From the IMG/VR virus record IMGVR_UViG_3300045988_104080, positions 1 to 52,391 of that record: a stretch of 52,391 nt of DNA. The stretch is one strand, 5' to 3'. Below, one piece after another: positions 1 through 52,391 of the stretch. How positions within the stretch are numbered: position 1 is the stretch's first letter; each line of letters opens with the position of its first letter. The DNA comes from a virus. Made by a program: the position numbers and the translations under genes. The notes under the pieces were generated by a model that saw only the letters and a list, made by a program, of their open reading frames with translations, did not search any database and had not been told where the DNA came from.

Positions 1-55
1 GCGGCGATGAATATGTCAAGGCCCTGGCGGCCTGGGCAGAAAGCACCGAGCCCAC
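1..55. repeat. Terminal 55-bp overlap, identical to 52337-52391 (circular contig closure)
   Basis: Bases 1-55 (gcggcgatgaatatgtcaagg...accgagcccac) recur exactly at 52337-52391. The tail sheath ORF is in frame across the junction. Confidence 0.9.
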
Positions 56-728
56 CGAGGCGGAGCTTGGCGCCGGTGCAGAGGATCACCGCAAGCTCTA
101 CTTCGGCCAGACCGAGAACAAGGCCCTTGCGGTCACCAACCGCCGGTCCGCGATCATCTACACCGCCAAGCCTACCGAGTACGCCGACGCTGCCTTTGTG
201 GGCAACGTGGGCCCGTTCTATCCCCGGTCCGTCACCTGGAAGTTCAAGCGCCCCCAGGGCATTACCGTTCCCGATCTGACCCAGGCGGAGCGCGATGCGC
301 TGGAGGAGGCAAACGTCAACTTCCTCACCGTGGAGTATAAGCACGAGTATGTGAAGAACGGCGTCTGCACCGACGGCGAGTTTATCGACGTCCAGATGGG
401 CGCGGACTACATCGCCAAGACCATGCGCGAGAACCTTTACACGATCTTCCTGGAGAACGCCAAGGTCGGGTACACCGACGAGGGCTTTTCCCTGGTCGGT
501 GCTGGCGTCTACCAGGCCCTCAACAAGGCCGTCGAGCTCGGGATCATCGCACTGGACCCGGAAAGCAACAAGGGCGTCTTCACTGTTGTCATCCCGAAGC
601 GCTCTGCTGCTACCGACGAGCAGGCCCGTAACCGCCAGATGCCTGACATCACCTGGGAGGCGCAGCTCGAAGGCGCTGTCCATTCCGTTAAGGTCAAGGG
701 CGTCCTCCGTGCGACCCTGAGTGCGTAA
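3..728 (+). CDS. Tail sheath protein, C-terminal part (5' part is 51988-52391 across the circular junction)
   Basis: Open frame from the window start with no own start codon and the same frame as 51988-52391 after removing the 55-bp overlap. Sheath-tube-chaperone-tape measure synteny. Sequence resembles XkdK/Mu gpL-type sheaths. Confidence 0.85.
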   Translation, partial: GDEYVKALAAWAESTEPTEAELGAGAEDHRKLYFGQTENKALAVTNRRSAIIYTAKPTEYADAAFVGNVGPFYPRSVTWKFKRPQGITVPDLTQAERDALEEANVNFLTVEYKHEYVKNGVCTDGEFIDVQMGADYIAKTMRENLYTIFLENAKVGYTDEGFSLVGAGVYQALNKAVELGIIALDPESNKGVFTVVIPKRSAATDEQARNRQMPDITWEAQLEGAVHSVKVKGVLRATLSA

Positions 729-744
729 GAAAGGAGCAGCTTAA

Positions 745-1155
745 ATGGGCAAAGTATCTGTTACCACCTATGACCCCAAGAAGGTCAACGTCATCGTGGG
801 CGGCCGGGTAATCACCGGCTTCGCCTCCGACGGCGTCGTTACCCTGGCGAAGTCTGAGGACAGTGTCACCCCCTCTGTGGGGGCCAAAGGCGATGTGGCC
901 TATTCCGAGAACGCCAACGAGAGCGGCACCGTCTCTCTCACCCTCATGTCTACGTCCTCCAGCCTGCCGTACCTGCGCGATCTGGAGGCCAAGCGCCGGG
1001 CCGTCAATGTCTCCATCACGGACGCCAACGACGACACCGCGTTTACCATGAACGAGGACAACTGCCGCATCACCAAAATGCCTGACGTCGCCCGCCAGAA
1101 GGAGCAGGCGACCGTCACCGTCACCATCTTTGTCCCGTCCATGACTATCCGGTAA
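745..1155 (+). CDS. Tail tube protein
   Basis: 136 aa, RBS AAAGGAG 8 nt upstream, immediately downstream of the sheath gene; size and position are typical of contractile-tail tube proteins. Confidence 0.75.
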   Translation: MGKVSVTTYDPKKVNVIVGGRVITGFASDGVVTLAKSEDSVTPSVGAKGDVAYSENANESGTVSLTLMSTSSSLPYLRDLEAKRRAVNVSITDANDDTAFTMNEDNCRITKMPDVARQKEQATVTVTIFVPSMTIR

Positions 1156-1487
1156 TGGGCGGGGCACCGAACTGGCCGAACAGGCCGAAATCTCTCACTG
1201 AAAGGGGCTACCGAAAATATATGGCAAAGCAGAAGAAAGTGACTATCAACAATCAGGAGTTCACCCTCCAGAGCGTTTCCCCCTCCTGGTACTTCGGAGT
1301 CAATGACGAGTGCGGTATGACCGGCGGCAAGAAGGACACCGGCAAGTATCTGGACACCATGTTTAAGAACTGCGTCGTCTCCCCGGCAGAGGTCCGCAAC
1401 GACGGCATGGCCTACTTCGACACCCAGGAGGACGTCAAGACCCCGGAAAAGCTCATCAAGGCCATCGAGCAGTTTCTTCGAGAGTGA
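1155..1487 (+). CDS. Tail assembly chaperone (G-like); alternative start at 1221
   Basis: Small ORF between the tube and tape measure genes. TAATG overlap with the tube stop; an internal ATG at 1221 (MAKQKKVTINNQEF...) is also possible. Confidence 0.65.
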   Translation: MGGAPNWPNRPKSLTERGYRKYMAKQKKVTINNQEFTLQSVSPSWYFGVNDECGMTGGKKDTGKYLDTMFKNCVVSPAEVRNDGMAYFDTQEDVKTPEKLIKAIEQFLRE

Positions 1488-1671
1488 GCTTAACCCGGAG
1501 ACGGCGGACCGGAGGGCCCGCCGGAACAAAGCCTTCTGGTGCATGGTATTCACCGGCCAGGGGCTCACCTATACCGAGTTGAAGGGCATGGACCTCGCTG
1601 AGTACAAGGAGGCGGTCACGGCCCGGATACTTTTCAACGAAATATGGAGCAAAGAGGGGCAGGTGCAGTGA
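1474..1671 (+). CDS. Putative frameshift extension of the tail assembly chaperone (T-like part, +1 frame)
   Basis: The +1 frame is open from before the chaperone stop to TGA 1669-1671 and encodes protein-like sequence (..LNPETADRRARRNKAFWCMVFTGQGLTYTELKGMDLAEYKEAVTARILFNEIW..). It has no convincing start of its own. UUU_C at 1473-1476 is a possible slip site. Confidence 0.45.
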   Translation, partial: FFESELNPETADRRARRNKAFWCMVFTGQGLTYTELKGMDLAEYKEAVTARILFNEIWSKEGQVQ

Positions 1672-1710
1672 TGCGCCTGCCCCGTTTTGCCGCAGAAAGG
1701 AGGTGGGGTC

Positions 1711-4200
1711 ATGGCAGACAGCAGAGAGCTCACCTTTGGCATGGACTTTGACCTGGATGGCACCATACAGCAGCTCGGTGACATCCTCGGCAGCCTGGAG
1801 CGGTTAAAGGCCAGCGCTGAGGATGCCGAGGACCAGGGCCGCGACATGGGGCGTCAGTTCAAGGCAGGCACATCCGCAGCCACCGCCGGAGCTAAGGAGG
1901 CGGCACGCGCCCTCGACGATCTCGGAGACGAGGCGGACGACATAGGCACGGACTTCCGGGCCATGGGGCGCGAGGCGGACAGTTTTGGTTCGTCCGTGCT
2001 CAAATCCATGGGGACGGCGGCGAAGGAGAGCGGGAGCGCCACCAAGACCATAAAGGCAGGCTTCGACGGTGCCATCGGCTACACCGAGAAGAAGATCACC
2101 ACCTTCACCAAGAAGACCACGGCCGGTATCAAGGGCATCGGCACGGCCTTCGCCAATCCCATCGGCGCCATTAAGGGGAAATTCCTGGGGGCTGTCGAAG
2201 CGGCAGCCAACAAGATCAACAACCTCGGAGACGAGGCGGACGACACCGGGAAGGACCTGGACGACATGGGGGACGAGGGCGACAGCGCTGGTTCCCAGAT
2301 CAAAGATGCTATCAAAGGGGCCCTTACGGCCTTTGTTGGCTTCGAGGCCATCCAGGCCGGTATTGATATGCTCAAGGAGCTTGGAGCCGCAGCCATCGAG
2401 GCGGCCGGAGCTGCCGAGAACACCGGGCGCAAGTTTGAGGCGTCCTTTGCTGGCACCGACGCGGCCGAATGGGCAGAGAACTACGCCGACGCCATTCACC
2501 GTAGCGACCAGGAGGTGCAGAGCTTCATGGTCTCCAACAAGGCCATGTATGGCGAGCTCGGCATCACCGGGGAGGCCGCAACGGAGCTCTCTAAAATCTC
2601 CACGTCCCTTGCATACGACCTTGGAAACGCCTTCGCCATGGACGACGTCGAGGCCCTGGGCGTCATCCAGGACTACATCAGCGGCAACAACGCCGCCCTG
2701 GAGGAGTACGGCGTCCACATCGACGACGTAACCCTCAAAAACACCGCCATGGAAATGGGTCTCGGGAGCCAGATTGACGAACTGGACGAAGCATCTCTGG
2801 CGCAGGTCAGAATGAATGCACTCCTCAAGGAAAGCACCGGCTTCCAGCAGGCAGCAGCCGACAGCACCGGCGGCCTCGTGAATAGCACCAAGGACCTCAA
2901 GGGTGTATGGGGCAACTTCATGGCCGACGCCGGAGCCGAGTTCACCCCTGTCCTGGAGAGCCTGTTCGGGGCGATCATGGACAACTGGCCCACCATCGAG
3001 CCGATGCTCATGCAGTTCGTCGAGATACTGAGCACCGGCATGGCCCAGGCAGCCCCTGTTCTCATCGAACTCGGGCAGACCCTTATCCCCACTCTTACCA
3101 GCGTGATTGGCACGCTATTCCAGGCCGGGCTTCCCCTCATCGAGGTGTTCGGCCAGCTCGCACAGACCATCCTTCCACCGCTGGCGTCCGTGATAGGCAT
3201 GATAGCAGAGTCCGTCATGCCGCCTCTGGTTGACATCCTGGGCACGCTGAACACGGCCATCATCCAGCCCCTCGTTCCGCTCATCCAGAAGATAGCGGAA
3301 GCGTTTCTGCCACCGATAGCGCAGCTGCTCGGCGCGATCTCTCCCATCCTGGACGCGATCAGCCCCGTGCTGACCATCATAGGGGACGTTCTGGGCATCA
3401 TCGCCGACGTCCTGGGTAAAGTGGTCGGGTGGCTGGCCGACGGCGTCGGGAAGGTCGTAGGCTTCTTTACGAACCTGTTCGGAGGGGCCAAGGAGAGCGA
3501 AGCGGCGGTCAACGATCTAAACGGGGCTGTGAACGGCCTGGACGAGACAGCCTCCAAGGAGACCTCTCTTGCCGTTGACACCTCGCAGTACAAGGAACAG
3601 GTGGAGGGCGCAGCGGCCACCACGACCGAGGCCGTCACCAACAGCTCCAACGAGATCGCGGAGATCACAGACGTGAATTTTATTGCGATGGGGGCCAGCG
3701 CCACGTCGGCGTATTCCACCATGCAGACGGACGCAGAAACCGCCTGGACCGCGATGCAGACCGCAGCGCAGACCGGGACCGACAACATCGTGTCGCAGTT
3801 CGGCCGCATCACCGCAGCGGCCAGGGAAGCAGCCGCCGCCTCCAACATCCAGGTGGGCGCTTCGGTGCCCCACAATGCCAGAGGCACGGACAACTTCTCC
3901 GGCGGCCTGACCTACATGAACGAGGAGGGCGGCGAGCTTGCCATCCTCCCCGGCGGCACTGCCATCATACCGGCAGATCAGACCGACCGGCTCATGCAGT
4001 CCTTCACCAGTTACAACACCACGAACCAGGGGGGCAAGCAAGTCACCCTGTCGCCCAGCATCCAAATCACCGTCAACGGCGGGGACAGCTCCGCCGCTGT
4101 AAGCATCAAAGAGCAGTTGCGGGCCCTGTTCTCCGAGCTCTACCAGGAGGCCCAGGGGCAGGACTACACGGACCGCATCATGCAGCACGGATTTGCATAA
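1711..4200 (+). CDS. Tail tape measure protein
   Basis: 829 aa, RBS AAAGGAGGTG before ATG 1711. Long Ala/Gly/Leu-rich helical protein with hydrophobic central segments, in the canonical position after the chaperone. Confidence 0.9.
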   Translation: MADSRELTFGMDFDLDGTIQQLGDILGSLERLKASAEDAEDQGRDMGRQFKAGTSAATAGAKEAARALDDLGDEADDIGTDFRAMGREADSFGSSVLKSMGTAAKESGSATKTIKAGFDGAIGYTEKKITTFTKKTTAGIKGIGTAFANPIGAIKGKFLGAVEAAANKINNLGDEADDTGKDLDDMGDEGDSAGSQIKDAIKGALTAFVGFEAIQAGIDMLKELGAAAIEAAGAAENTGRKFEASFAGTDAAEWAENYADAIHRSDQEVQSFMVSNKAMYGELGITGEAATELSKISTSLAYDLGNAFAMDDVEALGVIQDYISGNNAALEEYGVHIDDVTLKNTAMEMGLGSQIDELDEASLAQVRMNALLKESTGFQQAAADSTGGLVNSTKDLKGVWGNFMADAGAEFTPVLESLFGAIMDNWPTIEPMLMQFVEILSTGMAQAAPVLIELGQTLIPTLTSVIGTLFQAGLPLIEVFGQLAQTILPPLASVIGMIAESVMPPLVDILGTLNTAIIQPLVPLIQKIAEAFLPPIAQLLGAISPILDAISPVLTIIGDVLGIIADVLGKVVGWLADGVGKVVGFFTNLFGGAKESEAAVNDLNGAVNGLDETASKETSLAVDTSQYKEQVEGAAATTTEAVTNSSNEIAEITDVNFIAMGASATSAYSTMQTDAETAWTAMQTAAQTGTDNIVSQFGRITAAAREAAAASNIQVGASVPHNARGTDNFSGGLTYMNEEGGELAILPGGTAIIPADQTDRLMQSFTSYNTTNQGGKQVTLSPSIQITVNGGDSSAAVSIKEQLRALFSELYQEAQGQDYTDRIMQHGFA

Positions 4201-4212
4201 GGAGGTGCCGAT

Positions 4213-4833
4213 ATGTATACCCTCGTAGGCCAGAAGTGCGGCACCGTCCTTCTGGACCCCCGCACGACCGGCGTGGTAAACTCCGAGTCCGTTACCCGCC
4301 AGAGCACAATCACAGACAACCCCGTTGAAGGCGGAGGCAACATCCAGGACCATGTCTTCTGCCAGCCCTTGACCATCCAGCTCCAGGGCACCGCCATCAA
4401 CGGGGCCGACACCATCGCAACGCTTGGCGCCATGTGGAAGAAGGGCGACATTCTGACGTACACCGGAAGGAACCGGATCACCAACCTGGTAATCCAGAAC
4501 CTCCAGAGCACGCACGCCCCGGACAACCGGAACGGCTTCTCCTTCTCCGCAACACTCAAGCAGATCACCATAGGCAGCTCCGAGGCCAGCGGCACGGCCA
4601 CCACCATGAGCGCCCAAGACGCCACGGCCGCCGCCGCAAACCCGACCGGCGCTAAATCCAGCCTGCCAGCATCGCAGACCGGGAAGACCAAGAGCGACGG
4701 CCTTAAAACGACCGTCTCGACCACGATCTCCTCCAGCGCCTACGCATCCTATGTGAGCAGCTACAACAACAAACCGAGCAGCAGCGCGGGCCCGAAGACC
4801 CGTGCTACCCCCAGCAACAACGGAAGGAGGTGA
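4213..4833 (+). CDS. Tail/baseplate protein following the tape measure (Dit-like/DNA-circulation-like N-terminal motif)
   Basis: RBS AAGGAGGTG. Motif ITDNPVEGGGNIQDHV is typical of baseplate proteins encoded just after tape measure genes. Ser/Ala/Thr-rich C-terminus. Confidence 0.55.
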   Translation: MYTLVGQKCGTVLLDPRTTGVVNSESVTRQSTITDNPVEGGGNIQDHVFCQPLTIQLQGTAINGADTIATLGAMWKKGDILTYTGRNRITNLVIQNLQSTHAPDNRNGFSFSATLKQITIGSSEASGTATTMSAQDATAAAANPTGAKSSLPASQTGKTKSDGLKTTVSTTISSSAYASYVSSYNNKPSSSAGPKTRATPSNNGRR

Positions 4834-4837
4834 CGGG

Positions 4838-5194
4838 ATGCAGCTCATAGACCTGGGCAGCGATGTCCAATATATCGAGATCGACACCGGAAAGGTGCCC
4901 TACACCTTCTCTGTCAAACTGGAAGACCGAACCTTCTCCTTCACCATCCGCTACAACGACGTCGGCGGTTTCTTCACCGCAGACCTGGCAATCTCCGCCA
5001 CCGGCGAAGTGCTGGCCTACGGCGACCCCGTCCGATATGGGCGGCCCCTGTTTGGCCCCATTGAGGATGAGCGGTTTCCGCTGCCGGTCATCATCCCCCT
5101 GTGCCTCACCGGCGACGACATTGACGCTGTGACCTGGGACAACCTGGGCAGAGAGGTCCAACTCTACCTGTTCGAGAGGAGGGGGGCCTCTTGA
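4838..5194 (+). CDS. Small baseplate-associated protein
   Basis: 118 aa, RBS GGAAGGAGGTG, lies within the baseplate gene block; function inferred from synteny only. Confidence 0.5.
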   Translation: MQLIDLGSDVQYIEIDTGKVPYTFSVKLEDRTFSFTIRYNDVGGFFTADLAISATGEVLAYGDPVRYGRPLFGPIEDERFPLPVIIPLCLTGDDIDAVTWDNLGREVQLYLFERRGAS

Positions 5195-6036
5195 GCTATT
5201 GGATGAGGTCAGCAACCCTCCAGATCGGCGGGAAGCGCTACGGCATGGAAGACCTCTATTTTGAGTTTGAAGTGCCGTTCGAGGACAGCGACACCCTCCA
5301 GACGGCCAAGTTCAAGGCCTACAACCTGGCGGAGTCCACCCGGAAGGGTATCAAGCGCGGGGACGCAATCATCCTGAATGCGGGGTATGAGGGCGACGTC
5401 GGCTCCATTTTCGTGGGGCAAGTGAGCGCTTGCAGCCACAAGCACCAAAACACCGACTGGATCACCGAAATATCTGCAACCGCAGCTATGGACCAGTGGC
5501 TTGGCGCCAAGGTCTCCAAGACCTACGCCAAGGGCTCCACCGCCAAGGACATCGTCTCCGACCTCCTCAACCTTTTCGGCGTGGAGATCGGGGACTTTTC
5601 CCTGGCCGTCAACAAGGTTTATGACCGAGGACTTGTCTGCAACGGGAAGGTGAAGGACCAGCTCATCAAGATCGTGGTCAACGACTGCAAGAGCCGGTTC
5701 CTCATCCGCAGCGGCGCGGTCTACATCAACGACCCGTCGAAGGGCGTCCAAAACGGCCTCGCACTGACACCACAGAGCGGCCTTCTCATCTCTGGCAAGG
5801 AGGTCGAGGAGACCGTCGTGGCCGTCGGAAACGACAGCCAGAAAAGCGCCAGCGCCAAGAGCGAGGAGGGCAACTACATCAGCCGGGAGTGCCTGCTCAA
5901 CTACCACATCGGACCGGCAGAGCAGGTCAGTGTGCAGTCCAAGTTTTTGTCCGGCACCTTCATTGTGGCGTCCGGGAAGCATATCGGCTCCCCGCGTGGG
6001 AACTGGAAAACCACCATTGAGCTAAAGCCTATTTGA
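5191..6036 (+). CDS. Baseplate hub protein (XkdQ / gpD / Mu gp44-like)
   Basis: 281 aa, TTG start overlapping the upstream stop (TTGA), RBS GAGGAGG. Position and size match the hub protein preceding the spike gene. Confidence 0.6.
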   Translation: MSYWMRSATLQIGGKRYGMEDLYFEFEVPFEDSDTLQTAKFKAYNLAESTRKGIKRGDAIILNAGYEGDVGSIFVGQVSACSHKHQNTDWITEISATAAMDQWLGAKVSKTYAKGSTAKDIVSDLLNLFGVEIGDFSLAVNKVYDRGLVCNGKVKDQLIKIVVNDCKSRFLIRSGAVYINDPSKGVQNGLALTPQSGLLISGKEVEETVVAVGNDSQKSASAKSEEGNYISRECLLNYHIGPAEQVSVQSKFLSGTFIVASGKHIGSPRGNWKTTIELKPI

Positions 6037-6052
6037 GAGAGGGGGAAAGATC

Positions 6053-6589
6053 GTGGCAAGCCAGAACCGGAAGCGCGCCTATGAGGACGCGAAGAAACAG
6101 GCGGAGGCCGCAGGCCTCTGCGTCGCTGACATCGTCAAGGTCATCTCCTTCGACGAGGCGGCCATGACGGTTGATGTCCAGCCCATCACCAGGTACCCGG
6201 ATGAGGACACCTTCCAGACCAAGCCCCAGGTCCTCGCTGTCCCTGTTTGCACTCACTTTGGGGGCGGTTTCGTCATCCGGCCGGTCTACTCCGCCGGTGA
6301 CATCGGCGTCGTGGTCTATCTGGACCGCGACAGCGACGCCGTCATCGCGGGAGGGGCTGAGGCCGACCCGAACACCGAACGTCTGCACAGCGGAGATGAC
6401 GCCATCTTCATCGGCGGCATCCGCACGGGCAGCAACACCATTTCCGGCCTGCCAGCCGGTACCCTGTGCCTCGGGACGCCGGACGGCTCCGTGTATGTCT
6501 CCATCACCAAGAGCGGCGTGGACATCAAGGGGAACGTCAAGATCACCGGCGATCTGACCACCACCGGCGGCACCGTAAATCTGAACTGA
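6053..6589 (+). CDS. Baseplate central spike (gpV / Mu gp45-like)
   Basis: 178 aa, GTG start. An OB-fold-like N-terminal half is followed by a beta-helix-like C-terminus (VDIKGNVKITGDLTTTGGTVNLN). A PAAR gene follows directly. Confidence 0.7.
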   Translation: MASQNRKRAYEDAKKQAEAAGLCVADIVKVISFDEAAMTVDVQPITRYPDEDTFQTKPQVLAVPVCTHFGGGFVIRPVYSAGDIGVVVYLDRDSDAVIAGGAEADPNTERLHSGDDAIFIGGIRTGSNTISGLPAGTLCLGTPDGSVYVSITKSGVDIKGNVKITGDLTTTGGTVNLN

Positions 6590-6601
6590 GGAGGGAGAAC
6601 T

Positions 6602-6940
6602 ATGCCAAGCGCCGCACGCCTGGGAGACAGTATTGCGGGCACGACCGCCGGTGAGCACGCCGGGCACGCGCCCCCTCACCCTCCGCTGCCGATCAGCGGC
6701 AGCATCTCCGGGAACTGCTCCCCTGACGTTCTTATCAACGGACAGCCCGCCGCCTATGTCGGAAGCATTACCACCGAGCAGGATGCTTGCTGCGGCAGCT
6801 CTCAGGGCTCCATAGGAGCCGGGAGCGGTTCCGTGTTCATCAACGGCAAGGCAGCGGCCCGCCTGGGCGATTCGCTCAGTGCCCACAACGGCAGCGGCCA
6901 AGTCACCGGCGGGAGCGGAGACGTCTTTATTGGAGGGTAG
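6602..6940 (+). CDS. PAAR-domain spike-tip protein
   Basis: 112 aa with two RLGDS repeats and Gly-rich beta-strands (AARLGDSIAG..., AARLGDSLSAHNGSG...VFIGG), characteristic of PAAR repeat proteins. Confidence 0.8.
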   Translation: MPSAARLGDSIAGTTAGEHAGHAPPHPPLPISGSISGNCSPDVLINGQPAAYVGSITTEQDACCGSSQGSIGAGSGSVFINGKAAARLGDSLSAHNGSGQVTGGSGDVFIGG

Positions 6941-6943
6941 CCT

Positions 6944-7315
6944 ATGGATAACTACACACTGAAAATTGACCCCAGCACTCGGGACCTTGTGCTGGATGAC
7001 GCCGGTATGATGGAGCTCGTGAGCGGAGACGCCACCAGCGCCCAAGCGGTCCGACTCACCCTGGAGGCCTGGAAAGGGGAATTTCCCTTCGACCCCACGC
7101 ACGGGACCGATTACAGCCGCATCGCCGGTAAGAAGGCCCGCGAGCTTTCGGAGGATGAAGTCCCGGAGGTCATCCGGGACGCCGTCCTCCAGGAGACGGC
7201 AGTGAGCGAGGTGGACAGCGTAGAGTATAGCCTAACCGGCAGAGCTCTCAACGTGTCTGTCACCGGCACCCTCACCACCGGCGCAACCATCAAAACGGAG
7301 GTGAGCACCCTATGA
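6944..7315 (+). CDS. Baseplate wedge protein (gp25 / gpW / XkdS-like)
   Basis: 123 aa immediately upstream of the baseplate J gene; the motif ..GEFPFDPTHGTDY.. is typical of this small wedge protein. Confidence 0.65.
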   Translation: MDNYTLKIDPSTRDLVLDDAGMMELVSGDATSAQAVRLTLEAWKGEFPFDPTHGTDYSRIAGKKARELSEDEVPEVIRDAVLQETAVSEVDSVEYSLTGRALNVSVTGTLTTGATIKTEVSTL

Positions 7316-8490
7316 ACACCGAGGAATGGGGCGTAACGGAACGCGGCTTCCACCGCCCCACATACGTCGAGCTCCTGGACGCTGTTGAGTACAAGGCCCG
7401 GGAGCTCTTTGGCAGCAAAGCAAACCTGACGGTCCGCTCCCCCCTGGGGGCCTTCATGCGGATTTTCGCCTGGATGCTTAATCTGCTGTTCTGCCTCATG
7501 GAGGAGACCTATAACTCGCGCTTTGTGGATACCGCCGTGGGCACCAGCCTCTACAACCTCGGCAAGGCCATCGGCCTGTCCCTTCTACCGGCGCAGAAGG
7601 CGTCCGGCTACGTTACCTTCACTGGCGCCCCAGGAACGGCCATCCCGACCGGGTTCCTGGTCAGGACGGTCGCCGGGCTCCAGTATGCGGTCCTCACCAA
7701 TGGCCGCATTGGAGCCGAGGGGACCGTAACGCTGCCTGTGCAGGCGGTAGAGACCGGCGCAGACTACAACGTGGAGGCGGGCCGCGTCAACCAGATCACC
7801 AACCCTTTGGACGGCGTCGATAGCTGCACCAACGAGGGAGTCATTGACGGCGGCCAGGACCGGGAGACCGACGAGGAGTTTCGGGACCGCTATGCACAGT
7901 CCGTGGACTACGCTGGCGGCGTCAACGCAGACGCTATTGCCGGTGAAATCCTCCAGAATGTCGAGTCCGTCTATTCTGCCATCTGCTATGAGAACGACAC
8001 GGACGAGGTGGACAGCCTTGGCCTGCCGCCCCACAGCATCGAGGCCGTGGTCTATGGCGGCCTGGACCAGGACGTCGCAAAAGCCATCTACCGGCGCAAG
8101 GCGGGTGGAATACAGACGCACGGCTCCACCACCATCCCGGTGGTCGCCACCAGCGGCCAGAGCATCAACATCAACTTTTCCAGGCCGAAGCCGGTGCCGA
8201 TCTACGTCAAGGTGTCGAACCTGGAAACCAGCAACGACTTCCCGCTGAACGGGGCGAACCTTGTGAAGGCGGCGATCGTCGACTATATCGGAGGCGCAGC
8301 CTATGGCGGCCTGCCCATCGGCCGGGACGTCGTCTACATGGACCTCCCTGGCGTCATTAAGACCGTGGCCGGAGTTGTAGATTTTGACCTTGCCATAGGC
8401 CAGACAGCGAGCTCCTACGGCACCGAAAACATCGTTATCGACACCCGGGAGAAAGCGATCACCGATGAGGGGAAGGTGACCGTGGAATGA
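7312..8490 (+). CDS. Baseplate J-like protein
   Basis: 392 aa with ATGA overlap to the upstream gene. Sequence features (..ASGYVTFTG.PGT.IP.G..V.. and later ..GG.DRETDEEFR.RY..) are typical of the Baseplate_J family. Confidence 0.85.
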   Translation: MNTEEWGVTERGFHRPTYVELLDAVEYKARELFGSKANLTVRSPLGAFMRIFAWMLNLLFCLMEETYNSRFVDTAVGTSLYNLGKAIGLSLLPAQKASGYVTFTGAPGTAIPTGFLVRTVAGLQYAVLTNGRIGAEGTVTLPVQAVETGADYNVEAGRVNQITNPLDGVDSCTNEGVIDGGQDRETDEEFRDRYAQSVDYAGGVNADAIAGEILQNVESVYSAICYENDTDEVDSLGLPPHSIEAVVYGGLDQDVAKAIYRRKAGGIQTHGSTTIPVVATSGQSININFSRPKPVPIYVKVSNLETSNDFPLNGANLVKAAIVDYIGGAAYGGLPIGRDVVYMDLPGVIKTVAGVVDFDLAIGQTASSYGTENIVIDTREKAITDEGKVTVE

Positions 8491-9173
8491 GCTACGGATA
8501 CCTGTCTCAAATGCTGGAGTACCTAACTGGCGCCTACAACCGCAGCGACATCCGCAACGACCGCCACAGCCTGCCCATGGAGACCAACATCGGCAAGCTG
8601 TTCGGGACGTTTGCCTGGGGCCTGGAGATCGTCCACGAGCACACCGACAGGATGATGCTTTGGGATGACATCGACAACGCCCGGGGGAGCGTCCTGGACC
8701 GGTATGGCATGAACTTTGGTGTTGCACGCGGAGGGGCGAACGACGCTTTTTACCGCCTGCTCATCAAGGTCAAGATGATTGCGATGCTCTCCGGCGGAGA
8801 CATCGACACGATCATCACGGCAGCCGCGAACCTTTTCAACGTCCGGGCCTCTGACATCGAGGTGAAGGAGCTGTTCCCGGCGAAAATCTGGCTCTATGTG
8901 GATGAAGACACCCTGGACGCCGAGCGTCTGGAAGCGGCCGACCTTATTGCGGAGCTGATGAAGCGCATCGTATCTGCGGGTGTTGGCACCCGCATTTTCC
9001 TACGGACCTACCATAACGCCAAGACGACCCACTTCCTCGCTGCGGCGGCTCTGGAGAGCGCCACGGTGACAGCCAGGGTCCGGGTAGCCACCAGCTACAA
9101 GGGCACCGCAAGGGCCTGGATGGCTACGACGGTATGGGAGGACACGATCATTAAAGCAAAGACAAGGAGGTAA
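8487..9173 (+). CDS. Baseplate/tail protein (gpI / XkdU-like)
   Basis: 228 aa, start overlapping the J gene stop; canonical position after baseplate J. Confidence 0.6.
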   Translation: MSYGYLSQMLEYLTGAYNRSDIRNDRHSLPMETNIGKLFGTFAWGLEIVHEHTDRMMLWDDIDNARGSVLDRYGMNFGVARGGANDAFYRLLIKVKMIAMLSGGDIDTIITAAANLFNVRASDIEVKELFPAKIWLYVDEDTLDAERLEAADLIAELMKRIVSAGVGTRIFLRTYHNAKTTHFLAAAALESATVTARVRVATSYKGTARAWMATTVWEDTIIKAKTRR

Positions 9174-9178
9174 GCACA

Positions 9179-9910
9179 ATGCCCAGAGATTTTGAGCTTG
9201 ACCCTATTCTTGCGACGGAGCCGGACAATGATGGCGCCGTCACACTGACCAGCGGCTATGAGGTGCTTGGACGTATCCTGGCACAGCATGGCCCTGTTAA
9301 GTACACCAAGGCCCTTCTGGATAGCGGGGACATCCCCGAGGGGACGGTCATTGACAACCTGACCGGGCCCATCCAGGAGGCCGGAGAGGGCATGATTGCG
9401 AAGGTGGAGAACACCGGCACCGGAGAGGCCACCGTAACGGTCCAGGCCAGCAGCATCGGCGTTGCCGTCGGCTTCCCCCTCAAGGGCGTGGTCCTCTATG
9501 TGGAGGACCCGGACAGCGGCGAGGACGTGGCATACACCTACCTCGACCTCCACGATCACCCCGCCTGGATTCGCGCCGAAGGCGGGGCGACCAACTCGCT
9601 GCTGACCTTTGAAATCCAGAGCATCATCTCCAGCGCCAGCAGCGTCCAGGCGATCATCAACCCGGACGCCCTGGCTCGCATCATCGACCTTGAGAAGTAC
9701 GCCCTCCTCGGGCACAGCCACCAGATCAGTGACATCGTAGGGCTGCGGACGGAGCTGGACGACCACCAGGCGAGCATCGACCTGCTGAACGACCTGGTCT
9801 CCGGCGATATGCCTGGCGGCATCAACAAAACGGCCGACTTCTACACCCTCGCTGGCATTACCATCCGGGACGGCGTCTGGAACCAGACAGCCCGTAGCAT
9901 CTCCGCATGA
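9179..9910 (+). CDS. Tail fibre protein (short)
   Basis: 243 aa. Contains the GHSHQISDIVGLRTELD motif common in phage tail fibres, and follows the baseplate genes. Confidence 0.65.
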   Translation: MPRDFELDPILATEPDNDGAVTLTSGYEVLGRILAQHGPVKYTKALLDSGDIPEGTVIDNLTGPIQEAGEGMIAKVENTGTGEATVTVQASSIGVAVGFPLKGVVLYVEDPDSGEDVAYTYLDLHDHPAWIRAEGGATNSLLTFEIQSIISSASSVQAIINPDALARIIDLEKYALLGHSHQISDIVGLRTELDDHQASIDLLNDLVSGDMPGGINKTADFYTLAGITIRDGVWNQTARSISA

Positions 9911-9975
9911 GCTACGGAGTCCTGTGCAGCCAGGAGGAAGCAAGCTGCTTAATACCGAACCTTATCACAGAGCTA

Positions 9976-10019
9976 AGACTCCCGTGCCCGTGCCAAGGGC
10001 GCGAGGGTCTTTTTCTTTG
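9976..10019 (+). terminator. Rho-independent terminator after the tail fibre gene
   Basis: Imperfect GC-rich hairpin AGACTCCCGTGCCC/GGGCGCGAGGGTCT (about 11 of 14 pairs) followed by TTTTTCTTT. Confidence 0.55.
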
Positions 10020-10130
10020 TGGTTTGGGATATAGCGGCCAGATCGTGACTGTGCGTGTTCTCCCGGGCCTCATCGAGGTCGAGGGGGTCCCGCCGGAGGA
10101 GATCGAGGCCATTCGAGAAAGGAGGTGCCT

Positions 10131-10571
10131 ATGGCAAATCGGCAGGGCGAGCTCACCATAATCACCAAGGCGAAAGACCTGGTAAACCACACCCTCAAGC
10201 TGACGAACAACGCGAACCTGTTCCCGAAGAAGGTGCGCTTCACGCTCTGCCAGCGTATGCAGAACATCACCCTTCAAATCCTCCATGACATCATAGCCGC
10301 GAACGAAATTTACCCACAGAACGCGGCTGAATGGAAGCGGCGGCTCGACCTCCAGAGGGAGGTATTGACCGGCTGCAAGATGTTCCTGACGTTTCTGGAC
10401 ATAGCCCTTGAACAGGGATATGTGGACATCCGGCGGTGTGAGTATTGGACGGGGCTCACCACCGACGTCAAGAACCTGGCAGCGTCGTGGAGGAAGAAGG
10501 ACGTTGAGAGGTGCAAGCAGCAGGTCCAGGGCTCACAGCCCAGAGGACCGCAGCAGCCCTATCGGCGATGA
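10131..10571 (+). CDS. avd: DGR accessory variability determinant (Avd, four-helix-bundle protein)
   Basis: 146 aa, RBS AAAGGAGGTG. Helical basic protein (..AKDLVNHTLKLTNNANLFPKKVRFTLCQRMQN..) immediately upstream of the TR and RT. Confidence 0.8.
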   Translation: MANRQGELTIITKAKDLVNHTLKLTNNANLFPKKVRFTLCQRMQNITLQILHDIIAANEIYPQNAAEWKRRLDLQREVLTGCKMFLTFLDIALEQGYVDIRRCEYWTGLTTDVKNLAASWRKKDVERCKQQVQGSQPRGPQQPYRR

Positions 10572-10622
10572 TTCGAGCCCAGGGGTGCGCTTTGTACGTG
10601 CATCCGCCCCGGTGTGCCTTGG

Positions 10623-10729
10623 TCGGTCCCCGAACTCGTCGAACGCGAACAACGTGCGCTACGTGAACTCGGACGGGAGCCTCAACAACAACAACGCGTA
10701 CAACGGCAACAGGGGCGTGCGCCCGGCTT
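10623..10729 (+). repeat. DGR template repeat (TR)
   Basis: 107 nt with 27 adenines in an AAC-rich pattern. It matches VR1 (12597-12703) and the last 82 nt match VR2 (32562-32643), with mismatches only at TR adenines. Confidence 0.9.
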
Positions 10730-10895
10730 CGGTGGAAACTGCGATTGAGTAGCCCGAAAGGGTGAAAACAGAAGCCTACCATCAAAGGAAAGCGTATCCC
10801 ACCGCAGCCTGACAGGGCAGCGGTAAACACATAGCGTTGACGCCTGGCAGCTTGCACAGTGGAGCTATCAGGCTATTAGCAACGGAGGTCCCCTT
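10730..10895 (+). ncRNA. DGR RNA spacer region between TR and RT (probable structured priming region)
   Basis: Non-coding 166 nt with local hairpins (CCCGAAAGGG at 10753-10762; GCCTG...CAGGC around 10843-10874). By analogy with characterised DGR RNAs; not verified. Confidence 0.35.
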
Positions 10896-12119
10896 TTGAA
10901 ACCTAATCAATCTTTTGAAGCCGTTTATGACTTCGCAAATCTGTATGCAGCGTACCGGGCCGCCTGTAAAGGGAAGCGATGGAAAAGCACCGTCGCAAAG
11001 GTAGAGGCCAATGCGCTGGAAGCCGTTTCCTGCCTCCAGAATGAGCTACGGGAAGGAACCTACCGCCCCGGAGCCTACTATGAGTTCTTCGTCTACGAGC
11101 CGAAGAAGCGGCTCATCCAGACGAACAGCATCAAGGACAAGATCGTGCAGCACGCCTTCTGCGATCAGGTCCTCTACCCGGTCCTGTCCAGGCCGTTTAT
11201 CCTGGACAACTACGGTTCCCAGGTTGGGAAGGGCACCCACTTCGGCCTCGACCGCCTCCGTGACTTCATGCGGGAGTATTACCGCAGGCACGGCAGCGCG
11301 GAGGGCTGGGTGCTCAAGGCCGACGTTCACCACTATTTCGCCAGCATCCGCCATGACATTCTCAAGCAGGATGTTGCGGAGCTGCTGACGGACCCGCGCT
11401 GCCTTGCGCTGTCCACCGCTATTATAGACAGCACGCCGGGTGACGTCGGCATCCCGATTGGAAACCAGAGCTCTCAAATCTATGCGCTGCTCTATCTCAA
11501 CAAGCTGGACCATTTCGTCAAAGAGGTCTTGCGGATAAGGTATTACGGCCGGTATATGGACGACTTCTACCTCATCCACGAAGACAAAGCTGTGCTCAAG
11601 GAAGCCTGGGCCCGCATCGAGGAACACCTCGCGGCCCGTGGCCTTGAGCTCAACGGCAAAACCAACATCTTCCCGCTGCGGAACGGGCTGGACTTTCTTG
11701 GATTTCACACCTACCTTACCGACACCGGCAAGGTCATCAGGAAGGTTCGCCGTTCCAGCAGAGAGAGGATGAAGCGAAAGCTCCGCAAGTTTGCGGTCAT
11801 GTATGAGGCCGGGACGATCAGCAAGGAGGAGATCACGGCCAGCTACCAGAGCTGGAGGTCTCACGCTATGCACGGCCAGTGCCGGTCCTTGGTTCAGAAG
11901 TACGACCGCATCTTTGAGCAAATCTTTACCCAAAGGAGTGATAAGCAAAATGTCCCAGAAAATCAGTGCCCTTCCGGTAGGGGCCAAGGTCAGAGACACG
12001 AAGACCAAATACTACGGCGTCCCCATTCCGTTCCAGATCGCCGACAAGAACCACACCGGATACCCGGCCAACAGCGTGACCCTGGTAACGGAGAAGATCA
12101 TCAAGCTCTGCTGCTTTGA
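10896..12119 (+). CDS. DGR reverse transcriptase
   Basis: TTG start with GGAGG 7 nt upstream. Motifs PKKRLIQ, SIKDKIVQHA, IGNQSSQ (DGR-RT hallmark) and YMDD. The 3' 170 nt overlap the target gene in another frame. Confidence 0.9.
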   Translation: MKPNQSFEAVYDFANLYAAYRAACKGKRWKSTVAKVEANALEAVSCLQNELREGTYRPGAYYEFFVYEPKKRLIQTNSIKDKIVQHAFCDQVLYPVLSRPFILDNYGSQVGKGTHFGLDRLRDFMREYYRRHGSAEGWVLKADVHHYFASIRHDILKQDVAELLTDPRCLALSTAIIDSTPGDVGIPIGNQSSQIYALLYLNKLDHFVKEVLRIRYYGRYMDDFYLIHEDKAVLKEAWARIEEHLAARGLELNGKTNIFPLRNGLDFLGFHTYLTDTGKVIRKVRRSSRERMKRKLRKFAVMYEAGTISKEEITASYQSWRSHAMHGQCRSLVQKYDRIFEQIFTQRSDKQNVPENQCPSGRGQGQRHEDQILRRPHSVPDRRQEPHRIPGQQRDPGNGEDHQALLL

Positions 12120-13650
12120 TGCCACGGAGAGCGGCGGAAACTCCGACCGCCAGAGTTGGGGTAACAACCGCATGGTCCTGGCGAACATCCGCCAGTGGCT
12201 CAATAAGAGTGGCGCCGGTTGGTACCAGGCGCAGCACAGCTATGACCGCCCGCCCTCCAACGCCTATGTCTGGAGCAACTACAACGAGTACGACGGGCAG
12301 CCCGGCTTCCTCACTGGCTTCGGCCCGGAGATGCTGGCAGCACTGCTCACCACGACCCTGACCGTCGCCAAGCCCACCACGGACGGCGGCGGCTCCGAAA
12401 CCTTCCAGGACAAGGTGTTTCTGCCGTCCATGGCCGAGGTTGGCCTCGGGGCAGAAAACGGCATCAACGAGGGTTCGAAGCTGGCCCTGTTCAGCGACAA
12501 CAACAGCCGGAAGGCGTACCCCACGCCCCAGGCGGTCAGCAACAGCGAATATACCAGCAGCTCGTTGACTGCTTCGCAGCCGTGGTGGTGGTGGCTTCGG
12601 TCCCCGTACTCGTCGTACGCGGGCTACGTGCGCTGCGTGTACTCGGACGGGAGCCTCAACAGCCGCAGCGCGTACGACGGCCACTGGGGCGTGCGCCCGG
12701 CTTTGAATCTGTCCTCTAATATCTTGGTATCTGATACCCCGGATAGCGAGGGCTACTACACAATCGTCTGGAACAACAACCCGACCACACCCCCGTCTAT
12801 CGCCGTTCCCGAGACGGTGCGAAGTGGGAAAAACCTGGACATTACCTGGTCGGCGTCCGTTGACCCGGACGGCGACCAGGTGAGCTATGAGCTGGAGCGG
12901 CAGCACAACAACGGCGGCTGGACCAAAATTTACAGCGGGAACGCCACCAAGCACACCGACACCGGGATCACCGGCGACATGAATACCGTGACCTACCGCG
13001 TCCGGGCGAAGGACAGCAAGGGCGCATACAGCGCCTACACCACCAGCCCGACGCGAACCGTGACGCATAACGTGGACCCCACGATCAGCGGCACGAACCA
13101 GAACCTTGGAGCGATCTCGACGCCTCCGAGCTATCAGTACACCGTCGGCGACAACGATGAAGCCGACACCCTGAAAGTGGTGGAGAGCCTGGACGGCGTG
13201 GAAGTTCGGACCATCGAGAACGCGGAGCGCAAAAAGAGCTATACCTTTGCTCTGACTGCGGCGCAGTTCTCCAGCCTCACCGGTCAGCACACCATGAGCA
13301 TCAAGGTCACTGACAGCGCCGGGAACAGCGTTACCAGGACGATCACCTTCACCCGTAACGTCAGCCGCATTGACTTCGACTGGAAGGTCGGCGACACGAC
13401 TGCTGCGGCCGAAAAAATCCTGGTGTCCATGCGTTACAACGCACACGAGGACGATGTCCTGGTCCAGGTCTGCAACAACTTCAACGACGCATCCCCCGCC
13501 TGGGAAACCGTCACGGTTGGCCTCAAGCATATGTTCTCGAACAAGGTCAAGACTGCCGCGAGCTGGGCGGTGGGCATCCGCGTCACCATCGGCAAGACGA
13601 AGGGCTGGGACTCCATCTCGTGCTACTCTCTGTCTGCCAGCTACATCTAA
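11950..13650 (+). CDS. DGR target protein 1 (lectin-like variable domain followed by FN3/Ig-like domains; probable receptor-binding protein)
   Basis: 566 aa, RBS AAAGGAGTG. Contains VR1 (..WWWLRSPYSSYAGYVRCVYSDGSLNSRSAYDGHWGVRPAL..). It is followed by an FN3-like segment (..LDITWSASVDPDGDQVSYELER..YRVRAKDSKGAYSAY..) and further beta-rich repeats. Confidence 0.85.
   Translation: MSQKISALPVGAKVRDTKTKYYGVPIPFQIADKNHTGYPANSVTLVTEKIIKLCCFDATESGGNSDRQSWGNNRMVLANIRQWLNKSGAGWYQAQHSYDRPPSNAYVWSNYNEYDGQPGFLTGFGPEMLAALLTTTLTVAKPTTDGGGSETFQDKVFLPSMAEVGLGAENGINEGSKLALFSDNNSRKAYPTPQAVSNSEYTSSSLTASQPWWWWLRSPYSSYAGYVRCVYSDGSLNSRSAYDGHWGVRPALNLSSNILVSDTPDSEGYYTIVWNNNPTTPPSIAVPETVRSGKNLDITWSASVDPDGDQVSYELERQHNNGGWTKIYSGNATKHTDTGITGDMNTVTYRVRAKDSKGAYSAYTTSPTRTVTHNVDPTISGTNQNLGAISTPPSYQYTVGDNDEADTLKVVESLDGVEVRTIENAERKKSYTFALTAAQFSSLTGQHTMSIKVTDSAGNSVTRTITFTRNVSRIDFDWKVGDTTAAAEKILVSMRYNAHEDDVLVQVCNNFNDASPAWETVTVGLKHMFSNKVKTAASWAVGIRVTIGKTKGWDSISCYSLSASYI
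12597..12703 (+). repeat. DGR variable repeat 1 (VR1)
   Basis: 107 nt aligned without gaps to the TR. There are 14 differences, all at TR adenines (14 of 27 A), and none at C/G/T. Confidence 0.9.
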
Positions 13651-13667
13651 GCGAGGAGGGATGAACT

Positions 13668-14435
13668 ATGAGAACGCTTGAAGAAGCGAGAGCGTATGCG
13701 AAGCAGGAGAAAAGCCGCGACACCTTGGAAATCTGGGAGGCCATCCTCGCTGCCCATGACGCGCTCGTCGCCCTCGGTAGTCCCGGCCTGCCGGAGCGCT
13801 ATGTCTCCATCGCCCGGTCGAACCTGGTCCGCGCCGGTTCTGCCGAGGCCGGGAGCTTCACTGATGCCGAGCTGAATTCCATGGCGACCGCAGACGGCGT
13901 CCGTGTCTGGAGCGCCACCATGGGCATGATTTTCAAGGACGAGCCTATCATTGGCCCGGACCAGGAGACTTACATTTGCCTCCAGCAGCACCAGGCCCAG
14001 GCGGATTGGGCCCCCGGAACCGTAGGCGGCCGCACCCTGTTCCGCCTGCTCCGCAAGGAGCCGGAGGAGCCTGGCACCTACCTTGACTTCGCGTGGGGCG
14101 AACACGTCCCCTATGGTGCAGTTCGCCGGGACCCCGTTGACGGGAAGCTCTACACCCCCATCAAGGAAGCAGGTGTCACCCTGTACGAGCCCCACTACCC
14201 GCACCTGGTCCCCTCTGAGTATAAGCTCTATGATGCTAAACCAGGGCCCGAACCGGAGCCAGAGCCCGGCCCTGGTTCCGTACCAGACTGGAATGACCTT
14301 GAGCCTAACCACTCTTTTTCTGTTGGAGACCACTTCATCCATAACGGGACCGAATACGAAACCCTTCGAGCCTTCACGAAACAGGATCATTGGGCTCCTC
14401 CGGCCCTCATCAACGACTACTACAAAGCAGTCTGA
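13668..14435 (+). CDS. Tail-associated protein with carbohydrate-binding-like (CBM5/12-like) repeats
   Basis: 255 aa, RBS GAGGAGGG. Aromatic W/Y-rich repeats (..YICLQQHQAQADWAP.., ..GDHFIHNGTEYETLRAFTKQDHWAPP..) and a PGPEPEPEPGPG linker. Confidence 0.45.
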   Translation: MRTLEEARAYAKQEKSRDTLEIWEAILAAHDALVALGSPGLPERYVSIARSNLVRAGSAEAGSFTDAELNSMATADGVRVWSATMGMIFKDEPIIGPDQETYICLQQHQAQADWAPGTVGGRTLFRLLRKEPEEPGTYLDFAWGEHVPYGAVRRDPVDGKLYTPIKEAGVTLYEPHYPHLVPSEYKLYDAKPGPEPEPEPGPGSVPDWNDLEPNHSFSVGDHFIHNGTEYETLRAFTKQDHWAPPALINDYYKAV

Positions 14436-14449
14436 CGGGAGGGGATTCG

Positions 14450-14794
14450 ATGACAATTAGTGTCTGGGGAGCCGTGGCCGCATTCATCGCTGCCATGGGC
14501 ATCCCTTCGGCTGTTATGGGCATCATCATCTGGCGCCTGGAGCGCCGCATTGACCGCCACGACAGAGCCTTGGAGGAGAAGAACGAGCGCCAGAAGGAGC
14601 TTGTACTCATCCTCATCAAAGGGACCCGGGCGAGCATCGCCCTTGGGGAAGCGACGGCGAAGGCCGTCCAGCGCATCCCGGACGCGCACTGCAACGGCGA
14701 TATGCACGAAGCCCTGGACTATGCCGTGAAGATCAAGCACGAGCAGAAGGACTTCCTGGCAAAGCAAGGCGTGAGCGCCTTGCTTGATGACTGA
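14450..14794 (+). CDS. Membrane protein of the lysis module (N-terminal TM helix plus coiled coil)
   Basis: 114 aa with a hydrophobic N-terminus (WGAVAAFIAAMGIPSAVMGIIIW), located upstream of the holin/endolysin genes. Confidence 0.55.
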   Translation: MTISVWGAVAAFIAAMGIPSAVMGIIIWRLERRIDRHDRALEEKNERQKELVLILIKGTRASIALGEATAKAVQRIPDAHCNGDMHEALDYAVKIKHEQKDFLAKQGVSALLDD

Positions 14795-14804
14795 GGTGGG
14801 AGGC

Positions 14805-15149
14805 ATGGACAACTATAAGCCCAAGCACCTGTCGAAGCGCCGCCCCTGGGAGTTCAAGAAGAAGCTGGCAGCGTGGGCGGTGGTAATCGCCACCCTGTCG
14901 GCTGTGGCGTCCTATGCGCTGGCCTTCCGCGACCAGCAGACGGCCAGCGACGTCACGACCACCATTTTCTCGGCCTGCATCGGCTACTTGGTCAGCTATG
15001 CAGCGGCCTCCACCGGCGAGAAGATCAGCCGCAACCGGCACAACCTCGACGCCGATGGAGTGCCATACCAACCCATGAGCACAGCCGTCCCGACCGAGTC
15101 TCCGGCCGGGGCGGCTTGCCCTGATACCACCACAACCGGAAAAGGATAA
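14805..15149 (+). CDS. Two-TM membrane protein (holin-like)
   Basis: 114 aa with two hydrophobic segments (LAAWAVVIATLSAVASYALAF; TTTIFSACIGYLVSYAAA), in the lysis module. Confidence 0.5.
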   Translation: MDNYKPKHLSKRRPWEFKKKLAAWAVVIATLSAVASYALAFRDQQTASDVTTTIFSACIGYLVSYAAASTGEKISRNRHNLDADGVPYQPMSTAVPTESPAGAACPDTTTTGKG

Positions 15150-15164
15150 CAAGGAGGATTTACT

Positions 15165-15512
15165 ATGTACGACATCACCCCTATCATCGAAGCCGCTGGC
15201 GTTCTGCTCGCCACCGTCATCACCTGCGTCCTGGTCCCCTACATCAAGAGCAAGACCACGTCCGACCAGCAGAAGGAAATCAACGCCTGGGTCAAGATCG
15301 CCGTCGCTGCTGCCGAGCAGATTTTCAATGGCAGCGGCCGGGGCGAGGAGAAGAAGGCCTATGTCATCGCCTGGCTCAAGGAGCACGGCATCAAGGTGAA
15401 CGAGGCCGAGCTTGATGCTCTCATCGAAGCAGCCGTATTTGAGCTTAACCAGGGCATCATCCCCATTGAGGGCGTCGCCCTTGGGACTGAGGAGCTGATG
15501 CGCCATGAGTAA
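15165..15512 (+). CDS. Holin, LL-H-like family
   Basis: 115 aa with an N-terminal TM helix followed by ..INAWVKIAVAAAEQIF....GEEKKAYVIAWLKEHGIKV.., typical of LL-H holins. Overlaps the endolysin start. Confidence 0.75.
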   Translation: MYDITPIIEAAGVLLATVITCVLVPYIKSKTTSDQQKEINAWVKIAVAAAEQIFNGSGRGEEKKAYVIAWLKEHGIKVNEAELDALIEAAVFELNQGIIPIEGVALGTEELMRHE

Positions 15513-16518
15513 CAGCGGCCTCGTCACCTACACCAAGATCAGCCCGAACAAGAACAGCCCCCGTAAGTATGCCATTACCCGAGTGACCATCCATTGTGTC
15601 GTCGGACAGGTGACCGTCCAGAGCCTCGGCAACGTCTTCGCCCCAAGCTCCAGACAGGCCAGCAGCAACTACGGCATCGGCAAGGACGGCAAGGTCGGTA
15701 TGTATGTCGAGGAGAAGGACCGTTCCTGGTGCAGCTCCAGCGCAGACAACGACAACCGCGCCGTAACCATCGAGGTGGCCTCTGACACCTATGAACCCTA
15801 TAAGGTGACCAGCGCTGCCTATGCCGCGCTGCTGGACCTGGTGACGGACATCTGCCGCCGGAACGGGAAGACGAAAATCCTCTGGTTCGGCGACAAGGCC
15901 AAGACCCTGGCCTATCAGCCGAAGGCCAACGAGATGGTGATGACCGTTCACCGCTGGTTTGCGAATAAGAGCTGCCCCGGGGATTACCTGTACGGCCTCC
16001 ACGACGAGATCGCGGCCGAGGTCAACAAGCGCCTGGCGGGCGGTAGCTCCACCCCCAGCACGCCCAGCACCGGCGGCCAGACGGCCGTGAACTACACCGT
16101 CCGGGTGAAGGCGTCCGACCTCAACATCCGCACGGGCCCCGGCACGAGCTTCGCCTCCAAGGGCTTCATCAAGCCTGGAGTCTACACCATCGTTGCCGAG
16201 GTCAGCGGAGCCGGAGCCTCCAAGTGGGGCAAGCTCAAGAGCGGATTGGGCTGGATTTCCCTGGACTATGTTGAGAAGACCGGCGGCAGCGGCACGGAGG
16301 CCCCCGTCACCATCAAGGTGGGCAGCACCGTCACGATCAAGAGTGGCGCCGTCTACGGCGGCCTCGCAGCGTCCAGAGGCGCGAAGGTGCCGAGCTACAT
16401 CTCCGGCACCGCCCGCCGCTACACCGTCGGCAAGATCGCGGAGCACAAGGGCGTCCAGGAGGCGCTTCTCAAGGAGATCACGTCCTGGGTTGCGCTGTCC
16501 TATCTCAACCTGGTATAA
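15505..16518 (+). CDS. Endolysin: N-acetylmuramoyl-L-alanine amidase (amidase_2) with C-terminal SH3-like wall-binding repeats
   Basis: 337 aa. Amidase_2-like motifs (TIHCVVGQ, SSNYGIGKDGKV, NDNRAVTIEV) and two SH3b-like segments (YTVRVKASDLNIRTGPG...WGKLKSGLGWISLDYV). Confidence 0.85.
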   Translation: MSNSGLVTYTKISPNKNSPRKYAITRVTIHCVVGQVTVQSLGNVFAPSSRQASSNYGIGKDGKVGMYVEEKDRSWCSSSADNDNRAVTIEVASDTYEPYKVTSAAYAALLDLVTDICRRNGKTKILWFGDKAKTLAYQPKANEMVMTVHRWFANKSCPGDYLYGLHDEIAAEVNKRLAGGSSTPSTPSTGGQTAVNYTVRVKASDLNIRTGPGTSFASKGFIKPGVYTIVAEVSGAGASKWGKLKSGLGWISLDYVEKTGGSGTEAPVTIKVGSTVTIKSGAVYGGLAASRGAKVPSYISGTARRYTVGKIAEHKGVQEALLKEITSWVALSYLNLV

Positions 16519-16563
16519 TAAGCCATGAGGGCCACGGGCCCCGCTTCCTCCCTTCTGGGGTCC

Positions 16564-16585
16564 GTGGCATTATCGTGGCATTACC
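16564..16585. repeat. Tandem GTGGCATTAYC repeats (putative integrase arm-type sites, left of attP)
   Basis: gtggcattatc gtggcattacc in direct tandem; the same 11-mer pair recurs at 16757-16778. Confidence 0.45.
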
Positions 16586-16700
16586 GCATTTTGGAGCGAG
16601 GTAGACACCCCGGAAGCAAAGCAACAAAGAAGACCACAGAGACGAAAAAAGACCGTCAGGGACGCCAAAACAGCCCCCAACAGTCGAGCTCGAATAATGA

Positions 16701-16751
16701 CAAAAAGCCCCGGAACCCTTGGAATATCAAGGGCTCCGGGGCTCTTTTTTT
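16701..16751. terminator. Bidirectional rho-independent terminator between the convergent endolysin and integrase genes
   Basis: Hairpin AGCCCCGGAACCCTT-ggaatatc-AAGGGCTCCGGGGCT (one mismatch), flanked by an A-run upstream and TTTTTTT downstream. Confidence 0.8.
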
Positions 16752-16756
16752 GTTCC

Positions 16757-16778
16757 GTGGCATTACCGTGGCATTACG
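16757..16778. repeat. Tandem GTGGCATTACS repeats (putative integrase arm-type sites, right of attP)
   Basis: gtggcattacc gtggcattacg in direct tandem, overlapping the integrase stop codon. Confidence 0.45.
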
Positions 16779-17826
16779 GCATCAAATCATCGAGTTTTTT
16801 GACCGCCTCCGGCACCGTGGAGGGGTACAGGTGGCCGTAGGTGCGGAGGGTCGTTTGGACGTCCTCGTGTCCCAGGCGCTCGCTCACCAGCAGGATCGGG
16901 CAGCCCAGGTGGATTAGCAGAGAGGCGTGGGAGTGCCGGAGATCGTGGAGCCGGATGTGCTCCACCCCGGCGGCCTCTGACGCCTTTATCATCTCCCGCC
17001 GGAAGTAGTTCTTTGTGTACGGGAATAGCCGGTCATCCGGACCGACCTCATACAGGGCCGCCATATAGGCCCGCAGCTCCTCCACCAGCTTTGCGGGCAC
17101 CGGCAGCACCCGGCGGCTCTTTGGCGTCTTCGGCTCTGTGATGACCTCCTCGCCGTCGATGCTCTGGAAGGACTTCGAGACGGACAGGGTACCAGCATCC
17201 AGGTTCAGGTCCCTCGGCGTGAGGGCCAGCAGCTCGCCTATCCGCAGGCCGGTCCAGAACAGGACCGACAGGCCGGTCCTCGCTGGCAGCTTGCGGACCT
17301 TCTCATGGACGGCGGTAAACTGCTCGACGGTCCAGAAGTTCATCTCCTCGGCGTCCTTCTTCCCTATGCCGCCAGCCAGGCGGGCCGGATTGACCTGGAG
17401 GCCGTAGTACCGGACTGCGTAGTTGAAGATGGCGCTTATCTGGTTGTGGATGGTCTTCATGTATGTGGGGGCGAGGTTCTGCGCCAGCAGCTCGGATTGC
17501 CACTTCCGAACGTGCGTCGGCGTGATCTCGTTGAGCGGCAGCTCCCGGAAGAACGGCAGTATCTTCGAGTCTACCAGGTATCGCTTATTCTTGAGGGTAT
17601 TCGCTTTGAGACGGCCCTTCATGTCATCGAAGTAAATCTCGACCATGGACCCGAAAGCCATGTCGCAACTCCGCGCCTTTGTGCGGAGAAATTCCTCCTC
17701 GAATGCCTTTGCGTCCTTCTGGCGAAGGAAGCCCCGCTTTTTCTTTAGGCGGCGGTTCCCTTGCCAATCGGTGTAGTAAAACGATGCGTACCAGGTGCCC
17801 CGTTCTTTGTCTTTGTAGGTGGGCAT
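16774..17826 (-). CDS. int: Tyrosine integrase
   Basis: 350 aa from ATG 17826 (RBS GAGGAGGAA). An SAM-like N-terminal domain and catalytic-domain motifs: RIGELLAL, HDLRHSHASLL and LGHEDVQTTLRTYGHLY. Confidence 0.9.
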   Translation of the reverse strand: MPTYKDKERGTWYASFYYTDWQGNRRLKKKRGFLRQKDAKAFEEEFLRTKARSCDMAFGSMVEIYFDDMKGRLKANTLKNKRYLVDSKILPFFRELPLNEITPTHVRKWQSELLAQNLAPTYMKTIHNQISAIFNYAVRYYGLQVNPARLAGGIGKKDAEEMNFWTVEQFTAVHEKVRKLPARTGLSVLFWTGLRIGELLALTPRDLNLDAGTLSVSKSFQSIDGEEVITEPKTPKSRRVLPVPAKLVEELRAYMAALYEVGPDDRLFPYTKNYFRREMIKASEAAGVEHIRLHDLRHSHASLLIHLGCPILLVSERLGHEDVQTTLRTYGHLYPSTVPEAVKKLDDLMP

Positions 17827-17830
17827 CTGG

Positions 17831-18313
17831 CTATTCCTCCTCGTCCTCTTCTGCCTGATATTGGTCCCGGAAGAATACATCATCCGCCCATTTGTGGAAC
17901 ACCTGATAGCCAGGCAATTCCGACGACTCACCATCCGGCATTTCCGGGAGATCGCACCCAGAGCCATGCCGGGTCCTGTATGCTGGCATAGCAGTGAGGC
18001 AGAGCGGCGAGCGGTGGTTCTTTTTCACGTGCTCCAGGTAAAACTTCGCGTCTGAAAGAGACAGGCACTTATTGGAGACTCTGGCGCACAATTCACACGG
18101 CTCTACCCCAGCAGCAGGAACAAGCCGGACCGCGCCGACGTCGTAATCCCCCCAATCCCCCATAGGTATCTGCATCAGCTCGTCCGCTGATAACGCCCTT
18201 TTGGGCTGGTGTGATGCCTCCAGTTCTTCAACCTTATCAGCGAGCTCACTATTGCTCATTTCGTCCAAGTCTTTCCCAAGAACAGAACGCAGTATCTTGC
18301 TCATGTTCAGCAA
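17831..18313 (-). CDS. Hypothetical protein (lysogeny-module cargo; acidic C-terminus)
   Basis: ORF 17831-18322. The preferred start is TTG 18313, 8 nt after GGAGG. No family recognised. Confidence 0.5.
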   Translation of the reverse strand: MLNMSKILRSVLGKDLDEMSNSELADKVEELEASHQPKRALSADELMQIPMGDWGDYDVGAVRLVPAAGVEPCELCARVSNKCLSLSDAKFYLEHVKKNHRSPLCLTAMPAYRTRHGSGCDLPEMPDGESSELPGYQVFHKWADDVFFRDQYQAEEDEEE

Positions 18314-18419
18314 AACGGACACCTCCTTCTTTGATTATGTGTAAATCATGCCACACGTGGCCCAGGAACGCCCAGGAGCGCGTTTAACGCCCTGGGCAAT
18401 ACACGGATACCCCTGGAGC

Positions 18420-18695
18420 TTAAAACGGCTCTGAGGGGCGTTTTAGGGCTTCTGCCCGCAGAGCCCCCGGAACGTCCCTCAACCGGACGCCCTCCGAGGC
18501 CTGGTAAGCCAAGATCAGATCGGCGACGCGGGAGCTGGCGGCAGGATCACCGGCCTCGACGGCTGCCTGGTAGTCTCGCTGGAGATCGGACAGCCTGGCC
18601 GCCCTCTCCCGGGCGCAGGCCGGGCACAGCCCGGAGACCAGGTCTGCACAGTTCATCAGGGAGCCGCAGCTCCGACAGCTTTTGTAACCAAGCAT
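18420..18695 (-). CDS. Small zinc-ribbon protein
   Basis: 91 aa with CRSCGS...CPAC near the N-terminus, RBS GAGAGGAG, located between the integrase and repressor genes. Confidence 0.5.
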   Translation of the reverse strand: MLGYKSCRSCGSLMNCADLVSGLCPACARERAARLSDLQRDYQAAVEAGDPAASSRVADLILAYQASEGVRLRDVPGALRAEALKRPSEPF

Positions 18696-18769
18696 TTTCT
18701 TCGCTCCTCTCTCAAAACGCGACTATCGCTCTATCCGCGCGCGCGCGTATAGTCACCATCATCATCATA

Positions 18770-18945
18770 GTTTATATAACACGTTTATATACACGTTTAT
18801 ATTATGTCGGTAATTATTACCGGGAATAATTACCGGGAATAATCACCACCTATTTTCAAAATACCCGGTAAAAATCACCACCTATTTTGAGGCGGGCCGG
18901 TTCTGTGGCATTAAAACCACACAATTTCCACAGAGTTTTCCACAG
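18770..18945. promoter_or_regulatory. AT-rich repeat cluster (several families of short direct and inverted repeats)
   Basis: GTTTATATA x3 (18771-18803); TTACCGGGAATAA x2 (18816-18842) plus an inverted CCCGGTAA (18863-18870); AATCACCACCTATTTT x2 (18841-18856, 18873-18888); CTGTGG (18903-18908) inverted to TTTCCACAG x2 (18925-18945). Confidence 0.5.
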
Positions 18946-18970
18946 GCCTACCGCCGGAAGTCCACCCAGA

Positions 18971-19354
18971 TCACACGGCCCTCCCGGCGGAGGACCCGGC
19001 TGCCGGTGCTCCCCCCTTACCCTCCCCGAGAATGGGGGCAGTCATCTCCTGGAGGCGGCCCAACAAGAGCAGCTGCTCGCGCTCCGGTAGCTGCTCATAG
19101 AGTTCCAGCATCTCGCGCCCGTTCTCGGATATTCCGGGGACGGGCGCTTTTTCTGTTTCCTGGCCGGTGAGCAGGTACTCCAGGGAACAGCCCAAATACT
19201 CACAAATGAGTGTGATATACTTTGCAGGCGGGTCCGTGTTTCTCTGCTTCCAATTCGTTGTCTGATTCGTCCCTACGCCAAGGACTTTGCATAAGCCGCT
19301 GGCGGACAGGCCTTTTTCATCCAGAATGGAAAACATTCTTTCGCCTATGGTCAT
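18971..19354 (-). CDS. XRE-family HTH repressor (CI-like)
   Basis: 127 aa from ATG 19354 (RBS GGAGGTG). HTH ..LSASGLCKVLGVGTNQTTNWKQR... Divergent from the early operon. Confidence 0.8.
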   Translation of the reverse strand: MTIGERMFSILDEKGLSASGLCKVLGVGTNQTTNWKQRNTDPPAKYITLICEYLGCSLEYLLTGQETEKAPVPGISENGREMLELYEQLPEREQLLLLGRLQEMTAPILGEGKGGAPAAGSSAGRAV

Positions 19355-19407
19355 AAAGATCACCTCCGAGTGGTATGCAGAATACCCAAAAAGTTAGGGA
19401 AACTTTT

Positions 19408-19456
19408 TGCTCCATTTGGGAGCAGAGAATGTTGACTTTGCTCCCAAACGGGAGTA
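19408..19456. promoter_or_regulatory. Two related palindromic operators
   Basis: TGCTCCATTTGGGAGCA (19408-19424) and TGCTCCCAAACGGGAGTA (19439-19456). The second lies in the -35/-10 spacer of the early promoter. Confidence 0.55.
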
Positions 19457-19460
19457 TAAT
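19432..19460 (+). promoter_or_regulatory. Early rightward promoter (sigma70/sigmaA consensus)
   Basis: TTGACT (19432-19437), 17-nt spacer, TATAAT (19455-19460). Confidence 0.75.
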
Positions 19461-19502
19461 ATAATCAAGCCAAAGGAATGAGGTAAAACCCCAAAAGAAA
19501 CG

Positions 19503-19516
19503 CCGGGTGCAACCGG
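19503..19516 (+). promoter_or_regulatory. GTGCAA-loop hairpin, copy 1
   Basis: CCGG-gtgcaa-CCGG, 30 nt upstream of ATG 19546, followed by the conserved ..GCG.AAAGGA..TAAC.. leader. Confidence 0.5.
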
Positions 19517-19545
19517 AAGCGCAGAGCGCGGAAAGGATAACTAAC

Positions 19546-19821
19546 ATGGAAAAGACAATCAAGGTTGAGTGGTGCGAAAACTTCATCAAGGCTCGCTTCA
19601 CGAAGCACCACGCGTTCCCTGGCCCTAACGCTGGCATCGAGGTCAACTGCTTCTGGAAGATGGCCGAGGCCTCTGGATTGTGGGAGCGCGGCACCTACGG
19701 GACCCCGATGAGCAAGGCCCTCGGGAACATCACCACCGTTGAGACGGTCTGCGACGGAAACGGTAAGCGCCTGTTCGATGTCTTCAAGCTCAAGGCAGAC
19801 CTGGCGCAAGGAACCGTGTAA
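19546..19821 (+). CDS. Hypothetical protein (first gene of the early operon)
   Basis: 91 aa, RBS AAAGGA; no recognised family. Confidence 0.55.
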   Translation: MEKTIKVEWCENFIKARFTKHHAFPGPNAGIEVNCFWKMAEASGLWERGTYGTPMSKALGNITTVETVCDGNGKRLFDVFKLKADLAQGTV

Positions 19822-19839
19822 CAGATGGGAGGAGATACC

Positions 19840-20178
19840 ATGAAACCTGCAATCATTTCCATTGCCGCCTATGCGGCCAAGATGATGACGATGCCGGTCG
19901 GAACCCGGTTCGAGCTCCACGGCCAGAAGGTCGGGCGCATCACCTACACCGTGAGAACCTGCAAGCTCCTGATGAATGCCGTGCACCCCGGCCGCCGGAC
20001 TATCCGGCGCCGGTGGCATACGAGCCGCCTCTACCAGCGGTTCGACGGCGCTCGCTGGCACTTCTTCGGGTACAACCCGGTCGGGGCCAAGCTCCTGGAC
20101 ATCGTGGACGGTCTCCACAAGAAGCACCCGGAGAGCAGCGCAGTTCACAAGCTCTGGCTGTTCTGCCTGCCGTTTTGA
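19840..20178 (+). CDS. Hypothetical protein
   Basis: 112 aa from ATG 19840 (RBS GGGAGGAG). Confidence 0.5.
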   Translation: MKPAIISIAAYAAKMMTMPVGTRFELHGQKVGRITYTVRTCKLLMNAVHPGRRTIRRRWHTSRLYQRFDGARWHFFGYNPVGAKLLDIVDGLHKKHPESSAVHKLWLFCLPF

Positions 20179-20192
20179 GAGGGGGAACGAAC

Positions 20193-20321
20193 ATGAGCTA
20201 CATGGGCATGAACATCCTGGAGTACATCGACTGGCTGATGGACCAGGGTATGAGCGAGGGCGACGCCGAGCGTGAGGCCTCCGCTGCCTTCAATCTTTAC
20301 GAGGAGGACGACGAAGCATGA
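20193..20321 (+). CDS. Small acidic hypothetical protein
   Basis: 42 aa, RBS-like GAGGGGGAA; the stop overlaps the next start (ATGA). Confidence 0.4.
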   Translation: MSYMGMNILEYIDWLMDQGMSEGDAEREASAAFNLYEEDDEA

Positions 20322-20560
20322 GAGACTGGAGAGACCTCACCCCGGAGGAGCGCAAAGCAGAACGGGACAAGGTGCCCGGCAGCTTTGAGCGGAAGACCCG
20401 CATGGACAACTGCTTGAAGACCACCCTGGGCCTTCTCGGAGATGATGAGGCCGCCCGGGCGAAGGCCTGGAAGGTGCCCTACGGGTGCTACCTCATCAAC
20501 ACCCCGGAGGAGATCGCCGCCCACTGCCGGGCGGCGGCCCACGGGAAGGAGGTGCGCTGA
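20318..20560 (+). CDS. Hypothetical protein
   Basis: 80 aa, translationally coupled on both sides. Confidence 0.5.
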   Translation: MRDWRDLTPEERKAERDKVPGSFERKTRMDNCLKTTLGLLGDDEAARAKAWKVPYGCYLINTPEEIAAHCRAAAHGKEVR

Positions 20561-20790
20561 TGGCACGGAGACGCCTCACCGTCCTGGAGTGGATGACTGT
20601 CGTTGGAAACGCCAGCGACCAGATCGAGACGGTCATCTGTTACGGTTCGGAAACCGTTTGCAAGGGGCCGAGCCCCCAATGGATTGCGAGTCATGGCCCG
20701 GTCGGCCCGCTGGAGGCCAAGGTAAACTACGTCACCTTGACCCGAGACCGCATCACTGTTTACGCCAAGCCCAAAGACATCACGATTTAA
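20560..20790 (+). CDS. Hypothetical protein
   Basis: 76 aa from ATG 20560 (TGATG overlap). Confidence 0.45.
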   Translation: MARRRLTVLEWMTVVGNASDQIETVICYGSETVCKGPSPQWIASHGPVGPLEAKVNYVTLTRDRITVYAKPKDITI

Positions 20791-20791
20791 G

Positions 20792-20809
20792 CGCCGGGTG
20801 CAACCGGCG
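20792..20809 (+). promoter_or_regulatory. GTGCAA-loop hairpin, copy 2
   Basis: CGCCGG-gtgcaa-CCGGCG, then ..ccaaatgcgaaaggagctaacc ATG (20833). Confidence 0.5.
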
Positions 20810-20832
20810 GCCAAATGCGAAAGGAGCTAACC

Positions 20833-21282
20833 ATGAAATTCCTCGAAACCAGAACCGAGATCGCCAAGGCGATCAACTTCAAGCAGTACCCCACCATCCG
20901 CATCGACGTGAGCGAGACCGACGACTATGGGATCGTCGGAACCCACGTCCTCATCGACAACGGGACCTTCCGCACTGGCGAGCCCTACTTCGTCAAGGCA
21001 ACCATCCGGGCCTTCCGCGACGAGGGCTACTTGAAGTTCAAGAGCTACGGCAGCTGCCTGCACGCCGACTTCACCTACTCCGACATGGAGAAGATGCTCG
21101 ACTATGCCAACGTCCCCGTCATCAAGCCTGACCAGGAAATCCTGGTGTGCCTGGTGGACAGCGTGAAGCGCCTGATTTACAAGCCGGTGGTGCTCAAGAC
21201 CGGCGCTCGGGTGGACCCGCACTGTCAGACCCCCTTGACCCTGGAGAAGTTCATGGTCCCGGACATGGAGGTGGACGCCTGA
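20833..21282 (+). CDS. Hypothetical protein
   Basis: 149 aa, RBS AAAGGAG. Confidence 0.55.
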   Translation: MKFLETRTEIAKAINFKQYPTIRIDVSETDDYGIVGTHVLIDNGTFRTGEPYFVKATIRAFRDEGYLKFKSYGSCLHADFTYSDMEKMLDYANVPVIKPDQEILVCLVDSVKRLIYKPVVLKTGARVDPHCQTPLTLEKFMVPDMEVDA

Positions 21283-21536
21283 TGCCGAGATACCCCAAGA
21301 ACCACAAGGACGTCGAGTATTACGTCCAGGGCCGGAAGCGACGGGTCTCCGGCTCCACGGTGGCAACTGAAAGGTTTCTCGTCATGGTCCACCAAGATCA
21401 TCCGGCTGCGACGATCTCGCAACTGCGTGAGATCATCACCGACAAGACCAAATACATCCTGTGCCCCGAAGGCCTGGCCGTCCTGGATGACCACATCGAG
21501 GCGGGCTACGGGGACCACATTCCGAACTGGAGGTAA
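21282..21536 (+). CDS. Hypothetical protein
   Basis: 84 aa, TGATG overlap with the upstream gene. Confidence 0.5.
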   Translation: MPRYPKNHKDVEYYVQGRKRRVSGSTVATERFLVMVHQDHPAATISQLREIITDKTKYILCPEGLAVLDDHIEAGYGDHIPNWR

Positions 21537-21542
21537 CTGACC

Positions 21543-22244
21543 ATGGCAACCAACATCAAGGACAAGATCGCCAAGCTGCTGGCTTTGGCGGAGAGCCCAA
21601 ACGAGAACGAGGCCCGCGCCGCCTTGCTCAAGGCCCGGGAGCTCATGGCGGAGCACAAGCTCCGCCCGGAGGAAATCAAGAAGGCCGAGAAGGCTAAGGT
21701 CATTCGGGAGGTACTGGACGTAACCTGCACGACGATGACGAATCCCTGGGCCTGCTCGCTGTCGGCTGTCATCGCAACGCACTACTGCTGCCGGGCCTAT
21801 CGGACCCAGAAGTTTGCCGGGAGCCGCACCGTGAAGATCGGCCTGGTTGGCCTGGAGGATGACTTCGAGATCGCAAAGCGCATCTTCCTGTACGCCTACG
21901 ACTGCGTGATGTCCTACATCAAGCGGGAGATCAAGAAGTACCCGACCGACCCTCCCGGAACCTACCGCGAGAAGTGTAACGCCTACGGCTGGGGCTTCGT
22001 TCAGGGCGTGAAGGCTGCCTTCGAGAAGCAGGATGAGGAAAACCGCGAGTGGGGCCTCGTCCTGGTGGTACCGAAGGCCGTGGACGACAGCATGAAGGAC
22101 ATGGGCAAGCCCAGTACCTTCGGCCGCATCCATGACAACCACGCTAACTACCGGGCCAGGGGCTACAAAGACGGGGCGGAGTTCGACCCCTCCACGAAGC
22201 TGGCCGGGTCCGCTGCTAAGGCGGCGATTGGGGCCGGAGCATGA
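21543..22244 (+). CDS. DUF2786-like domain protein
   Basis: 233 aa. The N-terminal KIAKLLALAESPNENEARAALLKARELM motif is typical of DUF2786 proteins of phages and plasmids. Confidence 0.6.
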   Translation: MATNIKDKIAKLLALAESPNENEARAALLKARELMAEHKLRPEEIKKAEKAKVIREVLDVTCTTMTNPWACSLSAVIATHYCCRAYRTQKFAGSRTVKIGLVGLEDDFEIAKRIFLYAYDCVMSYIKREIKKYPTDPPGTYREKCNAYGWGFVQGVKAAFEKQDEENREWGLVLVVPKAVDDSMKDMGKPSTFGRIHDNHANYRARGYKDGAEFDPSTKLAGSAAKAAIGAGA

Positions 22245-22453
22245 AGAAGCTGACCCTGTATCTCCTGGGACGCGATAGTTGGGACCGCCCGGTCTACGAT
22301 GACGGGACCGGGCGGCTCCTGGTGGACGTTGACCCCAGGACCGGCCGAGCACCGGACATCTGCACAAAGCAAGGGAACGCCTTCGACGGCGAACCGTGTG
22401 ACCCGGTGGAGGCAGACTTCACCTTCACCCCGCATCGAGACACCTGGTATTAG
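22241..22453 (+). CDS. Hypothetical protein
   Basis: 70 aa, ATGA overlap with the upstream gene. Confidence 0.5.
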   Translation: MKKLTLYLLGRDSWDRPVYDDGTGRLLVDVDPRTGRAPDICTKQGNAFDGEPCDPVEADFTFTPHRDTWY

Positions 22454-22506
22454 TATAGCACACAACAAGCCAAAAGCACAAGCCAAAGGAATAAGGAGTG
22501 ATAACC

Positions 22507-22728
22507 ATGAGGACTACCCGAGTTAAGCCCAAGACCGACTTCGGCATCGAGGTCCGTGTCTTCACGGCGCAGACCGGCATGACTGTGAAAGAGCTGGCGG
22601 AGCGGTCCGGTGTAAAATACACCACCCTGGTCGAGACAACGACCGGCCGGTGCGCCGGGCACCAGCTCATCCCCACCGTCCGCAAGTTCATGCAGGACTA
22701 CACGGAGCGCATGAGAATGGAGGCGTGA
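22507..22728 (+). CDS. Small HTH DNA-binding protein
   Basis: 73 aa, RBS AAGGAG. HTH-like ..TGMTVKELAERSGVKYTTLVE... Confidence 0.55.
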   Translation: MRTTRVKPKTDFGIEVRVFTAQTGMTVKELAERSGVKYTTLVETTTGRCAGHQLIPTVRKFMQDYTERMRMEA

Positions 22729-22730
22729 GT

Positions 22731-22931
22731 ATGGCGAAGGTTAAGACCGCACGCGATCTGTTTTATCGTGTCGATGACGTTATGACGCTGCTGGGCTACT
22801 CCCGCAGCAAGAGTTACAAGATCATCGCCCAGCTCAACCGCGAGCTGGAGGCTGCTGGGTTCTGCACTTGTGACGGCCGGGTGAGCCGCCGGTATTTCGA
22901 CAAGCGCTACGGCCTGGAGGCCGGAGCGTAA
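22731..22931 (+). CDS. Excisionase-like / MerR-type HTH DNA-binding protein
   Basis: 66 aa. ..YRVDDVMTLLGYSRSKSYKIIAQLNRELEAAG..GRVSRRYF.. resembles Xis/HTH_17-type phage proteins. Confidence 0.5.
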   Translation: MAKVKTARDLFYRVDDVMTLLGYSRSKSYKIIAQLNRELEAAGFCTCDGRVSRRYFDKRYGLEAGA

Positions 22932-22941
22932 GGAGGGCATC

Positions 22942-23310
22942 ATGGAGACGAAAGAGTTTACAATCAAGATCAAGCCGGACGAACGGACGCAGGCCAAGAA
23001 GAAGGCGTGGGAGCGCCGGTTCTATGCGAGGCTGTCCATCCTGGCCCTGGCCGCTATGGCGACGGCGAGGCTGGTGCTCCTGACCATCGACATCATCCAG
23101 CTTCGCGCTGGTACTGTCGGCGGAGAAATCTGCATCCCGGCCTACGTGGCGATCTTCATCTACACCGGCTGGAAGCTCAAGAGCTGGTCTGCCGGAACCA
23201 GAAAGGGGAAAAGAGAATGTACTACAACGAGTGTATCCAATGCGGGAGCCATCTCGACCCGGGAGAGGTCTGTGACTGTCTCCGGGAGGAGAGTAAAGCA
23301 CGGCGCGTGA
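22942..23310 (+). CDS. Putative membrane protein
   Basis: 122 aa with two hydrophobic segments; the 3' end overlaps the next gene by about 90 nt, so the extent is uncertain. Confidence 0.35.
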   Translation: METKEFTIKIKPDERTQAKKKAWERRFYARLSILALAAMATARLVLLTIDIIQLRAGTVGGEICIPAYVAIFIYTGWKLKSWSAGTRKGKRECTTTSVSNAGAISTRERSVTVSGRRVKHGA

Positions 23311-23594
23311 CCGTGGACGACTGGAGGGCGGACGGAGACTTTGATAAGGCCGCAAAGCCCGGTGACTTGGTGGACGAGGAGATCGTCCAGGAGTTCGTGA
23401 ACGTCCTCCCTCCGACCACTCTGCGGAGCAACCTGGTCCAGGCCGGTGAGCCGTACTCCCACCACTTTGACCCGGAGACGGAGCGCTGGAGATGCACCTA
23501 CACCACATTCGCCAAGGTGGACGGCGAGTGGGTGTACTGCGGGAACTGTTTTGTAGGTAAGACCGAGGAGCCCCCGAAGCTCCCGAATGTATAA
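23217..23594 (+). CDS. Hypothetical Cys-motif protein
   Basis: 125 aa from ATG 23217 (RBS AAAGGGGAAAAGAG). N-terminal CIQCGS...CDC and C-terminal CGNC motifs. Confidence 0.5.
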   Translation: MYYNECIQCGSHLDPGEVCDCLREESKARRVTVDDWRADGDFDKAAKPGDLVDEEIVQEFVNVLPPTTLRSNLVQAGEPYSHHFDPETERWRCTYTTFAKVDGEWVYCGNCFVGKTEEPPKLPNV

Positions 23595-23595
23595 G

Positions 23596-23613
23596 CAGCG
23601 GGTGCAACCGCTG
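23596..23613 (+). promoter_or_regulatory. GTGCAA-loop hairpin, copy 3
   Basis: CAGCGG-gtgcaa-CCGCTG, then ..acatcgaaaggagataactgacc ATG (23637). Confidence 0.5.
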
Positions 23614-23636
23614 ACATCGAAAGGAGATAACTGACC

Positions 23637-24539
23637 ATGAACTACTACCCCATCAACGAGGAAGCCGCCCGACGCGCCAACGACATGAACAGCTTCCGGG
23701 ACTACAAGGACGGAAGCGCAACTGCTGAGTACCGCCGCATGGTGGACGCAGCCACCGAGCTGGCCGAGCGCCAGAAGGAGCGCGTGGACCCCATGTACCA
23801 CGAGAAGATCGACGGGCTGCTGGAGACCTACTGCCGGAAGCTGGCGGCGAACATGAACGCCAGCTACTCCATCGAAGCTCGCTGTCCCTCTATCCTCATC
23901 TCCGGCGGCGGGAACTTCCCGGTCCGCAAGAAAGAGAAGCAGAACGCGGCCAGAGACCGCAACCGCGAAGAATGGAACTACATCCAGGGCTTGCTTGATA
24001 AAATCCGCAGCGTCGGAACCGGCGGCATCTCGTCCGATGACCCCATGGCCCTGGACAAGCTCAAGCTCAAGCTGAACAAGCTGGTGAAGCTCCAGGAGAC
24101 GATGAAGGCAGCCAACGCCGCCATCAGGATGAAGGACGAGGCCAAGAGGGATGCCAAGCTCGCGGAGCTGGGCTACTCCCCGGAGGAGATCAAGGAGCTG
24201 CTGGAGCCGGACTTCTGTGGCCGCATCGGCTACCCCGCCTATGAGCTATCCAACAACAACGCCAACATCCGGCGCATCCGGCAGCGGATCGCGGAGCTGG
24301 AGGCCAAGAAGGAGAACCCGGCTGAGGGCTGGGAGTTCGATGGGGGCAAGGTCGTTGTAAACCAGAGCATGAACCGCCTCCAGATCGTCTTCGACGACCG
24401 GCCGGACGAGGGCCTTCGCTCCGAGCTCAAAGGGGAAGGGTTCCGCTGGGCGCCCTCTCAGGGAGCGTGGCAGCGGCAGCTTACCGACAACGCTATGCGG
24501 GCGGCTCGCCGTATCAAGGCGATTGCCCCGGGGGATTAA
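23637..24539 (+). CDS. DUF3560-like protein
   Basis: 300 aa. ..GYPAYELSNNNANIRRIRQRIAELE.. and C-terminal ..GFRWAPSQGAWQRQ.. resemble the DUF3560 family of phages and plasmids. Confidence 0.5.
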   Translation: MNYYPINEEAARRANDMNSFRDYKDGSATAEYRRMVDAATELAERQKERVDPMYHEKIDGLLETYCRKLAANMNASYSIEARCPSILISGGGNFPVRKKEKQNAARDRNREEWNYIQGLLDKIRSVGTGGISSDDPMALDKLKLKLNKLVKLQETMKAANAAIRMKDEAKRDAKLAELGYSPEEIKELLEPDFCGRIGYPAYELSNNNANIRRIRQRIAELEAKKENPAEGWEFDGGKVVVNQSMNRLQIVFDDRPDEGLRSELKGEGFRWAPSQGAWQRQLTDNAMRAARRIKAIAPGD

Positions 24540-24575
24540 CTGTCCCCATTATACCCGAAAAGGAGGGTGAGCAGC

Positions 24576-25076
24576 GTGTCAACCACAACGAAAAAAAGGC
24601 CCCTCGAATTCCTTCGAGAGGCACGAATATCTGCCGGATATGTCAGCCGGGGAACAGCTTCAACGGCGGTTCCGTTCTCGCCTGAGACCATAGGGCGGCA
24701 TGAGCGCGGAGACGTCGAGATGGAGCCGGAGGACGCAGTTGTCTATGCAGAGAGCTACCGGAGGCCGGAAGTCCTGCTGCACTACTGTTCGACCTGCCCC
24801 GTAGGCGCCAAGCTGGGAAAGCAGACGAGGGAACTTGAGCTCCCGCACGCAACCTTGAGAATACGTCGGCTCATAGCCGATGGGCAGGAGGTGGCGGACC
24901 GCCTGGAGGAGATCGCCTTCGACGGAGTCATCGACGACGGGGAGCGGATGGAGTTCGCAGACGCCCTCCAATTCCTCCGGCAACTGGAACAGTCCATTAT
25001 GGACATCATACTCATCGGCCTGGAAAATGAGAAGGCCGCCCCCGGTGCAACGGGAAGCGGCCAAATGCGGAAATAA
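24576..25076 (+). CDS. XRE-like HTH domain protein
   Basis: ORF from 24567; the preferred GTG is 24576, 9 nt after GGAGG. HTH-like ..LREARISAGYVSRGTASTAVPFSPETIGRHERG... Confidence 0.5.
   Translation: MSTTTKKRPLEFLREARISAGYVSRGTASTAVPFSPETIGRHERGDVEMEPEDAVVYAESYRRPEVLLHYCSTCPVGAKLGKQTRELELPHATLRIRRLIADGQEVADRLEEIAFDGVIDDGERMEFADALQFLRQLEQSIMDIILIGLENEKAAPGATGSGQMRK
25041..25054 (+). promoter_or_regulatory. GTGCAA-loop hairpin, copy 4 (inside the 3' end of the upstream CDS)
   Basis: CCCG-gtgcaa-CGGG followed by ..aagcggccaaatgcggaaataactaacc.., a degenerate version of the leader unit. Confidence 0.4.
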
Positions 25077-25135
25077 CTAACCGCTATCATAGTACCATAC
25101 TCCCGGCCGCCTGTCAAGCGAAAGGAGTTTTATCA

Positions 25136-26227
25136 ATGGCATACGACATCGTTCAACTGAACAAGTACCCGAGGGACCGCTACAACGTCCTGGTGCCTGT
25201 AACCACGATGCAGGCAGCGTCCAACCTCCAGCGGATTACCGTCTCTGAGGTGCAGCTCGACACCCGGCAGGACAGCAGCAACCGGGGGCCGAGCAAGGAC
25301 ATCTACTTCGAGAAGTCCAGCGGGGCCTTCGCCATCACGAAGGTGGGAGGGATGAAGCTGGCGGCTGCCGCCAACATCTCCATTGTCGGCACGGAACCGG
25401 GCCGCACCGAGGGGTGCCAGCGCTGCATCGAGATGGCCCGGGCGACCGGGCAGCCCCGGGTATGCGGGAACTGCCCCCACGTCCACGACGTAGCCGTCAC
25501 CGTAACCATCCGAGTGCCGGAGCCCTCCGGCGGCTTCCGGCTGATGCAGGCCACCAAGGAAATCGACTGCACACTGGAGGCCAGCAGCATGAAGGATGGA
25601 GCCAACGGCCAGCAGTTCAGACGGTTCCTGCCTCACCGCACAGCGATGGCGGAGAGCAAGGCGTTTATGCGGGCCATCCGGGCGGCCCTGGGGCTTGCTG
25701 GAACCTACCCCCTGGAGGAGCTGAAAAAGCCCTTCGTCGTGGCCCGCATGGTTCCCAACCTGGATGCACCGGAAATCAAGCAGGCCGTCGCCCAGAACTA
25801 CTTGCAGTCCATGGGGATGCTGTTCGAGGCCCCGACGGCCACCGGTGCCCGCCAGATCGAAGCGCCCAAGGAGGCGGAGATCGTGGCGCCGTATGACGAC
25901 GAAGCCCAGGGGGCGGCACCCTGGGAAGCGCCGCCTGAGGAGCCGGACACCTGGAGCGGGCAACCTGGCTACGGGCCGGAGGACTACGACGACCGGACGC
26001 CGCCGCAGCGCAACGCCCACCCGGCCCTTCCTCAGGAAACGCCCGGGGGCTACCAGGGACAGCCGAACGCAATTTGCTGTACTGCCTGCGGCCGGGAGAT
26101 CACCGGCGGGACGTCCCGTAAGGGGCGCGTCTGGACGCCGGAAGACGTAGCTGGGTACAGTCAGAGGAATTTCGGGAGGGTGCTTTGCACCTCCTGTCAG
26201 GAGAAGGTCAGAGGAGGGCAGCGCTGA
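25136..26227 (+). CDS. Zinc-ribbon protein, possibly a RecT-like single-strand annealing protein
   Basis: 363 aa, RBS AAAGGAG. Internal CQRC...CGNC and C-terminal CCTACG...CTSC motifs. ..HRTAMAESKAFMRAIRAALGL.. is reminiscent of the RecT MA.KTA.RR motif. Sits next to the SbcDC-like nuclease. Confidence 0.3.
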   Translation: MAYDIVQLNKYPRDRYNVLVPVTTMQAASNLQRITVSEVQLDTRQDSSNRGPSKDIYFEKSSGAFAITKVGGMKLAAAANISIVGTEPGRTEGCQRCIEMARATGQPRVCGNCPHVHDVAVTVTIRVPEPSGGFRLMQATKEIDCTLEASSMKDGANGQQFRRFLPHRTAMAESKAFMRAIRAALGLAGTYPLEELKKPFVVARMVPNLDAPEIKQAVAQNYLQSMGMLFEAPTATGARQIEAPKEAEIVAPYDDEAQGAAPWEAPPEEPDTWSGQPGYGPEDYDDRTPPQRNAHPALPQETPGGYQGQPNAICCTACGREITGGTSRKGRVWTPEDVAGYSQRNFGRVLCTSCQEKVRGGQR

Positions 26228-26361
26228 TGAAGACTGAGAAGTGGTACTGGTACACCTTTGCTGACGGGTACAGAGTCCTGGTAAGAGGGTTCAGCGCCCA
26301 GGAGCGCAAGGTCGAGGAGCAGAAGCACGGGAGAGTCATCTCCAAGGTACTGGACCGATAA
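26227..26361 (+). CDS. Small hypothetical protein
   Basis: 44 aa, TGATG overlap with the upstream gene; fills the gap before 26375. Confidence 0.4.
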   Translation: MKTEKWYWYTFADGYRVLVRGFSAQERKVEEQKHGRVISKVLDR

Positions 26362-26374
26362 GGAGGGATACGCC

Positions 26375-29300
26375 ATGAAAATACTTCACACCGGCGACAT
26401 CCACCTGGGAGACCTGGCAGGCCCCACCAAGGACGGCCGGAACCTGCGCCGGGAGGACACCATCCGCTGCATGGAGGAGATTTACTGCCGGGCCTTCCTT
26501 GAGGAGCCCGATCTCACCATAATCGCCGGGGACCTGTTCAACCGGTCCCGCGTGTGGGCGGACACCGCCCTGGAGGATGTAAACGACGCCCTGGAGCGGT
26601 TCATCATCCCGCTGTGCAAGTGCAGCGACGCCGTGGTGCTGCTGTTCGGCACCATGAACCATGACAACCCCAGGGCCTTCGAGCTTATCAAGAGGGCCAC
26701 CAGGGACCTCAAGAACCTGCACATCTACACAGAGCCGAAGGTGGAGGAGATCACCACCAGCAGCGGCGCGGTTCAGATCGTGGCCGTCCCCGGCTTCGAC
26801 AAGGCCCGGCTCCGACTGTTTTGCCCCGGGGTGGACAAGGAGACGGAAAGCCGGAACGCCACCGCGCTTATCAACGACATCGCCCTGGGCCTGTCCACGG
26901 AGCTGGACAAGTCGAAACCGTCCATCCTGGTGGCTCACTATACGGTCAGCGGAAGTGAGGCGGACAACGGCTCCACCTTCCTGGCCGGTCAGGACGTTGT
27001 GGTGCTCCCGGCGACCATCGACGCCATGGGCGTGGACCTGGCCTGCTTCGGCCACATCCACAAGCCGCAGCGCCTCGTGTGCCAGACACCGGCCTATTAC
27101 TGTGGTTCGGTCAATCAGCTCACCTTCAACGACGAGGGCACCGACCACGGCTTCTACATCCACACCATCGACGGCCAGGTCTCCAGTGAGTTTGTGGGGA
27201 CGCCGGAGCGAAAGCACTACACCCTCCGCCTCTCCCCGGACGACGTTGCCGCCTTCATCACCGAAGGCGTGGCGCCGACACCGGCGGGGATCGCCAATGC
27301 CGTTGTCCGGGTCCGTTACTCCTGCACTGCGGAGCAGGACAAGGCCTTCAACCGGGCGGAGCTCCAGAAGCGGCTTATGGAGGCCGGGGCCTTCTATGTT
27401 GCCGAGGTAATGCCGGAGGACGTTGAGGAGCTGGACGCCAAGGACCAGCTTACGGAGCACGACGGCCCGGCCGAGTGCCTGGGCCGCTGGCTGGCTACCA
27501 ACGGCGTGGAGCCGGAGAAGGCAGCTCGTCTCTCCGAGCTGGCCGCGCCGATCATCAAGCAGGCGGACGACGGCCGGGGGGACAGCAAGCACACCGGCGC
27601 ATTTTCCCCGCGCTCCATCGAGGTCAAGAACTACCGCAGCTACACGGCCGCGAGCTTCGACTTCGAGCCGGTTCACATGGCCATGGTCAACGGCCCTAAT
27701 GGCGTGGGCAAGTCCAGCCTGTTCATGGACGCCCTGGCTGATTGCCTGTACGAGCAGACCCGCAAGGAGGACATTGGCGGCTGGGTGAGGGATGGCACCA
27801 AGAGCGGCAGCATTACCTTCACCTTCGGCCTGGGCGGACAGGATTACCGGGTTATCCGCACCAGGACCAAGAGCGGGCGCGGCACCCTGGCGCTCCAGCG
27901 CTGGGACGCAGACGGTCAGGCATGGGCCGACGAGAGCGACACCACCATGAAGCTGACGCAGGCCCGCATTGAGCGGCTGCTCGGTATGGACTGCACCACG
28001 TTCTGCTCCATAGCCCTCATCCGTCAGGATGCCTACGGCCTATTCCTGGAGGCCGGGAGCGATCAGCGCATGGCCGTCCTGTCCGCCCTCCTGGGCCTGG
28101 ACATCTACGGCAGGATGGAAGACCTGGCGAAGGCTGCTGCCACAGAGCAGCGCCGGAAGCTGGCGGCCATCCGGGAGCGCAGCGCCATCCTTGACGAGAC
28201 CATCCGGCAGTTGGATGCGGTCAAGAGCGAAGATGACAGGCTCGCGGAGGAGGTGGAGGCCGTCGAAAGCTCCATCAAGGGCCGGGAGGCAGCCCTTCGG
28301 GCGGCAGAAGCCAACGAAGCCCTCCGGCAGGAGATCACCCGGCAGATCGAGGAGAAGCGGCGACTGGCAAAGGACTACCGCCTCCAGGCGGCAGACAAGG
28401 CAAGCAGATACCTCGACCTCGAAGCGGAGCGCTCGGAGGCTTGCGCTGCGGCTGATGGCCTGGAGGACGCCGTAAAGGCGGCGGAGCGGGTCAAGGTGGC
28501 CCGGGAGATCATGCAGCGTGTGGCGCCGGATGTGGAGCGGGACAAGGAGCTCTTGAAGGAACGGTCCTGGGCAACCAATGAGATATTGTCTTCCGACCAG
28601 AGGGTGAAGCGGCTGGAGAGTGAAAAGAGCCGGAACGAGTTCGTCCTCTCGAAAAGAGAGGCGGTCGAGAAGGCCAAGAAGGAGCTGTCCGAGCTGGCCG
28701 AAAAGAAGGACGCCATCCGGCGCAGGCTGGCAGAGCTGGAGACTGCGAACGCTTCGTACCGCGATGCGAAGGCGGAGAGCGACCGGTATCTCCAGGAGGC
28801 TAAATCAGACATCCGGGTGCGTGAAGCGGAAATCCAGAGGGCGCAGGAAGAAGCGGCTCGCCTGGAGGACAGCGGGTGCCCAGTTCCCGAGACGGCGACC
28901 TGCAAGTTCCTGTCCGCTGCCGTCAAGTGTAAGCAGACACTCCCCGGTATGCTTGATGATCTGGAGGCTGCCAAGGCCGGGCGCCGCAAACGCTACGATG
29001 AACTCAAGGCCGCTGCCGATCAGGCCAAGGCGGCCCTCGACTCCTTTGGCAACCCGCTGGGGGAGCTGTCTGAGTTGGAGGAACGGGAGCGGAACTTGCG
29101 GGAGATTGCATCCAAGGAAGCTGATATTTCGGCTGCTGCTGCGGCTCTCGAAAAAATTGAGGAATCCATCCTGGAGGCAAGGGAGACGACGGACAAGGCC
29201 CTATCTCGAATCAAAGAGATCGACCTTGAGCGGGAACGCCTTACGCAGTCTGTTACCGCCTACCAGGAAGCAGACGGAGACATCCGGTGTTTCTCCGAGT

Positions 29301-30151
29301 TGGCCGACGAGCTGCCTGAATGTCAGGCGGGAGCCGCCAAGGCCGAGGCCCTAGCTCCACAAATCGCCCAGATCAAAGCAGAGACGGCGGAGCTCCGGCG
29401 GAAGTCGGAGGATATGGAGCGAGAGGCGGAGGAGATCGCAGCCAGGGTGCCGGACGCCGGGAGCTCGGTGGACCGTATCCGCGCTGACATTGACCGGCAG
29501 CGGAACGAACTTACCGACCTGGTGACCCGCCGGGGGCAGCTCAAGGCGAAGCTGGAGGACATCGCGGAGGCCGAGACCAAGTCCCGGGAGCTTCGCCGGG
29601 AGGCGGAGGAGACGGGCGTTGTCCTGAACGACTACACCACTCTGGCCCAGGCATTTGGCCTGGATGGCATCCAGTACATGATTGTGCGCGGGGTCGTGCC
29701 GGAGATCATGCGCCGCTCCAACGAAATCCTGGCAGCGATGACCGGCGGCAGAATGGCGGTGGACATCCGCACGGAGCGGGAGCAGAAGTCTACCAAACAA
29801 GTGGTCAATAGCCTGGAGGTCTGGATTAACACCATCACGGGCGGGACGCGCCCCTATCTGTCCCACAGCGGCGGCGAGAAGGTCAAGATTGCTCTGGCCG
29901 TTACTCTGGGTCTGGCGGACGTCAAGGCCCGCCGTGCGGGGGTCCAGCTCGGGATGCTGTTCATCGACGAGCCCCCCTTCCTGGACGCGGATGGCACAGA
30001 GGCCTATGCCGACGCATTGACCGCGATGGCGGCCCGGAACCCGAACATGAGAATACTTGCTATTTCTCACGACCCAACCATGAAGGCCAGGTTCGTGCAG
30101 AACATCGTGGTAACCGGCGGAGACGACGGCAGCACGGTCACGATGGAATAA
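26375..30151 (+). CDS. SbcD-SbcC (Mre11-Rad50-like) fusion nuclease/ATPase
   Basis: 1258 aa. N-terminal calcineurin-like phosphoesterase motifs (GDIHLG, GDLFN, GTMNHD, GHIH). Walker A GPNGVGKSS near aa 450, about 600 aa of coiled coil, signature LSHSGGEKV, Walker B LFIDEPP and ISHD. Confidence 0.85.
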   Translation: MKILHTGDIHLGDLAGPTKDGRNLRREDTIRCMEEIYCRAFLEEPDLTIIAGDLFNRSRVWADTALEDVNDALERFIIPLCKCSDAVVLLFGTMNHDNPRAFELIKRATRDLKNLHIYTEPKVEEITTSSGAVQIVAVPGFDKARLRLFCPGVDKETESRNATALINDIALGLSTELDKSKPSILVAHYTVSGSEADNGSTFLAGQDVVVLPATIDAMGVDLACFGHIHKPQRLVCQTPAYYCGSVNQLTFNDEGTDHGFYIHTIDGQVSSEFVGTPERKHYTLRLSPDDVAAFITEGVAPTPAGIANAVVRVRYSCTAEQDKAFNRAELQKRLMEAGAFYVAEVMPEDVEELDAKDQLTEHDGPAECLGRWLATNGVEPEKAARLSELAAPIIKQADDGRGDSKHTGAFSPRSIEVKNYRSYTAASFDFEPVHMAMVNGPNGVGKSSLFMDALADCLYEQTRKEDIGGWVRDGTKSGSITFTFGLGGQDYRVIRTRTKSGRGTLALQRWDADGQAWADESDTTMKLTQARIERLLGMDCTTFCSIALIRQDAYGLFLEAGSDQRMAVLSALLGLDIYGRMEDLAKAAATEQRRKLAAIRERSAILDETIRQLDAVKSEDDRLAEEVEAVESSIKGREAALRAAEANEALRQEITRQIEEKRRLAKDYRLQAADKASRYLDLEAERSEACAAADGLEDAVKAAERVKVAREIMQRVAPDVERDKELLKERSWATNEILSSDQRVKRLESEKSRNEFVLSKREAVEKAKKELSELAEKKDAIRRRLAELETANASYRDAKAESDRYLQEAKSDIRVREAEIQRAQEEAARLEDSGCPVPETATCKFLSAAVKCKQTLPGMLDDLEAAKAGRRKRYDELKAAADQAKAALDSFGNPLGELSELEERERNLREIASKEADISAAAAALEKIEESILEARETTDKALSRIKEIDLERERLTQSVTAYQEADGDIRCFSELADELPECQAGAAKAEALAPQIAQIKAETAELRRKSEDMEREAEEIAARVPDAGSSVDRIRADIDRQRNELTDLVTRRGQLKAKLEDIAEAETKSRELRREAEETGVVLNDYTTLAQAFGLDGIQYMIVRGVVPEIMRRSNEILAAMTGGRMAVDIRTEREQKSTKQVVNSLEVWINTITGGTRPYLSHSGGEKVKIALAVTLGLADVKARRAGVQLGMLFIDEPPFLDADGTEAYADALTAMAARNPNMRILAISHDPTMKARFVQNIVVTGGDDGSTVTME

Positions 30152-30196
30152 CGCCGGTTCAGCGCCGGAAGTCTAAACGAAGGGAGGGACTGCCGG

Positions 30197-30910
30197 TTGA
30201 ACTACATTCTGGAGATCAACGCCTTTGAACGGCGAATGAAACGGCAGCCCCTCCCTACCACGGCGCAGCTCCTATGGTATAAGCTCATGGCCTTCGCCAA
30301 CCGGCAACACTGGCCGGAGTGGTTCTCTGTGGACAATGATCGCCTCACGGACCTGCTCGGTTCCGGCTCAGACAAGACCGTGAGGACAGCCAGACAGCAG
30401 CTCATGGACGCCGGGTTGCTGATCTATGAGAAGGGTGTCAAAGGGAAGCCGGGACGCTACAAGTTGCCGTCCGTCGCCTCCCAGGAGTACCCGGACGCCG
30501 TGCCGGAAATCTACCCGGCCTACGATAAGCCAGGCATCGAAGGGTACCTGGAGGAAGACCTCAATACGTATTTTGGATATACGGAGTCCATCGCGGCAGA
30601 GGTCAAGAGCGTCACACAGGAGCTATTTGACATTTTCCGCCCTGGGTACAGGGCGACCCAGAGGGACGAGGCCGAGGTCTTCCACAAGATCGTAGACCGA
30701 GAAGGCAGCGGGCCGGTTGACACGGTCCTCTCTGTCTCTGAGGACAGGAAGGCGCTGCTGGTCTACGCCTTCGAGCAGGCCAGCCTTGTGGGGGCGGTGA
30801 ATTGGAATTACCTCAACGCCATATACCGCAACTTTGGAGATCGGAACATCAAGACTGTGGATGACGCCTATGCCTACGACGCAGATCGGGATTACCGGCT
30901 GGGCCGGTGA
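30197..30910 (+). CDS. Replisome organiser / DnaD-like replication protein
   Basis: 237 aa, TTG start after GGGAGGGA. Winged-helix-like N-terminus and a DnaD/DnaB_2-like C-terminus (..NWNYLNAIYRNFGDRNIKTVDDA..). Confidence 0.65.
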   Translation: MNYILEINAFERRMKRQPLPTTAQLLWYKLMAFANRQHWPEWFSVDNDRLTDLLGSGSDKTVRTARQQLMDAGLLIYEKGVKGKPGRYKLPSVASQEYPDAVPEIYPAYDKPGIEGYLEEDLNTYFGYTESIAAEVKSVTQELFDIFRPGYRATQRDEAEVFHKIVDREGSGPVDTVLSVSEDRKALLVYAFEQASLVGAVNWNYLNAIYRNFGDRNIKTVDDAYAYDADRDYRLGR

Positions 30911-30959
30911 ATATCAAATTTTGCTGCCATTGGTGGCATTAAAACGAGAGGTGGTACCA

Positions 30960-31556
30960 ATGAAAGAGAGGTTGGTGGTGGCTGCTTGCCTGGTCCTTTG
31001 CCTGGCCCTGTTTGTAAGCGGGGCGTCTGGCATCGTGACGCCGAAGGCGGAGCCCCCGGAACAGAAGGGGCCCGTGGTCCTATCCATCAAGGAGCTGGAG
31101 CCACTGGTGGAAGTGGCGCCGCAGCCGGTTGAGACGGAAGCTCGGGCGAAACCGGAGGAGCCGGAAATATCCTTGACGGATGCAGAGGTCGAGATGCTGG
31201 CCTGCGCGATCTACCAGGAGGCAGGCGGGGACGCCTGCTGCGACCTGTGCAGATACCGGGTGGGCGATGTCATCCTGAACCGCACGAAGGATGAGCGCTT
31301 CCCGGACACCGTCGAGGAGGTACTTACAGCCTACCGCCAATACGGCCGGTTCTATTGGACCGGGGTGAAGTGGGCGGACCGCGCAGATCAGCCCGGGGAG
31401 GCTCACGCGGTAGCACGGGCGAAGCGGATCGCCAAGGCCATCGCAGGCGGAGAGCACTCGGACCTTTACGGCGAAGGATATGTGTTCCAGGCCGAATTTG
31501 AGCAAGGAACCGGCGTGCTCTACTGTGAAAACTGTGGAATTTATTTCGGGAGGTAA
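30960..31556 (+). CDS. Secreted cell wall hydrolase, SleB-like (Hydrolase_2)
   Basis: 198 aa. Signal-peptide-like N-terminus (LVVAACLVLCLALFVSGASG). ..LACAIYQEAGG...VGDVILNR......FPDTVEEVL....QY.. matches the SleB/CwlJ hydrolase core. Confidence 0.7.
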   Translation: MKERLVVAACLVLCLALFVSGASGIVTPKAEPPEQKGPVVLSIKELEPLVEVAPQPVETEARAKPEEPEISLTDAEVEMLACAIYQEAGGDACCDLCRYRVGDVILNRTKDERFPDTVEEVLTAYRQYGRFYWTGVKWADRADQPGEAHAVARAKRIAKAIAGGEHSDLYGEGYVFQAEFEQGTGVLYCENCGIYFGR

Positions 31557-31562
31557 GGGACA

Positions 31563-31748
31563 ATGAGAAAGACCGTCCCCCGCCAATGCAAAATATTCAA
31601 CTGCGACCGGCGGCACGGGAACATCTGCTGCGCTGACTGCGGATACCGGAAGAACCAATGCAGTAACCCATGCCTGAACCACCCTTCTCGGTGCGGCCAG
31701 GTGTCTGGCGTGTTTTCCAGGAAGGGGAAAACCGCGAAGGGAGGTTGA
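31563..31748 (+). CDS. Small Cys-rich protein
   Basis: 61 aa with 8 Cys (CKIFNC..ICCADCG..C..C). Confidence 0.45.
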   Translation: MRKTVPRQCKIFNCDRRHGNICCADCGYRKNQCSNPCLNHPSRCGQVSGVFSRKGKTAKGG

Positions 31749-31752
31749 CGCT

Positions 31753-32106
31753 TTGGAACAGATCACCTTTGACGAGCTCCTGGCCGGAGCTGCACCGGGC
31801 CCCGGCCCGCCGGAAGGGGTACGGGACCTACCTGGGTTTGAGGAGGCGCGAGAGCGTCTGCGGAGCAAGGGGTTTCCATACGGCTGGGTAGACAAAGTGG
31901 TTACCCCGGACGAGCCTGGGGCCGTATTTGTGAAGAAGGGCATCCCGTTTGAACGTAGTAGCTGCCCGGAATATGAAGGGATTTGGCTATGCGGGGGATT
32001 TAGCTCAGTTCAATGCAACGCCCACAACGGACTATTGCCCGGAATGATGTGGGACACGACCTGCGGGAAGAACCCGGAGCAGTGCCCATTCCGGCAGAGA
32101 AACTAA
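31753..32106 (+). CDS. Hypothetical protein
   Basis: 117 aa, TTG start 8 nt after GGGAGG. Confidence 0.45.
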   Translation: MEQITFDELLAGAAPGPGPPEGVRDLPGFEEARERLRSKGFPYGWVDKVVTPDEPGAVFVKKGIPFERSSCPEYEGIWLCGGFSSVQCNAHNGLLPGMMWDTTCGKNPEQCPFRQRN

Positions 32107-32123
32107 AAATTGGAGGAAGAAAC

Positions 32124-33005
32124 ATGAACGTCAAACTGAACACGCTGCGCCGTGGCGACACCTTCACCCTGGCCGGTATCAACTGGATGGTGCTCAAGGA
32201 GCTTGAGCCTGCCTACTCTGGCGCCGTGCAGAACTACTTCTGCGAGGCCGTGGCCGATCTTTTCCAGGACGCCTTCGACAATGATGGCAACAACAACTGG
32301 AACGGGGCCAGCCTGCGGGAGCGCCTGAATGGCGAGTTCCTGGAGAACCTGGAGAAGGAGCACCCCGGTATCCTGGGGTCCATCGTGCCCACCTACCGCG
32401 ATCTGACCGCTGACGACGGCCTCAACGACTACGGGGCCTGCCTCGATAAGGTGACCATGCTGACGGCGGATGAATACCGGGAGACCCGCGATCTCCACCC
32501 GGCCCCTGAGCACTGGCGCTGGCTCATCACCGCAGATGGGACGCCTGCCAGCTCCGGCACCTCCTACGTGCGCTACGTGAGCTCGGACGGGAGCCTCGGC
32601 TACACCGGCGCGTGCTACGGCACCGGGGGCGTGCGCCCGGCTTTGACCCTGAAATCCGACATCTTGGTATCTGTCGATGACGGGGAAGATCAGCCGGAGG
32701 AGCTGGAGGAGATGTCCCAGGAACAGCGCGAGATGGCGATCTACGAGAAGGCCGTCTCCAAGTGGGGCAAGCGCGCCCAGGCGCTCAAGGCCATCGAGGA
32801 AATGAGCGAGCTGTCGCAGGCGATCTTGAAGCTGGTATTCTTTGAGGACTGCGGCATCGGCGACGAGGAGGCCATCCGGGAGAACATCTCCAAGGAGCGG
32901 GCTGACGTCGAGATCATGCTTAACCAGCTCCACGTCATCTTCGGCGACAACAGCGAGATGGAGTGCAAGTGTTTGGACGACCTGGAAAAACGGCTGGAGG
33001 AATGA
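32124..33005 (+). CDS. DGR target protein 2: lectin-like variable domain fused to a MazG-like all-alpha NTP pyrophosphohydrolase domain
   Basis: 293 aa, RBS GGAGGAAG. The N-terminal domain resembles that of target 1 (GD.F.LAGINWMVL ... WRWL). Contains VR2. C-terminal motifs AIEEMSELSQAILK and ERADVEIMLNQL are MazG/HisE-type. Confidence 0.8.
   Translation: MNVKLNTLRRGDTFTLAGINWMVLKELEPAYSGAVQNYFCEAVADLFQDAFDNDGNNNWNGASLRERLNGEFLENLEKEHPGILGSIVPTYRDLTADDGLNDYGACLDKVTMLTADEYRETRDLHPAPEHWRWLITADGTPASSGTSYVRYVSSDGSLGYTGACYGTGGVRPALTLKSDILVSVDDGEDQPEELEEMSQEQREMAIYEKAVSKWGKRAQALKAIEEMSELSQAILKLVFFEDCGIGDEEAIRENISKERADVEIMLNQLHVIFGDNSEMECKCLDDLEKRLEE
32562..32643 (+). repeat. DGR variable repeat 2 (VR2, remote)
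   Basis: 82 nt aligned without gaps to TR 10648-10729. There are 14 differences, all at TR adenines (14 of 23 A), and none at other bases. Confidence 0.85.
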
Positions 33006-33009
33006 GCCT

Positions 33010-33165
33010 ATGCTAATTGCTGCCCAAATCATCATCGTTGCATTGACCCTGTTCAGCTTCATCTTTGCCTTCGGAGGCAAGACACAGATGGACCGCAGCA
33101 ACGGGTCCAAGGTCACGGCGGCCGGCTTGATTGCCCTGGCGATCTTGGCCGCCTGGGGCGCATGA
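33010..33165 (+). CDS. Small two-TM membrane protein
   Basis: 51 aa, almost entirely hydrophobic (LIAAQIIIVALTLFSFIFAF...AAGLIALAILAAWGA). Confidence 0.45.
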   Translation: MLIAAQIIIVALTLFSFIFAFGGKTQMDRSNGSKVTAAGLIALAILAAWGA

Positions 33166-33371
33166 GCGCCAAAGAGGAGGTCTTCACCATACCCGCCCGC
33201 CGGTGCAAACGGTGTGGAGGAATACTCACGAGTTCCCAGGGACTCAGAGATGGGTACGGGCCTTGCTGCCTGCGGAAGATCAGGCAGGAAGAAGCCGACC
33301 GGAAGATGATGGAGAACCAATGCAGCCTATTTGACATGGTTCCGAAATCGGAACAAAGAGAGGAAAACTAA
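33162..33371 (+). CDS. DUF6011-like zinc-ribbon protein
   Basis: 69 aa. C.RCGG.LTS..G...GYGP.C pattern. Confidence 0.5.
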   Translation: MSAKEEVFTIPARRCKRCGGILTSSQGLRDGYGPCCLRKIRQEEADRKMMENQCSLFDMVPKSEQREEN

Positions 33372-33373
33372 CC

Positions 33374-34189
33374 ATGAGCCTACACAAAAGCAAAATTGAG
33401 TGGTGTACCCACACCTGGAACCCGGTGACCGGGTGCCTGCATGGCTGCCCCTATTGCTACGCCCGGCGATTCACGGACCGGTTCAAGCCGCACCCCTGTG
33501 AGCGCCCAGGCGTCGAGCCGCTGGAGGTGCTGCCGAAGGGGTCCGGGTGCTACTACCTGGAGAGCCCCGTGCAGCTCTATGACGAGACCGGAGCTCACGT
33601 CCGGCCGACGCCGTACCCCAAGGGCTTCGCCCCTACCTACCACGCTTACGCCATGGACCTCCCGGCCAAGCGGGCTATCCCGTCCCGGGTGTTCGTCTCC
33701 AGCATGGGGGACCTGTTCGGGGATTGGGTGCCGGACATCTGGATTCAGGATGTCTTCGACGCCTGCGACAAGGCCCCGCAGCACACCTACCTGTTCCTCA
33801 CCAAGAACCCGCAGCGCTATTGTGACCTGGCAAACGCCGGGAAGCTTCCAAAACGGGACAACTTCTGGTACGGGACCAGCGTGACCGGGAAGGGCGCTCC
33901 CCTATTTGCAACCAGCGTGGACTTCAATACCTTCTTGAGCATCGAACCGCTCATGGAGAACCTGGAAGCCGGTCTTGGTAGCTTTGGAGGTGTCCGGTGG
34001 GTCATCATCGGGGCCATGACGGGCCCGGGAAGCACGCAGCACCAGCCGAAGCGGGAGTGGGTGGAAAACATCGTTGAGGCCGCAGGCCTCACCCGTGCCG
34101 CAGTCTTTATGAAGGACAGCCTGGCACCCATCTGGGGGCCGGACCTCATCAGAGATCACCCGGAGGGCATGGTATGGCCGGAGAAATGA
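33374..34189 (+). CDS. Phage Gp37/Gp68 family (DUF5131) protein
   Basis: 271 aa. The N-terminal KIEWCTHTWNPVTGCLHGCPYCYA is the family hallmark; here the cysteines have CX3CX2C spacing. Confidence 0.75.
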   Translation: MSLHKSKIEWCTHTWNPVTGCLHGCPYCYARRFTDRFKPHPCERPGVEPLEVLPKGSGCYYLESPVQLYDETGAHVRPTPYPKGFAPTYHAYAMDLPAKRAIPSRVFVSSMGDLFGDWVPDIWIQDVFDACDKAPQHTYLFLTKNPQRYCDLANAGKLPKRDNFWYGTSVTGKGAPLFATSVDFNTFLSIEPLMENLEAGLGSFGGVRWVIIGAMTGPGSTQHQPKREWVENIVEAAGLTRAAVFMKDSLAPIWGPDLIRDHPEGMVWPEK

Positions 34190-34353
34190 CGCCTGCACGG
34201 GTGGAGTGCGAGAAATCGGATGACCGGGACCAGCTTGTTGTTATCTTAGCCCGGAACGGGTACACGGTCCGGCAGATCAGAGAGAAGCTGAACCCGAAAG
34301 CATCCAGGTATACCTACTACGTCGAATACTGGAAGGAGGGAAAGCGGGATTGA
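34186..34353 (+). CDS. Small hypothetical protein
   Basis: 55 aa, ATGA overlap with the upstream gene; not in the ORF track (below 60 aa). Translated by hand. Confidence 0.4.
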   Translation: MTPARVECEKSDDRDQLVVILARNGYTVRQIREKLNPKASRYTYYVEYWKEGKRD

Positions 34354-34392
34354 CCGAGAAAAAGGAGCACCGCCCAAAGAAGGAGGACGACC

Positions 34393-34677
34393 ATGAAGAA
34401 AAGAAGCTGCCGTAGAACTGACGTTGAGCAGCAGCAGCACGACCGTGCCATCCGGGTGCGGAAGATGACCGACGCGCAGCTCTGCGATTACCTGGACAGC
34501 CTGGGAGCTGCCCAGGCGGAACCTCAGCCCTCCAAGGAGGAGATTATCACCGCCTTCCTTGAGGCCATCACCATCCGCCGGGATGACGGCCTCCGGGTGA
34601 GCGACGCCACCGTGCGGAAGCTCAAGGACATGGCCCGTAGGGACGGCTTCCTGCCGCCACTGCCGGAGCTCTTTTAG
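34393..34677 (+). CDS. Hypothetical protein
   Basis: 94 aa, RBS GAAGGAGGA. Confidence 0.5.
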   Translation: MKKRSCRRTDVEQQQHDRAIRVRKMTDAQLCDYLDSLGAAQAEPQPSKEEIITAFLEAITIRRDDGLRVSDATVRKLKDMARRDGFLPPLPELF

Positions 34678-34683
34678 AGCATT

Positions 34684-34878
34684 ATGAGTCTGCACAAGCA
34701 GAAGATCACCTTGCGCGTCACCAGCCAGACGGCGTACCACATCAGGCAGACGGCGGATCGCCTGGGTATGACCGAGGGCGAAGTCGTAGACATCCTGGTA
34801 AAGACGATGCAGAAAGGCGGGGGCCTCCAAGGACTCCGGGGCAACGAGCCCAGGAAAAACCATGTTAGGCCGCGCTGA
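34684..34878 (+). CDS. Possible ribbon-helix-helix protein
   Basis: 64 aa. ..KITLRVTSQTAYHIRQTADRLGMTEGEVVDILV.. is RHH-like. Weak RBS. Confidence 0.4.
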   Translation: MSLHKQKITLRVTSQTAYHIRQTADRLGMTEGEVVDILVKTMQKGGGLQGLRGNEPRKNHVRPR

Positions 34879-35161
34879 TGCTGCGGAGCTGGAGCAATAC
34901 CGGAGAGATGAAGCGGCTGGCCTGTTGCTTCATCTCCCGGCGCCCATCGGCTCCCCTGTCTGGCGGGTACGGGATAACCCGGCCTGTCACTACGGGGTCA
35001 GGGAAGCGGAAAAGTTCTTGTTCGGGAAGGTTGAAACACCGCGCCGGATCGCGGAGCAGGTCCCCTTCTCCTTGGCCCTACTGGAGTCGTGGGGGAAAAC
35101 CGTCTTCCTCACCATGGGCGAGGCGAAAGTGCTGCTGGAAAAGGAGGACAAGGAACAATGA
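34862..35161 (+). CDS. Hypothetical protein
   Basis: 99 aa, weak RBS, coupled to the downstream gene (ATGA). Confidence 0.4.
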   Translation: MLGRADAAELEQYRRDEAAGLLLHLPAPIGSPVWRVRDNPACHYGVREAEKFLFGKVETPRRIAEQVPFSLALLESWGKTVFLTMGEAKVLLEKEDKEQ

Positions 35162-35688
35162 CACCAAAGGAACAACTTGCCGCCGCCAGGCGATACGCCG
35201 GTAAGAAGTCAAAGGCCCAGGGGGATTACTTCGAGGCCCTGATTGAGGCCGGGTGCAACTTCTACCGGGAGCGCATGGTGGCAGACATCGAGAAGACGCC
35301 GGAGCCCATGCGGCCGATCAAGGACCTCGGAGGCGGGAAGTTTATTGCCCACTACACCAAGGCGGCCCAGGCAGATTTCAAGGGCTTTCTGTTCGGGGGC
35401 CAGACCGTCATGTTCGAGGCGAAGCACACGGACACCGGGCGGATGGAGCAGGACCGGGTGACGCCGGATCAGGCCGAGCGCCTGGAGCGGGCGAGAGAAT
35501 ACGGAGCGTTGGCTTTTGTCCTCTGCTCGTTCGGATATGCGGGGTTCTACCGGATTCCATGGACCGTATGGCGGGACATGAAGGGGATTTTCGGGCATAA
35601 GTACATCACACCCGAGGAGGTGGCACAGTTCGAGGTCCACATTGGAGGCCCCGGGGTGCTGCTGTTCCTTGGAAATGTGGAGGGATAG
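35158..35688 (+). CDS. recU: RecU-like Holliday junction resolvase
   Basis: 176 aa. ..QADFKGFLFGGQTVMFEAKHT.. and ..ALAFVLCSF.. fit the RecU core (D...E.K). Confidence 0.65.
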   Translation: MTPKEQLAAARRYAGKKSKAQGDYFEALIEAGCNFYRERMVADIEKTPEPMRPIKDLGGGKFIAHYTKAAQADFKGFLFGGQTVMFEAKHTDTGRMEQDRVTPDQAERLERAREYGALAFVLCSFGYAGFYRIPWTVWRDMKGIFGHKYITPEEVAQFEVHIGGPGVLLFLGNVEG

Positions 35689-35691
35689 TGA

Positions 35692-35961
35692 ATGAGCCTG
35701 TCTTCAAGCGAAAAGGTCAGGAGGAACGCTGCCCGCCTAAAAAGGTGTGAGCTGCACCGGTTTGAACCAGAGGAAGACCTCTTGAGAGCCAAGAAAAGGC
35801 GAGAGGAAACCGGCGTTTACATCCCGGTCCCTTTAAGGACATACGTTATTTGCAGATGCAAAAACTGTGGTGGGAAGATGCTGTGGCTTTATGCCGCCCC
35901 GTATATGGACGGAGTACGAGCATCCAAAAAACAAGGAGGACATTATGGAGAAAATGAGTAA
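35692..35961 (+). CDS. Hypothetical protein (CxxC motif)
   Basis: 89 aa, RBS GGAGGGA. Confidence 0.45.
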   Translation: MSLSSSEKVRRNAARLKRCELHRFEPEEDLLRAKKRREETGVYIPVPLRTYVICRCKNCGGKMLWLYAAPYMDGVRASKKQGGHYGENE

Positions 35962-36367
35962 CCGTGAGATCATCGAGTGGTTGAATGACTTAGCGGAGCG
36001 GGCCCGGTCCGCCTACATCAAGACCGGGGACGACGTCGCCCGTAAGGACAACGACTGCATTATGGAGGCCATCAGCATCATCGGCCGCGCCAACGAGCAG
36101 AGCCGTGACGCGGATCGGGGCGACACCTGCCGCGCTTCCGCAGGTGCCTTTGACGGCGATGTCTGCCTTATGGCAGAGTTCAAGGCCCTGGTGGACCGGA
36201 AGCAGCAGAGCGTGAAGACCGCGCCGGTGGCAACTCCTCTGCTGACCTGCATGGCCCCTGGGCTGCGGGGAGCTATCCCTATGGCGATGAAGGCGGCGGA
36301 GCAGGAAGCGGACCTTCTCAAGAAAGTCTACATTCGCCTCTGGCAGCTCATGGAGGAGACAAAATGA
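35945..36367 (+). CDS. Hypothetical protein
   Basis: 140 aa from ATG 35945 (RBS AGGAGGA). Confidence 0.5.
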   Translation: MEKMSNREIIEWLNDLAERARSAYIKTGDDVARKDNDCIMEAISIIGRANEQSRDADRGDTCRASAGAFDGDVCLMAEFKALVDRKQQSVKTAPVATPLLTCMAPGLRGAIPMAMKAAEQEADLLKKVYIRLWQLMEETK

Positions 36368-36618
36368 GCGCCCGCCGGGAGAAGCGCATCCGGGCGCTGG
36401 AGCGCCGGGTGCAGAAACTTGAGGTCATGGCTTCGGCCGGATTCCTGGAATCCAACCTGCGGGAGGAACTGGCGAAGGTCAACAACCGGCCCGAGAACGC
36501 ATGGTGGTGTAGAACCCCGACCGTTAACATTCCGCAGGATGCAGAGCATCGGCAGGCCCCACGCCGGACTGTCCGGCAGCGGATCAAGGATTTTTTCGTG
36601 GGAGGTAATCAGAAATGA
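36364..36618 (+). CDS. Hypothetical basic protein
   Basis: 84 aa, ATGA overlap, RBS GGAGGAG. Confidence 0.5.
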   Translation: MSARREKRIRALERRVQKLEVMASAGFLESNLREELAKVNNRPENAWWCRTPTVNIPQDAEHRQAPRRTVRQRIKDFFVGGNQK

Positions 36619-37100
36619 AACAGTACATCGGAACCAAGCTGATTGAGGCAGAGCCCGCCTATCGCTGCACTGACGGCAGCGGCAAGGTCGTCATCACGAC
36701 GAGCCCGGAGGACGCTTTCCCCAATTACCCCGGAGTCGAGGAGGGCTACCGCATCCGCTACCCGGACGGGTATGTCTCCTGGAGCCCGAAGGAGACTTTC
36801 GAGAAGGCCTATCTCCCCCTGAACATCAACGAGGAGCTGGGCACCAGCGCCCCGAGCATCGGGGCCAAGATGGTGGACGACTTCATCTTGGAGACCTGGA
36901 CCACAACCCTGGGGGACAAAACCACCGTGGTCCGGGCGATGCTCAAGAACGGCTTTGAGCTGGTCGAGGCCTCCGCCTGCGTCAGCAAGGAGAATTACAG
37001 CGAACCCATGGGCAAGGAAATCTGCATGGGTAAGATCAGAGACCGCGTCTGGCAGCTCCTTGGCTTCCTGCTCCAGACGGCCGTGAACGGCGTGAAGTGA
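36615..37100 (+). CDS. Gp49-like (N4 gp49 / Sf6 gp66 family) protein
   Basis: 161 aa. C-terminal ..GDKTTVVRAMLKNGFELVEASACVSKENYSEPMGKEICMGKIRDRVWQLLGFLL.. matches that family pattern. Confidence 0.6.
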   Translation: MKQYIGTKLIEAEPAYRCTDGSGKVVITTSPEDAFPNYPGVEEGYRIRYPDGYVSWSPKETFEKAYLPLNINEELGTSAPSIGAKMVDDFILETWTTTLGDKTTVVRAMLKNGFELVEASACVSKENYSEPMGKEICMGKIRDRVWQLLGFLLQTAVNGVK

Positions 37101-37387
37101 GCTGCTACGGCTGCGCCTGCGACCGGTGTGTCTACAATGCGGAGCTGGAATCCTGGTACTTTACCCCGGGTGAGGTCCAGGACGTCGAGGACATCTGCTA
37201 CTGCTGCGACGAGTGCAAGAACTATGACGGGGACTACACCAAGAAAAGCCAGTGGCGCCCGGAGTGCGAAAAGCGGAAGCTGCCCTGTAAGTACATCGAG
37301 ATGCAGCGCAGGACGGCGGAGCGGGCCGAGAAGGTAGCTGCTACCAAGAGAAAGAACTTCACGATTATCAAGGGCGGCCGGAGCTGA
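37097..37387 (+). CDS. Cys-rich hypothetical protein
   Basis: 96 aa, GTG start overlapping the upstream stop. Motifs CYGCACDRC ... CYCCDEC. Confidence 0.45.
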   Translation: MSCYGCACDRCVYNAELESWYFTPGEVQDVEDICYCCDECKNYDGDYTKKSQWRPECEKRKLPCKYIEMQRRTAERAEKVAATKRKNFTIIKGGRS

Positions 37388-37474
37388 CCGAAGGTAACAA
37401 AAAAGAGCCGCCTCCCCCGAAGGGGTGACAGCCCGTGACTATTGCTATCATACCACGGAGGAGGCGACTTTTCA

Positions 37475-37981
37475 ATGGGAAATCGAAAGGAACTTGAGGA
37501 CATTATCAAACTGGCGGTAGAGGCTGGCCGCATCTCTGCGGAGCGGTCTGCCAAAGACGCCTACAAGGCCACGGAGCGCCGCCTCTACGCGCTCCCTATC
37601 CTTCGACGCAAGCTGGCCGATGACAAGGAGCGTCTGGAGGAAATCAGGCAGTACGGGCCCAGAGAGCGGAGCAAGAGCATTACTCGCTTCTCGAAGTCCG
37701 GGGTGCGCCTGTCGCCCGAGGAAATCTTCGAGGCGGTTGTTATGGACATGGAGGCCACCATCGCGGCCGATCAGTATGAGATCGACGCCATGGACAAGGC
37801 CCTATCTGTCATCCAGGAAGACGAATACTACCTGACCGTAACCGGCAGGTACCTGGATGATCTGCCAGACGAGCGTGTTGCAGAGCTCATCCCGTGCGAC
37901 ACGAGCACTGTTTGGCGAAACCGGAAGCGCCTGGTGCAGCGCCTCGCGGTATGGCTTTATGGAGCCGACGCCACGAAGTAG
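37475..37981 (+). CDS. Sigma-70 region-4-like / ArpU-RinA-type late transcription regulator
   Basis: 168 aa from ATG 37475 (RBS GGAGGAGG). C-terminal HTH ..RVAELIPCDTSTVWRNRKRLVQRLAVWL... It is the last gene before the late operon. Confidence 0.55.
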   Translation: MGNRKELEDIIKLAVEAGRISAERSAKDAYKATERRLYALPILRRKLADDKERLEEIRQYGPRERSKSITRFSKSGVRLSPEEIFEAVVMDMEATIAADQYEIDAMDKALSVIQEDEYYLTVTGRYLDDLPDERVAELIPCDTSTVWRNRKRLVQRLAVWLYGADATK

Positions 37982-37984
37982 CGG

Positions 37985-38027
37985 GTGCAATTTACCGGTG
38001 CAAAAATCGTGCAATAGACGGGTGCAA
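37985..38027 (+). promoter_or_regulatory. Array of four direct GTGCAA hexamers (putative regulator binding sites)
   Basis: GTGCAA at 37985, 37998, 38009 and 38022 (spacing 13/11/13 nt). CGGGTGCAATTTACC occurs twice. Confidence 0.5.
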
Positions 38028-38036
38028 TTTACCTGT

Positions 38037-38045
38037 GTTATAATG
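38037..38045 (+). promoter_or_regulatory. Extended -10 promoter element
   Basis: TGTTATAAT directly downstream of the GTGCAA array. Confidence 0.45.
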
Positions 38046-38156
38046 CAACACAATGAGGTAATGTGTTTAGGGGGTTTCAGCTCCTCCCGTCTTTGTGCTG
38101 ATTTGGCGGTAAATCCAAAATAAGTTACAAAAACTTTCGATTTTTTGTTGAAAGCT

Positions 38157-38185
38157 GTGACAAGGATTCCGAAAAGTGGTATAAT
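38157..38185 (+). promoter_or_regulatory. Late-operon promoter
   Basis: GTGACA, 17-nt spacer, TATAAT with an upstream TGg (extended -10). Confidence 0.7.
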
Positions 38186-38221
38186 ATGAGTGGGAAATAC
38201 TAACCAAAGGAGCGAAACGCC

Positions 38222-38707
38222 ATGAAAAAGATTTGCCTTTTAGACCTCAACTACACCCTGGTTGGGAACCAGGCGGAGACCCGGATGCTCCGGCCCTTCG
38301 CCCGCCGCATGGAGGCGGAGGAGTACCGGCTCGACCTGATCGACGCCATCAAGGATGACTATGTCATCATTGTCACAGCGAGACCGGACTACCAGATGCG
38401 GCAGACGATGGAGAACATCCGCCGAAAGACTGGATGGCAGCCGGACGAGTGGTACTTCAACGACATCAACGCAGAGCCCCCCGTCTTCAAGGAGAGCGCC
38501 CTTCGCCGCTTCATCTTCCCGAAGCACGGCCTCCAGATGGGGCCGGAGGGGACCTACTATTACGCCGTTGAGAGCAACCCGAAGACCAGGACGATGTATA
38601 ACCGGTTCGGAATCAAGGGGCAGCCCTACGACGTCTTCATGCGGAGCGTGAGGCCGGAGGCGGCCGTGGCTCCGCAGCCTACCTACTGCCAGGTAAGTCT
38701 ATTCTGA
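38222..38707 (+). CDS. HAD-like hydrolase-fold protein
   Basis: 161 aa, RBS AAAGGAG. Motif-I-like LLDLNYTLV and motif-II-like IIVTARP; the second Asp of DxD is Asn. Confidence 0.4.
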   Translation: MKKICLLDLNYTLVGNQAETRMLRPFARRMEAEEYRLDLIDAIKDDYVIIVTARPDYQMRQTMENIRRKTGWQPDEWYFNDINAEPPVFKESALRRFIFPKHGLQMGPEGTYYYAVESNPKTRTMYNRFGIKGQPYDVFMRSVRPEAAVAPQPTYCQVSLF

Positions 38708-38778
38708 ATACTGCCCACCAGCGGGACGCGAAAGCGCCCCGCTTTTTTCATGCCAAAATCAAGAAAGGAGAGAGATGA

Positions 38779-39387
38779 TTGAGAACCCAGACCATCAAAC
38801 TGGCCGACATCAAGCCGGCCGAATACAACCCACGGGTGACTTTGACTGAGAAAGATCACGAATACAAGGCCCTGTCGGCCAGCATCGAGGACAACGGCCT
38901 GGTCCTTCCTCTGGTGGTAAATCTCCGGGACAACGTCCTCATCAGCGGACACCAGCGCCTCAACGTGCTGCTGGCATCTGGTGAGACGGAGACTGAGGCG
39001 GTCGTGGTTGACATGGACCCGGCACAGGCGAAGGCTCTGTGCATCGCTATGAACAAGCTCGACGGCGAATGGGACAACGGCAGTCTTGCAGACCTCCTTC
39101 AGGAGCTCCAGGACGAAAGTGCGGACCTCCTGGGCACCGGCTTCACCCGCCAGGAGATCGACGAGCTGTTGGGGGACATCGGGGGCGCGGACGATGATGA
39201 CGACCCGCCTACCACTGACAAGAAGAAGGACGACAAGGAGGGCATCAAGTGCATCGTCGGAGACTATACCTTCCGCCTGACCGAAGATGAGTTCGCAGAC
39301 CTCATGGTGGACGTGCGTGAAGCGGTGGGCTTTACGCAGGAGCTCATCTGTGCGGAGCTGAAAAGGAGGCTGTTCGATGCGGTATAA
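38779..39387 (+). CDS. ParB N-terminal-domain (ParB/Srx-like) protein, paralogue 1
   Basis: 202 aa, TTG start after AAAGGAGAG. ..IKPAEYNPR.., ..ISGHQRLNV.., an acidic linker, and a C-terminal module IVGDYTFRL...ELKRRL. Confidence 0.75.
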   Translation: MRTQTIKLADIKPAEYNPRVTLTEKDHEYKALSASIEDNGLVLPLVVNLRDNVLISGHQRLNVLLASGETETEAVVVDMDPAQAKALCIAMNKLDGEWDNGSLADLLQELQDESADLLGTGFTRQEIDELLGDIGGADDDDDPPTTDKKKDDKEGIKCIVGDYTFRLTEDEFADLMVDVREAVGFTQELICAELKRRLFDAV

Positions 39388-40051
39388 GACCATCTATAAA
39401 ACCTTGCCGTTGGCGGAGATCGTCGAGTGCCCGTATAACCCCCGTGTTTCCATCGAGAGAGACACGCCGGAGTATGAGGCTCTGCGCCGCAGCCTGGAGC
39501 AGCATGAGGTGGTGGAGCCCCTGGTGGTGAACATCCACAACATGAGGTGCGTGGGTGGAAATCAGCGCCTCGCGGTCATGCGGGACATGGGGATCACCGA
39601 GGCCCTGTGCTCCATCATCGACCAGCCCGATGAGGTCCAGGAGAAGAAGCTCTGCCTGGCCCTGAACCGGATAGACGGCCGGTGGGACACCGACAAGCTG
39701 GGCGATCTGCTGCGGGACGACGGCGTCCTGGAGTGGGAGACCGGCTTCGACGAGGCGGAGGTCCGTCTATACCGGCAGCTTGATGATGCCCAGGAGCCGG
39801 ATGCCGACGACGACACCGAAGACCTGGACGACCTGGAGGACGAAGACCAGGAGGAGCCCGAGCCGGAAGACGAAGAAGATGCGCCCGAGGAGGGCACGGT
39901 CAATACCACGGTCATCCGCATCGGCCACTATTCCTTCAAGGTTGAGTATTCTGCCTACAAGCGTCTGGTGGACACCATCATGGATGACGGCGTTTTCTCT
40001 GGACCGGACATCGAGGCGGAGATCAAGAGGAGGCTGTTGGAAAATGATTGA
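39377..40051 (+). CDS. ParB N-terminal-domain protein, paralogue 2
   Basis: 224 aa. ..VECPYNPR.., ..VGGNQRLAV.., about 40 aa of Asp/Glu-rich linker, and a C-terminal module IGHYSFKV...EIKRRL paralogous to the previous gene. Confidence 0.75.
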   Translation: MRYKTIYKTLPLAEIVECPYNPRVSIERDTPEYEALRRSLEQHEVVEPLVVNIHNMRCVGGNQRLAVMRDMGITEALCSIIDQPDEVQEKKLCLALNRIDGRWDTDKLGDLLRDDGVLEWETGFDEAEVRLYRQLDDAQEPDADDDTEDLDDLEDEDQEEPEPEDEEDAPEEGTVNTTVIRIGHYSFKVEYSAYKRLVDTIMDDGVFSGPDIEAEIKRRLLEND

Positions 40052-41591
40052 GCTCGTACCCATTGAATCCGTTCACGCCTCGGAGTACAACCCCCGGCGG
40101 AACGACGAAAAGCGCCTGGCCTTGACGGAGCTGTCCCTCCGAAAGCTGGGCTTCCTGCTGCCGATCTACGCAGACCGCAGCGGGGAAATCTTGAGCGGGC
40201 ATCAGCGGCACCTTGTCGCCTCCCGCATAGGCTTCACCCAGATTCCGGTCGAGTATGTCAGCGGAAAGGACCTGGGAGAGCGGAAGGCTGTGAACGTCCT
40301 TTTCAACCGGGCGACCAACGACCTCCAGAAGCAAGACACCTGCGACATCATCCGGCGCCGTCTCTATGAGATGGACGTGGAAAGCATGGTGGACGGCCTG
40401 CCGGACATCGACCCCGGCACAGACGCCGCCTTCCCGTGCGTCTTCGGCCTGGTGCGCCGGGACACTGTGCAGCTGGCTAAGGCCAATCACCGGAAGTTCG
40501 ACACTCACACCCGCCAGCTCGCCAAGAGCCTGGAGCGCCGCATCGGGTCGGCCATGCCTATCGTGATCGGCGCAAGCGAGAACGTCATCAACGGAATTGG
40601 ACGCCTCCAGGTGGCAGCGGAGGCCAAGAGACCCGTGGTGCGCTGCGTAGTTGTTTCCAAGGAGCAGGAGGACTTCGCAACAGCGATGCTCAACCTTCTG
40701 TCTATGGACTTCGACATCGCTTCCTATGCGGACGATCTGCGGTATAACTCCTTCATGCGGGAGCGGAACACCCGCGAGACGGACGCAGAGGGAAACGCAG
40801 CTCTGGGCGACGGATTCTTCAAGGGTGTGTTTCCGAAGAACCGGGGCCGGGACTTCTGCAAGCTGGAGGGCGCAGCCCTGGAGGCGTGGCGCCGTCACTA
40901 TGGCTCCAGCGTTGTGGACTTTGGAGCGGGGAAGCTGAACAACACTCGCACGCTGCGGAAGGCCGGTATTCATGTGGCGGCCTTTGAGCCCTACTTTGTG
41001 ACCGTAGGCGAGAATATCCACAAGCCCAAGAGCGTGGAGATCGCTGAGAAGTTCCTTGACGACGTGGAAGCCGGGACGCCGTTCACGTCGGTCTTCATCT
41101 CTAGCGTGTTCAATAGCGTCCCGTTCATGGAAGACCGGAAGCAGATCGCGGTGATCGCCGCAGCTCTGTGTGCTCCGGGCGGCCGGACGGTCTGCTGGTG
41201 CCAGAGCAACAAAGCGCCGCAGTTCGTGAACACTAAGAAGAAGTTTCTGGCTGCCGAGAAGACCTTGACCTTCGATCTGGACTACGAGCCCAACACCATC
41301 CTGGGCGACATCGGGAACCACCCGAAAGCCCAGAAGGGCCACACCGAGGAGGAGATGCGAGAGATATTCGCCCCGTGCTTCCGAAAGGTGGATCGCCTGG
41401 AGATGATTCAAAAATTCTGGTACATGGAGGTGTCGGAGCCAATCGTAGACCCGGCGGCCCTGGGCGCGGCTCTGGACTTTGAGTTTGAGCTTCCGTACCC
41501 GGACGGGACCCGCATGGGGCTGTCTGACCGGGCCCGCAAGGCGTTTGAGCATCGCCTCGGCATCTCCATCCCGAGGAAGGAGAGCGTATGA
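40044..41591 (+). CDS. ParB-like (x2) / class I SAM-dependent methyltransferase-fold fusion protein
   Basis: 515 aa. N-terminal ..ASEYNPR..LSGHQRHLV... A second ParB-like segment ..PIVIGASENVINGIGRLQVA... A Rossmann SAM motif VVDFGAGKL, then AAFEP and VFISSVFNSVP (aa ~285-400). No (D/N/S)PP(Y/F/W) motif. Confidence 0.7.
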   Translation: MIELVPIESVHASEYNPRRNDEKRLALTELSLRKLGFLLPIYADRSGEILSGHQRHLVASRIGFTQIPVEYVSGKDLGERKAVNVLFNRATNDLQKQDTCDIIRRRLYEMDVESMVDGLPDIDPGTDAAFPCVFGLVRRDTVQLAKANHRKFDTHTRQLAKSLERRIGSAMPIVIGASENVINGIGRLQVAAEAKRPVVRCVVVSKEQEDFATAMLNLLSMDFDIASYADDLRYNSFMRERNTRETDAEGNAALGDGFFKGVFPKNRGRDFCKLEGAALEAWRRHYGSSVVDFGAGKLNNTRTLRKAGIHVAAFEPYFVTVGENIHKPKSVEIAEKFLDDVEAGTPFTSVFISSVFNSVPFMEDRKQIAVIAAALCAPGGRTVCWCQSNKAPQFVNTKKKFLAAEKTLTFDLDYEPNTILGDIGNHPKAQKGHTEEEMREIFAPCFRKVDRLEMIQKFWYMEVSEPIVDPAALGAALDFEFELPYPDGTRMGLSDRARKAFEHRLGISIPRKESV

Positions 41592-42283
41592 GAGATAACA
41601 CAAACCCGACCGGGGCATGGGAGTTCAACGGCGAGGTTGCTGCCTGCTTTGCGAATATGCTGGAGCGCAGCATCCCGGACTACCGCTCCATGCGAGCCCT
41701 GGTCTACAAAGCTGGAGAGCGGTTCGTTAAGCCTGACACACTGATTGTTGACATCGGGTGTTCGACCGGCCTGGCGGTGGAACCGTTCGTCACCAGGCAC
41801 AAGAAGGAAAACGCCTTCCTGCTGATCGACAATGCGGAAGCCATGGCGCAGGCCTGCCGGGACCGCTTTGGCTCCGAGCCATCCGTCACGGTGAAAGAAG
41901 GAAACCTGTGGGAATATTTACCGTTTGAAAGAGACGCGAGCCTGGTCCTGTCCGTTCTGTCGATGCAGTTCATGCCCACGTCATATCGGCGCTTCATGCT
42001 GCGCCATATTTGCGACAGCATGATTGAGGGCGGCGCTCTGATCTACGTTGAGAAGGTTGTGGCCGGAAGCCTGGACGATCTGATGGTGGACCTCTACTAC
42101 CAGATGAAACGGGAAAACGGGTACACGGATGAGCAGATCATGGCGAAGCGCCGGAGCCTGGAAAATGTCCTCTCCCCGCTGGAACCTGCGTGGAATGAGA
42201 GCTTGCTCAAGGAGGCAGGCTTCCGCAAGGTCGAAATGTTCTGGCGCTGCCTTAACTTCTGCGGGTGGATTGCCGTGAAATAA
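41588..42283 (+). CDS. cmoA: CmoA-family carboxy-S-adenosylmethionine synthase homologue
   Basis: 231 aa, colinear with E. coli CmoA as I recall it: [22 protein letters not shown] / [30 protein letters not shown] / [16 protein letters not shown] / [17 protein letters not shown] / [30 protein letters not shown] / [32 protein letters not shown] / CFNFGSLVALK. Confidence 0.8.
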   Translation: [231 protein letters not shown]

Positions 42284-42307
42284 CCCGGACGTAAGGAGAG
42301 GAGTGAA

Positions 42308-42823
42308 ATGCCGAAACGCAGCGATACGAAGCCGTGGGAGCGCCAGGATAAGGAAGGCGAAAAGCCGTTCGAGGCCTTCGTTATATACCGGGATATGGGC
42401 GAGAAGCGCACACTTCAAGCCGTTGCGGACAGGTTGCAGAAAAGTTACACTCTCATACGCCGCTGGAAAGACACCTGGGGTTGGGAAGATCGCGTCCGGG
42501 CTTATGACAACGATTTGCAGCAGAAGGCCCACACGGAGGCGGTCAAGAAGGCCCGCAAGATGGCGGACCGGCATATCGGCATAGCTCTGAAATTGCAGGC
42601 AAAGGCCATGGAGGCGCTGGAGAAGATGAACGCCGAGGACATCGACCCGAAGAACCTGGTGGCCTTCATCAGGGAAGCCACCAAGCTTGAGCGCGAGAAT
42701 CGGCAGGACGTTGTTCAGATGACCAACCCGGACCGCGATGAAGATGGTGGAACCACGAGTCTTGCTGACGTCATTTCCGAGGCATGGGAGAGGAGGCAGA
42801 AGCAGAATGAAAATGACGGCTGA
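42308..42823 (+). CDS. terS: Terminase small subunit
   Basis: 171 aa, RBS AAGGAGAGGAG. HTH-like N-terminus (..FVIYRDMGEKRTLQAVADRLQKSYTLIRRW..), directly upstream of and overlapping terL. Confidence 0.7.
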   Translation: MPKRSDTKPWERQDKEGEKPFEAFVIYRDMGEKRTLQAVADRLQKSYTLIRRWKDTWGWEDRVRAYDNDLQQKAHTEAVKKARKMADRHIGIALKLQAKAMEALEKMNAEDIDPKNLVAFIREATKLERENRQDVVQMTNPDRDEDGGTTSLADVISEAWERRQKQNENDG

Positions 42824-44243
42824 TGCAATCCTCTACTACGCCGACAACCCGGTGGACTTCGTGGAGGATGTCATCCGAGCCAAGCCAGACGAGAACCAGA
42901 GGGCCATCTTGAATAGTGTGGCCCGGTACCCCATGACATCCGTGAGAAGTGGACACGGCATAGGCAAGAGCGCGGTGGAGAGCTGGCTTGCAATCTGGTT
43001 CCTGACTACCCGGCCCTATCCCAAAATACCCTGTACGGCACCTACGCAGCACCAGCTATGGGACATCCTGTGGGCCGAGATTGCGAAGTGGTTGAGAAAC
43101 AACCCAGCCCTGGCAAATGACCTGATCTGGACGAAAGAGAAGGTCTACATGAAAGGACACCCGGAGGAATGGTTTGCCGTAGGACGAACGGCCAGCAAGC
43201 CGGACGCCCTCCAGGGCTTCCATGCTGACCATGTGCTCTATATCATCGACGAGGCCTCTGGCGTCAAAGATGAGATATTCGAGCCTATCCTCGGTGCGCT
43301 GTCCACCGAAGGCTCAAAGCTGCTGATGTGTGGAAACCCCACCAAGATCACCGGCTTTTTCTATGACAGCCACCACAAGAACCGCGAGCAGTTCAACGCC
43401 ATGCACATTGACGGCCGCAGCTCCAGCCGAGTGGACCAGGAGTTCGTCGATACCATCATTGATATGTTCGGAGAGGACAGCGACGTGTTTCGCGTCCGTG
43501 TGGCCGGGGAGTTCCCCAGGGCACTTCCTGACAGCTTTATACCGATGGAATGGGCGGAGAGGGCCAGCGAGGCGGAGGCCCCGCAGATCGAGCGCGTGTC
43601 CCGCGTGGACATCGGCATTGACGTTGCCCGCTATGGTGACGATAGCTCCGTCATCTCCCCTGTCCTGGACCGAAGGCTCCAGGAGCAGCCGGAGATTTAC
43701 CACCACAACGACACCATGCAGATTACCGGTATGGCCGTTGTCTGTATCAAGAAGCACGCCAGAGAACACCCCTGGGCGGAAATCCATGTGAAGATCGACT
43801 GTGACGGCCTGGGTGTCGGCGTGTTCGACCGCCTCATGGAGCTCAAGGGGCAGATCATGGAGGAGATCGAGGTAGACCGGGAGAGGATCTATGAAGGCAG
43901 CGACGAGGCACCGCCTCCGCTGTCCCTGGAGATCGTCGAGTGCCACTTCGGAGGAGAGGGCGGCACCGTGAACGACGCCGACCCGGTCGAGTACCAGACC
44001 AGCACCGGCCTGATGTGGGGCACCATCCGGGAGGCCCTGCGGACCCAGAGCCTCAAGTTGTGGCCTGACGACAAGCAGATTTCGCAGCTTTCCAACCGCC
44101 GCTACATCGTCAACAGCGCGGGCAAGATCGAGCTGGAGAAGAAGGAGGCCATGAAAAAACGTGGCCTGTCCTCACCGGATATGGGCGACGCGCTGGCACT
44201 GGCGCTCTACGACCCGTTGGTGAGCGACTGGAGCATCAACTAA
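42807..44243 (+). CDS. terL: Terminase large subunit
   Basis: 478 aa. Walker A-like SGHGIGKS, Walker B LYIIDEASG, and a nuclease-domain acidic motif ..GIDVARYGDDSSV... Confidence 0.9.
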   Translation: MKMTADAILYYADNPVDFVEDVIRAKPDENQRAILNSVARYPMTSVRSGHGIGKSAVESWLAIWFLTTRPYPKIPCTAPTQHQLWDILWAEIAKWLRNNPALANDLIWTKEKVYMKGHPEEWFAVGRTASKPDALQGFHADHVLYIIDEASGVKDEIFEPILGALSTEGSKLLMCGNPTKITGFFYDSHHKNREQFNAMHIDGRSSSRVDQEFVDTIIDMFGEDSDVFRVRVAGEFPRALPDSFIPMEWAERASEAEAPQIERVSRVDIGIDVARYGDDSSVISPVLDRRLQEQPEIYHHNDTMQITGMAVVCIKKHAREHPWAEIHVKIDCDGLGVGVFDRLMELKGQIMEEIEVDRERIYEGSDEAPPPLSLEIVECHFGGEGGTVNDADPVEYQTSTGLMWGTIREALRTQSLKLWPDDKQISQLSNRRYIVNSAGKIELEKKEAMKKRGLSSPDMGDALALALYDPLVSDWSIN

Positions 44244-44253
44244 AGGAGGCAAT

Positions 44254-44445
44254 ATGAGGAAACAGAAAAGCTACCTCGCCTCTGCTGACGGATACCCAAT
44301 GAAGTATATCCGGGCAGACACCGCAGCGGAGGCCCGGGCCGAATACAAGCGAAAGACCGGTATGGCGTCGGGAAATCCGACGCTCCGGCAGGTCATTGGC
44401 CGGAGGCCCAGGCCAAGGACCAAGAAAAACCAGGGAGGCGAATGA
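44254..44445 (+). CDS. Small basic hypothetical protein
   Basis: 63 aa, RBS AAAGGAGG, lying between terL and the portal gene. Confidence 0.45.
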   Translation: MRKQKSYLASADGYPMKYIRADTAAEARAEYKRKTGMASGNPTLRQVIGRRPRPRTKKNQGGE

Positions 44446-46643
44446 GCATGGCTTTTTGGAATAGGACCCGCGTTGGCCCAGGCTCCCGCCCCTATGTCAA
44501 TGGTGGGTCCATGGTCCCCCGGTGGACCAACCCTCCAGAGCGAAACACAGAGGAATGGATAAAGACGTTTAGGACAAACCCCCGCCTTGCTGTCGTGGAG
44601 CGGATCGCCTCTGACCTGTCCTTTGCAGAAGGAAAACTCTATCGCGTAGACGAGAACGGAGACGAGCAGGAGGTCAACGCGCATCCGTTCCTGGACTTCT
44701 GGGCAAACCCGAACCCACTCCACGAGATGAGCAACGCGGCCTTGTGGCGCCTGCTGGAGATTTACCTCAAGCTCAAGGGAGAAGGCTACTTCATCATTGA
44801 GCGGGACGAATTCAACCGACCGGCGGAGCTCTGGCCGGTCCCGACCCATTGGGTGCAGATGACCCCCTACCAGGGCTTCCCGTTCTACACCGTCCGACTC
44901 ACCAGCGGGCAGCTCATGGAGGTGCCCGTGGACGATATGTTTGTTATGAAGGACCTGGACCCGTTCGACCCCTTCAAGCGCGGCCTGGGCCAGAGTGAGG
45001 CGCTGGCTGACGAGATCGAAACGGATGAGTACGCAGCCAAGTTTCAGAAGCGGTTCTTCTTCAACGACGCCACGCCGAACATCATCATCGGGATGCCCAA
45101 GAGCACCGAGGAGCAGCGGAAGCGGTTTCTGGCCGAGTGGATGCAGCGCTTTAAGGGCGTCTTCCAGAGCCACGGCGTCGCCACGGTGAACGGAGACATA
45201 ACGGTAAACAAGATCGGCGAGTCCATGAAGGACATGGACATGGTCAACGGGCGGACCTTCCTGCGGAACGCAGCTCTTGAGCACTACGGAGTCCCCAGGG
45301 AGATCATGGGCATCACGGAGAGTAGTAACCGCTCCACCAGCGAGGCGGCACAGTTCATCTACGCCCAAAACGTCCTCATGCCCATCTTGCGGAGGCGTGA
45401 GGAGGCCATCAACCACCAGCTCATCCCGTGGTTCGGCGACGATCTGGTGTGGCACTTCGATGACATCGTGCCCCGCAACCAGGAATTCGACAAGTCGGTG
45501 GGCATTGACGGCTGGAACGCTGGCCTGCTCACCAAGGACGAGGCCCGCGAGAAACTGGGTATGCCCCCGGCCAAGGTTGGCGGAGACGTCTACAAAACGC
45601 AGTTCTCCGACGTCTACGTCCACGAGGACGACGACCCGGCGGAGATCAGCACGGCAGCCGCGAACCTCCAGTACGCCGAAGGGGCTCCGCTTATGGAGAC
45701 CGGCGGGCAGCAGGACATCGAGATCACCGACCACGGTCCGCCGCTGGACGACGGCAGCACGGTGGAGATCGGGGACGGCTCTGACACCATCGAGCTGGAG
45801 GGCTTCAAGGCGGCGGGCCGGAAGGCCGCCCGCCTCCAGCAGGCCCAAAGGCAGCTCCTTGAGGCTGAGAGAGAGCAGGCACGGCGCTTCGAGATCGCCA
45901 CGATGAAATACTTCCGGGAGCAGACCAACCGCCTGGAGGCCTCCCTCAGCGGCACACAGAAGGCCGACGTCTCTGTCTGGGATGCCCTGTTTGCGGCCAT
46001 GCCGGATTACGGCGTCGTGGACGGCGCTTGGGTCCGCCTGGATGAGGCGGAGCGGGAGCGCCTGGTATCTCAGTTTGTGGCCGGTCTCATCGACTGGCCT
46101 GGCGAGGAAGCAGCTCTCAACGCAATCTTTGAACCTTTGTGGAAAGAGAGCTACGACAAGGGCGCAGAGCTGGCGGCGAAGCTCCACAACATCACCGCCG
46201 TTCAGCGGCCGGAGCTGGTGAGCACCGCGAAGCTCCGGGGCGGCTCCCGGGTACGCGGTATCACCCAGACCACCAAGGACAACATCGGCCGCATCGTCAC
46301 CAACGCGCTGGAGCACGGCGACAGCCGGGAGGCCATAGCGAAGCAAATCCAACAGGAGATGCAGACTTCCTCCTCCCGGGCCCGGACCATCGCGGCCCAG
46401 GAGTGCAACACCAGCTTGCTGACCGGCAACTTTGACATGATGAAGAAGGCAGGAGCAGGCACGAAGACCTGGCACGTCACTAACCCGTCTGTGGCTCGGC
46501 CCTCTCACAAGCGGCTGAACGGCATCACGGTGCCCATCGACGGCAAATTCTCGAATGGCTGCCGGTTTCCGTGTGACCCGGAGTGCGGCGACGCCTCTGA
46601 GGTCGTCAACTGCCACTGCTTCCTCACCTACGATAACTATTGA
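44442..46643 (+). CDS. Portal protein fused to a Mu F / SPP1 gp7-like head morphogenesis domain
   Basis: 733 aa. HK97-type portal features in aa 1-~420, and a C-terminal MuF-like domain (..SRARTIAAQECNTSLLTGNFDMMKKAG..WHVTNPSVARPSHKRLNG...CHCFL..). Confidence 0.8.
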   Translation: MSMAFWNRTRVGPGSRPYVNGGSMVPRWTNPPERNTEEWIKTFRTNPRLAVVERIASDLSFAEGKLYRVDENGDEQEVNAHPFLDFWANPNPLHEMSNAALWRLLEIYLKLKGEGYFIIERDEFNRPAELWPVPTHWVQMTPYQGFPFYTVRLTSGQLMEVPVDDMFVMKDLDPFDPFKRGLGQSEALADEIETDEYAAKFQKRFFFNDATPNIIIGMPKSTEEQRKRFLAEWMQRFKGVFQSHGVATVNGDITVNKIGESMKDMDMVNGRTFLRNAALEHYGVPREIMGITESSNRSTSEAAQFIYAQNVLMPILRRREEAINHQLIPWFGDDLVWHFDDIVPRNQEFDKSVGIDGWNAGLLTKDEAREKLGMPPAKVGGDVYKTQFSDVYVHEDDDPAEISTAAANLQYAEGAPLMETGGQQDIEITDHGPPLDDGSTVEIGDGSDTIELEGFKAAGRKAARLQQAQRQLLEAEREQARRFEIATMKYFREQTNRLEASLSGTQKADVSVWDALFAAMPDYGVVDGAWVRLDEAERERLVSQFVAGLIDWPGEEAALNAIFEPLWKESYDKGAELAAKLHNITAVQRPELVSTAKLRGGSRVRGITQTTKDNIGRIVTNALEHGDSREAIAKQIQQEMQTSSSRARTIAAQECNTSLLTGNFDMMKKAGAGTKTWHVTNPSVARPSHKRLNGITVPIDGKFSNGCRFPCDPECGDASEVVNCHCFLTYDNY

Positions 46644-46653
46644 GGAGGCCTAC

Positions 46654-47640
46654 ATGGAATTTACACCAGAGCAGGCCAAGAGCGCAGCGGCCGCCGCAGG
46701 CATTGACTTGAAGGCGGAGCGTTACGATCTGGAGGCCCTGACTGCCGGGATGAACGCGGAGCTGGAGCACGGCTCTGCCAGCCCGGACACTAACATCACC
46801 AATGATGACCCCATTCTGACGGCGAAACTTGCGGCCGCGCATCTCCGCAAGTCGCCGTTTTATTATGCCCCCAGGCGTGGGCTCAAGGCGTGGGAGACTT
46901 CGCTCGGGAAGGGGGTGAAAGCAAAGAGCATGAAAACCGAGTACAAGACCCTCACGTTCAGAGCGGAGGAGTACGAGGAGGAAACTGGCATTTTCAGCGG
47001 CTACGCCGCCGTTTACGGGAATATCGACAGCGGCGGCGACATCATAGAGCCCGGGGCCTTCACGAAGACAATCGCCGAAGGCTGGGAACGGGTCAAAATC
47101 CTGGCCCTACACAACGACTGCTGGCTTCCCATCGGCCGCCCTCTGGAACTCAGGGAAGACAGCAACGGCCTATTTATCAAGGCCAAGATCAGCGACACTT
47201 CGATGGGGCGCGACATCAAGGTGCTGCTGAGAGACGGTGTACTCAACGAGCTGTCCATTGGTTACGACCCTGTGGTGTTCGACTACGACGAGGATGGCAT
47301 CCGCCACCTCAGAGAAGTCAAGCTGTGGGAGGTGTCCGTTGTCACCTGGGCCATGAACCAGGAAGCGGTCATCACTGACTACAAGCAGCTCGGAGAGGAC
47401 GCAGACCGGGCCACCAAGCTGGTGGCCGACGTTGCGGCCGACATTAAAGCCGGTCGCAAAATCAGCGGGGCACGCTTGAAGGCCCTCCAGGACGCCCAGG
47501 CGTCCATGAAGGCGGCCGTCAAGGCCCTGGACGGCATCATCGCCGAGGTCCAGGACGGAGACGCCCAGAAGGCCCGCAAGCGGCCCCAGAGGGCCAGCAA
47601 GAGCGCCAGCGCTGGCACCACCATTGAAATCATTCTTTAA
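46654..47640 (+). CDS. Prohead protease (HK97/S78-like) with an N-terminal extra domain
   Basis: 328 aa, RBS GAGGAGG. Protease core ..FSGYAAVYGNIDSGGDIIEPGAF...LHNDCWLPIGR.. preceded by about 100 aa (..ELEHGSASPDTNITNDDP..AAHLRKSPFYY..). Confidence 0.8.
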   Translation: MEFTPEQAKSAAAAAGIDLKAERYDLEALTAGMNAELEHGSASPDTNITNDDPILTAKLAAAHLRKSPFYYAPRRGLKAWETSLGKGVKAKSMKTEYKTLTFRAEEYEEETGIFSGYAAVYGNIDSGGDIIEPGAFTKTIAEGWERVKILALHNDCWLPIGRPLELREDSNGLFIKAKISDTSMGRDIKVLLRDGVLNELSIGYDPVVFDYDEDGIRHLREVKLWEVSVVTWAMNQEAVITDYKQLGEDADRATKLVADVAADIKAGRKISGARLKALQDAQASMKAAVKALDGIIAEVQDGDAQKARKRPQRASKSASAGTTIEIIL

Positions 47641-47659
47641 CACAAGGAGGAAATTCACT

Positions 47660-49195
47660 ATGAAGACCAATTCCAACCGCAAGTCCATGAAGATGGAGGC
47701 CGACGAGCTCACCGAGAAGATCAAGGCGTGCGTCAAGGAAGCTCTTGAGGAGCAGGCCGAGGCCAAGGCCGACGGTGAGGAGGGCATCGAGGAGCCCGCT
47801 GCCGAGGTCAACACCGGCGACATCTCTGCCTTGATTGAGCAGGCCATGGACGTCGTGGCAGAGAAGCGCAAGTCCCGCAAGGATGCTGGTGAGGACGTCG
47901 GCGAGGTGACTGCCGACGACATCCTGGAGGCCGTGGGCGAGATCGTGGAGGCCACCGCAGCCAAGGCCGACGAGGGCGACCCCGAGGAGAAGGAGGACGA
48001 TGAGACCATCGAGGGCAAGTCCTTCACCCTTCCCGCCCGCCAGACCAAGGCCAAGGCGGCCAAGGCCAGCCGCGCCCCCGTGCAGCGCAAGTACGCCGGT
48101 ATCTACATGAGCGGCGCTTCCGGCAAGAAGACCGAGAAGAAGGCTGTGCCTCCCTCCATCCAGCTCGCCCGGGCCATCAAGTGCCTGGACATCTTCGGCA
48201 AGCACGACCCCGAGGCCGCTGCCTTCTATGCGCAGCGCAAGTATGACGACGGCGACATGGCTCGGGAGTTCAAGGCCCTGTCTGCCACCAACCCCGCAGC
48301 GGGCGGCTATCTCATCCCCGAGATTTACATGGACCAGATCATTGAGCTGCTGTACTCCAAGACCGTCATCTTCGAGCTGGGCGCTCAGAAGGTGCCCATG
48401 GCAAACGGCAACCTGAACATCCCCAAGATGACCGGTGGCGCCCGTGCTACCTGGGGCGGTGAGCAGCGCAAGATCGCCAAGAGCCAGCCCACCTTCGGCA
48501 ACATCAAGCTGTCCGCGAAGCGCCTGGAGGCCATCGTGCCCCAGACCCGCGAGCTGCTGATGAGCACCAACTACTCTGCCGATCAGATTTTCGCCAACGA
48601 TCTGACCCGCCGCATGGAGCTGGGCCTCGATTTCGGTGCCCTGTTCGGCAAGGGCGGCGAGTTCCAGCCTATGGGCGTCTTCACCGATAAGGAGATTGAG
48701 CACATCGACGCCAAGACCATCGGCAACACCGACCTGGCCGACACCAACGGCAAGGTGACCGCCGACTTCCCCGTGTACGTCCGTTCCATCGTCCTGGCGA
48801 AGAATGTGGACGACATCAAGCTGGGCTGGACCTTCAACTCTGTGCTGGAGGGCTACTTTATGAACCTCAAGACCACCACCGGTGAGTACATCTACCGCGA
48901 CGAGATGACCGCCGGTAAGCTCCTGGGCTTCCCCTACAAGGTGTCCAACCAGATCGCCACCAACAGCGACGGCCTCACCGAGCTTTGCTTCGGCAACTGG
49001 GCCGATATGCTGGTTGGCGAGCAGATGGGCCTTGAGACCTACACCACCCTGGACGGTTCCTGGGTTGACGAGGAGGGCAACCAGCACAACGCCTTCGAGG
49101 AGAACCTGGCCGCCACCCGCGCCCTGATGTATGTGGACATCGCCTCCCGCCACAAGGAGAGCTTCGTGCACGTCAAGAATATCAAGGCGTTTTAA
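47660..49195 (+). CDS. Major capsid protein (HK97 fold) with a long acidic N-terminal scaffold-like delta domain
   Basis: 511 aa, RBS AAGGAGGAAA. About 150 aa of acidic, helical N-terminus, then a Phage_capsid-like core (..GGYLIPE...ELGA..V.M..G.LNIPK..). Confidence 0.9.
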   Translation: MKTNSNRKSMKMEADELTEKIKACVKEALEEQAEAKADGEEGIEEPAAEVNTGDISALIEQAMDVVAEKRKSRKDAGEDVGEVTADDILEAVGEIVEATAAKADEGDPEEKEDDETIEGKSFTLPARQTKAKAAKASRAPVQRKYAGIYMSGASGKKTEKKAVPPSIQLARAIKCLDIFGKHDPEAAAFYAQRKYDDGDMAREFKALSATNPAAGGYLIPEIYMDQIIELLYSKTVIFELGAQKVPMANGNLNIPKMTGGARATWGGEQRKIAKSQPTFGNIKLSAKRLEAIVPQTRELLMSTNYSADQIFANDLTRRMELGLDFGALFGKGGEFQPMGVFTDKEIEHIDAKTIGNTDLADTNGKVTADFPVYVRSIVLAKNVDDIKLGWTFNSVLEGYFMNLKTTTGEYIYRDEMTAGKLLGFPYKVSNQIATNSDGLTELCFGNWADMLVGEQMGLETYTTLDGSWVDEEGNQHNAFEENLAATRALMYVDIASRHKESFVHVKNIKAF

Positions 49196-49199
49196 TCAA

Positions 49200-49225
49200 C
49201 CGGAGGGGCCGCAGCGCCCCTCCGG
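49200..49225 (+). terminator. GC-rich stem-loop just after the capsid gene (attenuator or mRNA stabiliser; no U-tract)
   Basis: CCGGAGGGGC-cgcagc-GCCCCTCCGG: perfect 10-bp stem, 5 nt after the stop. Confidence 0.4.
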
Positions 49226-49258
49226 CTACTCACATCATCTACAAGGAGGAAATGCACT

Positions 49259-49603
49259 ATGAAGCGTGCTCTTATTCAGAATGTGAAGGTTATGCCCTAC
49301 ACCCTGGAGACCGCCATTGACCGCGAGGGCTATCTCTCCGCTATCCTGGCTGCCTCTGTGACCGCAGGCACCACCGCCAAGGTCTCTGTCACCCACTGCG
49401 ACACCGAATCCGGTGACTATGTTGCCGTGCCGGATGACTTCATCGTGGTTGGCAAGGACTCTGCCAGCTTCACCGCCACCGCGCTGGTGAACTTCGACAT
49501 TGACCTGGTCGGCTGCAAGCGCTACATCAAGATCAAGGTCGAGGGCCCCACCACTGCCACCTACGCCGTGGCCCTGGGCGACCCCGTTGAGGCCCCCGTC
49601 TAA
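49259..49603 (+). CDS. Probable abundant head protein (decoration-like)
   Basis: 114 aa. Its translation initiation region is nearly identical to that of the capsid gene; beta-rich sequence. Confidence 0.45.
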   Translation: MKRALIQNVKVMPYTLETAIDREGYLSAILAASVTAGTTAKVSVTHCDTESGDYVAVPDDFIVVGKDSASFTATALVNFDIDLVGCKRYIKIKVEGPTTATYAVALGDPVEAPV

Positions 49604-49626
49604 GCGCACAGGAAGGAGCGATCAGA

Positions 49627-49749
49627 ATGGCCCGTATCTATGACCAGAAGACCGTGAAGCCCGCCCAGAACAAGAAGACGGGCCCCTCCGAGAAGAAGGA
49701 GGAGGCCACCAAGAAGGGCGAACAGAAGAAGGAGGGCGAGGGGGAGTAA
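49627..49749 (+). CDS. Small Lys/Glu-rich protein
   Basis: 40 aa, RBS GGAAGGAG; translated by hand (below the ORF-track threshold). Confidence 0.35.
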   Translation: MARIYDQKTVKPAQNKKTGPSEKKEEATKKGEQKKEGEGE

Positions 49750-49759
49750 CCCCTCGCCC
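49734..49759 (+). terminator. GC-rich stem-loop spanning the stop of the small ORF
   Basis: GGGCGAGGGG-gagtaa-CCCCTCGCCC: perfect 10-bp stem with a weak U-tract. Confidence 0.35.
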
Positions 49760-49782
49760 CTGTTCTGGAAGGGGGACACAGT

Positions 49783-50436
49783 ATGGAAAATGAAGCTACC
49801 GTCAGCCTGGCCCCCAACGCCATGACCACCCTGGAAGAAACCATGGAGCGCCTGGGCATCCCGCCGGAGGCAGCGGACACCGCTGTCAAGAACAATGTCA
49901 TCCGGCTCATCAACACGGCGTCTGCCTGGGTCGAGACCATCACCGGGCGGAAGTTCGGTCGGCAAACCTACACCCAGAGGTACACCGGCCCCGGGCACCA
50001 GGAGCTCGTGCTCCAGCAGTACCCGATCAGGGCCGTGGAGTACATCAAGGATGCTGAAAGCGGCGCGGAGTTCGACCCGGCCTCCTACGACTTTTCAATG
50101 GAGGGCGATGTCGGGGTAATCTACCGGGACATCGGCTGGACGTTCCGTGGCTACATCGCCGGGCTGGCAAACGACTATGTGGCGCCCAGGAGATACCTTG
50201 AGGTGAAATACACCGCCGGTTACATCCTTCCGAAGGACGCCACCAAGGAGGAGCCGTCGGACCTTCCGGCGGACATCATCGGCATCGTGTGGGGGATTGC
50301 AGAACAGGAGTTCTCCATCCTTCGGAATGGCGCCCAGGGCCTCGCTGCCTTCTCTATATCGGACGTGAGCTGGACCTTCGATAAGGAGCCGCGCGGCTCC
50401 TGGATGGAGACCCTGGCCCGCTACATGAGGTGGTAG
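49783..50436 (+). CDS. Head-tail connector (gp6-like adaptor)
   Basis: 217 aa. The N-terminal ..TLEETMERLGIP....NNVIRLINTASAWVETITGRKF.. matches the gp6-like connector pattern. Confidence 0.65.
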   Translation: MENEATVSLAPNAMTTLEETMERLGIPPEAADTAVKNNVIRLINTASAWVETITGRKFGRQTYTQRYTGPGHQELVLQQYPIRAVEYIKDAESGAEFDPASYDFSMEGDVGVIYRDIGWTFRGYIAGLANDYVAPRRYLEVKYTAGYILPKDATKEEPSDLPADIIGIVWGIAEQEFSILRNGAQGLAAFSISDVSWTFDKEPRGSWMETLARYMRW

Positions 50437-50438
50437 GC

Positions 50439-51083
50439 ATGAGGACCACAGACGCCGTTACGCCGGAGATCGAGCGCATCAGGAAGGAGCTGGAGCACCT
50501 GAATCGGATCCGTATCAAGGTCGGTATTCAGGGGGACGCAGACAGCGACATCCTGACCATCGCCAGGGTGCATGAGTATGGCGCGGTCATCACGGCAAAG
50601 ACCACCAAGAACCTGGCTATCCCCATCCATAAGGATAGCTACGACAAGAGCCCCAGGGACTTCCCGGGGCTCTTTTTCATCCGGTCAGAGGCCGGATACC
50701 TGTTTGGTGTCGTAGAGAAGGGACGCCGCCGGAAGGGCAACGAGGGGGATAACCTCAAATTCCTGTTCCTGCTGCTTCCCTCTGTCTCCATCCCGGAGCG
50801 GTCCTTCATCCGCGCCGGGTATGACGCCAACAAGAACCGGCTCGCAGAGGTCGTGAAGGACCAGGTTTCGGAGATCATCCTCCACGGGAAGACGGCCACC
50901 GAGGTGGCTGAGTACATCGGCGGCAAGGCGGTTGACTTCATCCGGGAGTTCATCAACGACGCCAGCAACTTCGAGCCGAAGGGCAATATTCAGAAGGAGC
51001 GGCACCCGTCCTGGGCAAACAACCCCCTCGTTGTGACGGGGCGGCTCCGAAACTCAATCACCTGGAAAATCGAGGAGGGATAG
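50439..51083 (+). CDS. HK97 gp10-like neck / tail-completion protein
   Basis: 214 aa. C-terminal ..VVTGRLRNSITWKI.. (tG.LrnSi motif). Confidence 0.55.
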   Translation: MRTTDAVTPEIERIRKELEHLNRIRIKVGIQGDADSDILTIARVHEYGAVITAKTTKNLAIPIHKDSYDKSPRDFPGLFFIRSEAGYLFGVVEKGRRRKGNEGDNLKFLFLLLPSVSIPERSFIRAGYDANKNRLAEVVKDQVSEIILHGKTATEVAEYIGGKAVDFIREFINDASNFEPKGNIQKERHPSWANNPLVVTGRLRNSITWKIEEG

Positions 51084-51084
51084 C

Positions 51085-51459
51085 GTGGGCATCCTGTTCA
51101 AAATGGCACAGCCCCAGATACCTGGCGGGCTACTGCATACCATGTACGAGCTCACGGCAGGCGGCAAATACGACCAGGCCCAGGGCGGCCAGTGGGTACC
51201 CACGCCAGACCAGAAGACCGCCTTCCAGGGCGTAGTCCTGCCGGTCAGTGACGTGGACCTGCGCCGGGAGATCACCGGCACCGTCACGGACCGTTCCGAG
51301 AAAATATACACCAACGGCCACACCCTCAAGGTCGGGGCCGAGGTGTATGACCCGGATTCCAATACAACCTACACCGTTACCCAGGAACTCGGGCACAACA
51401 GCCTTCACCCCATGAAGCGCTACCTGGTCGAGGCGAGAGGAGGCGCAGCACCAAAATGA
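51085..51459 (+). CDS. Head-tail joining / head closure protein
   Basis: 124 aa, GTG start after GGAGGGA; assigned by synteny only. Confidence 0.45.
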   Translation: MGILFKMAQPQIPGGLLHTMYELTAGGKYDQAQGGQWVPTPDQKTAFQGVVLPVSDVDLRREITGTVTDRSEKIYTNGHTLKVGAEVYDPDSNTTYTVTQELGHNSLHPMKRYLVEARGGAAPK

Positions 51460-52016
51460 CCTTCACCCAGAAGCGAAACAAGCTGATTGCTGCCCTTTAC
51501 GCCGCCGTCGGGTGCCCTGTTGTGCTCGCGTCGCAGGTCCAGCCGGAGGCAGAACCCCCGTTCATCGTCTACACGGTCACGACCGACTATATCCCAGACG
51601 GGAGCCTCGGGCACTATCTCCAGGGCGACGGCGAGGCAGAAGGAAGCCTGGTGTCGGTTCGGGTAGAGCAGCCGACCGCCACTTTTTCATTTACTGCTTG
51701 CAGCATCGACAGAACCACCGAGAACGGCACTATCTTTGGAGCAGATGAAGCCCTGGACCTTGCGCATAAGGCCCAGGGCTTTTTCCTCCATACCGGGCGT
51801 GACGCCCTGGAGGCGGCCGGGTTCGTAGCCCTGGACGTTTCCAATGCCACCAACCGCGATGCACTGGAACTCAACGAGATGGGACGCCGCTACGGCTTCG
51901 ACGTCCGGCTCCGTTATGTCCGGGAGGATGTGGTTGAAGTCGCTGCTATTGATAAGCCGAACACCATTCAAAGAAGGAGTGAAAACCATGCCGAAAGACG
52001 TAATCGTGGTCGTTGA
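51456..52016 (+). CDS. Tail terminator-like neck protein
   Basis: 186 aa, ATGA overlap upstream. It is the last gene before the sheath and overlaps the sheath start by 29 nt; assigned by synteny. Confidence 0.45.
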   Translation: MTFTQKRNKLIAALYAAVGCPVVLASQVQPEAEPPFIVYTVTTDYIPDGSLGHYLQGDGEAEGSLVSVRVEQPTATFSFTACSIDRTTENGTIFGADEALDLAHKAQGFFLHTGRDALEAAGFVALDVSNATNRDALELNEMGRRYGFDVRLRYVREDVVEVAAIDKPNTIQRRSENHAERRNRGR

Positions 52017-52391
52017 CATTGACGCGAAGCCCGCCGGTACTGAGAGCCTGGACATTCTCCTGGTCTCCACGGAAGGGGCAAAGGATGTCGCTACCTACCG
52101 CGATCTGGAAGTCATCAAGACCGACTTCACCGGGAAGAAGGTTGCCGATATGGCCGAAGCCCTGTTCAACCAGGGCAAGACCACCCTGGCAACCACCCTC
52201 ATCCGCAAGGTGAAAATCCTTGGCATCGAGGCCCCGTCCGGCTCTGGGGAGTCCGAGAAGGCCGCAGCCGTGGTTGCCGCCATCGAGGAGTTCCGCGAGA
52301 AGGACGACGACTGGTACATCCTGCTCATCGACCAGAGCGGCGATGAATATGTCAAGGCCCTGGCGGCCTGGGCAGAAAGCACCGAGCCCAC
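51988..52391 (+). CDS. Tail sheath protein, N-terminal part (continues at 56-728 after circularisation)
   Basis: ATG 51988 with RBS AAGGAGTG (MPKDVIVVVDIDAKPAGTESLDILLVS...). Open to the window end and in frame with 3-728. Confidence 0.85.
   Translation, partial: MPKDVIVVVDIDAKPAGTESLDILLVSTEGAKDVATYRDLEVIKTDFTGKKVADMAEALFNQGKTTLATTLIRKVKILGIEAPSGSGESEKAAAVVAAIEEFREKDDDWYILLIDQSGDEYVKALAAWAESTEP
52337..52391. repeat. Terminal 55-bp overlap (second copy)
   Basis: Identical to 1-55. Confidence 0.9.

Follow-up and report, generated by a model that had tools for sequence, protein, structure and literature searches.

A remote second DGR target in a phage genome joins a variable DUF6273 domain to a predicted MazG-like domain

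Remote targets of phage DGRs

To our knowledge, DGRs alone among natural systems direct hypermutation to particular proteins in prokaryotes, and those carried by phages are almost always read as tropism-switching devices. The reverse transcriptase (RT) and Avd copy the RNA of a template repeat (TR) and misincorporate nucleotides opposite its adenines, after which homologous DNA is replaced by the cDNA. In the Bordetella phage BPP-1, from which adenine mutagenesis and homing are inferred for the locus described here, the target is Mtd, a trimeric tail-fibre tip protein that is encoded beside the cassette and bears its VR on a C-type-lectin-type fold. The gut-phage DNA analysed here (the window; 52,391 nucleotides) encodes a 293-aa protein, target 2, whose VR may likewise lie on a fold of that type; instead of ending the protein, however, this VR is followed by another domain. 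Published HHpred analysis of the second targets (tgt2) of the gut phages nd4 and nd12 found no detectable similarity to Mtd (PMC10743442).

Remote, small DUF6273 targets have already been published for nd4 and nd12 (PMC10743442), for Lelie and CP11 (PMC11792537) and for Toutatisvirus (bioRxiv 10.1101/2024.10.15.618418), and a receptor-binding role is favoured in every published discussion of such targets (PMC10743442; bioRxiv 10.1101/2024.10.15.618418). The nd4 and nd12 proteins belong to the same domain family as the window protein (phrog_9958, E 7e-81 and 4e-46 respectively; 38-42% identity by tblastn), and in each phage a single DGR likewise serves such a protein as its second target, the first being a DUF6273 + Ig 'tentaclin' (Baykov et al. 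2023, PMC10743442). The same pairing is present in the window, where a large DUF6273 + Ig target (phrog_10993) lies beside the RT and the small target 21.9 kb off. Similarly, the nd4 and nd12 tgt2 genes stand away from the cassette among replication-type genes, and their VR ends the DUF6273 domain. Unlike either of them, the window protein carries a predicted C-terminal MazG-like domain on the same polypeptide; nd4_tgt2 is without an enzyme domain, and nd12_tgt2 has an N-terminal DUF3310 and lies 3' of a separate MazG-like gene. An Mtd-like receptor-binding role was proposed for both proteins, and nucleotide enzymes were unmentioned (PMC10743442).

The small target of Toutatisvirus, Lelie and CP11 is likewise a DUF6273 protein whose VR lies far from the TR (at a distance of 17.5 kb in FP_Toutatis); it is a core gene product of its phage group, matches phrog_9958 at E 1e-86 and is 32% identical to the window protein by tblastn. 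In contrast to the window protein, the Toutatis and Lelie protein is 215 aa long, has no fused enzyme and is encoded among genes of unknown function. This small target has been read as a receptor-binding protein (bioRxiv 10.1101/2024.10.15.618418; PMC11792537). It has also been proposed that some phage DGRs act on distal targets, probably non-structural, that are encoded close to defence or counter-defence genes (PMC8008677, PMC12629997): in Quimbyvirus (Benler et al. 2021, PMC8008677) and the phages of PMC12629997, a structural target likewise shares its DGR with a distal C-type-lectin target that is presumably non-structural, and for which a role in phage-host conflict was proposed. Unlike the window protein, these are targets of Bacteroidota phages, unrelated by description and with no recognisable enzyme domain reported. 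The principle of a DGR-diversified binder and an enzyme in one phage protein is shared by CotH kinase-fused hypervariable C-type lectin domains, which are mentioned as occurring in phage genomes with citation of DGR surveys (PMC8008677); compared by description, the enzyme is a protein kinase there and a predicted NTP pyrophosphohydrolase here. A preliminary description of the window regarded the architecture as undescribed, and this holds in part: remote small DUF6273 targets are published, whereas a literature search on DGRs with MazG or pyrophosphohydrolase found no MazG fusion described, and the fusion of a MazG domain to a DGR-variable domain appears to be unpublished.

The DGR cassette and its remote repeat

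The DGR features of the window and the parts of target 2 are listed in Table 1. The TR sits between the Avd-like gene and the RT, in the same genome as VR2; the ortholog of the Avd-like gene in L158 is annotated PF22296 bAvd, and the RT has 545 relatives in IMG/VR. AAC codons are abundant in the TR, and none of its codons can be converted to a stop by mutagenesis of A. Target 1 lies 3' of baseplate genes and 5' of lysis genes, and its VR1 (12597-12703) aligns to TR 10623-10729 with 12 A-only mismatches in the 82-nt core (from 12622). A scan of both strands with A as a wildcard recovered three copies only (TR, VR1 and VR2), and no third VR was found in the window at up to 8 non-A mismatches.

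Table 1. Positions of the DGR components and of the parts of target 2 in the window
Feature	Position	Strand	Remarks
Avd-like accessory gene	10125..10571	+	Pfam bAvd E 1e-7, below gathering score
Template repeat (TR)	10623..10729	+	segment common to VR2, 10648-10729
DGR reverse transcriptase	10896..12119	+	Pfam RVT_1 E 1e-15; TTG start, true start uncertain
Target 1, large DUF6273 + Ig-like 'tentaclin'/Hoc-like protein, holds VR1	11950..13650	+	DUF6273 E 1e-35, Big_9, Big_13; phrog_10993 E 6e-226
Target 2 gene, 293-aa fusion protein	32124..33005	+	ORF with GGAGG ribosome-binding site 7 nt upstream
N-terminal DUF6273/phrog_9958 domain, VR-bearing, predicted binding domain	32124..32681	+	aa 1-186
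VR2	32562..32643	+	aa 147-174; tract varying in practice, aa 148-168
Acidic disordered linker (DDGEDQPEELEE)	32682..32711	+	pLDDT <50 for aa 187-195
Predicted all-alpha NTP-pyrophosphohydrolase (MazG/DCTPP1-like) domain	32712..33002	+	aa 197-293

The preliminary description had matched VR2 to the TR with differences at adenines only, and the alignment bears this out: over 82 nt without gaps there are 14 mismatches, which fall on 14 of the 23 TR adenines and on none of the other bases. The probability that all 14 would fall on A by chance is 3.7e-10 (23 A in 82 positions). Its further statements, that the substitution set of VR2 is unlike that of VR1 and that VR2 is 5'-truncated, also agree with the comparison of the two repeats. 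Many non-A mismatches lie 5' of 32562, and VR2 is regarded as truncated because VR1 remains TR-like for ~25 nt further 5' and VR2 does not. The 5' homology boundary of VR2 falls at ~32562-32565, and the rewritten stretch is therefore only ~80 nt (12-13 codons). Codon 147, which is TCC in VR2 and AAC in the TR, is invariant within clusters of homologues, suggesting that the rewritten tract probably begins at codon 148 (32565). VR2 is in frame and encodes SYVRYVSSDGSLGYTGACYGTGGVRPAL; its rewriting can yield up to ~2e12 protein variants, with no stop codon possible. The G+C-rich, IMH-like 3' end, GGGGCGTGCGCCCGGCTT, is common to the TR, VR1 and VR2, and is directly followed by CGG in the TR and by TGA in both VRs. 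BPP-1 has a hairpin or cruciform beyond the 3' end of its VR, a feature that not all DGRs share; in the window, the DNA 3' of both VRs revealed no conserved hairpin: a 6-bp inverted repeat follows VR1 only, and the folding z-scores are -0.4 and -1.8.

Variation among homologues was examined in three 90%-identity protein clusters (7330, 1104 and 36 distinct members). Among 15 members of each, differences were nearly confined to aa 148, 151, 153, 155, 159-162, 164, 165, 167 and 168, and these varying positions correspond to the TR codons that contain A. Across 120 homologues, entropy was 2.7-3.3 bits at the A-codons and ~0-0.2 bits at the intervening codons. Three IMG/VR contigs encode both the RT and target 2, and in each of them VR2 differs from its own TR by 11 A-mismatches and 1-2 non-A mismatches. 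Furthermore, the TR of contig 2882679175_000001 and that of the window are unlike at 13 sites, 11 of them non-A; at 10 of these 11 the VR2 of the contig agrees with the TR of the contig, even though its flanking DNA is only 38-54% identical to the window. A VR2 left over from past homing and no longer diversified, or a 293-aa ORF created by a frameshift or mis-assembly, would fit the 5' truncation, the ~22 kb between VR2 and the RT, and the occurrence of some mis-joined or frameshifted database versions (P0094, P0108, P0113). A fossil VR was ruled out, however, by the massive variation limited to A-codons inside 90%-identity clusters and by the co-variation of TR and VR2 in the divergent lineage, and the 254 clusters of full-length homologues, with independent full-length ORFs numbering in the hundreds, led to the rejection of a frameshift or assembly artefact; the probability left to either is negligible. 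With A-only mismatches and a cognate RT and Avd in the genome, the gene is almost certainly a currently active second, remote target of the single DGR of this phage, and its preliminary identification as a genuine target stands.

Two domains of the target 2 protein

VR2 lies in frame within the 293-aa ORF, as had been proposed, and an AF2 model of the protein (pLDDT 84) has two domains. The N-terminal domain matches phrog_9958 (E 5e-63 over aa 2-214) and Pfam DUF6273 (E 2e-9; 37.7 bits against a cut-off of 23.5), and its family comprises 865 representatives at 50% clustering. In Foldseek searches it resembled DUF6273 proteins of BFVD (E ~1e-7) as well as 9qa6, an IgA-peptidase N-terminal domain that was also the sole match of a PDB search with the full-length profile (E 0.024). 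Target 1 also matches Pfam DUF6273, and in both targets this predicted C-type-lectin-like domain has the VR at its C-terminal end. The preliminary description had seen a shared N-terminal motif in the two targets (GD..L.G..W.VL ... W.WL); this resemblance was not detected, and BLASTP aligned aa 127-183 only (E 4e-10).

The search for homologous fusions that had been suggested yielded full-length homologues (287-304 aa, down to 54% identity) making up the 254 clusters. These include an NCBI protein of Faecalispora jeddahensis, and the fusion occurs in prophages of Pseudoflavonifractor (among them one in Pseudoflavonifractor sp. Marseille-P3106), Flavonifractor and other Oscillospiraceae; Bacterium 1xD42-67 also has such a prophage. 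It is retained down to ~45% N-domain identity in several 50%-identity clusters (P0086, P0176, P0186, P0187, P0265), and the acidic linker is kept among homologues with variable length. As judged from these sequences, the 293-aa protein is a real, conserved fusion. Among GenBank phages, megablast of positions 28-38 kb found no relative and tblastn found the N-domain only, at up to 42% identity; an NCBIfam search gave nothing useful.

All-alpha NTP-PPase motifs had been recognised in the last ~95 aa, and both AIEEMSEL and ERADVEIMLNQL are present. The MazG-like fold, for which structure prediction had been proposed as a check, was recovered in the AF2 model as four helices (199-214, 216-243, 248-273 and 277-292; pLDDT ~90). 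The acidic motif of the domain is E225-E226-x-x-E229 ... E258-x-x-D261. Against the metal-binding motif of the superfamily, which we take to be ExxE-(12-28)-ExxD, the window protein has E226-M-S-E229, 28 residues and E258-R-A-D261. This motif has persisted in 114 of 120 homologues and in every one of the 15 stand-alone and fused domains that were aligned. The domain matches the NTP-PPase family phrog_2245 (E 8e-18), and Foldseek related it to DCTPP1/RS21-C6 in the PDB (probability 0.98-0.99, TM 0.55), also to iMazG 2q5z, and to phage NTP-PPases in BFVD (TM 0.73-0.76, rmsd 2.3-2.7 Å). A PDB profile search with the C-domain aligned EExxEL and ExxDV to iMazG 2q73 and 5ie9 at sub-threshold scores (E 0.05-0.35); the top match of that search, 3zta, was regarded as coincidental, the acidic motif being absent from it. 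The window protein has no match to Pfam MazG at E<=1, and the relatives P0187 and P0265 come near threshold for Pfam MazG, PRA-PH and MazG-like (21.6 bits against 22). The phrog_2245 match without a Pfam match supports similarity at the superfamily level, not membership of Pfam PF03819.

Taken together, the domain is like DCTPP1/RS21-C6, iMazG and the small phage NTP-PPases in its four-helix fold, its EExxE...ExxD motif and its length of ~95 aa (Foldseek probability 0.98-1.0 across these comparisons); however, it falls below the Pfam MazG thresholds, and the known all-alpha NTP-PPases are stand-alone or tandem and unfused to a diversified binding domain. Stand-alone homologues of the C-domain are 88-117 aa long, and in a syntenic phage (L033) the enzyme is encoded by a separate 112-aa gene at the same position. 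In the lineage P0164 the C-domain survives although its acidic motif is gone (EKxxA/AxxD), which fits a scaffold or oligomerisation role. A MazG-like fold of the C-terminal domain is very probable, and catalytic activity of the predicted enzyme domain is somewhat more likely than not.

Genomic setting and readings of the fusion

The gene for target 2 lies in the replication module, where the preliminary description had placed it, within a co-directional array of SbcCD-like, DnaD-like (DnaB_2), DUF5131, RecU, ParB (ParB_N) and methylase (methyltransferase) genes. A promoter and terminator scan near the gene gave no signal above shuffles, and the gene is not set apart. Elsewhere in the domain family, P0229 is an N-terminal fusion to a different MazG family (phrog_3301) in the opposite orientation, P0227 and P0216 are fused to a nucleoside 2-deoxyribosyltransferase (NDT)-like DUF4406/DUF7768, and P0211 is fused to a Lar-like Zn-ribbon. 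The DUF3310 of nd12_tgt2 is a 'nucleotide kinase' PHROG, and the gene directly 5' of nd12_tgt2 encodes a MazG-like pyrophosphatase. Judging from these annotations, the domain family is repeatedly fused to or adjoins nucleotide enzymes (two MazG families, NDT-like and DUF3310), an association that is new. An enzyme domain is absent from most members of the family (nd4, Lelie and the majority of 150 representatives), and the variable domain therefore works without one. Many members bear non-enzymatic helical extensions, and the best 120 matches of a profile protein search were all nd4-like proteins of 234 aa.

The variable DUF6273 protein and the MazG-like enzyme could be functionally unrelated and have come to share one ORF through tight operon packing. 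Small genes for MazG, NDT and Zn-ribbon proteins, whose stops and starts overlap, abound in the early regions of phages, and chance adjacency could therefore explain some of the fusions; nd12 has the two as separate adjacent genes, and nd4 and Lelie are without a MazG neighbour. However, the conservation of the fusion across several 50%-identity clusters as the N-domain diverges, the maintenance of an acidic linker, the fusion of another MazG family, unrelated to the first, to the other end of the protein in P0229 and the two NDT-like fusions all speak against an incidental origin, such recurrence being a classic sign of functional coupling, and we regard this origin as quite improbable.

A receptor-binding role would make target 2 a virion-associated or attached ligand binder like Mtd, with a helical C-domain that stems from a former MazG gene and does no more than mediate oligomerisation or attachment. 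Most targets of phage DGRs are structural proteins, and MazG-like domains are natural dimerisation modules. A VR at the C terminus of the DUF6273 domain, the arrangement of target 1 and of nd4 and nd12 tgt2 (PMC10743442), is consistent with such a role, as are the retention of the domain without its catalytic acidic residues in the P0164 lineage and the helical extensions of many family members. On the other hand, the gene belongs to an array of replication and recombination genes and is distant from target 1 and the tail, baseplate and lysis genes around it, the acidic motif persists in 114/120 homologues and in every stand-alone relative, a syntenic phage encodes the enzyme separately at this position, and other nucleotide enzymes have been joined to the family independently and in both orientations. 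In light of this evidence, a receptor-binding role is considered unlikely, and the fusion argues against the usual "receptor-binding protein" reading.

The explanation preferred here, that of an active remote target with a MazG-like fusion acting as proposed below, is moderately probable as a whole. By the established DGR mechanism, cDNA made from the TR RNA would replace homologous DNA at both VR1 and VR2. The target 2 protein would be produced with the replication genes and would act inside the infected cell. MazG-like enzymes dimerise, and a dimer of the enzyme domain would display two hypervariable binding heads. These heads may bring nucleotide-hydrolysing activity to a changeable ligand, or may gate that activity, and the most plausible ligand would be a variable, defence-related host factor. 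A non-structural, intracellular role of target 2, for which the context is circumstantial, is an even call, and a specifically counter-defence role is doubtful. It is a tentative suggestion that small DUF6273 DGR targets in general may not be receptor-binding virion proteins but intracellular, DGR-reprogrammable adaptors coupled by fusion or adjacency to nucleotide enzymes (MazG-like NTP-PPases, NDT-like hydrolases, DUF3310). The specificity of these adaptors, able to re-evolve rapidly, would steer nucleotide hydrolysis towards variable host factors (e.g., nucleotide-based immune systems) or gate it, and would make the protein a diversified counter-defence effector.

The domain family is abundant in Oscillospiraceae phages of the human gut, and the distinct variants within one 90%-identity cluster can number from thousands to tens of thousands. 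A variable domain hard-wired to a predicted pyrophosphatase with an intact motif in a replication operon, together with the nucleotide-enzyme partners of its relatives, gives a concrete and testable reason to suspect intracellular targets for part of phage DGR diversification. If confirmed, this would change the published receptor-binding annotation of small DUF6273 targets and would establish both a new class of adaptable phage effector and a natural scaffold that joins a programmable binder to an enzyme.

Among the database entries for target 2, the odd forms comprised a frameshift (P0094), a deletion (P0074) and N-terminal mis-joins (P0043, P0114), and joins across repeats linked target 2 to target 1 (P0108) and to the TR flank (P0113).

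The retroelement and its two target genes

The window carries a single DGR cassette, consisting of an Avd-like gene, the template repeat (TR) and a reverse transcriptase (RT) gene. When both strands were scanned with A positions ignored, exactly three copies of the repeat were found: the TR itself, the variable region of target 1 (VR1; 12 A-mismatches), and the variable region of target 2 (VR2). The TR and VR2 align without gaps, and the 14 mismatches fall at 14 of the 23 TR adenines and at none of the 59 other positions (P = 3.7e-10 for 14/14 mismatches on A, from base composition), confirming the A-only match over 82 nt reported in the preliminary description. The TR-like stretch of VR1 reaches ~25 nt further 5' (TR 10623-10729 = VR1 12597-12703), and because similarity to the TR is lost in those ~25 nt of VR2, VR2 is 5'-truncated relative to VR1, as had also been proposed. 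The G+C-rich 3' end, GGGGCGTGCGCCCGGCTT, is common to all three copies, and beyond it the TR diverges from both VRs. The A-bearing TR codons are AAC, TAC, GAC, AGC, and AGG, from which a stop codon cannot be reached by changes at A.

Features of the window and of related loci
Feature	Coordinates	Remarks
Avd-like gene	10125-10571	
ORF enclosing the TR	10408-10752	114 aa
TR	10648-10729	
DGR reverse transcriptase	10896-12119	Pfam RVT_1, E 1e-15
Target 1	11950-13650	
VR1	12622	position of TR match
SbcCD-like protein	~26.4-30.1 kb	1258 aa; L002 4252-8028
Small Cys-rich, Zn-ribbon-like ORFs	31563-31748, 33162-33371	flank target 2
Extra DNA relative to locus L033	31753-32106 (Cys-rich ORF)	Cys-rich 117-aa ORF + DUF6273 domain
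Target 2 ORF	32124-33005	293 aa; VR2 in frame; GGAGG ribosome-binding site
VR2	32562-32643	
nd12_tgt2 region	L138 4294-5600	phage nd12 OR777946.1 30872-32178

Nucleotides 1-55 are repeated exactly at 52337-52391, and given this 55-nt terminal overlap the genome of ~52.3 kb is probably complete and circularly assembled; on the circle, the TR and VR2 lie 21.9 kb apart by the shorter path and about 30.4 kb apart by the longer. Target 1 is located downstream of baseplate genes and upstream of the holin and amidase genes. Target 2 sits in a long co-directional array encoding the SbcCD-like protein, a DnaD/DnaB_2-like protein, a SleB-like hydrolase, DUF5131, RecU, ParB_N proteins, and a methyltransferase, which agrees with its earlier placement among replication and recombination genes. 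A search for promoter-like and terminator-like signals gave nothing above shuffled controls that would set target 2 apart. Genome matches of the target 2 family are prophages in Pseudoflavonifractor, Flavonifractor, and other Oscillospiraceae or Clostridia. By analogy with the BPP-1 paradigm, TR-derived cDNA would home in trans to VR2 via the shared 3' end, with the 5' crossover falling within the ~80 nt of homology, and diversification could yield up to about 2e12 variants (15^8 x 4^2 x 4 x 4 x 3).

Several smaller observations were made in these regions. The RT ORF starts with TTG and runs ~170 nt into the beginning of target 1; in a related locus, L158, an intact 407-aa RT ORF was missed by the public gene caller, which called a reverse-strand gene instead. 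The ORF enclosing the TR ends in NNVRYVNSDGSLNNNNAYNGNRGVRPASVETAIE followed by a stop codon and looks like the remnant of a target C-terminus. The SbcCD-like protein, encoded upstream of target 2 in the same array, combines Metallophos and SMC_N/AAA in one polypeptide and resembles an SbcC-SbcD fusion.

Variation at VR2

Homologous fusions were found elsewhere: in public metagenomes, target 2 has homologues in 254 clusters at 90% identity, nearly all of them full length (287-304 aa), and several of these clusters are rich in distinct sequences, with 7330, 1104, 283, and 106 members. Among 15 members listed from each of three 90%-identity clusters, differences were almost confined to aa 148, 151, 153, 155, 159-162, 164, 165, 167, and 168. 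These columns are exactly the A-containing TR codons, with at most 8 different residues per column. Across 120 homologues, column entropy was 2.7-3.3 bits at A-codons and fell to about 0-0.2 bits at the non-A codons lying between them.

VR2 was also compared with its own TR in IMG/VR loci taken from the same contigs and carrying a related RT together with a target 2 homologue. All three complete pairs showed 11 A-mismatches and 1-2 non-A mismatches. In the most divergent pair (contig 2882679175_000001; target 2 46% identical, RT 73%), 13 positions of the TR are changed relative to the window TR, VR2 agrees with its local TR at 10 of the 11 non-A sites among them, and identity to the window in the 120 nt flanking VR2 on each side is just 38-54%. 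The restriction of variation to A-codons and the tracking of its own TR by VR2 indicate, at the level of sequence, that in several lineages VR2 is being rewritten continuously from its cognate TR. The fossil VR that the preliminary description had considered is ruled out by these same two observations. The window contains one DGR with two active targets.

A hypervariable domain fused to a predicted pyrophosphohydrolase

An AlphaFold2 model of target 2, built from a 32-sequence alignment (mean pLDDT 84), has a mixed alpha/beta region (aa 1-185) joined by an acidic, disordered linker (187-195) to four long helices (199-292). The N-terminal domain is assigned to phrog_9958 (E 5e-63, aa 2-214) and Pfam DUF6273, and its Foldseek matches include viral DUF6273 proteins (E about 1e-7) and the N-terminal DUF6273 domain of a Thomasclavelia IgA peptidase, in line with the DUF6273-like character suggested beforehand. 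The N-terminal motif resemblance to target 1 that had been claimed was not detected, since the BLASTP alignment of the two proteins is confined to the VR and its surroundings (aa 127-183, E 4e-10).

Among PHROGs, the C-terminal domain hits phrog_2245 'nucleoside triphosphate pyrophosphohydrolase' (E 8e-18); its matches to phrog_4856 and phrog_715 'MazG-like pyrophosphatase' are weaker. Foldseek matched the domain to DCTPP1/RS21-C6 (probability 0.98-0.99, TM 0.55) and integron iMazG in the PDB, and to many phage NTP-PPases in BFVD (TM up to 0.76, rmsd 2.3 A over 94 aa). Pfam gave no match to the window domain; the homologous domains of two relatives, P0187 and P0265, matched Pfam MazG, PRA-PH, and MazG-like just under threshold. 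In a profile of the domain and its stand-alone relatives, EExxEL and ExxDV line up with iMazG 2q73 and the Bacillus nucleotide pyrophosphohydrolase 5ie9 at a sub-threshold E of 0.05-0.06. The acidic motif E225-E226-x-x-E229 ... E258-x-x-D261 is retained in 114/120 homologues. Taken with the PHROG and Foldseek matches, this motif assigns the modelled fold and predicted metal site to the all-alpha NTP-PPases at superfamily level, and the domain is a predicted enzyme, as the preliminary description had supposed. In P0164, a 50% cluster representative, the helical domain is kept with a degraded motif (EKxxA ... AxxD), perhaps in a non-catalytic role such as oligomerisation.

The fusion is real, and its origin is visible when window 31563-33005 is compared with locus L033. 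Stand-alone homologues of the C-terminal domain (88-117 aa) are numerous in IMG/VR, and L033 has the gene order of the window (SleB-like hydrolase, Cys-rich small ORF, Zn-ribbon ORF, DUF5131) with a gene for a 112-aa stand-alone MazG-like enzyme (9986-10324) at the position of the C-terminal domain. The start of this enzyme, EMTPEQREMALYEEAV, corresponds to the end of the window linker, and in the window ~0.93 kb of DNA that L033 lacks separates the Cys-rich ORF from the enzyme part. The small Cys-rich ORFs flanking target 2 are syntenic in L033, and Zn-ribbon domains also occur among the fusion partners of the small DUF6273 targets. All odd-length relatives were set aside as artefacts: P0094 is a frameshift, P0074 a deletion, and P0043 and P0114 are N-terminal mis-joins. 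P0108 (target 2 N-part and target 1 C-part, joined at the VR) and P0113 (target 2 and the TR 3' flank) are joins across VR/TR repeats, either mis-assemblies or, possibly, real recombinants across VR1/VR2/TR, and illustrate how DGR repeats corrupt metagenome assemblies.

Nucleotide enzymes and the role of target 2

Two phages matched by target 2 in tblastn, nd4 and nd12, are those of Baykov et al. 2023 (PMC10743442). Their DGR serves a large target with DUF6273 and Ig domains ('tentaclin') as well as a second, small DUF6273 target, tgt2, for which an Mtd-like receptor-binding role was proposed (PMC10743442). The same pair occurs in Faecalibacterium phages Lelie and CP11 (PMC11792537) and in Toutatisvirus, where TR and VR2 are 17.5 kb apart and the small-target gene is 'core' (bioRxiv 10.1101/2024.10.15.618418). 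Distal, presumably non-structural DGR targets near defence/counter-defence genes were proposed for Quimbyvirus, along with mention of CotH-kinase/C-type-lectin fusions (PMC8008677), and similar distal targets for four cultured gut prophages (PMC12629997). None of these papers mentions MazG or pyrophosphohydrolase, and full-text literature searches combining DGR with either term returned nothing relevant, in line with the earlier remark that no description of this architecture had been seen. Target 2 is a new architecture within a known class, the remote small DUF6273 DGR targets.

That a receptor-binding or scaffold protein is encoded here is a serious rival to an intracellular role, and the partners of the variable domain bear on the choice. 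The small-target family has 865 representatives at 50% identity. Among the best 150 of these, the same C-terminal enzyme domain is present in six (P0086, P0164, P0176, P0186, P0187, P0265), P0229 has a different MazG-type pyrophosphatase (phrog_3301) at its N-terminus, P0216 and P0227 have nucleoside 2-deoxyribosyltransferase-like DUF7768 and DUF4406 domains, and P0211 is fused to a Lar-like Zn-ribbon; others have Zn-ribbons, tandem domain copies, or an uncharacterised helical extension. The published 'alpha-helical motif' of nd12_tgt2 is an N-terminal DUF3310, annotated in PHROGs under nucleotide kinases, and its gene comes directly after one for a MazG-like pyrophosphatase (phrog_3301, E 6e-40), whose stop codon it overlaps; the original paper (PMC10743442) does not comment on a link to nucleotide metabolism. 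nd4_tgt2 is followed by a DnaQ-like exonuclease.

Such recurrent fusion or adjacency, which involves unrelated families of enzymes and either orientation, appears new; it is also the chief reason to think that the variable domain acts together with nucleotide enzymes inside the cell. The case is circumstantial, and it is limited by the majority of family members, which have no enzyme partner, and by the lost acidic motif of P0164. From fold, motif, synteny, and fusions, target 2 would be a probably dimeric predicted NTP-PPase displaying hypervariable heads, co-expressed with replication genes and acting on a variable intracellular ligand, for which a putative counter-defence role is plausible. 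Elsewhere in the family, the nd4-type small targets P0353, P0424, and P0335 are single 90%-identity clusters with 33,878, 4,446, and 3,794 distinct sequences, numbers that point to extreme hypervariation and to high abundance in gut metagenomes.

Follow-up and report, generated by a model that had tools for sequence, protein, structure and literature searches.

A predicted carboxy-SAM-dependent DNA modification cassette next to the terminase genes of a phage of a gut bacterium

The window, that is, the whole stretch of viral DNA analysed (52,391 nt), contains a cassette of five genes on the + strand, encoding a HAD-fold protein, two ParB proteins (ParB1 and ParB2), a ParB-methyltransferase fusion (PMT) and a CmoA homologue. 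They lie between a promoter-like site and the genes terS and terL, and all were present where an earlier note on this DNA had placed them. The site GTGACA-17-TATAAT (38157 to 38185, +), with an extended -10 TG, is located 37 nt upstream of the gene starting at 38222. It matched the consensus at 11 of 12 positions, in agreement with its earlier description, and is predicted to be a near-consensus promoter; the 5.6-kb region contained four such sites, with 1.6 expected from shuffles. The terminase genes downstream were identified by their PHROG matches: terS (42308 to 42823, +; phrog_6299 E 4.5e-40, Pfam Phage_terminase E 1.8e-4) and terL (42738 to 44243, +; phrog_2 terminase large subunit, E 3e-45). 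A GGAG-type ribosome-binding site precedes every one of the five ORFs. Regarding the junctions, the claim that four of them overlap or abut had to be corrected, since three overlap (by 11, 8 and 4 nt) and two are gapped (71 and 24 nt). The stop codon of PMT and the start codon of the CmoA homologue overlap as ATGA, and these two genes are probably translationally coupled.

The first gene (38222 to 38707, +) encodes a capless HAD-fold protein of 161 aa, for which sequence searches of Pfam, NCBIfam and PDB gave no match. Its AlphaFold model (AF2 pLDDT 91.1) resembles the polynucleotide 3'-phosphatase domains, with Foldseek matches to T4 Pnkp (E 2e-5) and Pnkp1 (TM 0.64) among capless HAD phosphatase domains. 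The nucleophilic Asp, the motif II Thr and the motif III Lys of those domains are also found here. Nevertheless, motif I is D8-L-N10-Y-T12 (DxNxT, not DxDxT) and thus without the Asp+2 general acid, motif IV reads E-S-N instead of DD, and there is no kinase domain. The HAD-like fold assigned previously was supported. Residues T52, K90 and E117-S118-N119 are invariant in 57 homologues, and the +2 position of motif I is Asn in 55 of these and His in 2. The family, phrog_32036, is annotated as of unknown function.

ParB1 (202 aa; 38779 to 39387, +; Pfam ParB_N E 3.5e-5, phrog_620 E 1e-45) is made up of an N-terminal NTP-binding-type domain (SGHQR), an acidic linker and a small C-terminal domain. 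ParB2 (224 aa, GGNQR; 39377 to 40051, +; Pfam ParB_N E 6e-3) is its paralogue, with a longer acidic linker. The paralogy, proposed earlier for the two proteins, holds in hhalign for the N domains (E 5e-48) as well as for the homologous C-terminal domains (E 2.4e-18). Further matches of ParB1 were to the ParB part of fusions with DNA methyltransferases (phrog_498 E 3e-37, PADLOC MTase_II E 3e-29). ParB-fold domains can serve as NTP switches without binding DNA.

PMT (40044 to 41591, +) has 515 aa, a length backed at the start codon by homologues of 515-521 aa, and combines two ParB domains with a class I methyltransferase fold (AF2 pLDDT 91.4); this architecture, read earlier from the sequence, was borne out by hhalign and by AF2 with Foldseek. 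The first ParB-N domain (residues 1-110; 40044 to 40373, +; LSGHQR) aligned with ParB1-N in hhalign at 99.7% (E 2e-25), and its Foldseek matches were ParB and Noc CTPase domains. The second one is degenerate (residues 120-240; 40401 to 40763, +; NGIGR) and aligned with ParB1-N at 97.7% (E 1.7e-12) and with PMT-N1 at 96.5%.

The rest of PMT (residues 241-515; 40764 to 41591, +) is a divergent class I (Rossmann) methyltransferase-fold domain and a proposed carboxymethyltransferase. The motifs VVDFGAGKL, AAFEP and VFISSVFNSVP reported before are all there, and the invariant residues are D292-F-G-A-G296, E315-P316, N357-S358, E415, Q430-K431, H433 and F479-E-F481; as guesses from conservation and weak alignments, K431, H433 and N357 are candidate carboxylate-binding residues. 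By Foldseek the closest structures are small-molecule and peptide methyltransferases, and the neighbours by Foldseek or PDB profile include PhzM, CypM, CcbJ, EgtD and UbiG, the last being the best PDB profile (E 9e-4). Pfam Methyltransf_23 matched with E 7e-4, below the gathering score. Neither a DNA methyltransferase nor CmoB was among the best 50 Foldseek matches, and the hhalign probability against CmoB was 4.7%, which is not significant. Of the profile and structure searches that the earlier note had proposed, those with the CmoA homologue gave the anticipated family (TIGR00740); the nearest structural matches of this PMT domain were neither CmoB nor DNA methyltransferases. In agreement with that note, there is no (D/N/S)PP(Y/F/W) amino-methyltransferase motif in frame; PMT also has no PF00145 match, SPPC motif or catalytic Cys context of C5 enzymes. 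Therefore, the modified atom may differ from that of 5-carboxymethylcytosine. The methyltransferase domain forms 312 representative clusters, nearly all with one architecture of about 500 aa, so it is essentially confined to the ParB fusion; the family is phrog_5475, annotated as unknown function.

The last gene (41588 to 42283, +) encodes the CmoA homologue, a proposed carboxy-SAM (Cx-SAM) synthase of 231 aa. Its identity as a full-length CmoA homologue was confirmed by TIGR00740 (154.9 bits, E 2.7e-45, full length) and by the E. coli CmoA structure 4GEK (E 3e-33), and it conserves Arg199, which contacts Cx-SAM in CmoA (PMC4482062). The experimentally verified CmoA of phage S-B43 is 29% identical to it and reaches only 115.6 bits on TIGR00740. 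The Cx-SAM synthase activity of this phage enzyme, SpCmoA, has been shown biochemically (PMC12783734), and the higher score of our homologue (154.9 vs 115.6 bits) supports its identity. In the genome it is the only plausible source of Cx-SAM, and apart from it only PMT has a methyltransferase fold. No C5 methyltransferase, CmoB homologue, amide ligase or tRNA gene was found anywhere in the window.

The co-occurrence of CmoA homologues with ParB-methyltransferase fusions, suggested earlier as a check, proved to be the rule. PMT adjoins a CmoA-like gene in 78 of 79 IMG/VR loci, the exception being a truncated contig, and in 74 of 80 prophage loci, three of the remaining six being truncated. The prophage loci came from Bacillota, Bacteroidota, Verrucomicrobiota, Pseudomonadota, Cyanobacteriota, Planctomycetota and Chloroflexota, and the adjacency spans eight or more phyla of bacteria; the nearest hosts belong to the Oscillospiraceae. 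Isolated phages with the same adjacency are Gordonia phage Evaa, Pseudomonas phage SM1/PaMx31 and Aeromonas phage HJ05. The gene set is constant and its order shuffled (HAD-ParB-ParB-PMT-CmoA or PMT-HAD-CmoA), although SM1 and HJ05 lack the HAD gene, and the position beside terS/terL is kept in distant phages. Recurrence as a module in around 150 independent loci puts this arrangement far outside what chance would give. In three prophage loci, PMT and HAD genes occur without a CmoA-like gene. Yersinia and E. coli phages carry a distant PMT-like variant, again with no CmoA-like gene, although these hosts may supply a CmoA of their own. In the CmoA phylogeny, PMT-linked genes are interleaved with CmoX- or CmoY-linked ones, and the CmoA proteins of Evaa and TurkishDelight share 51% identity. 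Such swapping between the two types of cluster fits a role in cofactor supply.

TurkishDelight, a Streptomyces phage, has a cluster of ParB, ParB, a CmoX-type C5 methyltransferase (GSPPC), a CmoY-type ligase (Asn-synthase/GATase) and CmoA; this layout of two ParBs, transferase, tailoring enzyme and CmoA is like ours, with CmoX and CmoY where PMT stands here. The published CmoA/CmoX/CmoY system of Synechococcus phage S-B43 (Yang et al., Nat Commun 2025, PMC12783734) makes 5-carboxymethylcytosine and its glycine amide. A CmoA homologue beside a methyltransferase-fold enzyme, ParB-domain proteins within the cluster and, probably, a post-replicative, anti-restriction action are common to both. However, PMT joins two ParB domains to a divergent class I fold of the small-molecule type and is not a C5 methyltransferase, and the conserved third partner here is the HAD-fold protein instead of a CmoY-type amide ligase. 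The same authors reported no non-C5 transferases (N6A or N4C carboxymethyltransferase candidates) linked to CmoA (PMC12783734). Two premises of novelty in the earlier note are superseded. CmoB is not the only known consumer of Cx-SAM, which also serves TglF, the MccB C-terminal domain and CmoX (PMC10491745, PMC12783734). In addition, 5-carboxymethylcytosine, which phage CmoA and CmoX make and near whose genes ParBc proteins were noted, was published in December 2025 as a natural DNA modification that depends on Cx-SAM (PMC12783734). The central idea of the earlier note, phage-made Cx-SAM used by a ParB-tethered methyltransferase fold to carboxymethylate phage DNA late in infection, gained comparative support from the gene linkage and from TurkishDelight.

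Other systems share parts of this layout. In the bacterial CmoA/CmoB pathway for tRNA cmo5U34, the synthase gene also adjoins that of a class I methyltransferase-fold transferase; nevertheless, phmmer found no CmoB homologue in the phage, PMT lacks the unique N-terminal domain of CmoB with Lys91, the phage has no tRNAs and the ParB domains suggest DNA. In the case of 5mYOX176/ParB176, the thymine dioxygenase is activated on dsDNA by its cognate phage ParB, and DNA-modification genes often have ParB and terminase genes as neighbours (PMC13229309). There, too, the gene of a standalone ParB with NTP-binding and C-terminal domains and no HTH lies next to that of an enzyme modifying DNA after replication, close to terminase genes. 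That enzyme is a Fe/2OG dioxygenase, whereas ours has a predicted methyltransferase fold and itself carries ParB domains, beside a pair of paralogous standalone ParBs. The domain architecture class of PMT is that of CDD cd16402 ParB_N_like_MT and of the ParB-N6_N4_Mtase and ParB-Methyltransf_23 fusions (PMC12704722), and the cassette's ParB domains match those of ParB-DNA-methyltransferase fusions, although PMT matches Methyltransf_23 only weakly (E 7e-4). The ParB-Methyltransf_23 fusions are enriched in phages and prophages, with function unassigned and a CmoA or HAD partner unmentioned (PMC12704722).

We put at roughly one half the probability that the cassette is expressed late and modifies DNA after replication, using Cx-SAM. 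PMT would probably be a second, previously undescribed transferase family for carboxy-SAM-dependent DNA modification, and a phage of a gut bacterium would probably carboxymethylate DNA with an enzyme unlike the single published type. The CmoA homologue would convert host SAM and prephenate into Cx-SAM, a step that homology strongly supports. The C-terminal fold of PMT would then transfer the carboxymethyl group from Cx-SAM, not SAM, as gene linkage and the parallel cluster suggest, and would fill the place of CmoX. By analogy with the phage ParB of the thymine dioxygenase, the pair of ParB-N domains within PMT, together with ParB1 and ParB2, may bring PMT to dsDNA or activate it there. More speculatively, the HAD protein would process the modified polymer or an intermediate, and it is probably not an ordinary phosphatase. 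With expression from the promoter ahead of terS/terL, the mark would be placed on concatemeric phage DNA not long before it is packaged, likely shielding it from restriction in the next host. DNA is favoured as the target because the ParB domains most resemble those of bona fide DNA methyltransferase fusions, and because of the ParB-activated dioxygenase and the neighbourhoods described above (PMC13229309). PMT is favoured as the Cx-SAM user because the genome lacks a C5 methyltransferase, a CmoB, any amino-methyltransferase motif and any tRNA. It is a matter of inference here that PMT uses Cx-SAM, which atom it would modify and what the atypical (DxNxT) HAD protein does.

It is rather unlikely that Cx-SAM is made and the carboxymethyl group goes to RNA, a phage or host protein (e.g. 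one of the head or of packaging) or a small molecule, with the ParB domains serving only as NTP-dependent switches or interaction modules. The neighbours of the PMT domain (PhzM, CypM, CcbJ, EgtD, UbiG) do act on small molecules or peptides, three of the four characterised Cx-SAM users modify tRNA, a peptide or a peptidyl-nucleotide (PMC10491745), capless HAD folds like ours work on RNA/DNA ends or proteins, and roles unrelated to segregation are common among ParB-fold proteins (PMC12704722). However, the cassette encodes four ParB-N domains, whose subtype is the one known from fusions to genuine DNA methyltransferases, the layout is identical to that of a CmoX-type DNA-modifying cluster, the terminase adjacency persists in distant phages, and this phage has neither tRNA genes nor CmoB. 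We consider it quite improbable that PMT is simply an orphan, SAM-dependent DNA methyltransferase from an unusual family and that the CmoA homologue has a separate job, such as draining SAM, or making Cx-SAM that interferes with host SAM-dependent defences or tRNA modification. Simple DNA-methylating ParB-methyltransferase fusions are common in phages (PMC12704722), the CmoX authors raised SAM depletion by CmoA as a possibility (PMC12783734), a few PMT loci lack CmoA, and neither conservation nor hhalign against CmoB (4.7%) demonstrated a Cx-SAM-binding feature. Against this, the PMT-CmoA adjacency is nearly without exception over many phyla despite the shuffled order, CmoA genes swap between PMT- and CmoX-type clusters, the ATGA overlap probably couples the translation of the two genes, and the methyltransferase family is not seen elsewhere.

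The structural matches of the HAD protein lead to one more reading, modelled on bacterial Pnkp/Hen1 end repair and protection, in which the module would work on DNA or RNA ends and not on internal bases: this protein would dephosphorylate a 3' end and PMT would cap a terminal hydroxyl, in connection with terminase cutting. Its best matches are indeed polynucleotide 3'-phosphatase domains, including that of the Pnkp1/Rnl/Hen1 complex, and terminase genes always adjoin the module. Pnkp-type phosphatases, however, need the Asp+2 general acid that is missing here, the HAD gene is absent from the SM1 and HJ05 modules and there is no kinase or ligase partner, which leaves this reading with a very slight chance. 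Among 50,697 phage records the HAD protein was found only in Evaa, where gp4, a 'phosphatase', is 39% identical to ours; in isolated phages it is present only together with PMT.

A gene for a 179-aa transcriptional regulator or late-activator-like protein (37442 to 37981, +), whose product had no match in Pfam and matched PHROG phrog_36 transcriptional regulator with E 1.5e-11, directly precedes the cassette.

The window is a complete temperate phage genome, circular or circularly permuted, of about 52,336 bp and with a G+C content of around 60%. Its positions 1-55 are an exact copy of 52337-52391, and a 55-nt terminal direct repeat of this kind is a pattern typical of assembler overlap. Among its other genes there are an integrase, a repressor, an SbcCD fusion, RecU and a diversity-generating retroelement, and it is most closely related to prophages that reside in Flavonifractor, Pseudoflavonifractor and other Oscillospiraceae. 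The tRNA and Rfam scans over the window were empty.

The cassette consists of five genes on the + strand, each with a GGAG-type ribosome-binding site: a HAD protein of 161 aa (38222-38707), ParB1 (38779-39387), ParB2 (39377-40051), a 515-aa protein with two ParB domains and a methyltransferase fold, here called PMT (40044-41591), and a 231-aa CmoA homologue (41588-42283). Downstream follow terS (42308-42823, +) and terL (42738-44243, +). The earlier note, which was made from the sequence alone and proposed a DNA carboxymethylation cassette, gave the exact coordinates of the five genes, and the promoter that it described was located at 38157-38185 as a promoter-like GTGACA-17-TATAAT with a TG extension. 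Regarding the junctions, it counted four that overlap or abut; in fact three overlap (by 11, 8 and 4 nt) and two are gaps of 71 and 24 nt. A transcriptional-regulator-like gene lies upstream of the cassette. Upstream of the cassette lie 240 nt of intergenic DNA (37982-38221), which also contain another promoter-like site (38015-38044, TAGACG-18-TATAAT), a weak hairpin followed up by a run of T within 38070-38087 and repeated GGTGCAATTTACC motifs at around 37984 and 38021; these might be bound by the upstream regulator.

The last gene of the cassette encodes a full-length CmoA homologue, as had been claimed: it matches TIGR00740 over model positions 11-239 of 239 (E 2.7e-45, 154.9 bits) and the E. 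coli CmoA structure 4GEK over residues 9-231 (E 3e-33). Its score is below the NCBI equivalog cut-off of 193.3 bits. Nevertheless, the biochemically verified CmoA of phage S-B43 (SpCmoA) scores only 115.6 bits and therefore the cut-off is uninformative for phage enzymes; it has been set for cellular orthologues and fails to separate the active enzymes of phages. The S-B43 enzyme, to which the window protein is 29% identical, produces carboxy-SAM (Cx-SAM) by experiment, and faster than the E. coli enzyme (PMC12783734). In E. coli CmoA, Arg199 is the sole side chain touching the Cx-SAM carboxylate (PMC4482062), and it is kept in the window protein, where KRR is aligned to K198-R199-S200. From these sequence comparisons we strongly infer that the 231-aa protein would make Cx-SAM out of SAM and prephenate. 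The Arg199 position is occupied by Glu in the verified S-B43 protein (L087, Synechococcus phage S-B43, 3962-4657) and several further CmoA homologues of phages have Ala, Thr, Asn or Glu there; Lys198 is invariant in the 25 sequences compared (25/25). After CmoA, the next-best matches of the window protein were 9FCE, 9FCD and related recent PDB depositions titled 'SAM-dependent methyltransferase' (E 2e-13 to 1e-7). Jumbo phages of Erwinia, Dickeya and Yersinia encode a CmoA homologue that is 44% identical to it (L084, Erwinia phage vB_EamM_Y3, 4989-7580); at L084 the gene adjoins an asparagine-synthase-like gene and a 2OG-Fe(II) oxygenase, and we saw no transferase in its 5-kb flanks.

The first report of carboxymethylation as a natural DNA modification dates from late 2025 (Yang et al., Nat Commun, December) and involves one transferase family, the C5-methyltransferase-derived CmoX (PMC12783734). 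CmoX is homologous to C5 methyltransferases, has SPPC and Arg350, and yields 5-carboxymethylcytosine, to which CmoY joins glycine; ParBc proteins are common in contigs of the CmoA/CmoX/CmoY type, and the authors saw phage CmoA linked to no further kind of transferase and did not find N6A/N4C carboxymethyltransferase candidates with CmoA (PMC12783734). Cx-SAM is also used by TglF and by MccB's C-terminal domain (PMC10491745). Because of these reports two literature premises of the earlier note are outdated, namely that CmoB is the only consumer of Cx-SAM and that no Cx-SAM-dependent DNA modification has been described. The concept that phages make Cx-SAM and carboxymethylate their DNA with it is already in print; the cassette has a different and uncharacterised transferase family, PMT, together with a different accessory enzyme. 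Our search found no literature linking PMT-type fusions to CmoA.

The Streptomyces phage TurkishDelight (L088, 1689-6717) carries at its right genome end a complete CmoX-type cluster that two ParB paralogues flank, whose genes are labelled in the record merely as 'methyltransferase' or 'glutamine amidotransferase domain'. The cluster encodes ParB, ParB, a C5 methyltransferase (GSPPC), an Asn-synthase with a GATase domain and CmoA. It has the same layout as the cassette of the window, but with CmoX in the place where the window has PMT. In a tree the PMT-linked CmoA genes are interleaved with the CmoX- and CmoY-linked ones, as is expected if CmoA supplies one cofactor to either transferase, and the CmoA of the Gordonia phage Evaa is 51% identical to that of TurkishDelight.

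The linkage of PMT and CmoA is well conserved, and the check on co-occurrence suggested in the earlier note came out positive. Among the IMG/VR viral contigs with a PMT homologue at 43-97% identity, a CmoA-like gene was adjacent in 78 of 79 PMT loci, and the lone exception is a contig that ends right after PMT. The one-genome-per-species collection gave 74 of 80 loci, the exceptions being 3 truncated contigs and 3 loci genuinely without CmoA. The HAD gene is present in around 90% of the untruncated PMT loci. The gene order varies by lineage, either HAD-ParB-ParB-PMT-CmoA-terS-terL or PMT-HAD-CmoA, and the prophage hosts are Oscillospiraceae, Lachnospiraceae, Bacteroidota, Verrucomicrobiota (including Akkermansia), Alphaproteobacteria, Vibrio, Cyanobacteria, Planctomycetes and Chloroflexi. 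Isolated phages have the module as well: in Evaa it comprises ParB, PMT (39% identity), a 'phosphatase' (39% identity), a CmoA-like gene and the terminase, and it is also found in the Pseudomonas SM1/PaMx31 group and in Aeromonas HJ05. We found no literature on DNA modification in the Samunavirus (SM1/PaMx31) phages. Three prophage loci, L127 (from a Pseudomonadota MAG), L116 and L118, have PMT and the HAD gene without a CmoA-like gene, and in L127 terS and terL come directly after the HAD gene; a host-encoded CmoA might be the cofactor source there.

Regarding PMT itself, its AF2 model reached a pLDDT of 91.4 and a pTM of 0.86. The Rossmann SAM-binding fold that had been read from the sequence is supported by this model, in which the C-terminal part is predicted as a class I methyltransferase fold (with many class I methyltransferases Foldseek gave a probability of 1.0). 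In homologues down to 22% identity there is no variation at DFGAG 292-296 (the glycine-rich motif I), E315 (the acidic motif II), N357-S358, E415, Q430-K431, H433 and F479-E-F481. The methyltransferase domain was closest in structure to the small-molecule/peptide methyltransferases PhzM, CypM, CcbJ and EgtD (Foldseek) and closest by PDB sequence profile to UbiG; neither search had a DNA methyltransferase or CmoB among its top matches, and neither showed kinship with a solved DNA methyltransferase. Among 1.84 billion proteins the domain forms 312 representative clusters, nearly all of around 500 aa and with the same architecture. A BFVD fold search with PMT returned generic ParB matches only, and the conserved C-terminal segment (FEF..LPYPDG) was rejected as a ParB C-terminal domain (hhalign probability <1%).

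Pfam gave no PF00145 (C5 methyltransferase) match in PMT, whereas the positive control, TurkishDelight gp123, matched it at E 1e-53 with GSPPC. A CmoX or C5 methyltransferase elsewhere in the genome was looked for in six frames and not found: phmmer with M.HhaI gave nothing in the translated window and there was no in-frame [GS]PPC. For the exocyclic-amino families (N6_N4_Mtase, MethyltransfD12, MT-A70), Pfam gave just a weak Methyltransf_23, and no (D/N/S)PP(Y/F/W) is found in frame, in agreement with the first reading; strand 4 is followed by S-S-V-F-N-S-V-P-F. A relationship with CmoB was examined through its N-terminal domain with Lys91 and through Tyr200 and Arg315, which bind the carboxymethyl group. 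It was not supported: the PMT profile matched E. coli CmoB at 4.7% probability (hhalign), over the Rossmann core only, no CmoB-like N-terminal domain was found in PMT and the window has no CmoB homologue. In that weak alignment N357 aligns with Tyr200, and the weak alignments to UbiG and CmoB put N357-S358 in the segment beside the transferred group; K431, H433 and R365 are candidates for binding the carboxylate or the substrate.

A distant, shorter PMT-like protein (457 aa, 23% identity, Methyltransf_23 E 8e-8) is encoded by the Yersinia phage vB_YpM_39 (L004, 4655-7387) and also by the Escherichia phage vB_EcoM-613R2. It retains N-S-V and Q-K-x-H and has a ParB neighbour, and there is no CmoA-like gene beside it; the 239-aa gene downstream of it in the Yersinia phage was rejected as a divergent CmoA, being an unrelated protein.

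The ParB assignments of the earlier note held, since Pfam ParB_N is found in ParB1, ParB2 and PMT. The four ParB-N domains of the cassette match one another (hhalign 96-100%), those of PMT matching ParB1 at 99.7% and 97.7%, and their Box II (GxxR) variants are SGHQR, GGNQR, SGHQR and NGIGR. ParB1 and ParB2 are indeed paralogues over ParB-N and a small C-terminal domain, with acidic linkers between. Foldseek matched CTP-bound ParB and Noc structures, and the domains of ParB1 and ParB2 are closest to those fused with genuine phage DNA methyltransferases. Published ParB-fold fusions bind CTP, ATP, GTP or nothing, and a 2025 survey described ParB-Methyltransf_23 fusions as phage-enriched and assigned no function to them (PMC12704722). 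A 2026 paper reports a standalone phage ParB as the activator, on dsDNA, of its cognate thymine dioxygenase (PMC13229309).

The HAD-like call also proved right, as the model predicts a confident capless HAD domain (pLDDT 91). There was no family match at the sequence level and no PDB sequence match even at E 10, and the best structural matches were 3'-phosphatase domains, namely T4 Pnkp (Foldseek E 2e-5) and bacterial Pnkp1 (TM 0.64). D8 (the nucleophilic Asp), T52 (motif II) and K90 (motif III) are invariant in 57 sequences. Nevertheless, motif I is DxNxT (D-L-N-Y-T, with Asn in 55/57 and His in 2/57), so that the protein is without the Asp+2 general acid of ordinary DxDxT HAD phosphatases, and motif IV is E117-S118-N119 instead of the acidic DD type. 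The loss of Asp+2 is typical of carbon-attacking, not phosphorus-attacking, HAD members such as the haloacid dehalogenases. Such a loss would be compatible with a reaction at a carboxymethyl group. In a set of 50,697 phage records, Evaa alone has the HAD protein.

There is no other methyltransferase fold, CmoX, CmoB, ligase, nucleotide-modifying enzyme or tRNA in the window, and therefore PMT is the only candidate consumer of Cx-SAM. Ligase or nucleotide-metabolism genes that supply a pre-modified base were looked for with Pfam in 20 early and middle genes, and none was found. What the data show is the gene content, the folds and the linkage; in the proposed mechanism the CmoA homologue would supply Cx-SAM, PMT would consume it and DNA would be the target. 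We tentatively suggest, with a probability of roughly 40%, that with PMT there is a second family of DNA carboxymethyltransferases dependent on Cx-SAM, independent in evolution and widespread in prophages of gut and environmental bacteria, which would place a chemically new mark, a carboxymethyl group away from cytosine C5, possibly processed by the atypical HAD protein with its Asp nucleophile, and would need a set of ParB-fold partners to act on duplex DNA. The observation in the earlier note is thus confirmed and its interpretation partly supported.

Both the small-molecule-like fold of the PMT domain and the precedents of Cx-SAM use leave room for an acceptor other than DNA, which we regard as rather improbable. 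That PMT is an ordinary SAM-dependent methyltransferase and the role of CmoA is unrelated would leave the PMT-CmoA linkage data aside, and because of these data we hold it to be unlikely. The Pnkp-like fold of the HAD protein suggests an end-capping model, a weak one to which we give hardly any credit.

Returning to carboxymethylation by PMT, the cassette is a strong candidate for a second carboxymethyltransferase type, in a module kept across many bacterial phyla, including Akkermansia, Flavonifractor and Lachnospiraceae prophages, and its presence in culturable phages (Evaa, the SM1/PaMx31 group and HJ05) makes the prediction directly testable. Confirmation of the prediction could bring to light a new modification of DNA, in its bases or its backbone, and offer DNA labelling a new enzyme scaffold that uses Cx-SAM; it could be the second case of ParB-fold partners of DNA-modifying enzymes and could give the HAD fold a new non-phosphatase role.

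Other features of the window are also worth mentioning. A single ORF of 1258 aa (26375-30151) is an SbcD/Mre11-type metallophosphoesterase fused to an SbcC/SMC-type ATPase, and 33374-34189 encodes a DUF5131 (phage Gp37/Gp68) protein with a Cys-rich motif at the N-terminus. The diversity-generating retroelement spans 10623-13650 and 32013-33005. Its template repeat (10623-10729) and reverse transcriptase (10896-12119, RVT_1 E 1e-15) are accompanied by a first variable repeat (12597-12703, 87% identity to the template) within a DUF6273/Ig-like protein and by a second one (32537-32643, 74%) within another DUF6273 protein around 20 kb away.

What the first reader, a model, noticed from the sequence alone, without database searches (positions are those of the whole stretch)
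41588..42283. Full-length CmoA (carboxy-SAM synthase) homologue in a phage of an apparently Gram-positive-type host
Seen: the 231-aa protein is colinear with E. coli CmoA as I recall it, from the N-terminal W.F...VA..F..M..RS.P.Y box to the C-terminal C.NF......A.K. The segment AKRRSLENV aligns with E. coli QKR(199)SMLENV, which contains the Arg reported as essential for Cx-SAM formation.

Established: cmo5U and the CmoA/CmoB pathway are typical of Gram-negative bacteria, whereas Bacillus-type organisms make mo5U with TrmR. The other genes of this phage (DnaD-like, RecU-like, SleB-like, LL-H holin) point to a Firmicutes host.

Inference: the enzyme is unlikely to be simply complementing a host tRNA pathway, and no recognisable CmoB is adjacent. 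That makes a new acceptor plausible.
Basis: partly seen in the sequence, partly recalled or inferred. Interest (0 to 1): 0.75.

Follow-up and report, generated by a model that had tools for sequence, protein, structure and literature searches.

The report
Phage CmoA paired with ParB-methyltransferase
The gene is a real carboxy-SAM synthase (CmoA) homologue, but its constant partner is an uncharacterised ParB-fused methyltransferase-like protein rather than the cytosine C5 enzyme of the published phage pathway, which points to a second, untested way for phages to carboxymethylate what is probably their DNA.

Summary
ORF 41588-42283 encodes a 231-aa, full-length CmoA homologue that keeps Arg199 (R188) and the cofactor contacts.

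The idea of a "new acceptor" is only partly new. A Dec 2025 paper (PMC12783734) showed that phage CmoA supplies carboxy-SAM (Cx-SAM) to CmoX, a C5-cytosine methyltransferase homologue that makes 5-carboxymethylcytosine in DNA.

This window has no CmoX and no CmoY. Instead, cmoA is the last gene of an overlapping operon:
- a Pnkp-like HAD protein ("p161")
- two small ParB-N proteins
- a 515-aa ParB-N/class I methyltransferase fusion ("ParBMT", phrog_5475, function unknown)
- cmoA, followed by terS

Comparative evidence links ParBMT to CmoA:
- Of 99 non-redundant ParBMT loci spanning many bacterial phyla, 98 carry CmoA and 93 carry the HAD protein.
- Three kinds of cultured phage carry the pair: Gordonia Evaa, Pseudomonas Samunavirus and Aeromonas HJ05.
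- Two gut phages with about 93% identical backbones and 96-97% identical CmoA carry either a CmoX/CmoY cassette or the ParBMT cassette.
- A CmoA-less sister clade of ParB-methyltransferases lacks three family-invariant basic residues (R239, R365, K428).

Best reading: ParBMT is a second, unrelated family of Cx-SAM-dependent transferase, probably acting on phage DNA. The acceptor atom is unknown.

The parts
38157..38185 (+). Sigma-70-type promoter-like site (GTGACA, 17-nt spacer, TATAAT, with extended -10 TG) ahead of the module
   Evidence: 11 of 12 consensus matches, 37 nt upstream of the p161 start. This is a consensus match only, not evidence of function.
38222..38707 (+). p161: 161-aa capless HAD-fold protein resembling the 3'-phosphatase domain of polynucleotide kinase/phosphatase. 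Its motif I is D8-L-N10-Y-T, with Asn in place of the usual second Asp. It is the third conserved module component.
   Evidence: phrog_32036 (function unknown), E = 1e-87. No Pfam or NCBIfam hit. AF2 model pLDDT 85.9. Best Foldseek matches are T4 Pnkp 2IA5 (E = 2e-5) and Pnkp1 4XRP. Invariant residues are listed. Present in 93 of 99 ParBMT loci.
38779..39387 (+). ParB1: 202-aa stand-alone ParB N-terminal-domain protein with an acidic C-terminal part (TTG start as listed by the ORF tool; start not verified)
   Evidence: phrog_620, E = 1e-45. Pfam ParB_N, E = 3.5e-5. Conserved upstream of ParBMT in related loci.
39377..40051 (+). ParB2: 224-aa paralogous ParB N-terminal-domain protein with a strongly acidic Asp/Glu-rich stretch. 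Overlaps ParB1 by 11 nt.
   Evidence: phrog_620, E = 1e-33. Translation. About 41% identical to ParB1 over the N-terminal domain.
40044..41591 (+). ParBMT: 515-aa fusion. Residues 1-95 are a ParB-N domain (NPR and GHQR motifs), residues about 150-228 a second ParB-like domain, and residues about 270-465 a class I Rossmann methyltransferase domain with a conserved C-terminal DFEF-LPYPDG tail. Proposed Cx-SAM-dependent transferase.
   Evidence: The ATG at 40044 overlaps the ParB2 stop by 8 nt and a GAGGAGG ribosome-binding site lies upstream. phrog_5475 (function unknown), E = 6e-179. Weak Pfam hits to ParB_N and Methyltransf_23. AF2 model pLDDT 87.5, pTM 0.80. Foldseek matches small-molecule class I methyltransferases and Noc/ParB. 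Invariant residues are listed. Sister-clade comparison.
41588..42283 (+). cmoA: 231-aa carboxy-SAM synthase homologue. Its ATG overlaps the ParBMT stop codon (ATGA).
42308..42823 (+). Context only: terminase small subunit, followed by the large subunit (42738-44243) and portal. The module sits at the head of the packaging/late genes.
   Evidence: The same position next to the terminase is seen in Gordonia phage Evaa and in locus L223.

Best explanation
**Proposed mechanism**
1. The 231-aa protein is a functional carboxy-SAM synthase. It converts SAM plus host prephenate into Cx-SAM.
2. It is the cofactor-supply gene of a five-gene late-operon module: p161, ParB1, ParB2, ParBMT, CmoA.
3. ParBMT, the ParB-N/class I methyltransferase fusion encoded immediately upstream and translationally coupled to cmoA, consumes the Cx-SAM.
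4. ParBMT is proposed to transfer the carboxymethyl group to the phage's own DNA after replication and around the time of packaging. Its ParB-N domains, and the two stand-alone ParB-N paralogues, would load or activate the enzyme on double-stranded DNA.
5. The Pnkp-like HAD protein p161 is proposed to act on the same polynucleotide, either processing the modification further or playing an accessory role.
6. The likely biological role is protection of virion DNA from host restriction or other DNA-targeting defences.

**Shown here**
- CmoA homology and retention of the cofactor-binding residues.
- Operon structure with overlapping start and stop codons.
- Absence of CmoX, CmoY and CmoB from the window.
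- Near-obligate co-occurrence of ParBMT, CmoA and p161, and co-divergence of their sequences.
- A natural cassette swap between a CmoX/CmoY cassette and the ParBMT cassette.
- Family-specific basic residues in ParBMT.

**Inferred**
- That ParBMT uses Cx-SAM.
- That the acceptor is DNA.
- Which atom is modified.
- What p161 does.
For: **1. CmoA identity**
- TIGR00740 match E = 2.7e-45 over the full length.
- E. coli CmoA 4GEK match E = 3e-33.
- Arg199 and most cofactor contacts are retained. Of the two substitutions, N106 is also found in SpCmoA, which was shown to make Cx-SAM, and SpCmoA has Ser-Leu at the other position.

**2. Coupling within the operon**
- Start/stop overlaps at 39377/39387, 40044/40051 and 41588/41591, with one promoter-like site at 38157.

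**3. No alternative Cx-SAM user in the window**
- tblastn of SpCmoX, SpCmoY and the SPbeta-like phage's C5-methyltransferase gives only noise (best E = 0.25 and 0.067).
- No C5-methyltransferase motif IV occurs in any real ORF.
- Pfam scans of the larger predicted genes (those of about 90 aa or more in the early region, ten of the larger structural-region ORFs, and the module genes) find no other methyltransferase or amide ligase.
- The window encodes no tRNA.

**4. Co-occurrence**
- Of 99 non-redundant ParBMT loci with at least 2.5 kb of flank on both sides, 98 encode CmoA, always on the same strand and usually within about 1.2 kb. 93 encode p161.
- Hosts include Oscillospiraceae, Lachnospiraceae, Verrucomicrobia, Alphaproteobacteria, Cyanobacteria, Bacteroidota, Planctomycetes, Chloroflexi, Vibrio/Photobacterium and Desulfovibrionaceae.
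- Cultured phages Gordonia Evaa, Pseudomonas PA_L9/SM1/PaMx31 and Aeromonas HJ05 carry the pair.
- Gene order varies: p161 lies upstream in some lineages and between ParBMT and CmoA in others, yet the set is kept.
- Identities to the window proteins co-vary: Spearman 0.83 for ParBMT versus CmoA and 0.92 for ParBMT versus p161.

**5. Mutual exclusivity and cassette swap**
- CmoA-anchored loci carry either full-length ParBMT plus p161, or CmoX (with or without CmoY) plus a small ParB. None carries both.
- L223 and L247 share 92-93% nucleotide identity in their flanks and in cmoA, and their CmoA proteins are 96-97% identical. Between the flanks they carry non-homologous cassettes.
- L223 has ParB, CmoX (with SPPC and GRMV motifs), CmoY and extra genes. 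L247 has p161, ParB1, ParB2 and ParBMT.

**6. Cofactor-switch signature**
- A sister clade of about 450-aa ParB-Methyltransf_23 fusions (20-26% identical to ParBMT) has no CmoA in the loci retrieved.
- It shares motif I, E315, the SVxNSV motif and the DFEF-LP tail.
- It lacks the residues that are invariant in the CmoA-linked family: R239 (Gln in the sisters), R365 (Glu or His), K428 (Tyr, Phe or Thr), and P360/F361/D364.
- This parallels the Asn-to-Arg350 change in CmoX and Lys91/Arg315 in CmoB.

**7. DNA as the acceptor**
- ParB-N fusions are typical of phage DNA methyltransferases (bioRxiv 10.1101/2025.10.10.680097).
- A ParB-like protein activates a phage DNA T-dioxygenase on double-stranded DNA (PMC13229309).
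- ParBc proteins accompany CmoX.
- p161 resembles polynucleotide 3'-phosphatase domains.
Against: - There is no biochemical evidence. Use of Cx-SAM by ParBMT is inferred only from genomic context.
- The methyltransferase domain resembles small-molecule and RNA class I methyltransferases (10-15% identity). It does not resemble any known DNA methyltransferase class, and it lacks a canonical (D/N/S)PP(Y/F) or PCQ motif.
- The CmoA score is below the NCBIfam equivalog cut-off.
- Some CmoA partners in distant lineages (Pseudomonas, Aeromonas, Vibrio) lack an Arg at the Arg199 column.
- One locus with full flanks, L120, has ParBMT and p161 but no CmoA.
- The sister-clade comparison rests on four sequences aligned at low identity, and their flanks are only 1.4-4.8 kb long.
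- p161 lacks the general acid/base Asp of HAD phosphatases, so its chemistry is unclear.
- The loci are related by descent, so the co-occurrence counts are not independent events.
Confidence: 0.6

Rival explanations
1. ParBMT does use Cx-SAM, but the acceptor is not DNA. It could be RNA (for example host tRNA or rRNA), a protein (for example the ParB paralogues or virion proteins), or a nucleotide bound by the ParB-N NTP pocket.
For: - The methyltransferase domain's closest folds are small-molecule and RNA methyltransferases, including METTL6.
- p161 resembles the Pnkp phosphatase domains of RNA-repair enzymes.
- ParB-N folds bind CTP, ATP or GTP.
Against: - The cassette swaps with a bona fide DNA-modifying CmoX/CmoY cassette in near-identical phages.
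- ParB-N fusions and partners are characteristic of DNA-modifying enzymes.
- The window encodes no tRNA.
- The module sits directly upstream of the terminase genes in unrelated phages.
Confidence: 0.2
2. CmoA acts mainly as a SAM-consuming anti-defence enzyme, lowering SAM for host BREX or restriction systems or for SAM-AMP signalling. ParBMT would then be an ordinary SAM-dependent DNA methyltransferase that merely travels with it.
For: - The authors of PMC12783734 raise SAM depletion by phage CmoA as a possibility.
- ParB-Methyltransf_23 fusions without CmoA exist.
Against: - Co-occurrence in 98 of 99 loci, translational coupling, and exclusivity with CmoX are not expected for two independent functions.
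- Depleting SAM would starve a SAM-dependent neighbour.
- The CmoA-linked clade has invariant extra basic residues that the CmoA-less clade lacks.
Confidence: 0.1
3. The phage CmoA complements or boosts a host tRNA cmo5U pathway, supplying Cx-SAM to a host CmoB. This is the classical role of CmoA.
For: CmoA homology, and database names such as 'tRNA (cmo5U34)-methyltransferase'.
Against: - No CmoB is present in the window.
- The likely hosts are Clostridia, where cmo5U is not expected (established knowledge; not tested here).
- The same module occurs in phages of Actinobacteria, Verrucomicrobia and Cyanobacteria.
- The published phage role of CmoA is DNA modification.
Confidence: 0.04
4. The CmoA-like enzyme of this lineage makes a SAM derivative other than Cx-SAM, or is itself a methyltransferase.
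For: - Its score is below the equivalog cut-off.
- It has substitutions at the D117 and N132 positions.
Against: - Arg199, Glu164 and the other contacts are kept.
- Asn at the D117 position also occurs in SpCmoA, which makes Cx-SAM at 2.33 per second, and SpCmoA has Ser-Leu at the N132 position.
- A CmoA 96-97% identical to that of a ParBMT-type phage serves a CmoX/CmoY cassette.
Confidence: 0.05

Closest known systems
Phage CmoA-CmoX-CmoY pathway for 5-carboxymethylcytosine and 5-glycylcarboxymethylcytosine in DNA (Synechococcus phage S-B43; Yang et al., Nat Commun 2025, PMC12783734)
   Same: - A phage-encoded CmoA homologue is present.
- ParB-N (ParBc) domain proteins are in the neighbourhood.
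- The logic is the same: a dedicated Cx-SAM supply next to a methyltransferase-fold enzyme.
- A CmoX/CmoY cassette and the ParBMT cassette replace each other upstream of a nearly identical cmoA in two related gut phages.
   Different: - The window has no C5-cytosine methyltransferase homologue: no SPPC motif, no Arg350 context, and no PF00145 hit in the genes scanned.
- It has no Asn-synthetase-like ligase.
- The partner is a class I Rossmann methyltransferase domain of a different family, fused to two ParB-like domains, plus a Pnkp-like HAD protein.
- The window CmoA is only about 28-30% identical to SpCmoA.
- The paper states that no non-C5 (N6-adenine or N4-cytosine) carboxymethyltransferase candidates associated with CmoA were found.
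Bacterial CmoA/CmoB tRNA cmo5U34 pathway (E. coli; PMC3663124, PMC4482062)
   Same: - CmoA fold, Arg199 and the cofactor contacts.
- The expected chemistry of Cx-SAM synthesis from SAM and prephenate.
- Expected recognition of the Cx-SAM carboxylate by basic residues in the transferase (Lys91/Arg315 in CmoB; candidates R239/R365/K428 here).
   Different: - No CmoB is present, and ParBMT has no HMM similarity to CmoB.
- Phage late-operon context.
- ParB-N fusion.
- The probable acceptor is not tRNA.
ParB-N (ParB-CTPase fold) fusions to methyltransferases in phages, including ParB-Methyltransf_23 (bioRxiv 10.1101/2025.10.10.680097), and ParB-like activators of phage DNA T-dioxygenases (PNAS 2026, PMC13229309)
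   Same: - The architecture is the same: a ParB-N domain followed by a Methyltransf_23-like class I methyltransferase domain.
- Enrichment in prophages.
- Stand-alone ParB-N paralogues sit next to a DNA-modifying enzyme.
   Different: - Neither paper, as far as read here, links these fusions to CmoA or Cx-SAM. A term search of the bioRxiv survey finds no 'CmoA' or 'carboxy'; for the PNAS paper only the abstract and outline were read.
- The window protein belongs to a distinct subfamily of about 515 aa (phrog_5475) that is almost always linked to CmoA.
- It differs from the CmoA-less sister subfamily of about 450 aa at invariant basic positions.
T4 polynucleotide kinase/3'-phosphatase (Pnkp) phosphatase domain, HAD superfamily (comparison for p161)
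   Same: Capless HAD fold. Motif II Thr, motif III Lys and an acidic motif IV are conserved. The best structural matches are 2IA5 and 4XRP.
   Different: - Motif I is DxNxT rather than DxDxT. The general acid/base Asp is replaced by an invariant Asn.
- There is no kinase domain.
- No sequence-level hit to any Pfam or NCBIfam family.

Membership tests
CmoA, carboxy-SAM synthase (NCBIfam TIGR00740) | Full-length match to the family profile above the curated equivalog cut-off | tested here: inconclusive
   Profile positions 11-239 of 239 are matched, E = 2.7e-45, 154.9 bits. This is the best hit by far but lies below the cut-off of 193.3. The other ParBMT-linked phage CmoA-likes that were scanned (Gordonia Evaa gp5, Pseudomonas PA_L9 gp99, Aeromonas HJ05 gp3) also score below it, at 92-121 bits. 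The validated SpCmoA was not scanned.
CmoA, carboxy-SAM synthase (NCBIfam TIGR00740) | Arg199, which salt-bridges the Cx-SAM carboxylate (PMC3663124) | tested here: met
   R188 in AKRRSLENV aligns with R199 in QKRSMLENV. Arg occupies this column in 170 of 203 ParBMT-linked CmoAs.
CmoA, carboxy-SAM synthase (NCBIfam TIGR00740) | SAM-moiety contacts: Tyr39, Asp62, Gly64, Ser66, Asp89/Asn90, Asp117, Asn132, Phe137, Glu164 | tested here: met
   All are conserved except D117 (N106) and N132 (S122/V123). SpCmoA, the experimentally active phage enzyme, also has Asn at the D117 position and has Ser-Leu at the N132 position.
CmoA, carboxy-SAM synthase (NCBIfam TIGR00740) | Catalysis: SAM plus prephenate gives Cx-SAM | not testable with these tools
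   Requires an enzyme assay.
Phage CmoA-CmoX(-CmoY) DNA 5cxmC system (PMC12783734) | CmoX: a C5-cytosine methyltransferase homologue with the SPPC motif and an Arg350 equivalent | tested here: not met
   tblastn of SpCmoX against the window gives best E = 0.25. No SPPC or PCQ motif occurs in a real ORF. No PF00145 hit in the genes scanned.
Phage CmoA-CmoX(-CmoY) DNA 5cxmC system (PMC12783734) | CmoY: an Asn-synthetase-like ATP-dependent amide ligase (frequent but not universal) | tested here: not met
   tblastn of SpCmoY and of the Erwinia phage Y3 Asn synthase gives best E = 0.067. No PF00733 hit in the genes scanned.
Phage CmoA-CmoX(-CmoY) DNA 5cxmC system (PMC12783734) | Phage-encoded CmoA with ParBc-domain proteins nearby | tested here: met
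CmoB, Cx-SAM-dependent tRNA carboxymethyltransferase | Sequence membership in the CmoB family (Methyltransf_9 / TIGR00452), with Lys91, Tyr200 and Arg315 | tested here: not met
   The only NCBIfam hit of ParBMT is Noc/ParB, and Pfam gives only a weak Methyltransf_23 hit. A profile search against PDB finds no methyltransferase hit.
ParB-N / Methyltransf_23 fusion proteins of phages (architecture noted in bioRxiv 10.1101/2025.10.10.680097) | An N-terminal ParB-N domain plus a C-terminal class I methyltransferase domain of the Methyltransf_23 type | tested here: met
   - Pfam ParB_N (E = 6e-4) and Methyltransf_23 (E = 7.6e-4) are both below the gathering score.
- The folds are confirmed by the AF2 model and Foldseek.
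- The Pseudomonas homologue (PA_L9 gp98) scores higher on both Pfam models: ParB_N reaches the gathering score (27.6 against 26.3 bits), while Methyltransf_23 (24.5 against 27) does not.
- The sister clade is alignable over the whole length.
Exocyclic-amino DNA methyltransferases (N6-adenine / N4-cytosine; PF01555, PF02384 and relatives) | Motif IV, (D/N/S)-P-P-(Y/F/W) | tested here: not met
   The loop after strand beta-4 is the invariant S-S-V-x-N357-S-V-P360-F361. It is NSVPF, not NPPF, and there is no PF01555 hit.
HAD phosphatases / Pnkp 3'-phosphatase domain (for p161) | Motif I, DxDx(T/V), with a nucleophile Asp and a general acid/base Asp at +2 | tested here: not met
   Motif I is the invariant D8-L-N10-Y-T12. 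The fold nevertheless matches Pnkp.

The most novel reading that the evidence does not exclude
ParBMT (phrog_5475) is the founding member of a second, evolutionarily unrelated family of natural Cx-SAM-dependent DNA carboxymethyltransferases. It would install a carboxymethyl group at a position other than cytosine C5, for example on an exocyclic amine or another nucleophile of a flipped-out base, giving a DNA modification not yet described in nature. ParB-N paralogues would act as loaders or activators, and the DxN-type Pnkp-like HAD protein would serve as a new kind of processing enzyme, playing the part that CmoY plays in CmoX systems.
Probability: 0.38. Interest if true: 0.88.

Novelty: new variant of a known kind. 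Interest (0 to 1): 0.72.

Why it matters
- **Known background.** Carboxy-SAM was long known only as the cofactor for tRNA cmo5U. In late 2025 it was shown to feed one phage DNA modification (5cxmC) through a repurposed C5-methyltransferase.
- **What this locus adds.** If the ParB-methyltransferase fusion also uses Cx-SAM, phages have recruited the cofactor at least twice, through unrelated transferases. The authors of the 2025 paper looked for non-C5 carboxymethyltransferases linked to CmoA and reported finding none.
- **How widespread it is.** The module occurs in prophages of human-gut Clostridia and Akkermansia and in several other phyla.
- **How testable it is.** It is present in cultured phages of Gordonia, Pseudomonas aeruginosa and Aeromonas, so nucleoside mass spectrometry and long-read sequencing could test the hypothesis at once.
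- **Possible payoffs.**
  - A new natural DNA base.
  - A new orthogonal DNA-labelling enzyme with a carboxylate handle.
  - A role for the puzzling ParB-N domains and stand-alone ParB-N proteins that accompany phage DNA-modifying enzymes.
  - An explanation for restriction or defence evasion by these phages, some of which (Pseudomonas Samunavirus) infect a clinically important pathogen.

Tried and rejected
- **CmoX or CmoY hidden elsewhere in the window: rejected.** A six-frame motif scan, Pfam scans of the larger predicted genes and tblastn with S-B43 CmoX/CmoY, the SPbeta-like phage's C5-methyltransferase and the Erwinia phage Y3 Asn synthase all found nothing.
- **ParBMT as a CmoB relative or a CmoA paralogue: rejected.** There is no NCBIfam hit to CmoB. 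hhalign of ParBMT against CmoA gives probability 1.3%. A sequence-profile search of PDB finds only the ParB-N part.
- **Apparent ParBMT-CmoA fusion proteins as 'Rosetta stone' evidence: rejected.** P0002, P0097, P0119, P0182, P0187, P0210, P0217 and P0235 turned out to be chimeras: seven deletion chimeras that each join two truncated module genes, and one ParB2-ParBMT read-through, P0002.
- **Locating the carboxylate-binding residue in 3D: not possible.** I relied on conservation and the sister-clade contrast instead.
- **Searching for relatives of the methyltransferase domain outside the fusion.** Only 314 representatives were found among 1.84 billion proteins. Nearly all are 500-540 aa with the domain in the C-terminal half, so the domain is essentially confined to this architecture.
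- **Kim et al. 2013 (PMC3895326)** on the prephenate-binding residues of CmoA is not held in the library, so those residues were not checked.

Full report
**1. The observation**

ORF 41588-42283 (+) encodes 231 aa.
- It matches NCBIfam TIGR00740, carboxy-SAM synthase CmoA, over profile positions 11-239 of 239. E = 2.7e-45 and 154.9 bits, which is below the curated equivalog cut-off of 193.3.
- It aligns end to end with E. coli CmoA (4GEK, E = 3e-33) and H. influenzae YecO (1IM8).
- It falls in phrog_4752 (E = 2e-76).

I mapped the cofactor contacts listed for E. coli CmoA (PMC3663124) through the alignment.
- Conserved: Tyr39, Asp62, Gly64, Ser66, Ala70, Asp89/Asn90, Phe137, Glu164 and Arg199 (R188 in the window protein).
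- Changed: Asp117 is Asn106, and Asn132 is Ser122/Val123.
- Asn at the Asp117 position also occurs in SpCmoA of Synechococcus phage S-B43, which was shown to make Cx-SAM faster than the E. coli enzyme. At the Asn132 position SpCmoA has Ser-Leu, and most other phage CmoAs aligned also have Ser-x.

**2. What is already known**

A Nature Communications paper of December 2025 (PMC12783734) showed three things.
- Phage CmoA supplies Cx-SAM to CmoX, a C5-cytosine methyltransferase homologue with an SPPC motif and Arg350. CmoX makes 5-carboxymethylcytosine in phage DNA.
- CmoY, an Asn-synthetase-like ligase, then adds glycine.
- The authors found 4257 CmoA genes on CmoX-bearing phage contigs and many ParBc-domain proteins of unknown role.

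[quoted passage not shown] A phage CmoA is thus no longer surprising in itself. In a Staphylococcus SPbeta-like phage it sits next to a C5-methyltransferase gene.

**3. What is in this window**

The window is a 60% GC, roughly 52-kb temperate phage genome. Almost all genes are on the + strand, and the integrase is at 16774-17967 on the - strand.

It contains no CmoX and no CmoY.
- No C5-methyltransferase motif IV occurs in any real ORF.
- The Pfam scans of the larger predicted genes show no PF00145 or PF00733 hit.
- tblastn with S-B43 CmoX/CmoY, the SPbeta-like phage's C5-methyltransferase and the Erwinia phage Y3 Asn synthase gives only noise, with best E = 0.25 and 0.067.
- There is no CmoB and no tRNA gene.

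Instead, cmoA is the last gene of a tightly packed operon that follows a good promoter-like site at 38157-38185.

| Gene | Coordinates | Description |
|---|---|---|
| p161 | 38222-38707 | Pnkp-like HAD protein |
| ParB1 | 38779-39387 | stand-alone ParB-N protein |
| ParB2 | 39377-40051 | stand-alone ParB-N protein |
| ParBMT | 40044-41591 | 515-aa ParB-N/methyltransferase fusion |
| cmoA | 41588-42283 | carboxy-SAM synthase homologue |

The coding regions overlap by 11, 8 and 4 nt, the last being an ATGA overlap. terS, terL and portal follow.

**4. The partner proteins**

ParBMT:
- It belongs to phrog_5475, function unknown (E = 6e-179).
- Pfam sees only weak ParB_N and Methyltransf_23 signals.
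- A confident AF2 model (pLDDT 87.5, pTM 0.80) shows an N-terminal ParB-N domain, a second ParB-like domain, and a C-terminal class I Rossmann methyltransferase domain.
- The nearest structures of the methyltransferase domain are small-molecule and RNA methyltransferases (XhnM1, PH0226, GSMT, METTL6) at 10-15% identity.
- A PDB sequence-profile search finds nothing for the methyltransferase part.
- The domain family is small: 314 representatives among 1.84 billion proteins. Nearly all are 500-540 aa with the domain in the C-terminal half, so the domain is practically confined to this fusion.

p161:
- It has no family assignment in Pfam or NCBIfam.
- Its AF2 model (pLDDT 85.9) best matches the phosphatase domain of T4 polynucleotide kinase/phosphatase and of Pnkp1.
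- Motif I is the invariant D-L-N-Y-T, so the usual second Asp is Asn.

**5. Comparative genomics**

*Related viral contigs.* In 15 and then 75 IMG/VR loci found with CmoA or ParBMT as the query, the set p161, ParB, ParBMT and CmoA is kept down to 39-47% ParBMT identity. Gene order changes: p161 moves from upstream of the ParB genes to between ParBMT and CmoA.

*Bacterial genomes.* A scan of one genome per bacterial species found 80 prophage loci.
- The closest, at 79-85% identity, are in Flavonifractor/Pseudoflavonifractor and Oscillospiraceae.
- More distant ones are in Lachnospiraceae, Verrucomicrobia including Akkermansia, Alphaproteobacteria, Cyanobacteria, Bacteroidota, Planctomycetes, Chloroflexi, Vibrio/Photobacterium and Desulfovibrionaceae.

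*Co-occurrence counts.* I used HMMs of the three proteins on six-frame ORFs.
- Of 99 non-redundant ParBMT loci with at least 2.5 kb on both sides, 98 encode CmoA, 93 encode p161 and 92 encode both. The exception for CmoA is L120.
- Identities to the window proteins co-vary: Spearman 0.83 for ParBMT versus CmoA and 0.92 for ParBMT versus p161. These points are not phylogenetically independent.

*Cultured phages.*
- Gordonia phage Evaa carries gp1 ParB, gp2 'ParB-N-terminal-like domain methyltransferase', gp4 'phosphatase', gp5 a CmoA-like protein, and gp6 terminase.
- Pseudomonas Samunavirus phages (PA_L9, SM1, PaMx31 and others) and Aeromonas phage HJ05 carry adjacent ParB, ParBMT and CmoA-like genes.
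- For all three kinds of phage, the best NCBIfam hit of the CmoA-like protein is TIGR00740.

**6. Two exclusive contexts and a natural cassette swap**

In a CmoA-anchored sample of viral contigs, CmoA is accompanied either by full-length ParBMT plus p161, or by a strong SpCmoX homologue (with or without CmoY) plus a small ParB protein. It is never accompanied by both.

CmoA sequences of the two contexts are interleaved. The CmoA of CmoX-type loci L223, L225, L232 and L234 is 96-97% identical to the CmoA of ParBMT-type locus L247.

L223 and L247 are 92-93% identical at the nucleotide level in the left flank, in cmoA and in 5 kb of downstream terminase and structural genes. The segment between is non-homologous.
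- L223 carries ParB, CmoX (PF00145, with SPPC and GRMV motifs, the latter being the Arg350 context), a 2-hydroxyacid-dehydrogenase-like gene, Asn synthase/CmoY, and an LPG_synthase_C-like gene.
- L247 carries p161, ParB1, ParB2 and ParBMT.

This is the strongest evidence here that the ParBMT cassette is a functional alternative to the CmoX/CmoY cassette and draws on the same cofactor.

**7. A cofactor-switch signature**

The most distant hits of the ParBMT profile (L081-L086, 20-26% identity) are ParB_N-Methyltransf_23 fusions of about 450 aa. They have no CmoA in the loci retrieved.

| Feature | CmoA-linked family (27 representatives below 65% identity) | CmoA-less sister clade (4 sequences) |
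|---|---|---|
| Motif I (DFGxG) | present | present |
| Glu315 | present | present |
| S-V-x-N-S-V loop after strand beta-4 | present | present |
| Gln430 | present | present |
| C-terminal DFEF-LP motif | present | present |
| Position 239 | Arg, invariant | Gln |
| Position 365 | Arg, invariant | Glu or His |
| Position 428 | Lys, invariant | Tyr, Phe or Thr |
| Positions 360, 361, 364 | Pro, Phe, Asp, invariant | different residues |

A gain of invariant basic residues around the cofactor site is what distinguishes CmoX from C5-methyltransferases (Asn to Arg350) and what defines CmoB (Lys91, Arg315). The sister sample is small and the alignment identity is low, so this is supportive evidence, not proof.

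**8. Mechanism proposed**

1. CmoA makes Cx-SAM from SAM and host prephenate.
2. ParBMT uses the Cx-SAM to carboxymethyl-transfer onto phage DNA late in infection.
3. The ParB-N domains, fused and stand-alone, load or activate the enzyme on double-stranded DNA. A ParB-like activator does this for a phage DNA T-dioxygenase (PMC13229309), and ParB-methyltransferase fusions are known to be enriched in phages (bioRxiv 10.1101/2025.10.10.680097).
4. p161, a polynucleotide-phosphatase-like HAD protein with altered catalytic residues, acts on the same polymer in an unknown way. It may be the counterpart of CmoY.

The acceptor atom cannot be inferred. ParBMT has neither the PCQ/ENV motifs of C5 enzymes nor a canonical (D/N/S)PP(Y/F) motif. 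Its invariant post-beta-4 loop is S-S-V-x-N-S-V-P-F.

I give about 0.85 that the protein is a Cx-SAM synthase, about 0.7 that ParBMT consumes Cx-SAM, and about 0.55-0.6 that DNA is the acceptor.

**9. Rival explanations**

- A non-DNA acceptor (RNA, protein or nucleotide), about 0.2.
- SAM depletion combined with an ordinary methyltransferase, about 0.1.
- Support of host tRNA cmo5U, about 0.04.
- A different SAM derivative, about 0.05.

Evidence for and against each is given in the rival-explanations section.

**10. Novelty**

- The CmoA gene is a new member of a known kind.
- The module (CmoA with a ParB-fused, non-C5 methyltransferase and a Pnkp-like HAD protein) is a new variant of the known Cx-SAM-dependent phage modification system.
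- It is not described in the papers held here. The 2025 paper explicitly reports not finding non-C5 candidates.
- Its presence in cultured phages makes it directly testable.

Noticed in passing
window 10623-10729 (TR), 10896-12119 (RT), 12597-12703 (VR, inside gene 11791-13650): A diversity-generating retroelement in the tail-fibre region. A 107-nt template repeat lies upstream of a reverse transcriptase (PF00078, E = 1e-15). An 87%-identical variable repeat lies inside a DUF6273/Ig-like gene. All 14 mismatches fall at adenines of the template repeat. A second DUF6273 gene at 32013-33005 was not checked for a variable repeat.
   Followed up: partly
L223 (IMGVR_UViG_3300045988_120825) 1778-6705 versus L247 (IMGVR_UViG_3300045988_131483) 2706-6699: Two gut phages with 92-93% identical backbones carry either a CmoX/CmoY cassette or the ParBMT cassette upstream of the same cmoA. 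The CmoX cassette also holds an LPG_synthase_C-like gene (PF09924, related to aminoacyl-tRNA-dependent transferases) and a 2-hydroxyacid-dehydrogenase-like gene. These may extend the 5cxmC hypermodification.
   Followed up: partly
Proteins P0097, P0119, P0182, P0187, P0210, P0217, P0235; locus L205: Metagenomic 'fusion' proteins are deletion chimeras joining truncated module genes, for example ParBMT 1-409 with CmoA 73-231, ParB2 1-163 with CmoA 24-231, and p161 1-58 with CmoA 30-231. This suggests recurrent decay of the module by internal deletion, or assembly artefacts.
   Followed up: partly
window 39377-40051 (ParB2, residues about 135-175) and 38779-39387 (ParB1, residues about 140-165): Both stand-alone ParB-N paralogues carry very acidic Asp/Glu-rich stretches, for example DDAQEPDADDDTEDLDDLEDEDQEEPEPEDEEDAPEEG. 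The role is unknown; they could be DNA-mimic or linker regions.
   Followed up: no
L091 (S-B43 CmoA) and alignment A3; column counts: The experimentally active SpCmoA has Glu, not Arg, at the E. coli Arg199 column, with an Arg four residues later. The neighbouring Lys198 is essentially invariant (201 of 203 ParBMT-linked sequences, the other two gapped at that column, and 12 of 12 CmoX-linked). Arg199 may therefore not be a universal CmoA determinant, or the helix register differs.
   Followed up: partly
L094 (Staphylococcus phage SPbeta-like KT429160) 5699-6697: The C5-methyltransferase next to cmoA ('hhaIM') has SPC rather than SPPC, and Gly-Gly-Val where SpCmoX has Gly-Arg350-Met. It would fail the published CmoX criteria despite its adjacency to CmoA.
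   Followed up: no
L120 (MAG Puniceicoccales Verruco_01, LVBV01000016.1): This is the only locus with full flanks that has ParBMT and p161 but no detectable CmoA within 5 kb downstream, even at E = 10. The region downstream of p161 looks rearranged.
   Followed up: partly
window 26375-30151: A 1258-aa fusion of an N-terminal calcineurin-like phosphoesterase (Metallophos) with an SMC_N/AAA_23 ATPase, that is an SbcD-SbcC-like nuclease in one polypeptide, in the replication/recombination region.
   Followed up: no
window 33374-34189: A DUF5131 (phage Gp37/Gp68 family) protein, E = 3e-38, function unknown, in the early region.
   Followed up: no
L081-L087 (IMG/VR): A sister clade of ParB_N-Methyltransf_23 fusions of about 450 aa without an adjacent CmoA. 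It shares the SVxNSV and DFEF-LP motifs with ParBMT. It is uncharacterised too and would make a useful SAM-dependent comparator.
   Followed up: partly
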